Position numbers and translations under genes: made by a program. Positions 1 to 20,000 of a stretch of DNA of 20,000 nt are shown piece by piece; positions within the stretch are counted from its first letter, which is position 1; each line of letters begins with the position of its first letter. The stretch is taken from IMG/VR virus record IMGVR_UViG_3300028592_000009; one strand, given 5' to 3'. Under the pieces are notes generated by a model. That model was not told the DNA's origin. It made no database searches and worked only from the letters and a program-made list of their open reading frames with translations. Source of the stretch: an uncultured virus (IMG/VR IMGVR_UViG_3300028592_000009). Its lineage: Duplodnaviria > Heunggongvirae > Uroviricota > Caudoviricetes.

Positions 1-720
1 CTGAGGATCGTTGAAGTCCTCGACGAACGACTTGCACTTGGAGCACCAGCGACCCAGCTTGATGCGCGCGGTCTCGGGGTTGGTGATGAGGAACACTGTG
101 TCCGCCTCACTGGCGAGCGCGGCCTCCATCCCCTTGCGCTTCTGCTTCTCGCTGCCGGTCATCACGTGCACATCGAAGTTGGTCCACTTGCGAACCTCCT
201 TCTCCCATGTGATCCGGACGGCGGTGCTGGGGCAGAGCACGAGATGGTGCCCCTTGTGCACCCCACGCTCAACGATCCCGGCCAGAGTCTGGATAGTCTT
301 GCCGAGCCCTGGCTGGTCGGCGAGCAGGACGCCCCGGGTTGCGTTGGCGACGAACGCCGCGCCCACCCTCTGGTACGTCCTCGTCTTCATTGCCTCGCTC
401 ACCTCAGGAAGGATCTCCCTGACGCGCTCCAGGCGGAAGTTCTTGTGCTTGCCGATCCGGCGCATCGTCCCCTCCTGTGCCACGGCCTCACGAGCCCACT
501 GTTCGAGCCGTGGCCCGATCACGAGCATATCCGTGAAGACGTGACGCAGGAGCCTGCAGGTCTGCATGTTGAGCGGGTACGTCCACCATCGGTTGGGCCT
601 GGAGAAGTTCCAGCCCGGCACCGCCTTGCACATCTCCTCAAGGCCGTGAAAGTAGTCGCACCGCAGGATGATGCGGTCGCCCTTGTCGCTGAGTTCGATC
701 CTGATCTTGACCTCGGGCAT
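1..720 (-). CDS. SNF2-family (SF2) DNA helicase/translocase, N-terminal part (runs off window)
   Basis: Hand translation from ATG 718-720: MPEVKIRIEL...RTYQRVGAAFVANATRGVLLADQPGLGKTIQ...HLVLCPSTAVRITWEKEV. This gives the Q motif, Walker A and motif Ia typical of SNF2. N-terminal VPGWNFSRPNRWWTYP resembles a HARP-like domain. TGATG overlap with the upstream stop. Absent from the ORF track because there is no stop in the window. Confidence 0.9.
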   Translation of the reverse strand, partial: MPEVKIRIELSDKGDRIILRCDYFHGLEEMCKAVPGWNFSRPNRWWTYPLNMQTCRLLRHVFTDMLVIGPRLEQWAREAVAQEGTMRRIGKHKNFRLERVREILPEVSEAMKTRTYQRVGAAFVANATRGVLLADQPGLGKTIQTLAGIVERGVHKGHHLVLCPSTAVRITWEKEVRKWTNFDVHVMTGSEKQKRKGMEAALASEADTVFLITNPETARIKLGRWCSKCKSFVEDFNDPQ

Positions 721-1127
721 CAGCCCTCCCAGACGATCTGGCTGCGTCGGAGTCCTGCGTTCAGCAGGACCTCCCAACACTTGTGGCAGGGCTCACGAGT
801 TGTGTACAGCACACACGCCCTCGTGATCGGGTTGCCACGCTTGAAGAACTTGTTGATCGCGTTGATCTCCGCGTGGACGGCGGTGCACCGGCCAACCCCG
901 TCGAACCGAGCGCCGTGGGGAAGCTGATCGGTCGACATCTGGCCGCGCGGGCAGCCGCCGTCCTCGCAGTTGGTCTCGCCGGAGCGAGGACCGTTGTAGC
1001 CGACGAAGACCTCCTGGTTGTCCACCACGAGGACTGCACCGACTTGATCACGGAGGCAGGAGCTCCGGGTCGCCACCGAAGCAGCAACCCCGAGCCACAC
1101 CTCTGGCCAACTGGCCCTTCTAGACAT
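720..1127 (-). CDS. dCMP (deoxycytidylate) deaminase
   Basis: RSSCLRDQVGAVLV...GYNG...CTAVHAEINAI...LYTTREPCHKC carries the HAE and PCxxC zinc motifs. Likely start ATG 1125-1127. Confidence 0.92.
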   Translation of the reverse strand: MSRRASWPEVWLGVAASVATRSSCLRDQVGAVLVVDNQEVFVGYNGPRSGETNCEDGGCPRGQMSTDQLPHGARFDGVGRCTAVHAEINAINKFFKRGNPITRACVLYTTREPCHKCWEVLLNAGLRRSQIVWEG

Positions 1128-1320
1128 GAGCGATCGCCACCGACAGGTACATGATGCCGACGCCGAACGCGGCCATGCCCGGCAGCACGAACGACTGGTC
1201 CTCGTCCGGGTGCAGGAACCAGCGACGCTGCACAGCGAGCACGATCCCACCCGTAACGGTGATGGCCGTCATGTAGCCCAGCATCCAGATGAGCATGCTG
1301 ACGGTGATGGCGATGTTCAA
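1120..1320 (-). CDS. small membrane protein (2 predicted TM segments)
   Basis: 66 aa with two hydrophobic stretches; in the operon frame. Confidence 0.65.
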   Translation of the reverse strand: MNIAITVSMLIWMLGYMTAITVTGGIVLAVQRRWFLHPDEDQSFVLPGMAAFGVGIMYLSVAIAHV

Positions 1321-1337
1321 GTCCCTGTCCTGTCTTG

Positions 1338-1559
1338 CTAGTTGCGAGGCGCCGTCGCGGACGGCGTCGGCTTCACGTTACCGTCCTTCGGAGCGGCGTC
1401 GTCCATCTCGCACCCCTGGAGGATCAGGAGTCCGATCGCGCCGACCGCCACGCCCTTGAGGAACGCGCTGGTGGTGTTGCCGTGTATCTTCTCGACGCTC
1501 TCCTTGGAGAGCGACATGGGAGTCCCCTTCGGGATCTTCTCCCAGGTCATCTTCGCCAT
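1338..1559 (-). CDS. small membrane/lipoprotein-like protein
   Basis: 73 aa; hydrophobic stretch ending LLILQGC, then a Pro/Thr/Ala tail. Confidence 0.65.
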   Translation of the reverse strand: MAKMTWEKIPKGTPMSLSKESVEKIHGNTTSAFLKGVAVGAIGLLILQGCEMDDAAPKDGNVKPTPSATAPRN

Positions 1560-1697
1560 GGCCCGTCCTTCCCACGGGTCAGGGAGGGTCCGGCGCGGCC
1601 CGCTACGGGGTCGTAGGCGGCCTGCCGGGCCCTCCCGAGTACCTTTGCCCGACCGGTCCGAGATCGGCCCTTACGCGGCCGTCTAAGGCTTCCGGAC

Positions 1698-2360
1698 CTA
1701 CGACCCGCCGGTCAGCTTGTCGTAGCAGATGTCGCCGATGCCCCGTTCGCGAGTCCGCTCGTTGGTGAGCGGGCTGCTGCAGACTCCGCACTGTCCGACC
1801 TTCTGGCCGAAGAGGGCGAACGCCTCCGTGGGGTTCTCGTGGATGGCGCTGAGGATCTTGTACACCCGCAGCAAGCGGCGCCGACGGAAGTCGCCCGGAG
1901 CTCCGGTGAGCTCGCTGACGTCCATCCGTCGATTGCCTCGTCCGTCGTCCATGAGGCGGTGAACCTGGTAGAACCGGATCGTCTCGTCCTCGGACTGGAG
2001 CGCGTACTTGCCGGGCTTGATGGACAGGAACTTGTCGTCCCAGCCCGCGTACCCGGCCTGTGCGCCACGGACGTACGGCTGCTTGAGCATCCTGGAGATG
2101 AAGGAGCTCGCGTCGGCGAACCCGAGCGAGTTGATCATCTCCTCGTACTCGGCCTTCTCCAGCTCCTTGTACTCAGCCAGCCGCTCCCGCTCCCGACCCA
2201 GCGCGTGCGCCAGGGACAGCTGCTTGTGAGTGGACTTGGCCTGGAGACCGTGGCTGTGACGGAGGACACGGTCGTGGGCGGTCTCCCGGGGCCGAAGCCC
2301 CGAGCAGGTCCTTACATCGTCGACCGTGTCGTGCTCGCCCTTGCAGTTACCGCACCTCAT
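1698..2360 (-). CDS. hypothetical protein with N-terminal CxxC-H-C motif and C-terminal DUF6011-like zinc finger
   Basis: MRCGNCKGEH...C at the start; CGVCSSPLTNERTRERGIGDIC at the end. ATGA overlap with the upstream stop; SD AAGGAG. Confidence 0.8.
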   Translation of the reverse strand: MRCGNCKGEHDTVDDVRTCSGLRPRETAHDRVLRHSHGLQAKSTHKQLSLAHALGRERERLAEYKELEKAEYEEMINSLGFADASSFISRMLKQPYVRGAQAGYAGWDDKFLSIKPGKYALQSEDETIRFYQVHRLMDDGRGNRRMDVSELTGAPGDFRRRRLLRVYKILSAIHENPTEAFALFGQKVGQCGVCSSPLTNERTRERGIGDICYDKLTGGS

Positions 2361-3322
2361 CGGATCTCCTTCCGCGTGTCGCCGACACGGGTCTGGCCGA
2401 GGTCGGCGTTCCGGCCGTCGTTGCGACCCCGGGAGTAGGACTCGCCGATGATCCGCTGCTGGTAGCTGCGACCCTCCTTGATGTTGTTGTCCTCCTTGTA
2501 CTTGTCGTACGCGTCCTGGACGAGCGCCCCCTTGTCGCGGAGGGCGAGCTCGGCGCCGGTCGTCGCCTTGACCTGAGCGTCGCGGTGCTCCTGGAGCTTG
2601 TACAGACGGATCGAGACTTCGGTGCGGAAGCCCTCGGCGTAGGACCGCTGGAAGGTGACCGGCGTCTGGACCGCGCGGTACTCCAGACCCATGAGCTTGC
2701 ACCAGCGCTTGCAGGCGCGGATGAGGCGGCCGCCGTCCTTCTTCTTCTCGTGCCACTCGACCCACGGCCACGGCTCACCGATGGAGTCCTTGGGGTCGAG
2801 GTTGTGCTCCTCCATCCAGTGCATCCGGGCGATGTTCATCTGCGAGCAGGTCCGCTCCCAGTTGATCCCCGCCTCGTGCAGGATGTAGACGTTCTCGTCG
2901 TACGAGCGCTGCATGTCGACCTTCGGGTCGATCTTGCGCAGCAGCTGGAGACGGAGGCTCGTGTAGACCATCTCGGCGAACTTGATGTCCGAGGGCAGAC
3001 CGATGAAGTCGCCGAAGCCGTTGCTGTACCCGTGGAAGGCGCAGTCGTAGTGCTGCGCGACGCGGATGCAGAGGTTGTACAGGCTCGTCGCGATCGGGCT
3101 GTCCATACCGGCGAACTGGAAGCGAACGCGCTCCGGCATCTCGACCGGCTTGGCCTTGTCCTTGTTCGCGGCGGCGAGGATGGCCGCGTCGATCTGGTAC
3201 TTGGCCATCAGCTCGTCGGCCTTGGCCATGAAGTTGTTGGCGGCCTCCTCCTGCCCGCTCTCGCGGTGGGACTCGGCGGAGTTGAGCAGCGCCTGGATCT
3301 TGTTGATCATGGCGTCAGACAT
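2357..3322 (-). CDS. DUF2786-domain phage protein
   Basis: INKIQALLNSAES...EEAANNFMAKADELMAKYQID matches the DUF2786 pattern; C-terminal RSYAEGF and YSRGRNDGRNADL are typical of the family. Confidence 0.85.
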   Translation of the reverse strand: MSDAMINKIQALLNSAESHRESGQEEAANNFMAKADELMAKYQIDAAILAAANKDKAKPVEMPERVRFQFAGMDSPIATSLYNLCIRVAQHYDCAFHGYSNGFGDFIGLPSDIKFAEMVYTSLRLQLLRKIDPKVDMQRSYDENVYILHEAGINWERTCSQMNIARMHWMEEHNLDPKDSIGEPWPWVEWHEKKKDGGRLIRACKRWCKLMGLEYRAVQTPVTFQRSYAEGFRTEVSIRLYKLQEHRDAQVKATTGAELALRDKGALVQDAYDKYKEDNNIKEGRSYQQRIIGESYSRGRNDGRNADLGQTRVGDTRKEIR

Positions 3323-3334
3323 GGGGTGCTCCCT

Positions 3335-3391
3335 GGTCTCCTCAGCATGGGTACCTTACCCATGGACGTGACTGGCTGTCACGTTTCGACC
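3335..3391 (-). ncRNA. type II hammerhead ribozyme HHR1
   Basis: Minus strand: A-GGTC GAAA CGTGAC-AGCCA-GTCACG TC^ CATGGG-TAAGGTA-CCCATG CTGAGGA GACC, then AGGGAG..ATG. Predicted cut 3' of 3365. Confidence 0.95.
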
Positions 3392-3400
3392 TGGACGGGA

Positions 3401-3625
3401 TCAGTCGGTGCCGAGCACGATGTGCTCGTTGTTCGGGACGTCGCGGAGGGCGGCCTCGCGGATCGCCTCGTCCGACTTGTGCTTGTGCAGCATGTGCGCC
3501 AGCTTCTCGAGCTGCTCGGCGGAGATGTTGATCGCGTCCTGTCCGTCGTCGAGGAGGACGCCCTCCCATCCCTCGGACACGGTCGCCCAGAGGTAGTCGT
3601 CGAGCTGGACTCGTTCGTTCGCCAT
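3401..3625 (-). CDS. hypothetical protein (74 aa)
   Basis: MANERVQLDDYLW...; SD AGGAG. Confidence 0.7.
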   Translation of the reverse strand: MANERVQLDDYLWATVSEGWEGVLLDDGQDAINISAEQLEKLAHMLHKHKSDEAIREAALRDVPNNEHIVLGTD

Positions 3626-3633
3626 GGTCGCTC

Positions 3634-3762
3634 CTAGCAGCCCTGGTTGAGGATGAAGATGATGCCGAGCAGGACGATGATCAGGAGCACGATGCATCCG
3701 AACATCAGCTCGATGGCCATCTTGAGCATGTCGCCGTAGGACATGTTGGTGAAGCGCTTCAC
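3634..3762 (-). CDS. single-TM micropeptide (42 aa)
   Basis: GTG start overlapping the upstream TGA; SD GGAGG; LMFGCIVLLIIVLLGIIFIL. Confidence 0.6.
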   Translation of the reverse strand: MKRFTNMSYGDMLKMAIELMFGCIVLLIIVLLGIIFILNQGC

Positions 3763-4049
3763 GAGATCGCCTCCCACAGCGGACGGGGCGCGTAGGGGCT
3801 GATCCTGCCATAGCCGTTCACCTGGTCCGTGGCCAGCCACACGGCCTTGCGCGCCTCGTCGGCGAGCTCTCCGTCGATGTAGTCGGCGAGCTCCTCACCC
3901 GAGATGACGCCGAGCACGACCCCGGTGAGCGGGTAGGTCGGCTGCATCCCGACGAGCACCTCGACCTCGGAGACGTCGACACCGGCGTCCTCCAGGTCCA
4001 GCCGGATCTCTCCGAGCTTCTCGATGAGCTCCGTGAGCTTCAGCTTCAT
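3759..4049 (-). CDS. hypothetical acidic protein (96 aa)
   Basis: SD GGAGG directly after HHR2; good codon usage. Confidence 0.8.
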   Translation of the reverse strand: MKLKLTELIEKLGEIRLDLEDAGVDVSEVEVLVGMQPTYPLTGVVLGVISGEELADYIDGELADEARKAVWLATDQVNGYGRISPYAPRPLWEAIS

Positions 4050-4060
4050 GTTCCCTCCAC

Positions 4061-4123
4061 GATCTCGTCAGCACCCGTGCCATACGGGCGGACGCCACGG
4101 CTGGATGTCGCAGCGTTTCGATC
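4061..4123 (-). ncRNA. type II hammerhead ribozyme HHR2
   Basis: A-GATC GAAA CGCTGCG-ACATCCAGC-CGTGGCG TC^ CGCCCG-TATGGCA-CGGGTG CTGACGA GATC, then GTGGAGG..ATG. Predicted cut 3' of 4091. Confidence 0.93.
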
Positions 4124-4135
4124 TGGCTGTGGTGG

Positions 4136-4261
4136 TTACCAGTGGAGCCCGAAGGCTCGCAGGACCAGCCCGATGCCGACCCCGAGCAGGACCCCGAGGA
4201 TGGCGCAGGTGGCGATGTTCCACGGCGTGTCCGTGAAGAACGAGTTGAGCTTGCGAAGCAT
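4136..4261 (-). CDS. single-TM micropeptide (41 aa)
   Basis: MLRKLNSFFTDTPWNIATCAILGVLLGVGIGLVLRAFGLHW; GGAGG upstream. Confidence 0.6.
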   Translation of the reverse strand: MLRKLNSFFTDTPWNIATCAILGVLLGVGIGLVLRAFGLHW

Positions 4262-4358
4262 GAGCCCTCCCGAGGCCCTAGGCGGCCGTCTACGGGCCGC
4301 GCGTTGCCGGGTGAGCCCCTTCGCCCACCCGGCTTGCGTTCGGCGCTTACGTTGGCGC

Positions 4359-4901
4359 CTACGGCGTCTCGATGAACCCGGCCTCGTCGGCGTCACCATT
4401 CTCGACCGCCGCGAGCTGCGCCTCGGAGACGGCCGGATAGAGGCCAGCCGGGTGCTCGGTGAAGTTGCTGGCGCTGGAGCAGCCGATGTACTGGAGCTCG
4501 CACTCGATCACGCGGAGCTCGCGGTTGCGGATCTCCGTGAGGACGTTGTACCGAGCCTTGAGCTGCGCCTGGAGCCAGCTCGGGTCGATCCAGGCCGAGG
4601 CCCGCATCTTCTCGTTCGCCTTGAGCTCCAGGTACGCGAGCCGAACGAACTCGTCGACGTTGCCGAACTGCTCCAGGGTCGGCTCCAGACCGATCTCCAT
4701 GTCGGTCCGGTTGCCGAAGGACTCCTTGAGGAGGTACTCGACCTCGTCGTTCTGCTCCTGCGCCCGGAGGCGGTCGATGACCTCGTTGGCCCGCTTCTCA
4801 GCGTTGAAGCCGAGGATGTCGACGAAGACCTCGATCGTCTCCGCCGTGTCGAACTCCAGGTTGGTCTTCTCGATGAGAAGGATCCGGATACCCATAACCA
4901 C
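4359..4901 (-). CDS. hypothetical acidic protein (about 180 aa)
   Basis: AAGGAG after HHR3, then GTG (4899-4901) or ATG (4893-4895). Confidence 0.78.
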   Translation of the reverse strand: MVMGIRILLIEKTNLEFDTAETIEVFVDILGFNAEKRANEVIDRLRAQEQNDEVEYLLKESFGNRTDMEIGLEPTLEQFGNVDEFVRLAYLELKANEKMRASAWIDPSWLQAQLKARYNVLTEIRNRELRVIECELQYIGCSSASNFTEHPAGLYPAVSEAQLAAVENGDADEAGFIETP

Positions 4902-4913
4902 GCTCACTCCTTG

Positions 4914-4966
4914 AGAGCTCCTCAGCACCGGCTCTTACCGGCGGACGCCCGAAGGCGTTTCGCTCT
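4914..4966 (-). ncRNA. type II hammerhead ribozyme HHR3
   Basis: A-GAGC GAAA CGCC-TTCG-GGCG TC^ CGCCGG-TAAGAG-CCGGTG CTGAGGA GCTC. Stem III capped by a cUUCGg tetraloop. Predicted cut 3' of 4944. Confidence 0.95.
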
Positions 4967-4975
4967 TGCCTGGCG

Positions 4976-5015
4976 CCCGGTGCAGGGGTTTGGGTGGTCG
5001 CCACCCTGCACCGGG
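4976..5015. terminator. 12-bp GC hairpin after the 161-aa gene (attenuator or processing hairpin)
   Basis: CCCGGTGCAGGG(N16)CCCTGCACCGGG; no U-tract. Confidence 0.45.
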
Positions 5016-5029
5016 GCCGTCATGGGGTG

Positions 5030-5515
5030 TTACTCAGCGGCCTTGGCGGCCGTGCGGCGGGTGCGCCGGACTCGCGGCTTGGCCACGGGCGCCTCCTCCT
5101 TGGCCTCCTCGACCGGAGCGGTCTCGGCCACGGCCTCCTCGACCTTCTCCGCGTCGTCCGACAGCGCCTGGTCGGCCTCGCTGTCGTACTCCTCGGGCTT
5201 GGTCTCCTCGGCGACCGGCGCGGCCTCCTCGCCCTTGAGCTTGGCGAGCTCGGCCTCCAGCTTGGCGAGCTTGCGGGCCTTGGCCTCCTCGGCCTTCTTG
5301 GCCGCCGCGACCTTGCGGTCGGCGAGGTTCGCCTGGTTCTCCGGGCTGGCCTGGAAGTCCAGGCGGAAGGACACCGCGAGCTGGACGGTCTTGAGGTCGG
5401 GCTTGACCCCCGTCTTCTCCTCGATCCAGGCGGCGAACGCCTTGTGGAGGTCGGTGGGCTCGGCCTTGGCGCGCTCGGCGAAGGTCTTCTTCTTGGAGGC
5501 GGTGTTCTCGGTCAT
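5030..5515 (-). CDS. Ala/Lys/Glu-rich protein, paralog of 10513-11073
   Basis: N-terminal about 80 aa are clearly homologous to the 186-aa ORF; basic C-tail KPRVRRTRRTAAK. Confidence 0.85.
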   Translation of the reverse strand: MTENTASKKKTFAERAKAEPTDLHKAFAAWIEEKTGVKPDLKTVQLAVSFRLDFQASPENQANLADRKVAAAKKAEEAKARKLAKLEAELAKLKGEEAAPVAEETKPEEYDSEADQALSDDAEKVEEAVAETAPVEEAKEEAPVAKPRVRRTRRTAAKAAE

Positions 5516-5527
5516 GGTAACTCCTAG

Positions 5528-5598
5528 GGACTCCTCAGCACCGGCACTCTACCGGCGGACCATCGGGGCGGCCTCTCGACCGCCCCTAGGTTTCGTCC
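5528..5598 (-). ncRNA. type II hammerhead ribozyme HHR4
   Basis: A-GGAC GAAA CC-TA-GGGGCGGTC-GAGA-GGCCGCCCC-GAT-GG TC^ CGCCGG-TAGAGTG-CCGGTG CTGAGGA GTCC, then CTAGGAG..ATG. Predicted cut 3' of 5558. Confidence 0.92.
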
Positions 5599-5612
5599 TG
5601 TGTACTGCTTCT

Positions 5613-5847
5613 CTCGCACCCGCCGGGACCTACCGGCTGCTTGTGCGAGGCGCGTCGACCAGTCGATTAGCCGAGCTACGGGTTTTGTGGAGGTCCCGTT
5701 CCTGTCAGAAGTCAGCGGCCCTTGCGGGGCGCGATCTCAGCCGTCTTCCTGGGCTGTCCTACTCGGGCTCGCGGTCTTCGGGCTGCGTCTCGACCGTCGG
5801 CTGGATGCGCCGTCCCGGGAGTTCCTCGCTTGCCCTGCTCGCTTACG
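5613..5847 (-). ncRNA. structured leader RNA, copy A (unassigned family)
   Basis: No credible ORF. Shares sequence blocks and covarying hairpins with 9334-9737. Lies between a promoter and HHR4. Confidence 0.75.
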
Positions 5848-5978
5848 AGTAGAACTATGCGCCATTCCTCCGGGGAAGGCAAACACCCATCTACCTGCGC
5901 ATTCATCGCGTTTGCCCTGGTAGGGGGCTTGCGAAGATTCTATAATTTCTTTCAAGAAATTACATATGCGCAGGTAGA
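5843..5978. repeat. duplicated promoter/operator module, copy A
   Basis: Aligns without gaps to 9733-9868 (offset 3890). Contains three CWGGTAG boxes and an AT-rich tract. Confidence 0.85.
5854..5882 (-). promoter_or_regulatory. promoter driving the HHR4-HHR1 operon
   Basis: TTGCCT-N17-CATAGT; hexamers identical to those at 9744-9772. Confidence 0.75.
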
Positions 5979-6039
5979 CATGAGTGTCGACCATCTACGG
6001 CGATTCACCGCGCCTCAGCGCGAATCGGGCGAAACCGCC

Positions 6040-6468
6040 CTACAGCGCCGTGAGCTTCCACAGCGAGCTGTCCTCCAGGCGCACAATCTGGGAGCCGTCC
6101 GAGGCCTTGCCGACGGGCTCGTACAGCTCCCAGGTGCCCGGCTTCTCCCAGGGGGCGCGCGGCTTGGCACGGGGCGGCACGGAGGCCGGGGTGCCGTCGC
6201 TGTGCGTGATGGGCTCATTCAGGTCCGCCAGGGGCACACCGGCCACGGCGGGCTGAGCCTTGGGCGCCGCACTGTTGACGCGCCAGACGTGTCCCTTGGA
6301 GATCACGTCGATGTCCATCTTGTTCTGAGCGATGATGCGGCGCATGACAGCGCGGACCTGCTCGTCGCGGAGGCCGGTCTCCTTGCAGGCCTCGTTGATG
6401 ATGATGGTCTGGCCGATGCGCGCGACCAGGTACTTGGTCATGGTCGACTGCACGTTCATGTTACCCAT
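6040..6468 (-). CDS. putative winged-HTH DNA-binding protein (142 aa)
   Basis: IIINEACKETGLRDEQVRAVMRRI...VISKGHVWRV fits an HTH plus wing; SD AGGAGG after HHR5. Confidence 0.7.
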   Translation of the reverse strand: MGNMNVQSTMTKYLVARIGQTIIINEACKETGLRDEQVRAVMRRIIAQNKMDIDVISKGHVWRVNSAAPKAQPAVAGVPLADLNEPITHSDGTPASVPPRAKPRAPWEKPGTWELYEPVGKASDGSQIVRLEDSSLWKLTAL

Positions 6469-6484
6469 GTTGCAGAGCCCTCCT

Positions 6485-6546
6485 AGACTCGTCAGCGGCC
6501 GTCTACGGCCGGACCGCACCCCGGTGACCCGGGGCCGGTTTCGTCC
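6485..6546 (-). ncRNA. type II hammerhead ribozyme HHR5
   Basis: A-GGAC GAAA CCG-GCCCCGG-GTCA-CCGGGGT-G-CGG TC^ CGGCCG-TAGA-CGGCCG CTGACGA GTCT, then AGGAGG. Predicted cut 3' of 6512. Confidence 0.93.
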
Positions 6547-6555
6547 TGTGGAGGA

Positions 6556-7188
6556 TCAGACGTAGGACCAGGAGCGCACGACCGACATGGTGCCATGGCT
6601 GGCGACCCGCTGCCTGGCCGCCTTGAGCAGCTCGTCCTGGTCGGGCTCTCCGAGCACCTTGACGCGCTGCTGGCTGATCTTGGCCGGATACTTGAGCCCG
6701 TGCTGCTTGTCCATCTGCACGACGGCGAGCCTGTCGTAGCGGTTGAACTCGCTGTCCTCGAACCGGAGAATCACGCCCTCCATGCCCACGTACCGGCCAC
6801 GGGTGGTGAGCGACTTCACGCGCTTGCCGATGCCGGGGGTGGACCAGTTGTCCGTGGCCGACTTCACGAGCATGCGGATCGTCCACTCGTCGGCCGCCCT
6901 GAGCACGTCGATCGTGGCGTCGGCGGAGGCGTTGTGGTGGTACGTCCAGCCACGGGTCGTCGCGTACTGGATCGTCTTGACGCGCTCCTCCTCGGCGTCC
7001 CACACGACCGCGTAGAAGTCGCTGTCGTCGTGCATGTTGCGCTCGTAGATGCCGATCACGGCTCCGAGATAGGTCGTCTCGTGGGCCTCAAGGTGCAGTT
7101 TGTTGAGCGCCTCGTCGGAGCTGTACTGGTTGGGGTCGTACCCCTGCTCCTTGCCGTGCCAGGGGTTGGTGCAAGTGATGATGGGCAT
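6556..7188 (-). CDS. hypothetical protein (210 aa), possible KOW/SH3-like C-terminal domain
   Basis: Start MPIITCTNPW after GAGGAGG; GIGKRVKSLTTRGRYVGMEGVI resembles a KOW motif. Confidence 0.8.
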   Translation of the reverse strand: MPIITCTNPWHGKEQGYDPNQYSSDEALNKLHLEAHETTYLGAVIGIYERNMHDDSDFYAVVWDAEEERVKTIQYATTRGWTYHHNASADATIDVLRAADEWTIRMLVKSATDNWSTPGIGKRVKSLTTRGRYVGMEGVILRFEDSEFNRYDRLAVVQMDKQHGLKYPAKISQQRVKVLGEPDQDELLKAARQRVASHGTMSVVRSWSYV

Positions 7189-7201
7189 GATTCCTCCTCG
7201 G

Positions 7202-7254
7202 GAGCTCTTCAGCAGGACCGTGCAGCCCTGGACGCTCACATGAGCGTTTCGCTC
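7202..7254 (-). ncRNA. type II hammerhead ribozyme HHR6
   Basis: A-GAGC GAAA CGCTC-ATGT-GAGCG TC^ CAGGGC-TGCACG-GTCCTG CTGAAGA GCTC. Predicted cut 3' of 7231. Confidence 0.94.
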
Positions 7255-7259
7255 TGGGT

Positions 7260-7433
7260 GGCGACCTCCGCACCCCTCCATATGAGTGCAGAGGCCGCCT
7301 GCGGGCCATTTCGAACAAGGCTCGTGCCCGGGCACAACCCGGTCGGACGATCGTGCTCCTAGGAGTGCACTAGCGAAAGCCGTGCTGCACGAGCCAGGTC
7401 TTACGGATCCCCGCGTTCCGGCCGTCGCCGGAA
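7260..7433 (-). ncRNA. candidate structured RNA upstream of HHR6
   Basis: Non-coding gap with a 16-bp hairpin (7260-7299), a 9-bp helix (7319-7327/7387-7395) and a 7-bp hairpin (7416-7433). Confidence 0.45.
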
Positions 7434-7436
7434 GTC

Positions 7437-7586
7437 TTATGCCAGCTCCAGGCCTCTGTCGAAGCCGCACTGGGCATGGGCGACGATGCTGATGGCGCCC
7501 GAACGATCGGCCGTCCTGAACTCAGCCATCTCGTCGTCCGGCCCCTCGTCGCAGAGCTCGCAGTCGTCGTTGAACTCGGGCAGCAT
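7437..7586 (-). CDS. small CxxC...HxxC protein (49 aa)
   Basis: MLPEFNDDCELCDEG...VAHAQCGFDRGLELA; TGATG coupling to the upstream gene; below the ORF-track cutoff. Confidence 0.65.
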   Translation of the reverse strand: MLPEFNDDCELCDEGPDDEMAEFRTADRSGAISIVAHAQCGFDRGLELA

Positions 7587-7843
7587 CAGAGGGCCTTCCG
7601 AACGTTGATGGAGAGGACGACCGGGTTGGTCCAGATGTAGTTGCCGGAGCCGTCGGTGTTGCTCTGGTGGACGGTCGTCCTCCGGTCGATGCGGTATGCC
7701 ATCACGAACCGCGCGGCCATCGTTATGTCCGGGAGCTCGATGTCGAGCGTGCCGGTTCGATCCATGCCGTGGACCGTGGCCTTGAAGGCGGCCACGTTGC
7801 TCGTCAGCAGACCCTGCAGAACGGTGTCGATCTCGATGGTCAT
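7586..7843 (-). CDS. hypothetical protein (85 aa)
   Basis: SD GGAGG directly after HHR7. Confidence 0.78.
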   Translation of the reverse strand: MTIEIDTVLQGLLTSNVAAFKATVHGMDRTGTLDIELPDITMAARFVMAYRIDRRTTVHQSNTDGSGNYIWTNPVVLSINVRKAL

Positions 7844-7852
7844 GATTCCTCC

Positions 7853-7909
7853 GGTCTCTTCAGCAGGCGCACCTTACGCCTGGACGTCGCTGGCTGCGAC
7901 GTTTCGACC
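7853..7909 (-). ncRNA. type II hammerhead ribozyme HHR7
   Basis: A-GGTC GAAA CGTCGC-AGCCA-GCGACG TC^ CAGGCG-TAAGGTG-CGCCTG CTGAAGA GACC, then GGAGG. Predicted cut 3' of 7883. Confidence 0.95.
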
Positions 7910-7973
7910 TGGTTGGAGAAGTGGTCTTGCCGGCATGCCCATAAGCAGGCTAGCCAGACGGATAGGGCGGCCA

Positions 7974-8069
7974 TCAGGCCGCGCCCCAGAAGATCGCCAG
8001 GCTGACGGCGACAACGCCGATCACGAACAGGATGCACCCGAGGGCCATCTGGTCTCCGCTAACACCCAT
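7974..8069 (-). CDS. single-TM micropeptide (31 aa)
   Basis: MGVSGDQMALGCILFVIGVVAVSLAIFWGAA; TGATG-coupled. Confidence 0.6.
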   Translation of the reverse strand: MGVSGDQMALGCILFVIGVVAVSLAIFWGAA

Positions 8070-8188
8070 CAGAAGAACTCCACCTTCGAAACGATGAACA
8101 TGAGCACGGACATGAGGACCATCCCGACCGCCATCAGCGCGAGCAGGAACAGGAAGCAGCCGCGCGCTTCCTCGTAGCCGTCGGCCAT
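8069..8188 (-). CDS. single-TM micropeptide (39 aa)
   Basis: MADGYEEARGCFLFLLALMAVGMVLMSVLMFIVSKVEFF; TGATG-coupled. Confidence 0.65.
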   Translation of the reverse strand: MADGYEEARGCFLFLLALMAVGMVLMSVLMFIVSKVEFF

Positions 8189-8307
8189 CAGAACACCAGC
8201 CCCATCAGGATGGTGAAGCCGACACCCAAGGCGAACCCCAGTCCGCCGAGACCGACAAGTATCTTGAACAGGTCGCTCCTGTCGCGATCGCTGGAACCCA
8301 TCAGCAT
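8188..8307 (-). CDS. single-TM micropeptide (39 aa, Gly-rich helix)
   Basis: MLMGSSDRDRSDLFKILVGLGGLGFALGVGFTILMGLVF; TGATG-coupled. Confidence 0.62.
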   Translation of the reverse strand: MLMGSSDRDRSDLFKILVGLGGLGFALGVGFTILMGLVF

Positions 8308-8435
8308 CAGTGCTTCCTGCCCTTCTTGTCCTTGCCGGTGTTCTTGATGAGGACGTAGACGATCCAGCAGATCACGGCGATGAAGCCGAAGAACAGCAGG
8401 GTGTCCACGATGAGGATGAACAGTTCAGCGGGCAT
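8307..8435 (-). CDS. single-TM micropeptide (42 aa, basic C-tail)
   Basis: MPAELFILIVDTLLFFGFIAVICWIVYVLIKNTGKDKKGRKH; SD AAGGAG after HHR8. Confidence 0.72.
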   Translation of the reverse strand: MPAELFILIVDTLLFFGFIAVICWIVYVLIKNTGKDKKGRKH

Positions 8436-8446
8436 GCACTCTCCTT

Positions 8447-8529
8447 GAGCTCGTCAGCACGGCCACCTAGCCGTGGACGAGCCCCGGGCGAAGGGGTGTT
8501 GGGGAGTCCGCCCGGGGCTCGTTTCGCTC
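8447..8529 (-). ncRNA. type II hammerhead ribozyme HHR8
   Basis: A-GAGC GAAA CGAGCCCCGGGCG-(18-nt C-rich loop)-CGCCCGGGGCTCG TC^ CACGGC-TAGGTG-GCCGTG CTGACGA GCTC. Predicted cut 3' of 8476. Confidence 0.94.
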
Positions 8530-8533
8530 TGTC

Positions 8534-8842
8534 CTACTTGTCCGTCGGGACGTTGACGACCGCGTCGTCCGAGCCCCAGCCCGCGTTCGGGTCCGAGCCC
8601 TGGTCCTGCGGGATGTTGACGACCTCGCTGTCGTTGCCGAGGTACTGGTTCTCGTCGCCCATGTTGGCGATCTCCTTCTTGATCTGGTTCCAGATCGTCT
8701 CGTCGTCGAGGTGCGGGAACGTCTTCTTGGCGATGACGAAGACCGACTGAATCTCGATGTCTCCCTCAGCCCAGCAGGGCATGCTGCCCGGGCCCGGCAC
8801 CTTCTGCTTGGTCAGCTCCTGGATGTCGAGCTCGACCTTCAT
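8534..8842 (-). CDS. hypothetical acidic protein (102 aa)
   Basis: SD AGGAGG after HHR9; internal repeat DSEVVNIP/DDAVVNVP. Confidence 0.78.
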   Translation of the reverse strand: MKVELDIQELTKQKVPGPGSMPCWAEGDIEIQSVFVIAKKTFPHLDDETIWNQIKKEIANMGDENQYLGNDSEVVNIPQDQGSDPNAGWGSDDAVVNVPTDK

Positions 8843-8852
8843 GCTTCCTCCT

Positions 8853-8911
8853 AGGACTCATCAGCACGGCTTCCTTAGCCGTGGACCCGGCTGGCTACCG
8901 GGTTTCGTCCT
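8853..8911 (-). ncRNA. type II hammerhead ribozyme HHR9
   Basis: (TG)A-GGAC GAAA CCCGG-TAGCCAG-CCGGG TC^ CACGGC-TAAGGAA-GCCGTG CTGATGA GTCC. Abuts the upstream stop codon. Predicted cut 3' of 8884. Confidence 0.96.
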
Positions 8912-9237
8912 CAGTTGAACTGCGCCTCGACCAGCGTCCTGTGTCGGCGGATGGCCTGGCGTACCGCGTCGTACTTCGCCCCGTGCCGGAACGCCACGGC
9001 CTGCATGGCGCCTCTGACGCATCCGAGCTTGACCCAGTCCTCGTACAGCCTGGCGTCCGACACCCTGAGCGGAATGTACTCGCGCTGGACGATGTCGTAC
9101 CGAGCCTTGAGCCGCCTGCGGATGCAGGTTTCGGTCACTCCGTACTGGAGCGCCGTCTGCGAGACGTTCCGACCGAGCAGCTCCCACATCGTGTGGATGC
9201 GCTCGTTGTCCTGGGGCAGCTGGCTGGTTGCCGGCAT
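8911..9237 (-). CDS. putative double-HTH DNA-binding protein (108 aa)
   Basis: NVSQTALQYGVTETCIRRRLK and AMQAVAFRHGAKYDAVRQAIRR; SD GGAGG after HHR10. Confidence 0.72.
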   Translation of the reverse strand: MPATSQLPQDNERIHTMWELLGRNVSQTALQYGVTETCIRRRLKARYDIVQREYIPLRVSDARLYEDWVKLGCVRGAMQAVAFRHGAKYDAVRQAIRRHRTLVEAQFN

Positions 9238-9248
9238 GCTCACCTCCG

Positions 9249-9322
9249 AGACTCTTCAGCAGCGCCGTTCAGCGCCGGACAGCCCGCCCCCGGGTCATGG
9301 CCAAGGGCGGACTGTTTCGTCT
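9249..9322 (-). ncRNA. type II hammerhead ribozyme HHR10
   Basis: A-AGAC GAAA CAGTCCGCCCTTG...CGGGGGCGGGCTG TC^ CGGCGC-TGAACG-GCGCTG CTGAAGA GTCT. Predicted cut 3' of 9278. Confidence 0.93.
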
Positions 9323-9333
9323 TGTTGTGTTGC

Positions 9334-9737
9334 CTGCACCCCTGTGGGACCTACCACAGCGCTTGTGCAGTTCGCAGCTAGCTTTGCACCTTGCCTACCA
9401 ACCTGATGTGTCCACGTAGAAGCGGGTTCCGTGTCTCCCTCGCTTGTACGTGGCCGTCCCAGGCCAGTCGCGTGCTGTCAGCCTCTCGGCTGTCGCCTGC
9501 CACTACCGGTTGTGTGGGGGTCCGGTTCCCGTCTCGAGTCAGCCGCCTGCTGGACACCTTCTCCAGAGGGGGCGATTAAGGCCGTCTCCCTTGGCCCGCC
9601 CGGGTTGTCGTCACCGGGCTCCGAGTTCGACCGCGAGGGCCAGCTTGGGGGATGGGTTCCCGGTTCACCCGTAGGTCGCTTCCGGTCCGCTCTCCCCGCC
9701 TCAGAGGGGGTCGGACCCTCTGCGACTCGGTGTTACG
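9334..9737 (-). ncRNA. structured leader RNA, copy B (unassigned family)
   Basis: About 400 nt without a credible ORF; homologous to 5613-5847 with compensatory changes and insertions. Confidence 0.75.
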
Positions 9738-9876
9738 AGGAGAACTATGCCCCAGTCGGGCTGAGAAGGCAAACAGCCTCCTACCTGGTCATTCATCGGA
9801 AAAGCCCTGGTAGGAGGCTTGCGAACAATCTTGAAGTTTTTTGAAGAAATCATGAAAGCCCTGGTAGGAGGCTTGC
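9733..9876. repeat. duplicated promoter/operator module, copy B, with an internal 22-bp direct repeat
   Basis: AAAGCCCTGGTAGGAGGCTTGC at 9801-9822 and 9855-9876; inverted partial copy AGCCTCCTACC at 9775-9785. Confidence 0.85.
9744..9772 (-). promoter_or_regulatory. promoter driving the HHR10-HHR5 operon
   Basis: TTGCCT-N17-CATAGT. Confidence 0.75.
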
Positions 9877-10003
9877 CGGCATGCCGAAGCCGTAGGCGCC
9901 CCGTAGGCGGCTCGCGAGCGCTCGCGAGGGCGCGGGTATCCGGGCGCGCCCGTTCGCCCCGTAGGCGGCCACGTAGCGGCTCTGCCGGGGCCGGAACGCA
10001 GAA

Positions 10004-10032
10004 CAGCCCCGCTCCCTCTCGGGGCGGGGCTG
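10004..10032 (-). terminator. intrinsic terminator
   Basis: 12-bp GC hairpin just after the stop at 10046, followed by TTCT on the minus strand. Confidence 0.7.
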
Positions 10033-10045
10033 CTGGGGCTGGATG

Positions 10046-10417
10046 CTAGTCGACGAACTCGCTCAGGATCGCGTAGACCTCGACCTTGGCCTTGCGGGTC
10101 GTGGCCGCCTCGGCGTTGACCCAGGGGCTCGTCGACTGGACGCCGTAGTCCTCGATCAGCTCGTCGCGCATCCGGCGGACCCGGTAGACCAGCTGCTTGG
10201 ACTGCTCGACCGCGTCGGCCTTGTACTTCTCGGCGACCAGGTACAGGCGGGTCCAGGCGTCCAGGACAGCCTCGGCCTTGGCCACGTCCTCCATCCGGCT
10301 GACCGGGACCCTGGTCGGCTCGGCGATCGCCTTGGTCAGCGCGTCGTACGCCTTGTTGAGGTTGGTGTTGGCCTTGGCGGCCTCAGCGATCACGGCGGCG
10401 GCGAGGGACTGGTACAC
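10046..10417 (-). CDS. hypothetical helical protein (123 aa)
   Basis: GTG start after AACAACAACAAGGAG. Confidence 0.8.
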   Translation of the reverse strand: MYQSLAAAVIAEAAKANTNLNKAYDALTKAIAEPTRVPVSRMEDVAKAEAVLDAWTRLYLVAEKYKADAVEQSKQLVYRVRRMRDELIEDYGVQSTSPWVNAEAATTRKAKVEVYAILSEFVD

Positions 10418-10459
10418 GGCGTTCTCCTTGTTGTTGTTCCGGTTGGCCTTACAGTAAGA

Positions 10460-10488
10460 ACCATACCCCAGTCAGGGTGGAGGCGCTA
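10460..10488 (-). promoter_or_regulatory. array promoter
   Basis: TAGCGC-N17-TATGGT. Confidence 0.75.
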
Positions 10489-10512
10489 CCCTCCACCCCG
10501 GGCTTTCCTGGA

Positions 10513-11073
10513 CTAGTTGTCGAGCTTGGGGCAGCAGGGCTTGGCGTCGTAGGCCATGTAGTTGTCCTCCAGGCTCGACTCACCCGAGTCGATCATGTCG
10601 GCGTAGATGATGTGGGTGACCTCGGTGTGGCTGCTGACCGTGACCGTCTCCTGGCTGTCGCCCTTGCGGCGGCTGCGCTTAATGTCGGCGCAACCCGCCT
10701 TGTGGACCTCCGGCTCGCCGTTGCCCTTGTACAGGATGGTGAGCTTGACCTTCTCGGCGGGCTCGACCGGGGCGGCCTCCTCGACCTTGGGCGACTCCTC
10801 CTTGCCGGCACGCAGCTTGGCCAGCTCGGCCTCCAGGCGCGCCTTCTTGCGCTCGGCCGCACCCTTGCGCTTCGCCTCGGCCTTGGCCTTGCGCTCGGCC
10901 AGGGAGGCCTGGTTCTCGGGGGAGGCCTGGAAGTCCATGCGGAGGGTGGTGACCAGCTGGACGGTCTTCAGGTCGACCTCGACCCCGGTCTTCTCGGTGA
11001 TCCAGGCGGCGAACGCCTTGTGGAGGTCGGTGGGGGCGGCGGCGGCGCGCTCGGCGAAGGACTGCTTGGCCAT
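10513..11073 (-). CDS. hypothetical protein (186 aa), paralog of 5030-5515, with C-terminal H..C..C..C domain
   Basis: Shared N-terminal domain; VHKAGCADI...KPCCPKL. Confidence 0.85.
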   Translation of the reverse strand: MAKQSFAERAAAAPTDLHKAFAAWITEKTGVEVDLKTVQLVTTLRMDFQASPENQASLAERKAKAEAKRKGAAERKKARLEAELAKLRAGKEESPKVEEAAPVEPAEKVKLTILYKGNGEPEVHKAGCADIKRSRRKGDSQETVTVSSHTEVTHIIYADMIDSGESSLEDNYMAYDAKPCCPKLDN

Positions 11074-11123
11074 TGTGGCTCCTCGTGTTAGGCTCGGGCT
11101 TCCTGCCCTCGCTCATGAGTAGA

Positions 11124-11152
11124 ACTTTACCCCAGTGGACTGGAGGTGGCTA
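11124..11152 (-). promoter_or_regulatory. array promoter
   Basis: TAGCCA-N17-TAAAGT. Confidence 0.8.
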
Positions 11153-11244
11153 CCTCCATTTGCAACTTTCTTGAAGATTCTTTCGGGAGGCCGTAGGCGG
11201 CTGTCTGCCGGCATGCCGGCATGAGCGGGGCGCCGGGCATGGGC

Positions 11245-11274
11245 GAGGCCCCCTCCTGGTGCGGAGGAGGCCTC
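11245..11274 (-). terminator. hairpin terminator
   Basis: GAGGCCCCCTCC..GGAGGAGGCCTC after the stop at 11290. Confidence 0.55.
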
Positions 11275-11289
11275 TACGAGGCGGGGCGG

Positions 11290-11559
11290 TCAGAGCTTGG
11301 GGAAGTAGTGCGCCAGGTCGAGGTCCATCTGGTCGGGGTTGTCGCTGGGGTGCTCGACCACGTCGTACCCCTTGGCGCTGAGGTTGTTGTGTCGGACCCA
11401 GTAGACCCAGCAGTCCTCGTCGCCGGTCTCCATGATCTCCAGCCAGGGCCCCTTGTGGCGGTAGGTGGTGGAGACGTCGAATCCAGTCTCGGCCGACGCC
11501 TGAACCATCGCCACGAGCTCCTCGATGCGGATCATGCCGTCCTCCTCGTTGTTGTCCAT
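11290..11559 (-). CDS. hypothetical protein (89 aa), probably leaderless
   Basis: ATG lies 6 nt after the -10 hexamer; begins MDNN. An internal start at M9 after GAGGAGG is possible. Confidence 0.75.
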   Translation of the reverse strand: MDNNEEDGMIRIEELVAMVQASAETGFDVSTTYRHKGPWLEIMETGDEDCWVYWVRHNNLSAKGYDVVEHPSDNPDQMDLDLAHYFPKL

Positions 11560-11565
11560 GGGTAG

Positions 11566-11594
11566 AGTCTACGCCACTGCACATGTGCTGGCTA
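11566..11594 (-). promoter_or_regulatory. array promoter
   Basis: TAGCCA-N17-TAGACT. Confidence 0.78.
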
Positions 11595-11666
11595 CCTCCA
11601 TGTGCGATTTGCTTTCGCAAACAGCAAAGCTCCGGCTGGCTGCCGGGGCTCGGGGTGTGGCTCGGT

Positions 11667-12014
11667 CTAGCTCTCAATCGCGGGCCGCGCCCGGAGGCGC
11701 TCCTGCGCCGCGATGATCATCGCCCGCAGCGCGGGGACATCGGGCTCGTCCGCGCTCGTTACGTCGTCGTACAGCTCACGCGCCGTCGCCTCCAGGTCCT
11801 CGACCAGCTCCATGTTCTCGGGCGTCATCTCGTCGTACATCGCGCAGTTGCAGTACGACCGGCTCCCGCACCCGCACCCCGTCGCCTTGAGCACGTACAG
11901 CTCGCTCGTGTCGTCCTTGACCGCCAGCATCGCCACGCCCGCCAGGTCGTACCGCTCCTGCGTGATGTCGACGTCGCCCAGGACCGCGTAGCCGGGGATC
12001 TTGTACTCGCTCAT
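11667..12014 (-). CDS. hypothetical protein (115 aa) with a CGCGxxxYCNC motif
   Basis: ATG after AACAACAACAAGGAG. Confidence 0.78.
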   Translation of the reverse strand: MSEYKIPGYAVLGDVDITQERYDLAGVAMLAVKDDTSELYVLKATGCGCGSRSYCNCAMYDEMTPENMELVEDLEATARELYDDVTSADEPDVPALRAMIIAAQERLRARPAIES

Positions 12015-12041
12015 CGTCTGCTCCTTGTTGTTGTTGATGGA

Positions 12042-12070
12042 ACTATACTTCATGCCGGCTGGAGGCGCTA
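12042..12070 (-). promoter_or_regulatory. array promoter
   Basis: TAGCGC-N17-TATAGT. Confidence 0.8.
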
Positions 12071-12093
12071 CCCTCCAGCCGGAGAAGTTTCCG

Positions 12094-12339
12094 CTAGGAC
12101 ACCAGGGCCATGCGGACCGCCTGGATGATCTCCGAGGTGGTGAGGTCCGACTCCTCGGGCAGGGCGTCCATCAGGTCGAAGGACGCGGCCTTGAGGTGCA
12201 GCGGCATCGCCTTGCCCGCCGCGAAGTTCTCGGCGACAACGTCCAGCTCGCGGGCGGCGGTGAGGAGGCGCTGGGAGCGGAGGCGGTCGGCCTCGAAGAG
12301 GGCGGTGGCGATCACGGTGGTGAGGTTGATCATGTCCAT
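12094..12339 (-). CDS. hypothetical protein (81 aa)
   Basis: SD AGGAGG after AACAACAAC. Confidence 0.75.
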   Translation of the reverse strand: MDMINLTTVIATALFEADRLRSQRLLTAARELDVVAENFAAGKAMPLHLKAASFDLMDALPEESDLTTSEIIQAVRMALVS

Positions 12340-12379
12340 GGGTCGGTCCTCCTGGTTGTTGTTCTCGCTTACAGTAAGA

Positions 12380-12408
12380 ACTATACCCCAGCTGCAGTTG
12401 TGCGACTA
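12380..12408 (-). promoter_or_regulatory. array promoter
   Basis: TAGTCG-N17-TATAGT. Confidence 0.8.
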
Positions 12409-12546
12409 CCCCTTTGTGCAAACTTTCTTGAGATTCTTTTAGAGGCGCTACGTGGCCGTGTAAGGGCCTGCCGGCAAGCAAGGGTGCGCGGGTACGCAGA
12501 AGGCGCCCGCCTCCTGTGAGACGGGCGCCTACGGGCTCTTACGGGG

Positions 12547-12939
12547 TCAGAACGCCCGGCTGTGGACCAGTACCACCGAGAGCAGCTCGGCGGCCTCAAC
12601 GTGCGCCCGGGTCCACTCCTGGATCACCCGGATCATCGCCTGGTGCTCGGTCTTGTCTGCCGGCATGGTCAGGCGGCGGGTGGGCTTGCGGGTCTTGCCC
12701 TGGTACGTGTACGTGAGCTCGAAGCTCCACTCAATCGTCTTCGGCTCGGGCAGCCACTCCGGGTTGGCGTTGGGGGCAACGGTCTCCAGCAGCGCCCGGC
12801 AGGTCGAGCACACGCGGCGCTGCCAGCTGGTCGCCATCCCGTGGTAGGTCTTGCCCTCGCGGATGACCGGCTCGGTGACGATCTCGGTGTCGGCCAGCGC
12901 CTTGGGCTGCTTGCAGTCGTAGCAGGTGGTCTCGGTCAT
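12547..12939 (-). CDS. zinc-ribbon (CxxC...CxxC) protein (130 aa)
   Basis: CYDC...CSTC; AACAACAACGAGGAG leader. Confidence 0.78.
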   Translation of the reverse strand: MTETTCYDCKQPKALADTEIVTEPVIREGKTYHGMATSWQRRVCSTCRALLETVAPNANPEWLPEPKTIEWSFELTYTYQGKTRKPTRRLTMPADKTEHQAMIRVIQEWTRAHVEAAELLSVVLVHSRAF

Positions 12940-12968
12940 GGCTGCTCCTCGTTGTTGTTCCTGAGAGA

Positions 12969-12997
12969 ACTCTACCCCAGTGGACTGGAGTTGACTA
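12969..12997 (-). promoter_or_regulatory. array promoter
   Basis: TAGTCA-N17-TAGAGT. Confidence 0.8.
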
Positions 12998-13004
12998 CCC
13001 CTTG

Positions 13005-13031
13005 CGGGGCCCGGTTCTGGACCGGGCCCCG
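13005..13031 (-). terminator. hairpin terminator
   Basis: CGGGGCCCGGT-TCTGG-ACCGGGCCCCG. Confidence 0.6.
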
Positions 13032-13038
13032 GGGTCGG

Positions 13039-13164
13039 CTACTCGGACTCGGCCTCCGCCCGCATCGCCTCGGCGGCCTGCGCCTCGTGTCCGGCGTCGG
13101 TGCCGTCGCAGCCGGGGTGGCTGAAGCAGGCGGTCCGGCGGTCCTCGGTGGGCTGCTCGCTCAT
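13039..13164 (-). CDS. small protein (41 aa)
   Basis: MSEQPTEDRRTACFSHPGCDGTDAGHEAQAAEAMRAEAESE; has its own promoter, AACAAC leader and terminator. Confidence 0.62.
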   Translation of the reverse strand: MSEQPTEDRRTACFSHPGCDGTDAGHEAQAAEAMRAEAESE

Positions 13165-13200
13165 GGTGTTCCCTCTCGTTGTTCTCTTGCTTACGAGTTC

Positions 13201-13229
13201 AGTATACTCCACTGCACATTGGTTGGCTA
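13201..13229 (-). promoter_or_regulatory. array promoter
   Basis: TAGCCA-N17-TATACT. Confidence 0.8.
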
Positions 13230-13248
13230 CCCCTTTGTGCAGATTGAT

Positions 13249-13276
13249 CGGGGCGGGTCCGCCGGGACCCGCCCCG
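13249..13276 (-). terminator. hairpin terminator
   Basis: CGGGGCGGGTCC-GCCG-GGACCCGCCCCG. Confidence 0.62.
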
Positions 13277-13282
13277 GTTCTA

Positions 13283-13525
13283 CTAGTAGCTCAGGCCGAC
13301 CCAGTAGGTCGCGGACACCGCGCCCCAACCGACACCCGGGGCGCCCATCTCCTTGGCCTTGGCGGTGACCTTGGTCAGGACGTCCTTGGAGCCACGGATC
13401 TTGTAGGTCTCGATGACCGGGGTGGTGGACTCGAAGCCCTCCTTGATGGTCACCGTGCACCAGCCGTTGCGGCCGATGCGGACCTCGAAGCGCGTGTCCT
13501 TCGGGAGGGTCTTGTTCTCGTCCAT
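13283..13525 (-). CDS. hypothetical protein (80 aa)
   Basis: MDENKTLPK...; AACAACAAGAAGGAG leader. Confidence 0.75.
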   Translation of the reverse strand: MDENKTLPKDTRFEVRIGRNGWCTVTIKEGFESTTPVIETYKIRGSKDVLTKVTAKAKEMGAPGVGWGAVSATYWVGLSY

Positions 13526-13571
13526 GTCCTGCTCCTTCTTGTTGTTCGAGGCTCCTTGCCTCATGAGTAGA

Positions 13572-13600
13572 ACTTTACTCCAGTCCACTGCAGCTGGCTA
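13572..13600 (-). promoter_or_regulatory. array promoter
   Basis: TAGCCA-N17-TAAAGT. Confidence 0.8.
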
Positions 13601-13668
13601 CCTGCAATCGCAACTTTCTTCAAGATTCTTTCAGACTCATGCCGGCTTGGATTCCAGGCATCAAACCA

Positions 13669-13697
13669 AGTCTACTCCATGCCGGCTTGTATGGCTA
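13669..13697 (-). promoter_or_regulatory. array promoter (tandem, no ORF of its own)
   Basis: TAGCCA-N17-TAGACT. Confidence 0.7.
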
Positions 13698-13712
13698 CTC
13701 TCCAGGCGCAAC

Positions 13713-13743
13713 AAAAAGCGGCCCACCCCGAAGGGCAGGCCGC
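13713..13743 (-). terminator. intrinsic terminator
   Basis: GC hairpin with a cUUCGg loop plus T5 on the minus strand. Confidence 0.72.
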
Positions 13744-13751
13744 CGGGCCGG

Positions 13752-14096
13752 TTAGGCGCGATAGCCACATCCGGCGCAGTTGAAGCCGAACCCGACAACC
13801 GGGGCGCAGTCGGCACCGCAGCCGACGCCCGGGGACCAGGGGGACACCGTAGAGGCCGCGACCGGACCGGTGCACACCAGGCGCCACGTAAGGTCGTACC
13901 AGGAGCAGCCGTAGGAGAGGACGCGACCGGAGCGCACATCGCGCTGGACCGAGGACACGATACCCACCAGGCCGCGCATACCAGACAGGGCCGTAACGGA
14001 GCGGCGCAGAGCCGGGTCGGAGGACGAGCCCGGGACGAAGACCAGCGAGCCGACGGGAAGGGCGGGGACGTAGGCGGGAAGGACGCGACCGGACAT
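13752..14096 (-). CDS. Cys-rich hypothetical protein (114 aa)
   Basis: ACAACAACGAGGAG leader; C-terminal CGADC...CAGC. Confidence 0.6.
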   Translation of the reverse strand: MSGRVLPAYVPALPVGSLVFVPGSSSDPALRRSVTALSGMRGLVGIVSSVQRDVRSGRVLSYGCSWYDLTWRLVCTGPVAASTVSPWSPGVGCGADCAPVVGFGFNCAGCGYRA

Positions 14097-14125
14097 TTTT
14101 ACTCCTCGTTGTTGTCGATAGTAGA

Positions 14126-14154
14126 ACTCTACGCCAGTGCACTCCACCTGGCTA
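14126..14154 (-). promoter_or_regulatory. array promoter
   Basis: TAGCCA-N17-TAGAGT. Confidence 0.8.
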
Positions 14155-14169
14155 CCCTCCAGTCCAAAC

Positions 14170-14202
14170 AAAAGCGGCCCGCCCCGGGAAGGGACGGGCC
14201 GC
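14170..14202 (-). terminator. intrinsic terminator
   Basis: GC hairpin plus TTTTGTTT on the minus strand. Confidence 0.72.
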
Positions 14203-14214
14203 GAGGGGCGCCGG

Positions 14215-14469
14215 TTAGAGGCCGAGCTCCGACCGGTCGGCGGCCAGGGCCGCGTCCAGGTAGGCCGCCGTCGGCTCCGACCCGTCCATGGGCTCACAAG
14301 CGTCCAGGACGTCGTAGGAGTCGCCCTCGGGCTTGGCCCAGAAGGAGAAGCCGCACTCCGGGACGGAGGCGTCGAACTCGACCCAGTCCCCAGCGGTCCG
14401 GCCGGTGGCCGTAACGGGGAAGCGCGGGTCGGACTCGGACTCGGCGATGACGCGGGCGATGAAGTCCAT
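14215..14469 (-). CDS. acidic hypothetical protein (84 aa)
   Basis: AACAACAAGAGGGAG leader. Confidence 0.72.
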   Translation of the reverse strand: MDFIARVIAESESDPRFPVTATGRTAGDWVEFDASVPECGFSFWAKPEGDSYDVLDACEPMDGSEPTAAYLDAALAADRSELGL

Positions 14470-14517
14470 TGTGGTTCTCCCTCTTGTTGTTCGGGGCTCC
14501 TTGCCCCTTGTAGTTTA

Positions 14518-14546
14518 AGTATACTCCAGTTGGACACCTCTGATTA
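14518..14546 (-). promoter_or_regulatory. array promoter
   Basis: TAATCA-N17-TATACT. Confidence 0.75.
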
Positions 14547-14627
14547 CCTCCAACTGGGAATTTCACAAGATTGTTTTGGACATACCGGCAGGCCGCGCCC
14601 CGGAGAGAGGCGCGGCCCAACGGGCGA

Positions 14628-14819
14628 CTAGGCGCAACCGGCGCCGTGGGGGTGGGCCATACGACCGCAGTCCAGGCAGACGTGGGACAAGCAGTAGCGG
14701 TCGAAGGGCAGCGCCGAGCAGTCGGAGCACGCGGCCACACGGGCGGCCACGGCGGCGAAGAGCCGGACGTAGAGGGCGGTAACGGGCACGAGCACGAGGT
14801 GGTCCTTGTTGTTGTCCAT
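14628..14819 (-). CDS. Cys-rich small protein (63 aa), probably leaderless
   Basis: MDNNK...CSDC...C..HVCLDC; ATG 6 nt after the -10. Confidence 0.65.
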   Translation of the reverse strand: MDNNKDHLVLVPVTALYVRLFAAVAARVAACSDCSALPFDRYCLSHVCLDCGRMAHPHGAGCA

Positions 14820-14825
14820 AGGTAC

Positions 14826-14854
14826 AGTCTACCCCAACTCCAGCTGTTTGGCTA
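14826..14854 (-). promoter_or_regulatory. array promoter
   Basis: TAGCCA-N17-TAGACT. Confidence 0.78.
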
Positions 14855-14866
14855 CCTGCACATGCA

Positions 14867-14900
14867 GAGGCGCCCACCCCTGGTGCGGGGCAGGCGCCTC
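14867..14900 (-). terminator. hairpin terminator
   Basis: GAGGCGCC..GGCGCCTC stem after the stop at 14911. Confidence 0.55.
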
Positions 14901-14910
14901 GTGTCCGGAC

Positions 14911-15141
14911 CTAGCTGTCGTACTTGTACACCAGCTGGTCCTGCGTCCGCTCGCCACGGACGTACTCGACCTGGGTCAGCAGCTCGTGCTTGGTCATGTG
15001 CTGGATGTACCAGCCGACCGACCAGTCACGCGACTCGCCAGACGGCGGCGTCCAGGCCGCGTCCGGGGCCAGCCACAGCGGACGGTGGTCCGCCAGCGCC
15101 TCGGCCAGCTGCTGCTTGGTCATCTCAGACGTCTTGGTCAT
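14911..15141 (-). CDS. hypothetical protein (76 aa)
   Basis: MTKQQL/MTKHEL internal repeat; ACAACAAC leader. Confidence 0.72.
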   Translation of the reverse strand: MTKTSEMTKQQLAEALADHRPLWLAPDAAWTPPSGESRDWSVGWYIQHMTKHELLTQVEYVRGERTQDQLVYKYDS

Positions 15142-15191
15142 GAGGTACCCCTATGTTGTTGTGTCCGGCGGTCCCTTGACTGCCTGACGAC

Positions 15192-15220
15192 AGTCTACCC
15201 CATGTCCATGCCGGCGACAA
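15192..15220 (-). promoter_or_regulatory. leftward promoter of a divergent pair
   Basis: TTGTCG-N17-TAGACT; shares an AT tract (15231-15244) with the rightward promoter. Confidence 0.7.
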
Positions 15221-15257
15221 GACCCTGGACAAATCTTTTTTAATCTGCTGGAGGGGG

Positions 15258-15286
15258 TAGTCGACACGTGTGCAGGAGGGTATAGT
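15258..15286 (+). promoter_or_regulatory. rightward promoter of a divergent pair
   Basis: TAGTCG-N17-TATAGT. Confidence 0.8.
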
Positions 15287-15292
15287 TCTCTT

Positions 15293-15445
15293 ATGGACAA
15301 CAACGAGAACAACAACGAGCAGGCGATCGCCGACTACAAGGCGGCCGAGGAGATGCTGGCGGCGACCTACCGGCGCCAGGCCCAGCTGGACGAGCTGGAG
15401 ATCCTCTCCCGCCACCTGGCCGATCCGGACAACAACCCCCTCTAA
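15293..15445 (+). CDS. small leaderless protein (50 aa)
   Basis: MDNNENNNEQAIADYKAAEEMLAATYRRQAQLDELEILSRHLADPDNNPL; ATG 6 nt after the -10; hairpin at 15455-15479 follows. Confidence 0.72.
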   Translation: MDNNENNNEQAIADYKAAEEMLAATYRRQAQLDELEILSRHLADPDNNPL

Positions 15446-15511
15446 GGGGCGGCGCGGGGGCCCGCTGGCCGGGCCCCCGGACATGCCGGCAAGATTGGTC
15501 CTGGATAGGGG

Positions 15512-15540
15512 TAGCCAACCGACTCCAGTCCGCGTATACT
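15512..15540 (+). promoter_or_regulatory. array promoter
   Basis: TAGCCA-N17-TATACT. Confidence 0.8.
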
Positions 15541-15581
15541 GAACTCGTAAGCAAGGCCCGAACAACACCAAGGAGCATCTC

Positions 15582-15806
15582 ATGGACCAGTACCCCACGA
15601 ACCCGGTGTTCGACCCGATCCTCCGCGCCGAGCACGACTGCCGGACGGCGCGCACGGTCTGGGACCGCGAGGGCTTCCGAGGCGACCCGGCGCGAGGCCC
15701 GGAGCGCATGGAGGCGGCGCAGGAGAAGCTGTACGCGCTGATCGATGCGCTGTCCCTTGAGGAGCTCAAGGCGTACGGCGAGTACCGCAAGATCTTCGCC
15801 AAGTAG
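15582..15806 (+). CDS. hypothetical protein (74 aa)
   Basis: AACAACACCAAGGAG leader. Confidence 0.78.
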   Translation: MDQYPTNPVFDPILRAEHDCRTARTVWDREGFRGDPARGPERMEAAQEKLYALIDALSLEELKAYGEYRKIFAK

Positions 15807-15814
15807 GCGACACG

Positions 15815-15853
15815 AGAGAGGCCCCGGACCCGGGAAGGGTTCGGGGCCTCTCT
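15815..15853. terminator. likely bidirectional terminator between convergent genes
   Basis: AGAGAGGCCCCGGACCC-GGGAA-GGGTTCGGGGCCTCTCT. Confidence 0.75.
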
Positions 15854-15864
15854 GCGTTGGCGGG

Positions 15865-16218
15865 TCAGCCGCCGTAGCGCGCCCACCTGACGAGATCCTC
15901 AGCCTCCTGGCGCCCCATCACCGCCACGACCCTGTCGAACGGGGTGTCGTCTCGGTTGGCGATGCGGAGCTGCGCCGCGCGCTGGGCTCGGGGCGAGTTG
16001 TTCCTGTTGGTGCGCCTGGTGGCGACCAGGACCTGGTGGTACAGCTGGTGCGCCATGTCGCTGTACGAGCAGGGGTCCTCCGGGCACGGGCTGAGCATGT
16101 CCGGGTGCTCGGCGTCGATCAGCTCCTGGACGTCCAGGTGGTACTGCCTGAAGACGGGGTGGTTGATGCTCAGCTGTTCAAGCTTCTCCGTGGCCGACAT
16201 GGGCGAGGTAGCATTCAT
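15865..16218 (-). CDS. hypothetical protein (117 aa)
   Basis: SD AGGAGG; ATGA overlap with the upstream gene. Confidence 0.7.
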   Translation of the reverse strand: MNATSPMSATEKLEQLSINHPVFRQYHLDVQELIDAEHPDMLSPCPEDPCSYSDMAHQLYHQVLVATRRTNRNNSPRAQRAAQLRIANRDDTPFDRVVAVMGRQEAEDLVRWARYGG

Positions 16219-16430
16219 GGTGTGGTTCCCTCCTGGTAGTCCGCGATGTCGCGGATGACGTCTGTAAGGCGTCTGAGCGGCTTATAGCGGGCTCGGGGAG
16301 CCGGGGGCGTGACGGGCGCCTCCGGCTCCTGCGGGGAGCCCTGTAGAGGGCCTCCCTGGGCTTCGCCCGGTGCGCACGGCGCCACCTCTGGACTCGGACA
16401 GTCGAAGGGGCACCATGCGCACTGGGTCAT
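16215..16430 (-). CDS. hypothetical protein (71 aa)
   Basis: Fills the gap between its neighbours; CAWC motif; Pro-rich. Confidence 0.5.
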   Translation of the reverse strand: MTQCAWCPFDCPSPEVAPCAPGEAQGGPLQGSPQEPEAPVTPPAPRARYKPLRRLTDVIRDIADYQEGTTP

Positions 16431-16431
16431 C

Positions 16432-16740
16432 TCAGGCCTCGTCCATGCCGGCTTGCAGCTCCTGGGTCTTCTCCTCCTCGTTGCGGATGAGCCGCTTGAG
16501 GTAGGCGTCCACGACGACCGGATTCATCTCGATCTCCCAGTCCTCGATGCCCTCCCAGCGCATGTGGCGCTCGATCGCTCGGACGACGCCGTCCGTTCCC
16601 ATCACCAGGCCACGGGTCTCCGCGCCCACGATCAGGCCGACCATCATGATGGTGCCGTCGACGTCCTTGCCGTCCTTCTTGCGACCGGTGTACACGGCCA
16701 GGACCGGGTTGAACGCCTGGATGTCTCGTTCGGTGCTCAC
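16432..16740 (-). CDS. hypothetical protein (102 aa)
   Basis: GTG start overlapping the upstream TGA; SD AGGAG. Confidence 0.7.
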   Translation of the reverse strand: MSTERDIQAFNPVLAVYTGRKKDGKDVDGTIMMVGLIVGAETRGLVMGTDGVVRAIERHMRWEGIEDWEIEMNPVVVDAYLKRLIRNEEEKTQELQAGMDEA

Positions 16741-17057
16741 TTGCTGATCTCCTTCTCGAGCTCTTCCATGAAGCGCGCGTGGACCTCGGGGTCGAAGTTC
16801 TCGAAGCGCTCCTTGATGCGGGCCATGAGCAGCTCCGGCCATCCCATGGGGTCGTACGGCATCTTGCGCTCGTTGGTCGGACCACCCTCGTCAAGGATGC
16901 CGATCAGCAGGAGCGATGCCTCCTGAACCCGCATACGCCACAGGTCGTCATCCTTGGGCATGTTGTGCGGGTTGTTGGTCATATTCATGTGCATGATCTG
17001 CGCGTCGAACACGACCCTCAGACCTCGGCGGGTGTTGGGGATGCGTCGCTTGGACAT
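16737..17057 (-). CDS. hypothetical protein (106 aa)
   Basis: SD AGGAGG; directly downstream of the primase. Confidence 0.72.
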   Translation of the reverse strand: MSKRRIPNTRRGLRVVFDAQIMHMNMTNNPHNMPKDDDLWRMRVQEASLLLIGILDEGGPTNERKMPYDPMGWPELLMARIKERFENFDPEVHARFMEELEKEISK

Positions 17058-17075
17058 GTGGATTCCCTCCTGGGG

Positions 17076-19871
17076 TTACTTGACGTTGAACTTGATCTCG
17101 GCGTCTGCAGGGATACGGATTCCCAGAATCACAGCGCGCCCCTTGTACGGGTCGCGACGGTACTTCGCGACCTTGGTGTAGCCCATTTCCTCCAAGCGCT
17201 TCCCGAACGCCTGGAGCCCCGGGATGTCCCGAGCCCTCTCGGTCTTGGACCAGACCTCGAAGATCTTGTACAGCGGCGTGACCTGTGAGACGTAGTGCTC
17301 GCCCTCAGGCGTGTGCTCGCCGATCTCGATGTCGCCCTCGGACGAGGCGTGCATGACCCACTTCTGCACGATGTCCGCGTCGACTCGGTACGAGGACGAA
17401 GCCTCGACGACCTCTTCCGGCTGGATCAGGCCCTCCGCGCGGTACAGGCGGAGCCCCTCGACCATCCAGTTGAAGACGCCATCCAGCTCGCCAGCAAACC
17501 CCTCCACGCCCCTGATCTTCTGGGACAGCTGGTCGTCACGGTCGGGGTGTCCCGGCGGGAACGCCACCTTCCACGGGACGACCTGGATGCGGTTCCAGAT
17601 CGCCTGGTCCTCGGCGTTGATCCGGCTCAGGTGGTTGGTCGCCACCATCACCAGGCACTCCGGCTGCCAACGCTTGTTGCCCTCGGCGTAGTTGCCTCGG
17701 GTCGACACGCCATCGCCGCCGGTCAACTGCTTGACGAAGCGCTCGTCCATCGGCTCGTTGGGTGCGAGCTCCATGGACAGTGCCAGACGTCGGCCACGGA
17801 TGGCGTCTCGGTCAGGGTCTCGGCCGCCCGTGTCGAACCGGCGCTTAGAGAGTACGCCGTCGGCCAGCGTCATGGCGTACTCCTCACCCATCACCGCCTC
17901 CAGCGTGTTGGTGAACACAGACTTGCCGGTGTCTCCAACTGCGCTGTACATGAAGGCGATCAGCTTCTGGTTGCCGTCACCCGAGAGCGCGTAACCGGCG
18001 AGCTTCTGGAGGTACTTGCGCGTCTCGGGGTTGGGCTGGTTCTTGGCCAGGAACGACTCCCACAGCGGAGCCCTCGCGCGAGGGTCGTAGGTGACCGGGG
18101 CGATGCGCGTGTTCATCTCATCGATGTCGTGCGGCTCGAACTCGCCCGTGCGCGTGTTGATCTGACCGTTCTGCACGGCGAAGGATCCTCGCGACTGGTC
18201 GAACTCGTCCATCGTGACCGAGATGCCCGGCTGGTGCTCAAGCTGCTTGGCAGCCTCGCGCATGCGCGCACCCTCCTTGCACTTCTCGATCCACTTCTCC
18301 GTCTCGATGAACAGCTCCTGCTCCTGCTCAGCCTTCAGGCGCGCACCGAACCATGCCGTTCTGCCCGGAGCGCCTCCCAGCCATGCAGCGACCCCTCCAG
18401 GCGCCTTGGCGAGCGCTCCGTTCTTGCCCAGGAGCGCCTGGAACGTCGTCCCGCTGGAGTTCGCCACGGTCCAGTCGTCAGGGAACGACGGAACATCCTC
18501 TCCAACGTACTGCGGCAGCTCGACATACGTCATGTAGTCTGTCAGGTCGGCCGTGGCTCGGCTTACGAGGGCGTTGGTATCGGGAGCCCAATGGGTGCCG
18601 GTCCAGGCGTACCACCTGCTCGCCTTGCCGCCGGATACGTGCCTGAACACTCGGCCGTACAGCTCCAGCATCCGCTTGCCGTTGCCCTTGTCATTGGGCT
18701 CGTTGTCAGAGGTGCTGCCGATCAGGCCCTCGAACGCGTCGTGGAACGCGGGGTAGCTCTCGGAGTCGATCGCCTGGGCGGCGGCCTCCTTCTGCTTCTG
18801 CTTGACGGAGATCTTGCCGGTCTTGTTGTAGTCGTCGAACAGCTCGGCCGTCGTGATCCCGAGGTGGTCGCAGATCGCCTGCATACCGTTCGGGTCGTCC
18901 CTATCGGTGCACGGCCCCTGGCTGGACTCGCACCACATCCGGACACAGCCCACGCCCTTGTCCGTCTCGCCCTGCTCGAACTCGAAGCTGGGGTTGCGGT
19001 CGGGGTGGTTCGGGTTGGGGCAGTTGGTCTTGTAGCGACTCGGGCCGATCGGCTCCAGCTGGTGTCCGGCCTTCTCCAGAGCCTGGACGAACCGGACCAT
19101 CGCAGGGCCCTCGGGCATGTCGACCGTGGCCAGGCGGAGCCCGTCGAGCTTCTTCAGACCGGCCTCTCGAGGCGCGCGGGCGCGAACCTCGTCCAGAGTG
19201 ACCTTCTTGAGCTGCGCGAGCGTCTTACCGGCCTCCAGGTGATCTCGGAGGTCCTTGCCCCGGATCGCCTCGCGGAAGAACACCTTGACGCCGACCTCGC
19301 GGAGCGCGCGCCAGCGACGGAGGGCCGATGCGGCTCCGGGGTAGTCCCGCTGCTTGGCGGGGTCCTCGTGGTTGAACCTTGCCTGGTGCTCGGGGTCGAG
19401 ATGGTCCCGGTCGACCATGATGTACACGGTCCCCAGGTAGCCACGGAAGTGCTCCGCCACCTCCTTCGGGAACCGAGTGCCCAGGTGCGTCGTGGTGGCG
19501 TAGGCGTCCGCCAGAGCCCAGCACGCCTCGCAGTCCGGCTCGCCCTCGCACAGGTACATGTGGGGGATGCCGAGCCGCTTGGCCTCGTGGACGCGCGGGA
19601 GCCCGTAGATCAACGCCACGTGTTCCGGGTTGGTCCGGTCGTAGTGGTGGCAGTACCGGAACGTCTTGTCGCCCTTGGGGCCTGCGGAGTGGTTGTCCAC
19701 AGTGATGAGGTAGCGGAACCGGCTGTACAGTCGAGTGCCGTGCGCGTCGTAGTACGGCATGAGGTGTGTGACCTCGCCGAAGTCCTTTGCTGCGCCCGTG
19801 CGAGTGCACTTGCAGAGGTCCTCGGATGTTGCGCGCGGGCGGTACTTGGCCCGCTGCTTTGCTGCTGCCAT
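17076..19871 (-). CDS. DNA primase/helicase (TOPRIM primase plus P4/D5-type SF3 helicase)
   Basis: TOPRIM: YLCEGEPDC, IMVDRD, KDLRDHL. Central CPNPNHPDRNPS...C..C zinc-binding element. D5_N-like NDKGNGKR...WYAWTGTHW. Walker A GDTGKS, VKQLTGGD and ATNH. Confidence 0.93.
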   Translation of the reverse strand: MAAAKQRAKYRPRATSEDLCKCTRTGAAKDFGEVTHLMPYYDAHGTRLYSRFRYLITVDNHSAGPKGDKTFRYCHHYDRTNPEHVALIYGLPRVHEAKRLGIPHMYLCEGEPDCEACWALADAYATTTHLGTRFPKEVAEHFRGYLGTVYIMVDRDHLDPEHQARFNHEDPAKQRDYPGAASALRRWRALREVGVKVFFREAIRGKDLRDHLEAGKTLAQLKKVTLDEVRARAPREAGLKKLDGLRLATVDMPEGPAMVRFVQALEKAGHQLEPIGPSRYKTNCPNPNHPDRNPSFEFEQGETDKGVGCVRMWCESSQGPCTDRDDPNGMQAICDHLGITTAELFDDYNKTGKISVKQKQKEAAAQAIDSESYPAFHDAFEGLIGSTSDNEPNDKGNGKRMLELYGRVFRHVSGGKASRWYAWTGTHWAPDTNALVSRATADLTDYMTYVELPQYVGEDVPSFPDDWTVANSSGTTFQALLGKNGALAKAPGGVAAWLGGAPGRTAWFGARLKAEQEQELFIETEKWIEKCKEGARMREAAKQLEHQPGISVTMDEFDQSRGSFAVQNGQINTRTGEFEPHDIDEMNTRIAPVTYDPRARAPLWESFLAKNQPNPETRKYLQKLAGYALSGDGNQKLIAFMYSAVGDTGKSVFTNTLEAVMGEEYAMTLADGVLSKRRFDTGGRDPDRDAIRGRRLALSMELAPNEPMDERFVKQLTGGDGVSTRGNYAEGNKRWQPECLVMVATNHLSRINAEDQAIWNRIQVVPWKVAFPPGHPDRDDQLSQKIRGVEGFAGELDGVFNWMVEGLRLYRAEGLIQPEEVVEASSSYRVDADIVQKWVMHASSEGDIEIGEHTPEGEHYVSQVTPLYKIFEVWSKTERARDIPGLQAFGKRLEEMGYTKVAKYRRDPYKGRAVILGIRIPADAEIKFNVK

Positions 19872-19914
19872 GCTGTGTGTTCCTTATGTGGTGCGGAGGT
19901 AGAGGGCGTGCTGG

Positions 19915-20000
19915 CTACTCTTCCTCTTCCTCCTCCTCGTTGTCCGGGTCCCAGGCCGAGGCGGCGGGGGTGTTGACGGGGGTGTTGACGGGGGTGTTGA
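19915..20000 (-). CDS. 3' end of an upstream gene with an acidic tail (SSB-like tail, unproven)
   Basis: ...NTP VNTP VNTP AASAWDPDNEEEEEEE*; the 12-bp tandem repeat at 19965-20000 encodes VNTP. Confidence 0.65.
   Translation of the reverse strand, partial: NTPVNTPVNTPAASAWDPDNEEEEEEE

Follow-up and report, generated by a model that had tools for sequence, protein, structure and literature searches.

In the early mRNA of phage T7 a long transcript is cut by RNase III, a protein enzyme of the host, which leaves 5′-phosphate and 3′-OH ends. A comparable outcome has been engineered with the synthetic ribozyme insulator RiboJ. Both resemble the processing proposed here in that cuts at structured sites between genes divide a long transcript, the mRNA ends carry hairpins and the 5′ context for translation is defined, but neither is a family that the present elements could join. 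Closer to them are the prophage clusters of Perreault et al (2011, PLoS Comput Biol, PMC3088659), in which multiple hammerheads flank single genes or short gene blocks. The authors, who also gave the first description of the type II architecture, proposed that long phage transcripts are processed in this way into operon- or gene-length mRNAs (PMC3088659). Three of their tandem hammerhead arrangements, one of them called a triple, are described as cleaving in vitro, and one as cleaving in E. coli. Cleavage is also reported for three type II hammerheads near phage-derived genes of Desulfovibrio vulgaris (PMC8782182).

We analyzed a stretch of 20,000 nucleotides from an uncultured virus (IMG/VR IMGVR_UViG_3300028592_000009), referred to as the window, whose phage context is evident from a primase/helicase gene and from its cluster BN relatives. 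A first-pass annotation had listed ten type II hammerheads in this sequence. Both strands were scanned for the pattern CGAAA..GUH..CUGANGA with at least three stem II pairs, and all ten were recovered at the coordinates given there: ten matches on the minus strand and none on the plus strand, compared to a chance expectation of 0.03 (mean of 300 dinucleotide-preserving shuffles; maximum 1). All ten elements run from the 5′ strand of stem II through GAAA, the stem III hairpin, GUC, the stem I hairpin and CUGANGA to the 3′ strand of stem II, i.e. the type II circular permutation with stem II open and stems I and III closed. The catalytic core (C3 U4 G5 A6 N7 G8 A9, G12 A13 A14, the pair A15.1-U16.1, and H17) is present in each of them with N7 as the sole variable position, as had been claimed, and a GUC was found at all ten predicted cut coordinates.

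The elements (HH1 to HH10) and their downstream genes all lie on the minus strand, and we describe them in this orientation. Bit scores refer to a covariance model (R1) built from the ten elements themselves, on which they reach 55.1–77.8 bits while the next match in the window scores 14.8 bits. HH1 (9249..9322; stem II AGAC/GTCT; C17 at 9278; 63.7 bits) precedes a gene for a 108-aa, HTH-like protein with weak Pfam HTH matches (9237–8911). It is followed by HH2 (8853..8911; (A)GGAC/GTCC(T); C17 at 8884; 71.9 bits), which overlaps the TGA stop codon upstream of it and precedes a gene at 8842–8534. HH3 has a long stem III (8447..8529; GAGC/GCTC; C17 at 8476; 69.7 bits) and stands before a series of small ORFs that overlap or abut one another and read as hydrophobic (8435–7974). 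Directly after stem II of HH4 (7853..7909; GGTC/GACC; C17 at 7883; 75.6 bits) lies the Shine-Dalgarno sequence, and genes at 7843–7586 and 7589–7438 follow. The 210-aa gene behind HH5 (7202..7254; GAGC/GCTC; C17 at 7231; 64.5 bits), located at 7188–6556, has an orthologue in phage Yara that is also preceded by a hammerhead. HH6 (6485..6546; C17 at 6512; 55.1 bits) leads to a 142-aa gene (6468–6040), HH7 (5528..5598; GGAC/GTCC; C17 at 5558; 59.1 bits) to a phrog_20596 gene (5515–5030), and HH8 (4914..4966; (A)GAGC/GCTC(T); C17 at 4944; 63.9 bits) to a 182-aa gene (4907–4359). Three genes follow HH9 (4061..4123; GATC/GATC; C17 at 4091; 66.8 bits), at 4049–3759, 3762–3634 and 3625–3401, and the DUF2786 gene (3322–2357) follows HH10 (3335..3391; GGTC/GACC; C17 at 3365; 77.8 bits). 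The stem II pairs are as previously listed except in HH6, which reads GGAC/GTCT and contains one G-U pair. HH4 and HH10 look like recent duplicates.

In this way the ten same-strand elements delimit units of 1–5 genes. The first-pass annotation had placed a Shine-Dalgarno sequence close behind each element and five elements within about 12 nt of the upstream stop codon, and both observations are borne out. The Shine-Dalgarno sequence starts 0–2 nt past stem II in all ten cases. HH2 overlaps its upstream stop codon, and the distance from stop codon to element is 4 nt for HH3, 9 nt for both HH6 and HH10, and 12 nt for HH9; the remaining five elements are preceded by a spacer of 63–183 nt or by a long leader.

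All three stems co-vary. Among the ten elements 96.8% of the cells are paired, compared to 28.5–40.5% if the partners are slid, and in 12 out of 16 pairs both partners have changed. For 32 elements from four phages the corresponding values are 96.0% and 33–40%. Three covariation-supported helices thus surround the core with no mispair adjoining it, as expected of a hammerhead ribozyme. The Rfam search of the minus strand that had been proposed earlier gave a mixed result: five of the ten (HH3, HH4, HH5, HH8 and HH9) are listed by RF02276 (Hammerhead_II) at 24.1–26.6 bits, and none out of ten reaches its gathering score of 37 bits, which is a curated cut-off of one model and no structural criterion. 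The best RF02276 score in a near-identical record (G001) is 28.4 bits. The elements agree with this model in the core, the open stem II and the closed stems I and III. They differ in the 3′ tail, which according to the model should pair with loop I and which here is the ribosome-binding site.

A survey of related phages, also suggested by the first-pass annotation, revealed arrays in each of the six cultured Streptomyces phages of cluster BN that were tested, with 6–8 hammerheads per phage in one region and several of them before orthologous genes. R1 finds 10 elements in the near-identical record, 8 in Yara, 7 in Dryad, 7 in Rooney, 8 in PHTowN, 6 in phiRKBJ001 and 6 in Wentworth; whole records were searched, and the matches are confined to one stretch of approximately 6–7 kb per record. 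Arthrobacter phage Wollypog has no R1 match. The slots before the DUF2786 gene (HH10) and the phrog_20596 gene (HH7) are occupied in seven out of seven phages, with differing stems. In all 52 elements of these seven phages C3, G5, A6, G8, A9, G12, A13, A14 and A15.1-U16.1 are invariant and the pairs 10.1-11.1, 15.1-16.1 and 1.1-2.1 are formed, the last of them co-varying (CG 34, GC 13, UA 5). H17 is C in 49 elements and A in three, both of which are allowed. A start codon with a preceding Shine-Dalgarno-like word follows the model match at a distance of 1–11 nt in 52 out of 52. Core, topology, covariation and conservation in relatives together support the identity of the elements as type II hammerheads.

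The sole departure from the core among the 52 elements is U4C, found in five, all of them orthologues of HH7, which leaves canonical cores in 47. Since U4C impairs minimal hammerheads according to mutagenesis work, catalysis may be dispensable at some slots.

Two promoter-like motifs on the minus strand suggest where transcription might begin. The first (9744–9787; CAGGTAG..TTGCCT, 17 nt, CATAGT) lies 418 nt upstream of HH1 and is the presumed driver of the first operon; a second copy (5854–5897; TTGCCT, 17 nt, CATAGT) lies 252 nt upstream of HH7 and probably drives the second. The motif matches twice in the window compared to zero expected. Between motif and hammerhead lie non-coding leaders, at 9323..9743 (minus strand), with a conserved core common to 13 other leaders, and at 5599..5853 (minus strand), conserved in cluster BN phages. 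The conserved leader occurs in 14 copies in the seven phages, and the unit of promoter, leader and hammerhead is present twice per phage in seven out of seven. A scan for consensus terminators on the coding strand from 3300 to 9400 listed no site. The earlier claim of two long transcripts gains indirect support from the two motifs with their conserved leaders and from this lack of a terminator-like site, while the transcription units themselves are still something that we infer.

We conclude that the ten elements are genuine type II hammerheads, carried in its early-gene arm by an uncultured soil Streptomyces phage related to the lytic cluster BN Streptomyces siphoviruses, and consider it probable that they cut two long messages into gene-sized pieces. 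RNA polymerase would initiate at the two sigma-70-like promoters and produce two long minus-strand transcripts, in which each hammerhead would fold during transcription and cut itself after GUC. The first hammerhead of an operon would trim off the leader of 250–420 nt, and each one after it would sever the link between the upstream neighbour and either a single gene or a two- to five-gene block. A released mRNA would carry its 5′-OH on the nucleotide that opens the helix of stem I, behind which would come CUGANGA, the four stem II bases and, 0–2 nt on, the Shine-Dalgarno sequence; it would end with the stem III hairpin of the next element and C17 bearing a 2′,3′-cyclic phosphate. Without any host RNase, this would yield defined mRNAs that are capped by hairpins and offer ribosomes the same binding context throughout. 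Cleavage in vivo, and any effect of it on message stability or translation, is proposed here from the sequence and its conservation.

A hint towards the expected activity arises from the tertiary contacts. A pseudoknot between loop I and the 3′ tail is described as important for fast cleavage of type II hammerheads at low Mg2+ (Perreault et al 2011, PMC3088659). We counted a pairing of loop I with the 3′ tail as a pseudoknot if at least 4 bp could form, a contact which is a majority feature of the published type II consensus and not required. Such a helix is possible in only one out of 52 elements (mean best helix 2.52, compared to 2.35 for shuffled tails), and a helix of at least 4 bp with the 5′ tail in three out of 52 (mean 2.58 for both real and shuffled tails). 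Neither pairing is clearly above shuffled tails, and the 3′ tail of these elements is the Shine-Dalgarno sequence. Because the consensus pseudoknot is missing, cleavage could be slow or conditional.

Another reading is that the array acts as a timer or destabilizer, in which slow or conditional cleavage bares 5′-OH ends to host RNases and shuts early genes off instead of stabilizing their messages. Besides the want of a pseudoknot or other predicted tertiary contact in the 52 elements, the U4C change conserved in five orthologues of HH7, the leading ribozyme of operon 2, would fit it. In Gram-positive bacteria a 5′-OH end is not necessarily protective, as cellular RNases degrade the RNA once the glmS ribozyme has cleaved it (according to a review, PMC6765202), and Perreault et al raise the possibility that the slower variants in phages are under regulation (PMC3088659). 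We nevertheless regard this reading as very unlikely, as the 47 canonical cores argue for ordinary cleavage and a fully paired hairpin of 6–7 bp opens the 5′ product of the cut in eight out of ten predicted folds. A hairpin at the 5′ end hinders 5′-end-dependent decay. A related proposal, which we rate as rather unlikely, sees the selected effect in translation: as in engineered ribozyme insulators, cleavage would strip upstream RNA and ribosomes and give each ribosome-binding site a standard 5′ context, so that translation becomes independent of the neighbour gene. The position of the Shine-Dalgarno sequence directly after stem II and of the start codon next to it is what this proposal predicts, arrays in unrelated phages are likewise separated by 10–25 nt from the Shine-Dalgarno sequence and start codon that follow, and in eukaryotic RNA viruses a supporting role in translation initiation is reported for ribozymes that adjoin start codons (PMC13725137). 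On the other hand, the predicted accessibility of the Shine-Dalgarno sequence (0.22–0.81) is equal before and after cleavage in most cases, therefore secondary structure lends no support to an unmasking effect, and genes inside a block are translated via overlapping stop and start codons without a ribozyme. The proposal overlaps with transcript cutting as the main explanation and does not exclude it.

Two further possibilities seem extremely improbable to us. A host ligase of the RtcB type, or the ribozyme itself, might join the ends of a hammerhead-flanked segment and so yield circular or re-joined RNAs; the expected 5′-OH and cyclic-phosphate ends are compatible with this, and ribozymes do stand on both sides of gene segments. 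However, no sequence feature requires joining, an RtcB gene is absent from five out of five cluster BN phage records searched, and Perreault et al state that they sought spliced or circular products and found none (PMC3088659). The elements could also be passengers, i.e. insertions, selfish or relict, that do nothing for the phage, given that their number ranges from six to ten among relatives and that HH4 and HH10 resemble each other so closely. Yet selection is indicated by their orientation, by their place ahead of start codons, by the fact that orthologous slots are filled, and by compensatory changes combined with an invariant core.

The first-pass annotation knew of no described operon with this density and regular placement. 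As a claim of a new kind this does not hold, because phages with this arrangement have been on record since 2011, when the same processing role was proposed (Perreault et al, PMC3088659). With those prophage clusters, as described there, the present array shares several hammerheads of the same orientation around single genes or short blocks of phage origin, and it belongs among them. It differs in its ten elements within 6 kb and its lytic Streptomyces phage lineage, compared to the tandem arrangements, one triple, tested there, and from the type II consensus of the same authors in having a Shine-Dalgarno sequence right next to stem II and in lacking the pseudoknot of loop I with the 3′ tail. 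Moreover, two unrelated IMG/VR viral contigs (G004 and G002), which belong to other phage lineages and have another GC content, carry several type II hammerheads on one strand, each followed at a short distance by a Shine-Dalgarno sequence and a start codon. In the G004 elements the loop I and 3′-tail words read complementary by eye, and the Shine-Dalgarno sequence lies approximately 10 nt further on. The array is a clear example of a known arrangement.

The distribution of promoters might carry a further meaning. Between 10460 and 14855 there are 11 promoter-like motifs and no ribozymes, whereas the region 3335–9322 contains 10 hammerheads with only two promoter-like motifs. It is conceivable, though quite unlikely, that cluster BN phages pair two interchangeable modes of producing single-gene messages, one with a promoter ahead of nearly every gene and one in which a ribozyme precedes each gene or gene block, and that the first hammerhead of each operon frees the conserved 250–420 nt leader as an RNA with a job of its own. 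If this were true, the freed leader could for example serve as a regulatory small RNA or as a polymerase-modifying antiterminator that carries transcription past the many hairpins.

The whole window was scanned for a pattern composed of the 5' strand of stem II, GAAA, the stem III hairpin, GUH, the stem I hairpin, CUGANGA and the 3' strand of stem II. It matched exactly ten times on the minus strand and not once on the plus strand, and the matches are precisely the elements that the first-pass annotation had read from the sequence alone: HH1 (9249-9322), HH2 (8853-8911), HH3 (8447-8529), HH4 (7853-7909), HH5 (7202-7254), HH6 (6485-6546), HH7 (5528-5598), HH8 (4914-4966), HH9 (4061-4123) and HH10 (3335-3391). 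When the window was shuffled 300 times with its dinucleotide content preserved, chance matches averaged 0.03 and never exceeded 1. With a covariance model built from the ten elements (R1), their scores range from 55.1 to 77.8 bits; the runner-up anywhere in the 20 kb reaches 14.8 bits. This gap, together with the pattern scan and the shuffle counts, therefore indicates ten elements, no more, that are far from chance.

Standard pairs fill 96.8% of the base-pair cells among the ten copies, compared to 28.5-40.5% if the 3' partners are slid by one to three columns, and 12 of the 16 modelled pairs have changed on both sides. Within the catalytic core only N7 varies, as the first-pass annotation had stated; its predicted cut positions carry GUC in all ten cases, and its stem II pairs are as listed except in HH6, which contains one G-U pair. 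In the Rfam check it had proposed, the Hammerhead_II model (RF02276) finds nothing in the window at gathering score, and at a permissive E-value five of the ten elements are listed with 24.1-26.6 bits (cut-off 37). The pseudoknot between loop I and the 3' tail, which belongs to the published type II consensus, is missing from the elements. Judged by core, topology and covariation in the sequence, the ten elements are type II hammerheads, though they lie below the Rfam threshold and do without the usual pseudoknot.

Two recurring loop features were also observed. Many elements (e.g. HH2, HH4, HH10 and copies in the phages Yara, Dryad and Rooney) cap stem III with the loop CAGCCAG or CACCCAG, and two classes of loop I can be distinguished, AAGGU/ACGGU/AUGGC and GGAU/GAAU/GAAC. 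A pairing partner was established neither for the stem III loop word nor for the loop I classes.

The hammerhead region has megablast matches in four Streptomyces phage records, and the 161-aa phrog_20596 protein encoded behind HH7 has matches in nine records of Streptomyces phages and in two of Arthrobacter phage Wollypog. The genome announcement of phiRKBJ001 places these Streptomyces phages in the lytic cluster BN. R1 was run over the whole records of six of the nine cultured cluster BN phages (not Gibson, Lizz and ShakeNBake), of Wollypog, and of G001, a near-identical IMG/VR fragment that shares 60% of the sampled 31-letter words of the window. Ten hammerheads were found in G001 and none in Wollypog. 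The survey of related phages suggested by the first-pass annotation yielded six to eight elements in each of the six cultured cluster BN phages, namely eight in Yara and PHTowN, seven in Dryad and Rooney, and six in phiRKBJ001 and Wentworth. In each positive record the matches share one strand and a stretch of about 6-7 kb, and in the stretches examined the GenBank tables of the six cultured phages contain protein-coding genes only.

Across the 52 elements of the window and these six phages only a few positions of the core differ: N7 is free, H17 is C in 49 elements and A in three, and U4 is replaced by C in five. Positions 1.1 and 2.1 co-vary in this set, and in a subset of 32 sequences 96.0% of the cells are paired, compared to 33-40% after sliding. 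The slots before the DUF2786 gene (HH10) and before the phrog_20596 gene (HH7) are occupied by a hammerhead in all seven phages, with differing stems. The invariant core, the maintained pairing and the fixed slots together form the pattern that would be expected if selection kept a functional ribozyme at set positions of the operon. The five U4C elements, which read CCGA instead of CUGA, are the HH7 orthologues of Dryad (11743-11817), Rooney (7964-8038) and PHTowN, phiRKBJ001 and Wentworth (8916-8990 in each). Their stems are still paired, including a compensatory change in stem III of the phiRKBJ001 element, and U4 is kept at this slot in the window and in Yara.

The whole window represents the replication and early-gene arm of the phage, read on the minus strand, with a D5-type primase/helicase (17079-19871) and otherwise many small genes of unknown function. 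The placement of the hammerheads within it agrees with the first-pass annotation: a Shine-Dalgarno sequence follows 0-2 nt beyond the end of each of the ten, and the five elements said to start within about 12 nt of an upstream stop codon do so, as HH2 overlaps this codon and HH3, HH6, HH10 and HH9 begin 4, 9, 9 and 12 nt past theirs. The other five are preceded by a spacer of 63-183 nt or by a long leader, and the units delimited by the ten elements comprise one to five genes each. Before HH5 (7255-7437, minus strand) and HH8 (4967-5029, minus strand), the interval from a stop codon to the hammerhead holds long hairpins that are rich in GC and lack a U tract; the predicted fold of the region before HH5 reaches -99 kcal/mol over 194 nt.

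Three further hairpins were observed on the minus strand at 4262-4358, flanked by a 182-aa gene and by a 41-aa ORF that contains a hydrophobic stretch. The last hairpin resembles stem I of HH6; as the site has neither a core nor an R1 match at E ≤10, it was not counted as a hammerhead. These hairpins may represent the remnant of a hammerhead or a different element for processing or stability.

A promoter-like motif (TTGCCT, 17 nt, CATAGT), with a better -35 element than the eleven-copy motif described below, occurs in exactly two copies in the window, both on the minus strand, at 9744-9787 (418 nt upstream of HH1) and at 5854-5897 (252 nt upstream of HH7). Each is followed by a non-coding leader on the same strand (9323-9743 and 5599-5853) that precedes the first hammerhead of an operon, and this unit of promoter-like motif, leader and hammerhead is found twice per genome in all seven phages. 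The 14 leaders (two in the window and 12 in the six named phages) measure 242-429 nt and share a core ending in CTCCACAAAACCGGTAG. They have no Rfam match, and no structure is claimed for them, the RNAalifold consensus on a MAFFT alignment giving -11.8 kcal/mol with few pairs. From 3300 to 9400 the terminator scan lists no terminator-like site on the coding strand. The two long transcripts proposed in the first-pass annotation are thus supported by the promoter-like motifs and by this result, and the support rests on motifs.

Upstream of the hammerhead zone, the region 10460-14855 contains no hammerheads. It carries eleven copies of a different promoter-like motif (GTAGCS, 13 nt, TGGRG, then a TAnAGT-type hexamer), all on the coding (minus) strand and none expected by chance, and two intrinsic-terminator-like sites. 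Most of the copies lie shortly upstream of a gene start, and the motif recurs in cluster BN phages. Two phrog_20596 paralogues are encoded on the minus strand, one of 186 aa (10516-11073) behind a promoter-like motif (11124-11153) and one of 161 aa (about 5030-5515) behind HH7.

The preferred reading of this arrangement is that the hammerheads would self-cleave co-transcriptionally, trimming off each leader and parting genes or gene blocks. The mRNAs would then carry the stem I hairpin at the 5' end, with the 5'-OH on a paired base, and the stem III hairpin plus a cyclic phosphate at the 3' end. Eight of the ten folds predicted for the processed RNA have the stem I hairpin at the very 5' end. 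Processing appears a reasonable interpretation, now with supporting context, and it is the same explanation as proposed in 2011. The listed runs containing the window sequence are soil metagenomes recorded as DNA, the run type being a guess.

Several observations bear on such cleavage and on its products. The pseudoknot that the elements lack contributed to rapid cleavage at low Mg2+ in the ribozymes that Perreault et al. 2011 (PMC3088659) examined, and loop I is not clearly more complementary to either tail than to shuffled controls. A pseudoknot of loop I with the 5' tail (NCC with GGY) was attractive by eye and was rejected, its complementarity being 2.58 compared to 2.58 in shuffled tails. 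Unmasking of the Shine-Dalgarno sequence by cleavage was likewise discarded, as the predicted unpaired probabilities are nearly equal before and after the cut. No phage-encoded RtcB was found in the five cluster BN records searched, and an RNA is not always protected by a 5'-OH end, as the glmS case in a review (PMC6765202) illustrates. Given the missing pseudoknot, the U4C exchange at one slot, the unchanged Shine-Dalgarno accessibility and the glmS precedent, cleavage at some sites might therefore be slow or conditional.

Perreault et al. 2011 (PMC3088659) described type II hammerheads and found prophage genes, singly or in short blocks, flanked by multiple hammerheads. They proposed that long phage transcripts are cut down to mRNAs of operon or gene length, and showed cleavage for three tandem arrangements, one described as triple. 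The 2019 review (PMC6765202) repeats this idea and calls the role of phage and bacterial hammerheads largely elusive, and a 2026 paper (PMC13725137) regards the precise roles of small ribozymes in DNA genomes as elusive in most cases. In Desulfovibrio vulgaris, type II hammerheads near phage-derived genes are reported to cleave in vivo (PMC8782182). Other IMG/VR contigs also contain several pattern matches, among the matches listed: one has at least six within 4.3 kb and three sub-threshold RF02276 matches at its other end, another has seven RF02276 matches in 10.5 kb, and in both the elements recovered by a stricter pattern scan directly precede a Shine-Dalgarno sequence and a start codon. 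Hammerhead arrays are not confined to the cluster BN lineage. The suggestion that their density and placement had not been described is not supported, as far as the kind of arrangement is concerned, in view of the 2011 work and these contigs. Our literature search found no paper on hammerheads, or arrays of them, in Streptomyces phages or actinobacteriophages, and the phiRKBJ001 announcement nowhere mentions ribozymes.

Since all ten elements fall below the Rfam cut-off, arrays of this kind will be underestimated by routine annotation of high-GC phages. The arrays are present in six cultured, lytic, plaque-forming Streptomyces phages, which makes the lineage suitable for testing the processing hypothesis directly in the laboratory. 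The phrog_20596 family, with one copy per expression mode in the same genome, forms a natural pair for comparing promoter and hammerhead. The value of the finding lies in the occurrence of the array in these cultured lytic phages, in the contrast with the promoter-per-gene region that adjoins the ribozyme-per-gene region in the same genome, and in the conserved leaders, which would be released by the first ribozymes.

Follow-up and report, generated by a model that had tools for sequence, protein, structure and literature searches.

The window, a 20,000-nucleotide (20-kb) stretch of a Streptomyces-phage-like genome, carries on its minus strand (3335-9323) an array of 10 selected type II hammerhead motifs, for which self-cleavage can be presumed from their class. 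In these motifs, the conservation and joint change of the U at stem I position 1.7 and of the A directly 5' of stem II (A-1) support a functional link between the two bases, with the caveat that the sequences compared are related. U1.7 and A-1 probably touch, and their contact would keep the ribozyme in its active conformation. Arrays of hammerheads between phage genes have been described before (Perreault 2011), as has the U-A contact itself (O'Rourke 2015); the array in the window is a new, real and selected example of a known phenomenon.

A minus-strand parse finds all ten hammerheads within 6 kb, interspersed with the genes of a single phage and on its coding strand. Each unit consists, in order, of A, the 3' strand of a 4-bp stem II, GAAA, the stem III hairpin, UC^, the stem I hairpin, CUGANGA, and the 5' strand of stem II. 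An upstream stop codon or leader lies on one side and the Shine-Dalgarno sequence and start codon of the next gene on the other, the start codon being 9 to 19 nt downstream in all ten cases. Prophages contain clusters of type II hammerheads that flank their genes (Perreault et al. 2011, PMC3088659; RF02276), and the window array resembles those published arrays in its core, its topology (loops close stems I and III, and stem II is open), the placement of the copies, which separate single genes or blocks of a few genes on the coding strand, and the proposed role, the cutting of long transcripts into gene-length messages. The word "Streptomyces" does not occur in the text-readable supplementary files of that paper (PMC3088659). 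A covariance model built from the ten hammerheads (R1) revealed no 11th copy in the 20-kb window, its sole extra match reaching 13.6 bits (E 0.55).

The copies are numbered 5' to 3' on the minus strand, where all of them lie, so that HH1 is the former HHR10 and HH10 the former HHR1. HH1 (9249..9323) has its A at 9323, stem II AGAC/GUCU, C17 at 9278, U1.7 at 9271 and the core CUGAAGA at 9259..9253; the ATG follows after 11 nt, at 9237, and the R1 score is 65.7 bits. HH2 (HHR9, 8854..8911; A 8911, C17 8884, U1.7 8877) combines stem II GGAC/GUCC with core CUGAUGA, 11 nt from the ATG at 8842 (72.5 bits). A long stem III characterizes HH3 (HHR8, 8447..8530; A 8530, C17 8476, U1.7 8469), which has stem II GAGC/GCUC, core CUGACGA and 11 nt to the ATG at 8435, and scores 70.4 bits with R1 and 25.6 with RF02276. 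For HH4 (HHR7, 7853..7910; A 7910, C17 7883, U1.7 7876), stem II is GGUC/GACC, loop III AGCCA and the core CUGAAGA, with the ATG 9 nt away at 7843 (R1, 74.3 bits; RF02276, 26.6 bits). HH5 (HHR6, 7202..7255; A 7255, C17 7231, U1.7 7224) shows stem II GAGC/GCUC, core CUGAAGA and 13 nt to the ATG at 7188 (64.6 and 24.1 bits, respectively). The loop I of HH6 (HHR5, 6485..6547; A 6547, C17 6512) is the 4-nt UAGA, with U1.7 at 6505; its stem II is GGAC/GUCU and its core CUGACGA, and the ATG at 6468 lies 16 nt on (R1, 61.3 bits). HH7 (HHR4, 5528..5599; A 5599, C17 5558, U1.7 5551), with stem II GGAC/GUCC, core CUGAGGA and 12 nt to the ATG at 5515 (65.1 bits), is also the first ribozyme downstream of a 440-nt promoter-like leader. 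The start codon is farthest, 19 nt (ATG 4895), from HH8 (HHR3, 4915..4966; A 4966, C17 4944, U1.7 4937), whose stem II is GAGC/GCUC and core CUGAGGA (R1, 66.9 bits; RF02276, 26.2 bits). HH9 (HHR2, 4061..4124; A 4124, C17 4091, U1.7 4084) carries stem II GAUC/GAUC and core CUGACGA, 11 nt from the ATG at 4049 (74.0 and 26.6 bits, respectively), and HH10 (HHR1, 3335..3392; A 3392, C17 3365, U1.7 3358) carries stem II GGUC/GACC, loop III AGCCA and core CUGAGGA, 12 nt from the ATG at 3322 (R1, 76.3 bits).

The hammerhead core has been described as C3 U4 G5 A6 N7 G8 A9, G12 A13 A14, A15.1-U16.1 and H17 (PMC3088659). It is complete in the ten copies (CUGANGA, GAAA, A15.1-U16.1 and C17), with all 13 core positions intact. 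Nearest-neighbour folding gives a three-way junction as the minimum free energy structure of every copy, with stems I and III loop-closed and stem II open. The three helices surround the core with the pairs next to it intact, and paired cells make up 98.0% of the stem positions, compared with 70.6% in shuffles; 11 of the 15 pairs have undergone compensatory change on both sides, in all three stems, and the covariation score was equalled by none of 500 shuffles. The earlier note had held these elements to be selected, active ribozymes rather than decayed repeats and had proposed covariation analysis as a check. The selected nature of the motifs is borne out by this analysis, since the stems covary in the window and orthologous copies in four cultured phages differ by compensated substitutions.

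One reading under which these elements would be inactive relics, or would serve as protein-binding hairpins or transcription signals rather than cut RNA, could draw on the fact that none of the ten reaches the RF02276 gathering threshold of 37 bits (the scores listed for five of them are 24.1 to 26.6 bits). This low score is accounted for by the absent pseudoknot tail and the longer stem II. The intact core, the compensatory changes in all three stems and the retention of the copies on the gene strand in five phages also speak against that reading, as does the cleavage, in vitro and in vivo, of same-class hammerheads from prophage arrays (PMC3088659; PMC8782182), and we consider it very improbable. 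A pseudoknot in which loop I and the 3' tail form at least 4 bp is described for the majority, not all, of type II hammerheads (PMC3088659), and the published and Rfam consensus joins it to a very short stem II. The window copies, unlike the RF02276 consensus, have a fixed 4-bp stem II and no detectable pseudoknot: complementarity between loop I and the 3' side averaged 3.63 (as high in 70 of 2,000 permutations), against 3.44 for mismatched partners, and the 5' side gave no signal (1,937 of 2,000 permutations as high). In a sample of 20 IMG/VR loci with ribozymes of the GGAC/GUCC class, all fell below the RF02276 threshold and 7 were seen at E≤1.

The parse recovered the ten stem I strings on which the earlier note had based its claim of a constant U1.7. 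Stem I comprises 6 bp, always beginning with C1.1-G2.1 (CGGCGC, CACGGC twice, CAGGCG, CAGGGC, CGGCCG, CGCCGG twice, CGCCCG and CAUGGG), and is followed by U in all ten copies. The A immediately 5' of the 4-bp stem II was likewise found in each copy, and it is supplied, as had been proposed, by an open strand instead of a loop, since the 5' single strand ends with it; in HH2, the A at 8911 is indeed the final base of the stop codon of the open reading frame 8911..9243. In HH2 and HH8, this A might alternatively pair with the U at position 10.5. Given the minus-strand composition (14.9% U, 20.0% A), base frequencies alone would produce the ten U with a probability of about 5e-9 and the ten A with one of about 1e-7. 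As the copies are related, more weight attaches to the contrast between the flanking stems, which vary in a compensated way, and these two bases, which are invariant.

The same holds outside the window. R1 identified 28 further copies in the cultured Streptomyces phages Yara, Dryad, Wentworth and Rooney (six to eight per relative in the scanned parts), bringing the total to 38 in five phages, the window included. All 38 lie on the gene strand, and all 38 have both A-1 and U1.7. A purine (G or A) occupies position 2.7 in 37 of them, and position 10.5 is C in 25. This ribozyme class is not annotated in the records of the four cultured relatives.

In public viral and bacterial collections, where ribozymes with the same stem II were sought by patterns that left positions 1.7 and -1 free, the combination (U,A) predominates, and departures from it mostly affect both positions. 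The IMG/VR sample of the GGAC/GUCC class (n = 153) contains 149 (U,A), 2 (A,C) and 2 (A,U) ribozymes, and the GAGC/GCUC class (n = 59) contains 58 (U,A) and 1 (A,C), so that the variants changed at both positions number four of four and one of one, respectively. Among 67 ribozymes from bacterial genomes, 49 are (U,A), 11 (A,U), 3 (A,C) and 4 others, counted as mixed cases; of the 18 that are not (U,A), 15 differ from it at both positions, and 14 of these 15 carry A together with C or U. In the genome alignment, the -1/1.7 column pair reads A:U in 49 sequences, U:A in 9 and otherwise in 6, with no one-sided change. The complete IMG/VR scan for a non-A base at -1 returned only 12 loci, of which 10 have A at 1.7 and two retain U1.7; the corresponding scan for a non-U base at 1.7 gave five cases in which the A is kept. 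The earlier note had named a lack of conservation in homologs as grounds for refuting it; in the phages and in these collections conservation is high (38/38, then 149/153, 58/59 and 49/67), with rare changes that are mostly joint, so that the claim is not refuted on this count.

The Fisher values for the association between -1 and 1.7 (4.6e-8, 0.017 and 6e-12) are inflated by sequence relatedness, given that mutual information is also "significant" for many position pairs that have nothing to do with each other. Such strong background associations leave room for a reading without any contact, in which U1.7 and the A are each kept for local reasons and the joint changes are no more than the mark of a subfamily that has diverged. 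U1.7 might then take part in a UNR-type turn of loop I or close it with a weak pair, and the A might stack on stem II, limit it to 4 bp or belong to a G-poor single-stranded spacer. Several observations fit: loop I reads U-N-R in 8 of the 10 window copies, 81 of 95 five-nucleotide loops of the wider family have A or G at their third position, and the 5' tail, with 34 G among 266 bases, is poor in G and rich in C and A. A single subfamily, distinct in its stem I length and loop as well, accounts for most (A,Y) cases, about 13 of the 22 distinct (A,Y) ribozymes sharing a 5-bp stem I and a RANNGAGA loop. A further point against the explanation favored here is that U1.7 has been reported not to be essential for fast trans-acting minimal hammerheads (PMC11875169). 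However, the 22 span several stem and loop designs, and joint changes also occur in the majority architecture (6-bp stem I, 5-nt loop; L161, L162, L265 and L165), where one such ribozyme shares its contig with copies of the U/A type (L029/L030). Moreover, a local role of the A leaves unexplained why its replacement by C or U is nearly confined to ribozymes with A at 1.7. We therefore regard separate local roles as fairly unlikely and favor a contact between U1.7 and A-1.

As to its geometry, a trans-Hoogsteen pair, as in full-length hammerhead structures, would be the likeliest. A Hoogsteen contact between AL4 and U1.7 is described for PDB entries 3ZP8 and 2QUS and for the minimal fast hammerhead of O'Rourke 2015 (PMC11875169), and the sTRSV ribozyme requires both L1.1 and L2.4. 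In 10 of 10 window copies and 38 of 38 overall, the 4-bp stem II has an A immediately before 11.4, in the place of AL4, the fourth tetraloop base. The window copies thus share with the hammerhead of O'Rourke, Estell and Scott 2015 the U at the seventh stem I position, the 4-bp stem II and this A. In the published ribozymes, however, the A comes last in a closed tetraloop of the GNRA type and the design leaves the U unpaired, whereas in the window the A ends an incoming single strand (once as the final base of a stop codon), base 10.5 can be C, A, G or U, and U1.7 has a possible partner at 2.7. For hammerheads of types I, II and III, Figure S5 of Perreault 2011 tallies a loop 1-loop 2 motif, "U Nm Y N - R Nm A", which the window copies share in part: all ten copies have U first in loop I and A at the end of stem II, and 7 of the 10 have a pyrimidine at the penultimate loop I position. 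The motif's R is found at 10.5 in only 5 of the 10, while A occupies 10.5 in 112 of 153 and 41 of 59 IMG/VR relatives, which would give an R-A cap.

The earlier note had held that all ten copies keep the geometry of the U1.7-A contact. The position of the A agrees with it, but a free U1.7 is disfavored by the folding, in which U1.7 is paired with the A or G at 2.7 in 9 of the 10 copies (probability 0.87 to 0.99). This raises the alternative that the bases touch in another way, for example with the A docked, as a base triple, in the groove of a U1.7-R2.7 pair that closes stem I, or through a lone Watson-Crick-like pair. A Watson-Crick or wobble partner at 2.7, where 37 of the 38 phage copies have a purine, would compete with a pair formed through the same edge of the U; C is absent from 2.7 in the 149 (U,A) ribozymes of the IMG/VR GGAC-class sample (the genome set has 2), and exchanges of U:A for A:U would suit a Watson-Crick pair equally well. 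Yet C lies opposite A in 3 of the 14 (A,Y) ribozymes of the genome set, in 3 of 10 from IMG/VR and in the single GAGC case, which a Watson-Crick contact does not accommodate. Pairing between U1.7 and 2.7 is itself doubtful in the relatives because 5-nt loops dominate the wider family, in which a U-G pair at this point would close a loop of 3 nt, and the A sits exactly at the AL4 position. Contact by a route other than the trans-Hoogsteen pair appears unlikely.

Our proposed explanation, to which we give even weight for and against, is that these are functional type II hammerheads on the phage coding strand, with stem I/stem II docking braced by the U1.7-A-1 contact. By the chemistry established for this class, every ribozyme would cut the long phage transcript after C17, leaving an upstream product terminated by the stem III hairpin and a 2',3'-cyclic phosphate, and a downstream message that starts with the 5'-OH stem I hairpin, its start codon 9 to 19 nt past stem II. 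One look-up of sequencing runs listed no RNA run that contains the stretch. The products may be expected to separate quickly, because only the 4-bp stem II joins them. The A would stack on the open end of this fixed stem, at the position of AL4, and conservation and covariation suggest that its contact with U1.7 would brace the parallel docking of stems I and II in place of a pseudoknot.

More tentatively, and with confidence short of even, these copies may belong to a large type II class of phages and prophages that scores below the Rfam threshold, has the 1.7-cap pair as its only tertiary brace and is the natural counterpart of the engineered minimal fast hammerhead; in the swapped form, A1.7 with C or U, a pyrimidine would meet the Hoogsteen face of an adenine in either orientation. 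If the contact is real, nature already uses the smallest known fast hammerhead design (about 52 to 58 nt, lacking any loop-loop or pseudoknot module), and phage operons contain it in large numbers. It would then bear on the disagreement over the importance of U1.7 (O'Rourke 2015 versus PMC11875169) and offer compact, well-behaved parts for RNA engineering. Since the class lies below the RF02276 threshold in all ten window copies and all 20 sampled loci and is unannotated in the four relatives, phage genome annotation would appear to miss a frequent putative mRNA-processing signal.

A motif parse of the minus strand yields ten units between 9323 and 3335 (HH1 to HH10, numbered 5′ to 3′ on the RNA), each consisting of an A, the 3′ strand of a 4-bp stem II, GAAA, a stem III hairpin, UC^ (^ marking the predicted cut), a stem I hairpin, CUGANGA, and the 5′ strand of stem II. 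Their topology is that of type II hammerhead ribozymes, with stem II open, and the minimum free energy fold is a three-way junction in 10/10. The earlier note had listed ten six-base stem I strings, all of which match, and had described C1.1-G2.1, a U after the six stem I pairs (U1.7), and an A directly 5′ of the 4-bp stem II (position −1, the A cap) as common to every copy. Each of these features is indeed present in all ten, and in HH2 (its HHR9), the A at 8911 is the final base of the upstream stop codon. The minus strand contains 14.9% U and 20.0% A. In a MAFFT alignment of the ten, 98.0% of stem cells are paired, versus 70.6% in shuffles; 11 of the 15 pairs show changes on both sides, with a covariation score reached by 0/500 shuffles. 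U1.7 and the A cap remain invariant while the stems vary, and since the copies are related, this contrast is a stronger argument than base composition.

The same two positions are kept in cultured Streptomyces phages. The ten copies were made into a covariance model, with which the window and the phages Yara, Dryad, Wentworth, and Rooney were searched, each phage record from position 25,000 or 30,000 onward. It matched 38 copies, of which 10 are those of the window; Yara has 8, Dryad and Rooney have 7 each, and Wentworth has 6. All lie on the gene strand and score 48 to 76 bits, and the window has no match beyond the ten. None of the four phage records carries a ribozyme annotation. The reading of U1.7 and the A as functional depends on their conservation in homologs, and both are kept in 38/38 copies. 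Differences between orthologous copies are compensated; for instance, stem II is GGUC/GACC versus GGAC/GUCC between HH10 and its Yara counterpart, and stem III differs too.

Several further features emerged from the phage copies. Three orthologous hammerheads, at 29348-29425 in Wentworth, 30444-30521 in Dryad, and 30248-30325 in Rooney, have C rather than U at core position 4 (CCGAUGA or CCGAAGA) in an otherwise intact motif; no copy in the window does. The stem III pentaloop AGCCA recurs in 9/38 Streptomyces phage copies versus 3/279 in other collections; in the window, it occurs in HH2, HH4, and HH10 (regions given as about 8893, 7892, and 7374). The eight bases 5′ of stem II are C/A rich and G poor across the 38 copies (34 G in 266 bases), with C at −3 in 31/38 and A or C at −2 in 31/38.

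To extend the comparison, public collections were scanned with patterns in which only the core, the GUC triplet, and a single stem II sequence were specified, so that any base could occur at 1.7 and directly 5′ of stem II. Combinations are given here as the base at 1.7, then the base at −1. For the GGAC/GUCC class in IMG/VR, the matches listed (at least 148 loci and at least 153 distinct ribozymes) comprise 149 (U,A), 2 (A,C), and 2 (A,U), with no others. The complete IMG/VR scan for the GAGC/GCUC class returned 85 stretches, and the 59 distinct ribozymes parsed from loci L219 to L303 are (U,A) in 58 cases and (A,C) in one. In bacterial genomes (one per species), the complete GGAC/GUCC scan returned 84 stretches, from which 67 ribozymes were obtained at 80 loci (L305 to L384), one more being left out as it had no upstream base. 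They come from hosts of many phyla (Actinomycetota, Acidobacteriota, Proteobacteria, Bacteroidota, and Melainabacteria among them), and the combinations are (U,A) in 49, (A,U) in 11, (A,C) in 3, and (A,A), (G,G), (C,A), and (U,U) in one each. Conservation of both bases thus extends to these wider homologs.

Complete IMG/VR scans for the exceptions give a similar picture. Only 12 loci have a base other than A at −1: ten carry A at 1.7 (seven with U and three with C at −1), and two keep U. A base other than U at the seventh position after GUC was found at 46 loci, 36 of which were parsed, and most of these have an alternative cleavage-site reading with U1.7. The 15 true exceptions are ten with A at 1.7 and C or U at −1, three (A,A), two of them with U at 1.6, and two (G,A), one of them with a pseudoknot between loop I and the tail. 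In the model-fitted genome alignment, the −1/1.7 pair is A:U in 49 cases, U:A in 9, another combination in 6, and gapped in 12, with no one-sided changes. Taken together, the scan counts indicate that both bases are nearly invariant and that a change in one usually comes with a change in the other. The sequences are related to one another, however, and mutual information computed for every flank and loop position marks many unrelated pairs as “significant”; relatedness therefore inflates such statistics, and Fisher values for 1.7/−1 overstate the case. Judged by eye from the sequences rather than computed, there were perhaps about six independent switches of the pair.

The 22 distinct ribozymes with A at 1.7 and C or U at −1 include one large design and also several ribozymes of the majority architecture. 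The large design, which combines a 5-bp stem I and an 8-nt RANNGAGA loop with A at 1.7 and U at −1, forms a distinct subfamily in bacterial genomes (loci L306, L307, L309, L310, L335, L347, L360, L364, L367, L369, and L383), among them Saccharopolyspora, Pseudonocardiaceae, Lentzea, Sciscionella, and Melainabacteria assemblies.

In the full-length structures 3ZP8 and 2QUS, the last base of the stem II tetraloop, an A, makes a Hoogsteen-face interaction with a U that lies seven bases downstream of the cleavage site (PMC11875169). The fast minimal ribozymes of O’Rourke et al. reportedly use the contact of U1.7 with the fourth tetraloop base (AL4) alone, with a 4-bp stem II; in the sTRSV ribozyme, L1.1 and L2.4 are essential, and in the trans-acting constructs of the authors of PMC11875169, the U is not (all as described in PMC11875169). 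In the phage ribozymes, the A occupies the exact AL4 place, directly 5′ of 11.4 with stem II 4 bp long, and the U is exactly 1.7, so the geometric argument for an equivalent of the U1.7-A contact holds. Pairing preferences known from the base-pair families suggest that the occurrence of C as well as U at −1 opposite A1.7 fits better with a pyrimidine on the Hoogsteen face of adenine than with a Watson-Crick pair. Against this simple contact picture, U1.7 can pair with 2.7: that position is G or A in 37/38 phage copies, and U1.7-2.7 pairing is predicted at a probability of 0.87 to 0.99 in 9/10 window copies, while loop I tends toward a U-N-R reading. The observation made in the earlier note is thus confirmed, and its interpretation is partly supported: the geometric argument stands, as do the retention and co-change of both bases in homologs, whereas the contact geometry itself we infer from sequence.

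Type II hammerheads are usually braced by a pseudoknot between loop I and the 3′ tail (PMC3088659). Here this brace is absent: loop I gave no convincing signal for a pseudoknot with either flank. Similarity of loop I to the 3′ strand of stem II is frequent but exceeds expectation only marginally (70/2000 permutations), and this candidate was set aside. At Rfam gathering thresholds, the window has no match (0/10 hammerheads); 5/10 score 24 to 27 bits versus a threshold of 37, and 20/20 sampled IMG/VR loci of the GGAC/GUCC class likewise fall below it. These low scores can be ascribed to the absent pseudoknot and the longer stem II.

The window is similar to the right arm of Streptomyces phages in culture: by megablast, 2300-10300 matches Yara (coverage 24%, identity 80%) as well as Dryad, Wentworth, Rooney, and Gibson. 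The DNA sequencing runs containing the stretch are soil metagenomes; no RNA run was listed for it. The genes lie on the minus strand, and a Shine-Dalgarno sequence falls within the 9 to 19 nt that separate the end of each of the ten ribozymes from the next start codon. Five begin −1 to 11 nt past the upstream stop, and the others are preceded by a spacer of 63, 63, 181, or 440 nt or by a leader. No intrinsic terminators are predicted on the gene strand across 3300-9300. The proteins flanked by ribozymes are small and without assigned function, one being HTH-like below threshold; downstream of HH10, the only family matches in the following genes are DUF2786/DUF7168 and DUF6011.

Four tiny ORFs (42, 39, 39, and 31 aa), without family match, lie between HH3 and HH4 (7974-8435, minus strand), neighbors overlapping by one base (8307, 8188, and 8069). 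A 254-nt direct repeat of 77% identity (5238-5491 and 10814-11067) reveals a paralogue, at 10513-11073, of the gene after HH7 (5030-5515). The minus-strand spacer RNAs before HH8 (4967-5029; −35.2 kcal/mol, z −3.3) and HH5 (7300-7436; −66.2 kcal/mol, z −3.3) are strongly structured, and that before HH4 is unstructured (z 0.6).

Upstream of the hammerhead region, about 12 copies of a promoter-like repeat occupy gaps before single genes between 9733 and 14865 (for example, 11124-11163, 11566-11605, 13201-13240, 13572-13611, 14126-14165, and 14826-14865; repeat families D2, D3, D5, D11, and D14), and one copy fits TAGCCA-17-TATACT. This part of the operon appears to have one promoter per gene, and the next 6 kb one ribozyme per gene. 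The idea that hammerhead DNA doubles as a promoter (loop III AGCCA as −35, loop I TAAGGT as −10) was discarded by eye (spacing of 14 nt, two to three copies fitting). A larger AT-rich promoter-like module is duplicated at 5843-5977 and 9733-9867 (76% identity, repeat D4), 250 to 410 nt upstream of HH7 and HH1, each the first ribozyme of a series. Given this position, HH7 and HH1 would trim off a long structured leader (5600-5842 and 9324-9732, respectively). A hairpin that reads GCACAAGC-stem-GUAGGUCC-stem-GGGUGC, its inner stems varying, is found at about 9376-9335 and 5648-5607 (minus strand), as well as in Yara (about 24116-24047) and Rooney (about 34733-34664), ending 11 to 13 nt before HH1 and HH7 and before hammerheads in those phages. 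Its loop includes GUCC, the stem II 5′ strand of HH7, and the fold z-scores are only −1.0 and −1.2.

Type II hammerhead arrays located between genes of phages were already described in 2011 (PMC3088659), and the window array has the same arrangement. The U···A loop contact was also known, and the phage ribozymes show the same two positions; Figure S5 of Perreault et al. also includes type II in its tally of the “U Nm Y N - R Nm A” motif (PMC3088659). No paper on hammerheads in either Streptomyces phages or actinobacteriophages came up in our literature search, and the text supplements of the 2011 paper do not contain “Streptomyces” (PMC3088659). What our analysis adds is evidence that 1.7 and −1 are kept and co-change in hundreds of copies from phages and prophages, and that this pseudoknot-free class is missed at the Rfam threshold.

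The type II arrays of Perreault et al. cleave in vitro and in E. coli (PMC3088659), and Desulfovibrio vulgaris copies were detected in total RNA (PMC8782182). By analogy with these, the array would most likely cut a long transcript into messages of one or a few genes. Every message would then have a hairpin with a 5′-OH, and every upstream piece would carry a hairpin at its 3′ end, from which we infer possible consequences for message stability and translation.

What the first reader, a model, noticed from the sequence alone, without database searches (positions are those of the whole stretch)
5613..9737. Two paralogous, unassigned structured leader RNAs, each bounded by a promoter and a hammerhead
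Seen on the minus strand, copy A 5613-5847 versus copy B 9334-9737, blocks in the same order. (1) CGGTCG, able to pair with a distant CGACTG in both. (2) Hairpin AGCC-CAGGAAGAC-GGCT versus GGCC-AAGGGAGAC-GGCC. (3) ATCGC, a variable hairpin, then GCTGACT-N3-GACRGGA. (4) Hairpin ACGGG-ACCTCCACAAAA-CCCGT versus ACCGG-ACCCCCACACAA-CCGGT. (5) Terminal hairpin CTCGCAC-AAGCA-GCCGG-TAGGTC-CCGGC-GG-GTGCGAG versus CTGCAC-AAGCG-CTGTGG-TAGGTC-CCACAG-GG-GTGCAG. Stems covary while loops are conserved, and the UAGGUC loop can pair with GACC in block 4. Inference: a folded RNA released by HHR4 or HHR10 as a discrete RNA of about 290 or 460 nt. It might be a put-like antiterminator, a protein decoy, a riboswitch or a new ribozyme. 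I cannot match it to a family I know.
Basis: partly seen in the sequence, partly recalled or inferred. Interest (0 to 1): 0.88.

Follow-up and report, generated by a model that had tools for sequence, protein, structure and literature searches.

The report
New structured phage leader RNA family
Two related, folded, non-coding RNAs sit at the very start of the two ribozyme-punctuated early operons of a soil Streptomyces phage; they belong to an undescribed RNA family whose job is unknown but probably concerns control of early transcription.

Summary
On the minus strand, two paralogous non-coding leaders (about 290 nt, ~5848-5558; about 460 nt, ~9738-9278) run from a conserved promoter-like element to a type II hammerhead. 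Both have counterparts at both sites in 9 of 9 related BN-cluster Streptomyces phages, in 15 IMG/VR contigs and in 19 metagenome contigs. None was found in bacterial genomes with two core patterns. No Rfam family matches them.

Covariation supports a real RNA fold. On 29 distinct sequences, 26 of 31 modelled pairs show compensatory changes (13.9 +/- 1.9 in shuffles, 0 of 500 reach it). The universal core is a hairpin, a GGAGAC-type joiner and an H-type pseudoknot with an A-rich loop.

The promoter-like element occurs exactly twice per BN genome, always with a leader. All 17 Rfam hammerhead matches in five phage genomes lie downstream of a leader.

Function is inferred only. My best guess (about 0.35-0.4) is a put-like, promoter-proximal RNA that modifies RNA polymerase. 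The close rival is a released trans-acting early ncRNA, like the L5/D29 Pleft RNA. There is no expression data.

The parts
5877..5926 (-). Copy A regulatory DNA: inverted repeat around an AT-rich tract (about 5926-5888) and -35-like TTGCCT (5882-5877)
   Evidence: Read. The same layout occurs at both sites in 9 relatives. TTGCY-N17-RCATRRT occurs exactly twice in each of 5 BN genomes, both times at leader sites. The consensus scan does not call it a promoter.
5854..5859 (-). Copy A -10-like CATAGT; the start of the RNA is inferred a few bases downstream (about 5848)
   Evidence: No transcription start data.
5767..5850 (-). Copy A 5' domain (nested helices P1a-f, including the local helix that uses CGGTCG 5796-5791)
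   Evidence: Model R2 matches window 5757-5850 at 74.1 bits, E 1.2e-19. On 15 distinct sequences, 95.5% of cells are paired. Four pairs have changes on both sides, against 1.8 +/- 0.6 in shuffles (3 of 500) and 0 in slid controls.
5738..5756 (-).
   Evidence: Helix 1: 5 of 5 pairs show changes on both sides across 29 distinct sequences, 95.7% paired.
5715..5732 (-).
   Evidence: the hairpin differs in length and sequence between subtypes and keeps its pairing.
5678..5706 (-). Copy A GAC joiner plus H-type pseudoknot. Stem 1: 5703-5701 with 5693-5691. Stem 2: 5699-5695 with 5682-5678. A-rich loop 3: 5690-5683.
   Evidence: A pseudoknot with both stems of 3 bp or more can be drawn in 34 of 34 unique leaders. 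Covariation test. Coordinates.
5652..5676 (-). Copy A hairpin with conserved loop holding CGAC (CGACTG 5665-5660); specific to the short subtype
   Evidence: Folds. The stem differs at 3 pairs between the window and Yara and keeps pairing.
5613..5649 (-).
   Evidence: UAGGUC is present in 10 of 34 unique leaders.
5527..5599 (-). Type II hammerhead-like unit after copy A; cleavage predicted after GUC 5560-5558
   Evidence: Core motifs and stems by regex. No Rfam match at E <= 10.
9767..9818 (-). Copy B regulatory DNA: 10-bp inverted repeat (9818-9809 / 9785-9776) and -35-like TTGCCT (9772-9767)
9744..9749 (-). Copy B -10-like CATAGT; the start of the RNA is inferred at about 9738
9598..9740 (-). 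Copy B 5' domain, a different module from copy A and shared only with Yara copy B; contains CGGTCG 9633-9628
   Evidence: Alignment. Not modelled. The structure here comes from single-sequence folding only.
9579..9597 (-). Copy B hairpin P2
9544..9574 (-). Copy B variable hairpin Hb
9505..9533 (-). Copy B joiner plus H-type pseudoknot. Stem 1: 9530-9528 with 9520-9518. Stem 2: 9526-9522 with 9509-9505.
   Evidence: The outer pair of stem 1 is G:C here, A:U in most leaders and U:A in three.
9397..9468 (-). Copy B domain D2: helix P5, internal loop (GGACGG opposite ACACAU), helix P6, and a 16-nt conserved terminal loop at 9440-9425
   Evidence: Model R1 matches window 9398-9493 at 51.5 bits, E 1.7e-14. 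Helices 4 and 5 have 17 of 19 pairs with changes on both sides.
9334..9370 (-). Copy B terminal hairpin with UAGGUC loop
9248..9323 (-). Type II hammerhead-like unit after copy B; cleavage predicted after GUC 9280-9278
   Evidence: No Rfam match at E <= 10.

Best explanation
Shown: the two stretches are paralogous members of an undescribed, modular family of structured non-coding RNAs. This family forms the promoter-proximal leader of the early, hammerhead-punctuated operons of lytic Streptomyces phages of cluster BN and of more distant soil phages. The universal core is hairpin P2, a short variable hairpin, a GGAGAC-type joiner and an H-type pseudoknot with an A-rich third loop. Lineage-specific domains are added 5' and 3' of this core.

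Inferred (my odds about 0.35-0.4): the nascent leader folds as soon as it leaves RNA polymerase and acts in cis on the polymerase that made it, like the put RNAs of phage HK022. That polymerase would then read through pauses, Rho and hairpin-rich ribozyme sequences across a several-kilobase operon, while the transcript behind it is cut into single-gene mRNAs. Hammerhead cleavage then frees the leader, which may stay bound to the polymerase.
For: Structure:
- Hand-drawn structure on 12 distinct sequences: 11 pairs with changes on both sides against 5.6 +/- 1.4 in shuffles, 0 of 500; slid controls 2 or fewer.
- Model alignments: 24 of 31 pairs and 26 of 31 pairs on 29 distinct sequences, against 13.9 +/- 1.9, 0 of 500; covariation score 0.287 against 0.049 or less when slid.
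- 5' domain. Pseudoknot.
- G:U pairs dominate some positions (GU 19 of 28, UG 14 of 18). These would be mismatches on the other strand, so the RNA is read from the minus strand.

Non-coding:
- No CDS is annotated at either site in 9 of 9 relatives.
- 4 of 34 unique leaders have no ORF at all, and the rest have no shared frame.

Not a known family:
- 0 Rfam matches over the leaders.

Logic of position:
- TTGCY-N17-RCATRRT occurs exactly twice in each of 5 of 5 BN genomes, always directly before a leader.
- Model R1 finds no other copy in these genomes.
- Distant members also sit right behind sigma-70-like boxes.
- The genes that follow differ between lineages, which argues against a gene-specific riboswitch.
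- 17 of 17 Hammerhead_II matches in 5 phage genomes lie downstream of a leader on the same strand.
- All 10 hammerhead-like units found on the minus strand of the window lie downstream of the two promoters.

Precedent:
- HK022 has two paralogous put RNAs just behind its two early promoters. They suppress intrinsic and Rho-dependent termination, and their action does not depend on the tether to the polymerase (PMC9378689, introduction passages read). Ribozyme cleavage therefore does not rule this mechanism out.
Against: - There is no functional or expression evidence of any kind. No RNA run holds the sequence, so the transcription start, abundance and cleavage are unverified.
- The leaders are 4 to 6 times longer than put (about 70 nt, two stem-loops) and share no architecture with it.
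- The simple scan finds no intrinsic terminators on the minus strand between 3000 and 10300, so a need for antitermination is not shown.
- The conserved multi-domain build, with several conserved loops and lineage-specific domains, and a defined 3' end (hammerhead, or a tRNA-like element in L027 and L183) fit a released, trans-acting RNA at least as well.
- The link between leader and hammerheads could be shared descent of early operons rather than functional coupling.
- The model alignments used for the largest counts are fitted to the model's structure and lean towards it.
Confidence: 0.4

Rival explanations
1. A released, trans-acting early ncRNA for host takeover or counter-defence. It would be the first product made from each early promoter, freed by the hammerhead with a 2',3'-cyclic phosphate end, stable because it is highly structured, and acting by binding a host or phage protein (decoy or scaffold) or an RNA.
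For: - Positional analogue in other actinophages: L5, D29 and StarStuff make very abundant, stable, non-coding RNAs from about 500 bp directly downstream of the early lytic promoter Pleft. These RNAs are toxic to the host and their function is unknown (PMC5712189, passages read).
- A defined 3' end is kept in different ways: a hammerhead in most members, and a covarying tRNA-like element in L027 and L183.
- The build is modular, with conserved loops (16-nt D2 loop, UAGGUC loop).
- A GAGAC motif recurs in loops and joiners: 32 against 12.4 +/- 3.6 in shuffles across 16 representatives, which are not independent.
Against: - Some members (L145, L190) run straight into the first ORF with no processing element seen.
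- The strict one-to-one tie to one promoter type and the strict 5'-terminal place are not required of a trans-acting RNA.
- GAGAC occurs only 1 to 4 times per RNA, far from a CsrB-like sponge.
- Models R1 and R2 find nothing in L5 50300-52297 (all below 6 bits), so the L5 RNA is an analogue and not a relative.
Confidence: 0.3
2. A processing and folding insulator or stability element. The leader would give the first hammerhead a defined, self-contained upstream context and a protected 5' end, with no further function.
For: - The leader always heads hammerhead-punctuated operons.
- An A/C-rich unstructured linker separates the terminal hairpin from the hammerhead in all members that have one.
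Against: - Such a role would not need 250-450 nt with an invariant pseudoknot and conserved loops kept across very divergent phages.
- After cleavage the leader cannot protect the downstream mRNAs.
Confidence: 0.1
3. A ligand-sensing riboswitch or attenuator. The H-type pseudoknot with an A-rich loop would be an aptamer of the preQ1-I or SAM-II topological kind, and the terminal hairpin an expression platform.
For: The pseudoknot topology (short G-C stem, A-rich third loop) is the same as in several small riboswitch aptamers (recalled knowledge, not from a call). The element lies in a 5' leader.
Against: - No Rfam riboswitch family matches, even at E <= 10.
- The downstream genes are small, unrelated proteins of unknown function that differ between lineages.
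- No U-tract terminator follows the terminal hairpin.
- The host is a lytic phage.
Confidence: 0.07
4. Not an RNA feature: a DNA-level regulatory or replication region, or a small protein-coding gene.
For: The upstream part of the duplicated unit is clearly DNA-level (inverted repeats, AT-rich tract). The replication genes lie just upstream (primase at 17076-19871).
Against: - Compensatory changes keep pairing in 26 of 31 modelled pairs.
- Frequent G:U pairs fit one strand only.
- No conserved ORF exists.
- Indels fall in hairpin loops and whole modules.
Confidence: 0.03

Closest known systems
HK022 put RNAs (putL, putR)
   Same: Both are paralogous structured RNA elements in one phage genome, each just downstream of an early promoter, with covarying stems and conserved unpaired bases. 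Put acts in cis on RNA polymerase without a protein, and its action does not need the RNA tether (PMC9378689, passages read).
   Different: Put is about 70 nt with two stem-loops and occurs in a lambdoid coliphage. Here the RNA is 250-460 nt with a pseudoknot core and extra domains, occurs in lytic actinophages, and is followed by self-cleaving ribozymes. No sequence or structural homology was found. Function is untested.
[quoted passage not shown]
   Same: In both cases an actinophage has about 500 bp without conserved ORFs directly downstream of the early lytic promoter near the right genome end, transcribed leftwards. In L5 and D29 the RNA is the most abundant and stable early transcript, and its function is unknown (PMC5712189, passages read).
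   Different: No homology: models R1 and R2 score below 6 bits on L5 50300-52297. No hammerheads are reported there in the passages I read. Expression is shown there and not here.
Type II hammerhead ribozymes in multi-ribozyme polycistronic arrangements (Perreault et al. 2011)
   Same: The units that bound the leaders have the type II layout: stems I and III closed, stem II open, with CUGANGA, GAAA and a GUC site. Multi-hammerhead operons in phage-like contexts are described (PMC3088659, passages read).
   Different: These are the boundary, not the finding itself. The window's copies score below Rfam's threshold (18-26.6 bits against 37) or not at all. Relatives' copies reach 42-57 bits.
Small H-type pseudoknot aptamers (preQ1-I, SAM-II)
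   Same: The core has the same topology: a short G-C-rich stem 1, a hairpin loop pairing downstream, and an A-rich loop 3 (recalled knowledge, not from a call).
   Different: No Rfam match. The core is embedded in a much larger RNA. There is no metabolic gene context.

Membership tests
Any Rfam 15 family (4227 models) | Covariance-model score at or above the curated gathering score | tested here: not met
   There are 0 matches at gathering in the whole window. Nothing credible lies over either leader at E <= 10 in narrow searches. Nothing lies over the leaders of 7 relatives at E <= 1.
HK022 put RNA | Two paralogous copies just downstream of the early promoters | tested here: met
   Exactly two promoter-plus-leader units occur in each of 5 of 5 BN genomes and in the window. 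Two distant, near-complete phages have only one.
HK022 put RNA | About 70 nt folding into two stem-loops | tested here: not met
   The leaders are 239-449 nt, with a pseudoknot and 4 to 8 helices.
HK022 put RNA | Binds the beta-prime zinc-binding domain and suppresses pausing and termination in cis | not testable with these tools
   Needs in vitro transcription or reporter assays.
Hammerhead ribozyme, type II (the bounding units) | Conserved core (CUGANGA, GAAA, cleavage triplet) with stems I and III closed and stem II open | tested here: met
   Ten units match the core pattern on the minus strand, including 5599-5527 and 9323-9248. Stem II covaries among them.
Hammerhead ribozyme, type II (the bounding units) | Rfam RF02276 score of at least 37 bits | tested here: not met
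   The two bounding units get no match at E <= 10. Four other window units score 18-26.6 bits. Leader-bounding units of relatives pass: for example G004 37175-37277 at 42.2 bits and G005 4985-5046 at 43.9 bits.
Hammerhead ribozyme, type II (the bounding units) | Self-cleavage | not testable with these tools
   Needs an in vitro transcription and cleavage assay.
L5/D29 Pleft non-coding RNA | Sequence or structure homology | tested here: not met
   With filters off, R1 and R2 score below 6 bits and E > 0.1 on L5 50300-52297.
L5/D29 Pleft non-coding RNA | Non-coding stretch directly downstream of the early lytic promoter; abundant and stable | tested here: inconclusive
   Position and lack of ORFs are met. 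Abundance and stability are unknown, because no RNA run holds the sequence.
6S / Ms1 RNA (RNA polymerase-binding rods) | Long, irregular hairpin with a central bubble | tested here: not met
   The supported fold is multi-domain with a pseudoknot. No sequence comparison with Ms1 was possible; only passages of PMC9130861 were read.

The most novel reading that the evidence does not exclude
An RNA-only processive antitermination system in actinophages. A pseudoknot-centred leader would load onto host RNA polymerase at the promoter-proximal stage, be cut loose by the first hammerhead, and ride with the polymerase through an operon whose transcript is chopped co-transcriptionally into 5'-OH monocistronic mRNAs. 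It would shield that polymerase from Rho and pausing. This would be the first put-like mechanism outside lambdoid phages, and the first functional coupling of a leader RNA to ribozyme-punctuated operons.
Probability: 0.3. Interest if true: 0.9.

Novelty: new variant of a known kind. Interest (0 to 1): 0.72.

Why it matters
This is a well-supported new family of medium-sized structured RNAs, and there are three reasons to care.

- It gives a defined, testable element at the head of the early operons of cultivable Streptomyces phages (nine named BN-cluster relatives: Yara, Dryad, Wentworth and six others). Covariation already says which helices to mutate.
- It is tied one-to-one to an unusual gene-expression design: operons cut into single-gene mRNAs by type II hammerheads. 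The purpose of that design in phages has been open since the ribozyme arrays were first described.
- If the leader modifies RNA polymerase, it extends RNA-only antitermination beyond HK022. If it is a released RNA, it gives the abundant but unexplained early ncRNAs of actinophages a structurally tractable counterpart.

Tried and rejected
- Expression data. One search for sequencing runs listed 13 soil-metagenome DNA holders and no RNA holder.
- Earlier findings.
- The window's own assembly is not held. The nearest record, G001, was used instead.
- tRNA or tmRNA. None in the window, and none called in L027 or L030.
- E. coli-type promoter scan. 0 promoters and no minus-strand terminators in 3000-10300. 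The promoter reading therefore rests on conservation only.
- Cellular copies. Two core patterns gave 0 hits in one genome for each of 185,579 species. A model search of Streptomyces genomes was not possible, because no prokaryote handle was available to centre it.
- Relation to the L5 Pleft RNA. Rejected.
- Ms1/6S mimicry. Considered, but the fold does not fit and no sequence test was done.
- Anti-Shine-Dalgarno display by the CCUCC in block 4. Dropped, because most of it is paired in pseudoknot stem 1.
- CsrB-like sponge. There are too few GAGAC copies per RNA.
- IMG/VR scans with single 15-16-mers gave mostly chance hits (92, 28 and 14 loci). Only those confirmed by nhmmer were kept.
- The MAFFT alignments A1 and A4 were not structure-consistent, because loop-length shifts were present. 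They were not used for counts.
- Alignment A6 held six weak, probably false matches. It was replaced by A7.
- A first promoter pattern was too strict and was replaced. The pseudoknot pattern misses the window's own subtype, so it says nothing about G001.
- Prior description. Literature searches found no description of these leaders or of hammerheads in Streptomyces phages or actinobacteriophages. The library lacks most subscription journals.

Full report
**What is there**

The window is part of the right arm of a lytic Streptomyces phage from soil. blastn of copy A finds nine GenBank phages (Yara, Dryad, phiRKBJ001, Wentworth, Lizz, PHTowN, ShakeNBake, Rooney, Gibson), each with two places and none annotated. 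These phages form the lytic, siphoviral BN cluster (PMC8852317, whole text read).

All genes in the region are on the minus strand. Reading that strand, each copy has the same order of parts:
- an AT-rich tract flanked by an inverted repeat
- TTGCCT, 17 nt, CATAGT
- a long stretch without a plausible ORF
- an A/C-rich linker
- a type II hammerhead-like unit
- a Shine-Dalgarno sequence and a small ORF

A and B are alike far beyond chance: local score 45 against 20.8 +/- 2.4 in 300 shuffles.

**The family**

The unannotated gaps at both sites in the nine relatives hold homologous leaders of 261-449 nt.

Exact-pattern scans of IMG/VR, filtered with an HMM of the 20 leaders, add 15 viral contigs. 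One of them carries both of the window's leader copies, identical to the window's (contig 3300038441_000952; the same record as G001, which shares 60% of the window's sampled words). A metagenome scan with the pseudoknot pattern gave 19 loci, and 19 of 19 match covariance model R1 at E <= 3.7e-12.

Some members are very divergent (L027, L030, L130, L143, L145, L180, L188, L190). They have different promoters, different flanking domains and different downstream genes.

Two core patterns have 0 matches in one genome for each of 185,579 prokaryote species. As far as these exact patterns see, the family is confined to viral DNA.

I distinguish five subtypes:
- short (window A, Yara A)
- BN site-A type
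- BN site-B type
- window B / Yara B
- the distant group

Modules are shuffled between subtypes and between the two sites.

**It is an RNA, and it is folded**

No Rfam family matches:
- 0 matches at gathering in the window.
- Only sub-threshold hammerheads and noise at E <= 10.
- Only hammerheads in seven relatives' loci.

There is no conserved ORF. Four of 34 unique leaders have none at all, and the longest ORFs elsewhere differ in frame and place.

Covariation results:

| Test | Sequences | Result | Shuffles | Slid controls |
|---|---|---|---|---|
| Hand-drawn structure, BN site-B type plus three distant leaders | 12 distinct | 89.4% of cells paired; 11 pairs changed on both sides | 5.6 +/- 1.4, 0 of 500 | 2 or fewer |
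| Model R1 alignment (built) | 39 matches, 29 distinct | 26 of 31 pairs changed on both sides; covariation score 0.287 | 13.9 +/- 1.9, 0 of 500 | score 0.049 or less |
| Model R2 (5' domain; finds window 5757-5850 at E 1.2e-19) | 15 distinct | 95.5% paired; 4 compensatory pairs | 1.8 +/- 0.6, 3 of 500 | 0 |

An intermediate R1 alignment gave 24 of 31 pairs. The model-made alignments are fitted to the model's structure and lean towards it. The hand test does not have that bias.

Positions dominated by G:U fit only the minus strand.

**The pseudoknot**

The three or four bases before its 5' strand pair with the first bases of its 'loop' to form stem 1. The remaining A-rich bases are loop 3.

Both stems (3 bp or more) can be drawn in 34 of 34 unique leaders. 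The outer pair of stem 1 is A:U in most, U:A in three distinct sequences and G:C in window B. Stem 2 switches C:G to G:C in the short subtype.

On alignment A9 the two stems show 3 pairs with changes on both sides against 0.4 +/- 0.5 (0 of 500) and none when slid. Stem 2 is partly misaligned there, at 73% paired.

This pseudoknot, the joiner in front of it and hairpin P2 are the only parts found in every member. The shortest distant member, L180, is little more than these.

CGGUCG is part of a local helix of the 5' domain: its CGG pairs with CCG, UC is bulged, and the following GAG pairs with CUC. That local helix changes to CCC/GGG and CCGG/CCGG in other subtypes. The proposed partner CGACUG is missing from the BN site-B and distant types, and the pairing shows only wobble-compatible single changes. 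It may still be an alternative or tertiary contact.

For UAGGUC:GACC, 10 of 34 unique leaders carry the loop and 5 of these lack GACC in block 4.

**Boundaries**

TTGCY-N17-RCATRRT occurs exactly twice in each of 5 of 5 complete BN genomes. All ten matches are on the reverse strand at the leader sites, and the reversed control pattern matched once. R1 finds no further copy. Two near-complete distant phages have a single copy.

The consensus scan does not call a promoter (8 of 12 matches), so the promoter is inferred.

The bounding hammerheads have the full type II core, and their 4-bp stem II covaries among the ten units on the window's minus strand. Rfam does not score them. Homologous positions in relatives pass the threshold.

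Predicted products run from about 5848 to 5558 (about 290 nt) and from about 9738 to 9278 (about 460 nt).

**Context that bears on function**

In five phage records, all 17 Hammerhead_II matches (E <= 0.01) lie on the leader's strand and downstream of a leader. There are none elsewhere in 60-84 kb. In the window, all ten hammerhead-like units on the minus strand lie between 9323 and 3334, downstream of the two promoters (only the minus strand was scanned).

Genes behind the leaders are small and of unknown function. The first gene after B has a weak, sub-threshold helix-turn-helix match. A D5-type primase lies upstream at 17076-19871.

The gene that follows the leader differs between lineages. 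In L027 and L183 a covarying tRNA-like element replaces the hammerhead, and in L145 and L190 nothing does.

**Mechanism**

Nothing here measures function. Four facts point to an operon-level role at the RNA level:
- the strict promoter-proximal place
- one leader per promoter of this type
- variable downstream genes
- the tie to ribozyme-cut operons

The closest working model is HK022 put. There, two paralogous RNAs sit behind the two early promoters and act on the polymerase that made them. They suppress intrinsic and Rho-dependent termination and do not depend on the tether (PMC9378689, passages).

I give this about 0.35-0.4. [quoted passage not shown] That RNA is an analogue and not a relative. 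The two readings are not exclusive.

Insulator, riboswitch and DNA-level readings are less likely, for the reasons given under rivals.

**Novelty**

No Rfam match was found. My literature searches found no paper that describes these leaders, or hammerheads in Streptomyces phages or actinobacteriophages. The library is incomplete for subscription journals.

As an RNA family it is new. As a kind, a structured promoter-proximal leader of phage early operons, it has precedents.

Noticed in passing
window 3334-9323, minus strand: Ten type II hammerhead-like units, one in front of almost every small ORF. Cleavage would leave each mRNA starting with the stem I hairpin followed by the Shine-Dalgarno sequence. 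Stem II covaries among them. In five phage genomes, 17 of 17 Rfam hammerhead matches lie downstream of a leader.
   Followed up: partly
L027 about 960-1040 (+) and L183 (minus strand; in the stretch printed, about 210-290 nt past the end of the R1 match at L183 676-768): A tRNA-like element stands where other members have the first hammerhead. It has a T-arm with a UUCGA-type loop, an acceptor-like stem, and a middle arm that covaries between the two contigs. ARAGORN and Rfam do not call it in L027; neither tool was run on L183.
   Followed up: partly
window 9818-9776 and about 5926-5888; further conserved block about 100 nt upstream of each -35: Operator-like inverted repeats flank an AT-rich tract just upstream of both -35 boxes, and a second conserved block with its own short inverted repeat lies further upstream. 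The duplicated unit is therefore regulatory DNA plus promoter plus leader. A further copy of the repeat arm lies at about 9875-9860.
   Followed up: no
window about 10040-10004, minus strand: A G+C-rich hairpin followed by a T-containing tail sits directly upstream of the copy B regulatory region. It is a likely terminator of the preceding (replication-gene) operon. The simple scan did not call it.
   Followed up: no
window 5030-5515 and 10513-11073, minus strand: Two paralogous genes of phrog_20596 (unknown function). One is the first gene after leader A. The other is the last gene before the terminator-like hairpin upstream of promoter B.
   Followed up: no
L001 7764-8015 (Yara gene 88): The annotated CDS overlaps the hammerhead that follows leader B (about 7925-7979), so its start codon is probably set too far upstream.
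   Followed up: no
leaders of all subtypes: GAGAC (often GGAGACA) recurs in the P2 loop, the joiner before the pseudoknot, the D2 terminal loop and a 3' domain. The count is 32 against 12.4 +/- 3.6 in shuffles over 16 representative, non-independent leaders.
   Followed up: partly
helix P6a of domain D2 (BN site-B type; the 130:166 column pair of A2): A C.A mismatch is kept in most BN site-B leaders and becomes C:G or U:A in others. It may be a protonated wobble or a recognition feature.
   Followed up: no
window 7950-7935 and several leader and intergenic places in relatives: The palindrome TGCCGGCA, often preceded by A, recurs in intergenic stretches and in terminal hairpins of some leaders. 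No count against chance was made.
   Followed up: no

Follow-up and report, generated by a model that had tools for sequence, protein, structure and literature searches.

Type II hammerhead ribozymes have been described as clusters flanking prophage and phage genes (Perreault et al., 2011, PMC3088659; Rfam RF02276), and the idea that they cut long transcripts of phages into mRNAs the length of one gene dates from that 2011 report (PMC3088659). Type II hammerheads located near phage-like genes are reported to cleave in vivo in Desulfovibrio vulgaris (PMC8782182), and according to a 2019 review the purpose of bacterial and phage hammerheads is still undefined (PMC6765202). Engineered devices that sequester the Shine–Dalgarno sequence (SD) have been built with a hammerhead (Wieland and Hartig, 2008, as cited) and with a twister ribozyme (Felletti et al., 2016, PMC5052635); as presented in the 2016 article, cleavage splits SD and anti-SD onto different molecules, which raises expression. 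The engineered devices carry an aptamer and are regulated. When a hammerhead is placed upstream of the SD, as is the case for RiboJ-type insulators, it removes variable upstream RNA and gives a defined 5′-OH leader; the RiboJ design keeps the SD exposed.

Here we analyse ten hammerheads (HHR1 to HHR10) found in 20 kb of DNA from an uncultured phage; this whole stretch is referred to as the window. They share with the clusters presented in PMC3088659 the catalytic core, capped stems I and III and an open stem II, as well as the placement of several copies between single genes or short gene blocks. Judged by these defining features of their sequences, the window ribozymes are type II hammerheads of the clustered phage kind. 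The window differs from the clusters of that report in that every copy abuts an SD (0–4 nt) and in that a subset carries a helix outside stem II (the outer helix), whose 3′ strand is the SD and whose bulge lies on the 5′ strand. The published consensus has a pseudoknot partner in the 3′ tail (PMC3088659), and those window copies that Rfam lists score 24–27 bits, under its 37-bit cut-off. The phrase 'ribosome binding' is absent from the main text of PMC3088659.

Four 'closed' copies (HHR1, HHR2, HHR5 and HHR7) resemble the engineered devices in that SD and anti-SD form one ribozyme helix. Unlike in those devices, no sensing domain was seen in the window copies, and the helix is short, in many cases spanning the SD only in part. 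The six 'open' copies, with leaders of a uniform 39–43 nt, are closer to the RiboJ-type insulators, which the four copies with an anti-SD do not resemble. The full-text literature searched, with subscription journals outside its range, contained no description of an SD acting as a strand of a natural hammerhead helix, nor of hammerheads in Streptomyces phages.

Ten hammerheads and their setting

The window is GC-rich, carries its genes on the minus strand and corresponds, by megablast and tblastn, to the right arm of a ∼69-kb Streptomyces phage group. The same searches place Yara, PHTowN, Lizz, ShakeNBake, phiRKBJ001, Wentworth, Gibson, Rooney and Dryad in this group, and IMG/VR holds a near-identical contig of 45 kb. 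Among the 12 sequencing runs listed for the window, which are all of soil-metagenome DNA, none is of RNA. The ribozyme region is flanked by a DNA primase gene (17076–19871) and a dCMP deaminase gene, the latter placed by synteny with annotated relatives. A PHROGs search assigned the genes behind the ribozymes to a family of unknown function or to no family. Scanning of positions 2000–11500 gave 0 sigma-70-type promoter sites and nine terminator-like sites (5.9 expected), none of them informative.

A simple hammerhead pattern matched the window seven times (0.23 expected) and a looser one ten times, and all ten ribozymes lie on the minus strand. Each copy consists, in order, of a 4-bp stem II 5′ strand, CGAAAC, the stem III hairpin, GUC, the stem I hairpin, CUGANGAG and the stem II 3′ strand. 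CGAAAC and CTGANGAG are present in all ten, and the core columns of their alignment are invariant. The copies thus contain the type II core (CUGANGA … GAAA) with a cleavable U-H, here GUC, at the stem III/I junction, and three helices, of which I and III end in loops and II is open to the flanks, as in all 52 sequences aligned below. No match was obtained in the window at the Rfam gathering threshold (37 bits for RF02276). Below it, five of the ten copies score 24.1–26.6 bits, whereas a listing at E ≤ 10 does not include the remaining five; a one-family search of the related records with RF02276 gave a best E of 2e-5 and nothing above the cut-off.

A covariance model built from the ten window copies recovered exactly these ten (E ≤ 2e-13; next match E 0.11), as it does by construction, since it was built from them. 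Independent support that the ten are real comes from 34-kb right-arm stretches of six related phages, where the same model located 42 further copies, each lying on the strand of the genes. When the 52 copies from seven phages are aligned, 96.1% of the cells pair and compensatory changes occur at 13 of 17 pairs. Covariation scores 0.638, compared with 0.179 in shuffles (0/500 reach it) and 0.05–0.08 when the strands are slid, and all three helices are supported by covariation. On this comparative evidence the ten window ribozymes are real type II hammerheads for which self-cleavage is predicted, and we infer that they cleave in vivo.

All ten end 0–4 nt ahead of an SD, and each of the 52 copies has a GGAGG-like SD within a few bases of stem II, followed by a start codon. 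The distance from the predicted cut to the start codon is 39–43 nt in every window copy. Cleavage would therefore leave a uniform leader of this length, composed of the 5′-OH, the stem I hairpin, CUGANGA, the stem II 3′ strand, the SD and the start codon. Type II hammerheads between a stop codon and the next gene are common in uncultured phages: a scan of IMG/VR that covered one stem II type gave at least 144 such loci, and those listed typically have the stop 0–5 nt before stem II and the SD 5–35 nt after it. Many unrelated type II hammerheads (IMG/VR L022–L165) have a tail that starts with ATCAG directly after stem II, the complement of the core CUGAU; judging from this sequence, the 3′ product of cleavage could fold back on itself and so disable the core by forming a hairpin, which might, for instance, prevent religation. 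One hammerhead of Yara (L021, 10690–10759; E 1e-11) lies within an annotated coding sequence, gene 88 (10658–10909 in the locus). Since an SD and an ATG follow the ribozyme, the annotated start of this gene is probably too far upstream.

Two ribozymes, HHR4 (5527–5599) and HHR10 (9248–9323), terminate long non-coding stretches of 440 nt (5600–6039, minus strand) and 720 nt (9324–10045, minus strand) respectively. These stretches share a 135-nt repeat (5843–5977 and 9733–9867, minus strand; 76% identity) and are 71–81% conserved over 270–570 nt in 6/6 relatives, with two copies per genome. This conservation looks high relative to the 27–49% protein identity of the two neighbouring genes that were compared. 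In both stretches there is an inverted repeat without variation, CTACC.GG … CC.GGTAG, along with a candidate promoter motif, TTGCCT-N17/18-CATAGT. Should this be a promoter, the role of HHR4 and HHR10 would be to trim 5′ leaders and not to separate cistrons. Paralogous genes at 5030–5515 and 10513–11073 (minus strand), both phrog_20596 (E 7e-48 and 3e-76), are found one downstream of each conserved non-coding stretch and hammerhead region. An 8-bp palindrome, TGCCGGCA (7928–7935, minus strand), recurs 0–25 nt upstream of several hammerheads in different phages; it also precedes ribozymes in L016–L021 and sometimes forms part of a longer hairpin, GTGCCGG..CCGGCAC.

The outer helix in the window and in its relatives

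The first-pass annotation had reported pyrimidine tracts complementary to the downstream ribosome-binding site just 5′ of HHR1, HHR2, HHR5 and HHR7, and had found such tracts not evident at HHR3, HHR4, HHR6, HHR9 and HHR10. The four complementarities are present on the minus strand as it had written them. In each, the tract lies 3–5 nt upstream of stem II and pairs with the SD region, thereby continuing stem II. HHR5 (6484–6547, minus strand, as are all features that follow) has the core CTGACGA at 6489–6495, the stem I hairpin at 6496–6511, C17 at 6512 and a predicted cut at 6512|6511; its stem II is formed by GGAC (6543–6546) and GTCT (6485–6488). The anti-SD TCCTCC (6550–6555) immediately follows the upstream stop TGA (6556–6558) and is separated from stem II by ACA (6547–6549). 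It forms 6 bp, including one G-U, with GGAGGG (6478–6483), the SD of a 142-aa gene (ATG at 6468), located 1 nt (A 6484) after stem II. For HHR7 (7852–7910; predicted cut 7883|7882; stem II GGTC/GACC), TTCTCC (7915–7920) pairs across the bulge AACCA with GGAGGA (7847–7852), the SD of an 85-aa gene (ATG at 7843), which adjoins stem II. Around HHR7, four tiny hydrophobic open reading frames (42, 39, 39 and 31 aa; 7840–8435, minus strand) are chained by ATGA/TGATG overlaps. A further 44-aa frame opens at the last overlap, continues straight across HHR7 and overlaps the start of the next gene by ATGA. From its sequence this may be a chance open frame; if it is translated, ribosomes would unfold HHR7.

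The tract of HHR2 (4060–4124; predicted cut 4091|4090; stem II GATC/GATC) is CCACCAC (4129–4135), located after the stop TAA (4136–4138) and before the spacer AGCCA. Its CCAC (4129–4132) pairs with GTGG (4057–4060), and the whole of CCACCAC can pair with one mismatch; GTGGAGGG (4053–4060) is both the 3′ strand of the outer helix and the SD of a 96-aa gene (ATG at 4049). For HHR1 (3334–3392; predicted cut between 3365 and 3364; stem II GGTC/GACC), TCCC (3397–3400) stands immediately after the stop TGA (3401–3403), is followed by the spacer GTCCA and pairs with the GGGA of the SD. Here an A and then GGGAG (3329–3333) follow stem II, and the SD of the 321-aa gene (ATG at 3322) is GGGAGC (3328–3333). 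The placing of the SD in a ribozyme helix is thus found in 4/10 copies and is partial, with 4–6 bp and 2–5 of the 5 SD core bases.

We compared the outer helix of each copy, allowing a 5′ bulge of ≤ 6 nt and a 3′ gap of ≤ 3 nt, with 3000 random 24-mers from the same strand. HHR5 and HHR7 each formed 6 bp (P = 0.041 and 0.017), HHR2 and HHR1 4 bp (P = 0.19 and 0.16), and the other six window ribozymes 1–3 bp (P = 0.43–1.0). The latter values agree with the five copies in which the first-pass annotation saw no tract and extend to HHR8, which it had not mentioned and which likewise lacks an anti-SD helix. The copies without an outer helix are HHR3 (4914–4966; 2 bp), HHR4, HHR6 (7201–7255; 1 bp), HHR8 (8446–8530; long stem III), HHR9 (8853–8911) and HHR10, all on the minus strand. 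HHR9 has a 5-bp stem II with nothing beyond it, and the upstream stop TGA overlaps the base that precedes stem II. Taken by itself, the window shows a marginal excess of pairing: the chance of at least two of ten copies at P ≤ 0.041 is ∼0.06. When all 52 copies were subjected to the same test, eight reached P ≤ 0.05, the median P was 0.77, and 37 formed fewer than 4 bp.

In a thermodynamic test, stem II was forced while the tail and 30 nt of 5′ flank could pair freely, and we summed the probability of pairing between the SD core and this flank. Mean SD masking over the 52 ribozymes of seven phages was 0.41, compared with 0.43 for shuffled flanks and 0.42 for random flanks (30-mers from the same strand of these phage genomes), and 10/52 reached P ≤ 0.10 against the random flanks. 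None of 100 random flanks reached the value of HHR5; for HHR7, HHR2 and HHR1 P was 0.05, 0.09 and 0.12. Flank pairing is two-sided: a minority pairs well, and the A/C-rich majority (e.g. CAACAACAA) pairs below random sequence. The anti-SD is thus no class property of these ribozymes, and we reject a class-wide anti-SD in this phage group, given a masking of 0.41 against nulls of 0.43 and 0.42. An outer helix general to type II hammerheads was also rejected, with 9 of 156 distinct IMG/VR copies at P ≤ 0.05 and a median P of 0.72; as type II hammerheads generally lack it, the helix is dispensable for the fold.

Comparison within families indicates that the pairing of HHR1 and HHR2 exceeds chance. 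The HHR1 family, upstream of the 321-aa gene, has 14 distinct members in phages and IMG/VR. Twelve of them form at least 4 bp and nine have P ≤ 0.05; the exceptions in pairing are the distant L181, which has no helix, and Yara, with 3 bp. The 3′ ends of the upstream genes vary, yet the spacer stop-TCCTC-AGCC(T)A is kept, which argues that the tract is part of the ribozyme module. In the window and in Yara the SD reads GGGAG rather than GAGGAG, and there TCCC or CCCC takes the place of TCCTC as the tract. For HHR2, a metagenome scan for a stem II of GATC/GATC with both flanks free yielded 49 loci (45 distinct), from which we analysed the lineage with the tail G(T/C)GG, comprising 15 distinct flank/tail combinations. 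Counted from stem II, positions 1–4 of the helix are paired in 15, 15, 14 and 15 of the 15, and positions 5, 6 and 7 in 10, 11 and 5. Position 2 is A-U in 12 combinations, G-U in one or two and G-C in one (L211, CTCCGC with GCGGAG), which, read from the sequences, is a compensatory series. In register, 86/105 cells are paired, compared with 40–57/105 when the strands are slid. The invariant pairs adjoin stem II and cover 2/5 of the SD core bases; coverage is full in 5/15. In both families, HHR1 and HHR2, the helix appears from these alignments to be under selection.

The two copies with the longest helices in the window, HHR5 and HHR7, have no well-conserved counterparts, so that their pairing may be due to chance. 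A related-locus search with the protein downstream of HHR5 matched solely the near-identical 45-kb IMG/VR contig. The only ribozyme-bearing counterpart of HHR5 is found in Yara, ∼180 nt past the previous annotated gene, and has a different geometry: the SD lies 6 nt from stem II, and CCUUC still covers the SD core GGAGG. The probability that this SD is paired to the flank is 0.92 (P = 0.01 against shuffles, 0.06 against random flanks). Homologues of the gene downstream of HHR5 in PHTowN and Wentworth have no ribozyme directly upstream, and the gene downstream of HHR7 has no homologue in the phage collection. The metagenome contig L229 encodes a type II hammerhead with a GATC stem, a distant relative, that has a 7-bp outer helix (GTTAATT with AATTAAT). 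This helix excludes the SD, which sits ∼17 nt further downstream.

Loop I may take part in the structure of the closed copies. Among the open copies, a UGG/CCA pseudoknot between loop I and the 3′ tail is possible in 15/40, compared with 13.4 expected from shuffled loops. Common to the closed copies are a UAAGGUA-type loop I and, on the 5′ strand, a bulge that ends in CC(U)A, and GG(U/C) of loop I can form at least 3 bp with this 5′ bulge in 11/12 (7.0 expected from shuffled loops). The pairing might be the tertiary contact that the published consensus puts in the 3′ tail.

A proposed closing helix, SD masking and product release

We tentatively favour, at slightly less than even confidence, a model in which, for a subset of copies, the outer helix has been selected as a structural element of the ribozyme, with a brief and self-resolving occlusion of the SD as a consequence. 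The ten hammerheads would punctuate early or replication-arm transcripts, each fused to the ribosome-binding site of the next gene. In the subset (HHR1, HHR2, HHR5, HHR7 and the orthologues of HHR1 and HHR2) the spacer between stop codon and stem II would pair with the bases after stem II, and the resulting helix–bulge–helix would close stem II, which is open otherwise. As ribozyme and SD adjoin, some or all of the SD would serve as the 3′ strand of the closing helix. The helix would keep stem II shut and may give folding priority over the 30S subunit, the footprint of which would cover the catalytic core. Occlusion of the SD would be brief and constitutive, ending when the products part or when a ribosome terminating upstream melts the helix. 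At a distance of 0–4 nt between SD and stem II, a bound 30S subunit would lie over the core, so that keeping the SD hidden until folding and cutting are complete could serve to protect processing and not to regulate translation. Two sequence features suggest that the helix is structural rather than purely SD-directed: the invariant pairs of the HHR2 family adjoin stem II, and L229 has an outer helix without the SD.

The energetics of stem II are ambiguous in this respect. The HHR2 family (−1.8 kcal/mol) and HHR5 (−2.1 kcal/mol) have the weakest stems, compared with −3.8 kcal/mol. The idea that the outer helix compensates for a weak stem II gave a mixed result: the HHR10 family is also weak (−2.1) and has no helix, whereas the HHR1 family and HHR7 have a strong stem II and yet possess one. 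The unconstrained minimum-energy fold of HHR7 contains the three-way junction and the outer helix, which are thus predicted to be compatible with each other.

The first-pass annotation had proposed that translation is gated by cleavage, i.e. that the anti-SD is selected to mask the SD in the uncut RNA and that translation is licensed only by self-cleavage and product release. We regard this as plausible but less likely, although several observations fit it. The topology is as required, the pairing appears selected in two families, and the tract usually directly follows the stop codon. In the Yara counterpart of HHR5, CCUUC covers GGAGG even though the SD is displaced; a pairing that skips 6 nt to reach the SD core fits selection for masking better than a helix adjacent to stem II. 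The HHR10 family, with its weak stem II and no outer helix, points the same way. Engineered twister and hammerhead constructs of this SD–anti-SD design, as described in PMC5052635, are 5- to ∼100-fold up in expression when the ribozyme is active. On the other hand, 6/10 window copies lack the helix, as do most of the 52, and the flanks of these pair with the SD below random. Coverage of the SD core is partial (two of five bases for HHR2, complete in a third of its family), and the 7-bp outer helix of L229 does not contain the SD.

Nearest-neighbour folding, with tertiary structure, ribosomes and helicases outside the model, was carried out unconstrained at 37 °C on the uncut RNA and on the 3′ product. 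The predicted probability that the SD core is unpaired rises modestly upon cleavage for HHR2 (0.48 to 0.78), HHR5 (0.20 to 0.62) and HHR7 (0.03 to 0.23), as cleavage-gated translation would have it. It stays at 0.60 for HHR1, however, and HHR3 (0.24 to 0.48) and HHR8 (0.38 to 0.59), which have no anti-SD, gain similarly. The topology agrees with the first-pass annotation, with the anti-SD placed 5′ and the SD 3′ of the cut, so that only stem II plus the outer helix would hold the cleaved products together. Net product binding at 30 °C with a 16-nt flank is predicted to be −2.6 kcal/mol for HHR1, −9.7 for HHR2, −2.6 for HHR5 and −6.5 for HHR7. Such weak binding implies that the products part quickly, within ∼10 s or less at an assumed on-rate of 1e6 per M per s, which again suits masking. 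With a 45-nt flank the HHR5 products bind with −15 kcal/mol through extra pairing with the upstream coding sequence, a value set aside on the assumption that this stretch is translated. Release after cutting is plausible, and its predicted effect is modest.

A gate would also need something to set it. No riboswitch or aptamer family was detected in the window even at E ≤ 10, and stems I and III are plain hairpins. Since no ligand-sensing domain was found, unmasking would be constitutive and self-driven rather than a switch with an input, and with a fast ribozyme the masked state would last only seconds. Cleavage-gated translation is thus supported in topology, in the conservation of HHR1 and HHR2 and in the weak binding of the products, and is weakened by the six copies without a helix, by masking at chance level and by the modest predicted gains.

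Complementarity that arose by chance and has no function, at least at HHR5 and HHR7, appears quite improbable. C-rich sequence next to a purine-rich SD pairs easily; for 30-mers drawn at random from these genomes, pairing with the SD core is predicted ∼42% of the time. The marginal significance of the window taken by itself, the HHR5-downstream homologues of PHTowN and Wentworth that have no ribozyme directly upstream and the lack of a homologue for the HHR7-downstream gene in the phage collection are all in keeping with chance. It fails, however, for the HHR1 and HHR2 families, with their differing upstream genes, compensatory series and register test, and HHR5 exceeds 100/100 random flanks in the thermodynamic test.

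Positions 0–3 nt past a stop codon are within reach of a terminating ribosome, as judged from ribosome footprints. Translational coupling, in which a ribosome terminating upstream opens the SD helix independently of cleavage and the ribozyme merely sits in the hairpin 'loop', would explain why the tract lies 0–2 nt past the stop in HHR1, HHR2 and HHR5 and why nearly all family members have the order stop, 0–3 nt, helix, but we consider it a poor candidate, because the Yara counterpart of HHR5 is ∼180 nt past the previous annotated gene, HHR7 has no ordinary stop nearby, and efficient cleavage would separate the cistrons before most ribosomes arrive. The suggestion of the first-pass annotation that ribosomes terminating at an adjacent stop possibly tune the switch finds such a stop at three of the four closed copies, and neither at HHR7 nor at the HHR5 counterpart of Yara.

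Whether or not the structural closing helix that we favour also delays translation, the locus bears on what phage hammerheads are for. It is conceivable, if improbable, that the closed copies are natural ribozyme ON devices, aptamer-less and self-timed, in which the SD of the next gene is a strand of the closing helix and translation follows cutting and shedding. If true, these devices might also be tunable by ribosomes terminating upstream, and they would share an operon with open ribozymes whose SD is exposed at once. One transcript, together with the cultured relatives Yara, PHTowN, Gibson, Dryad and Wentworth, offers ribozymes that differ in whether the SD lies inside or outside the closing helix. 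Such a set allows a cheap and direct test of what self-cleavage determines: translation, the stability of the mRNA, or the boundaries of transcripts alone. A helix that gates translation would give a synthetic design in wide use its precedent in nature; otherwise, the 5′-OH leaders, with their uniform 39–43 nt, would still document natural insulator-like processing.
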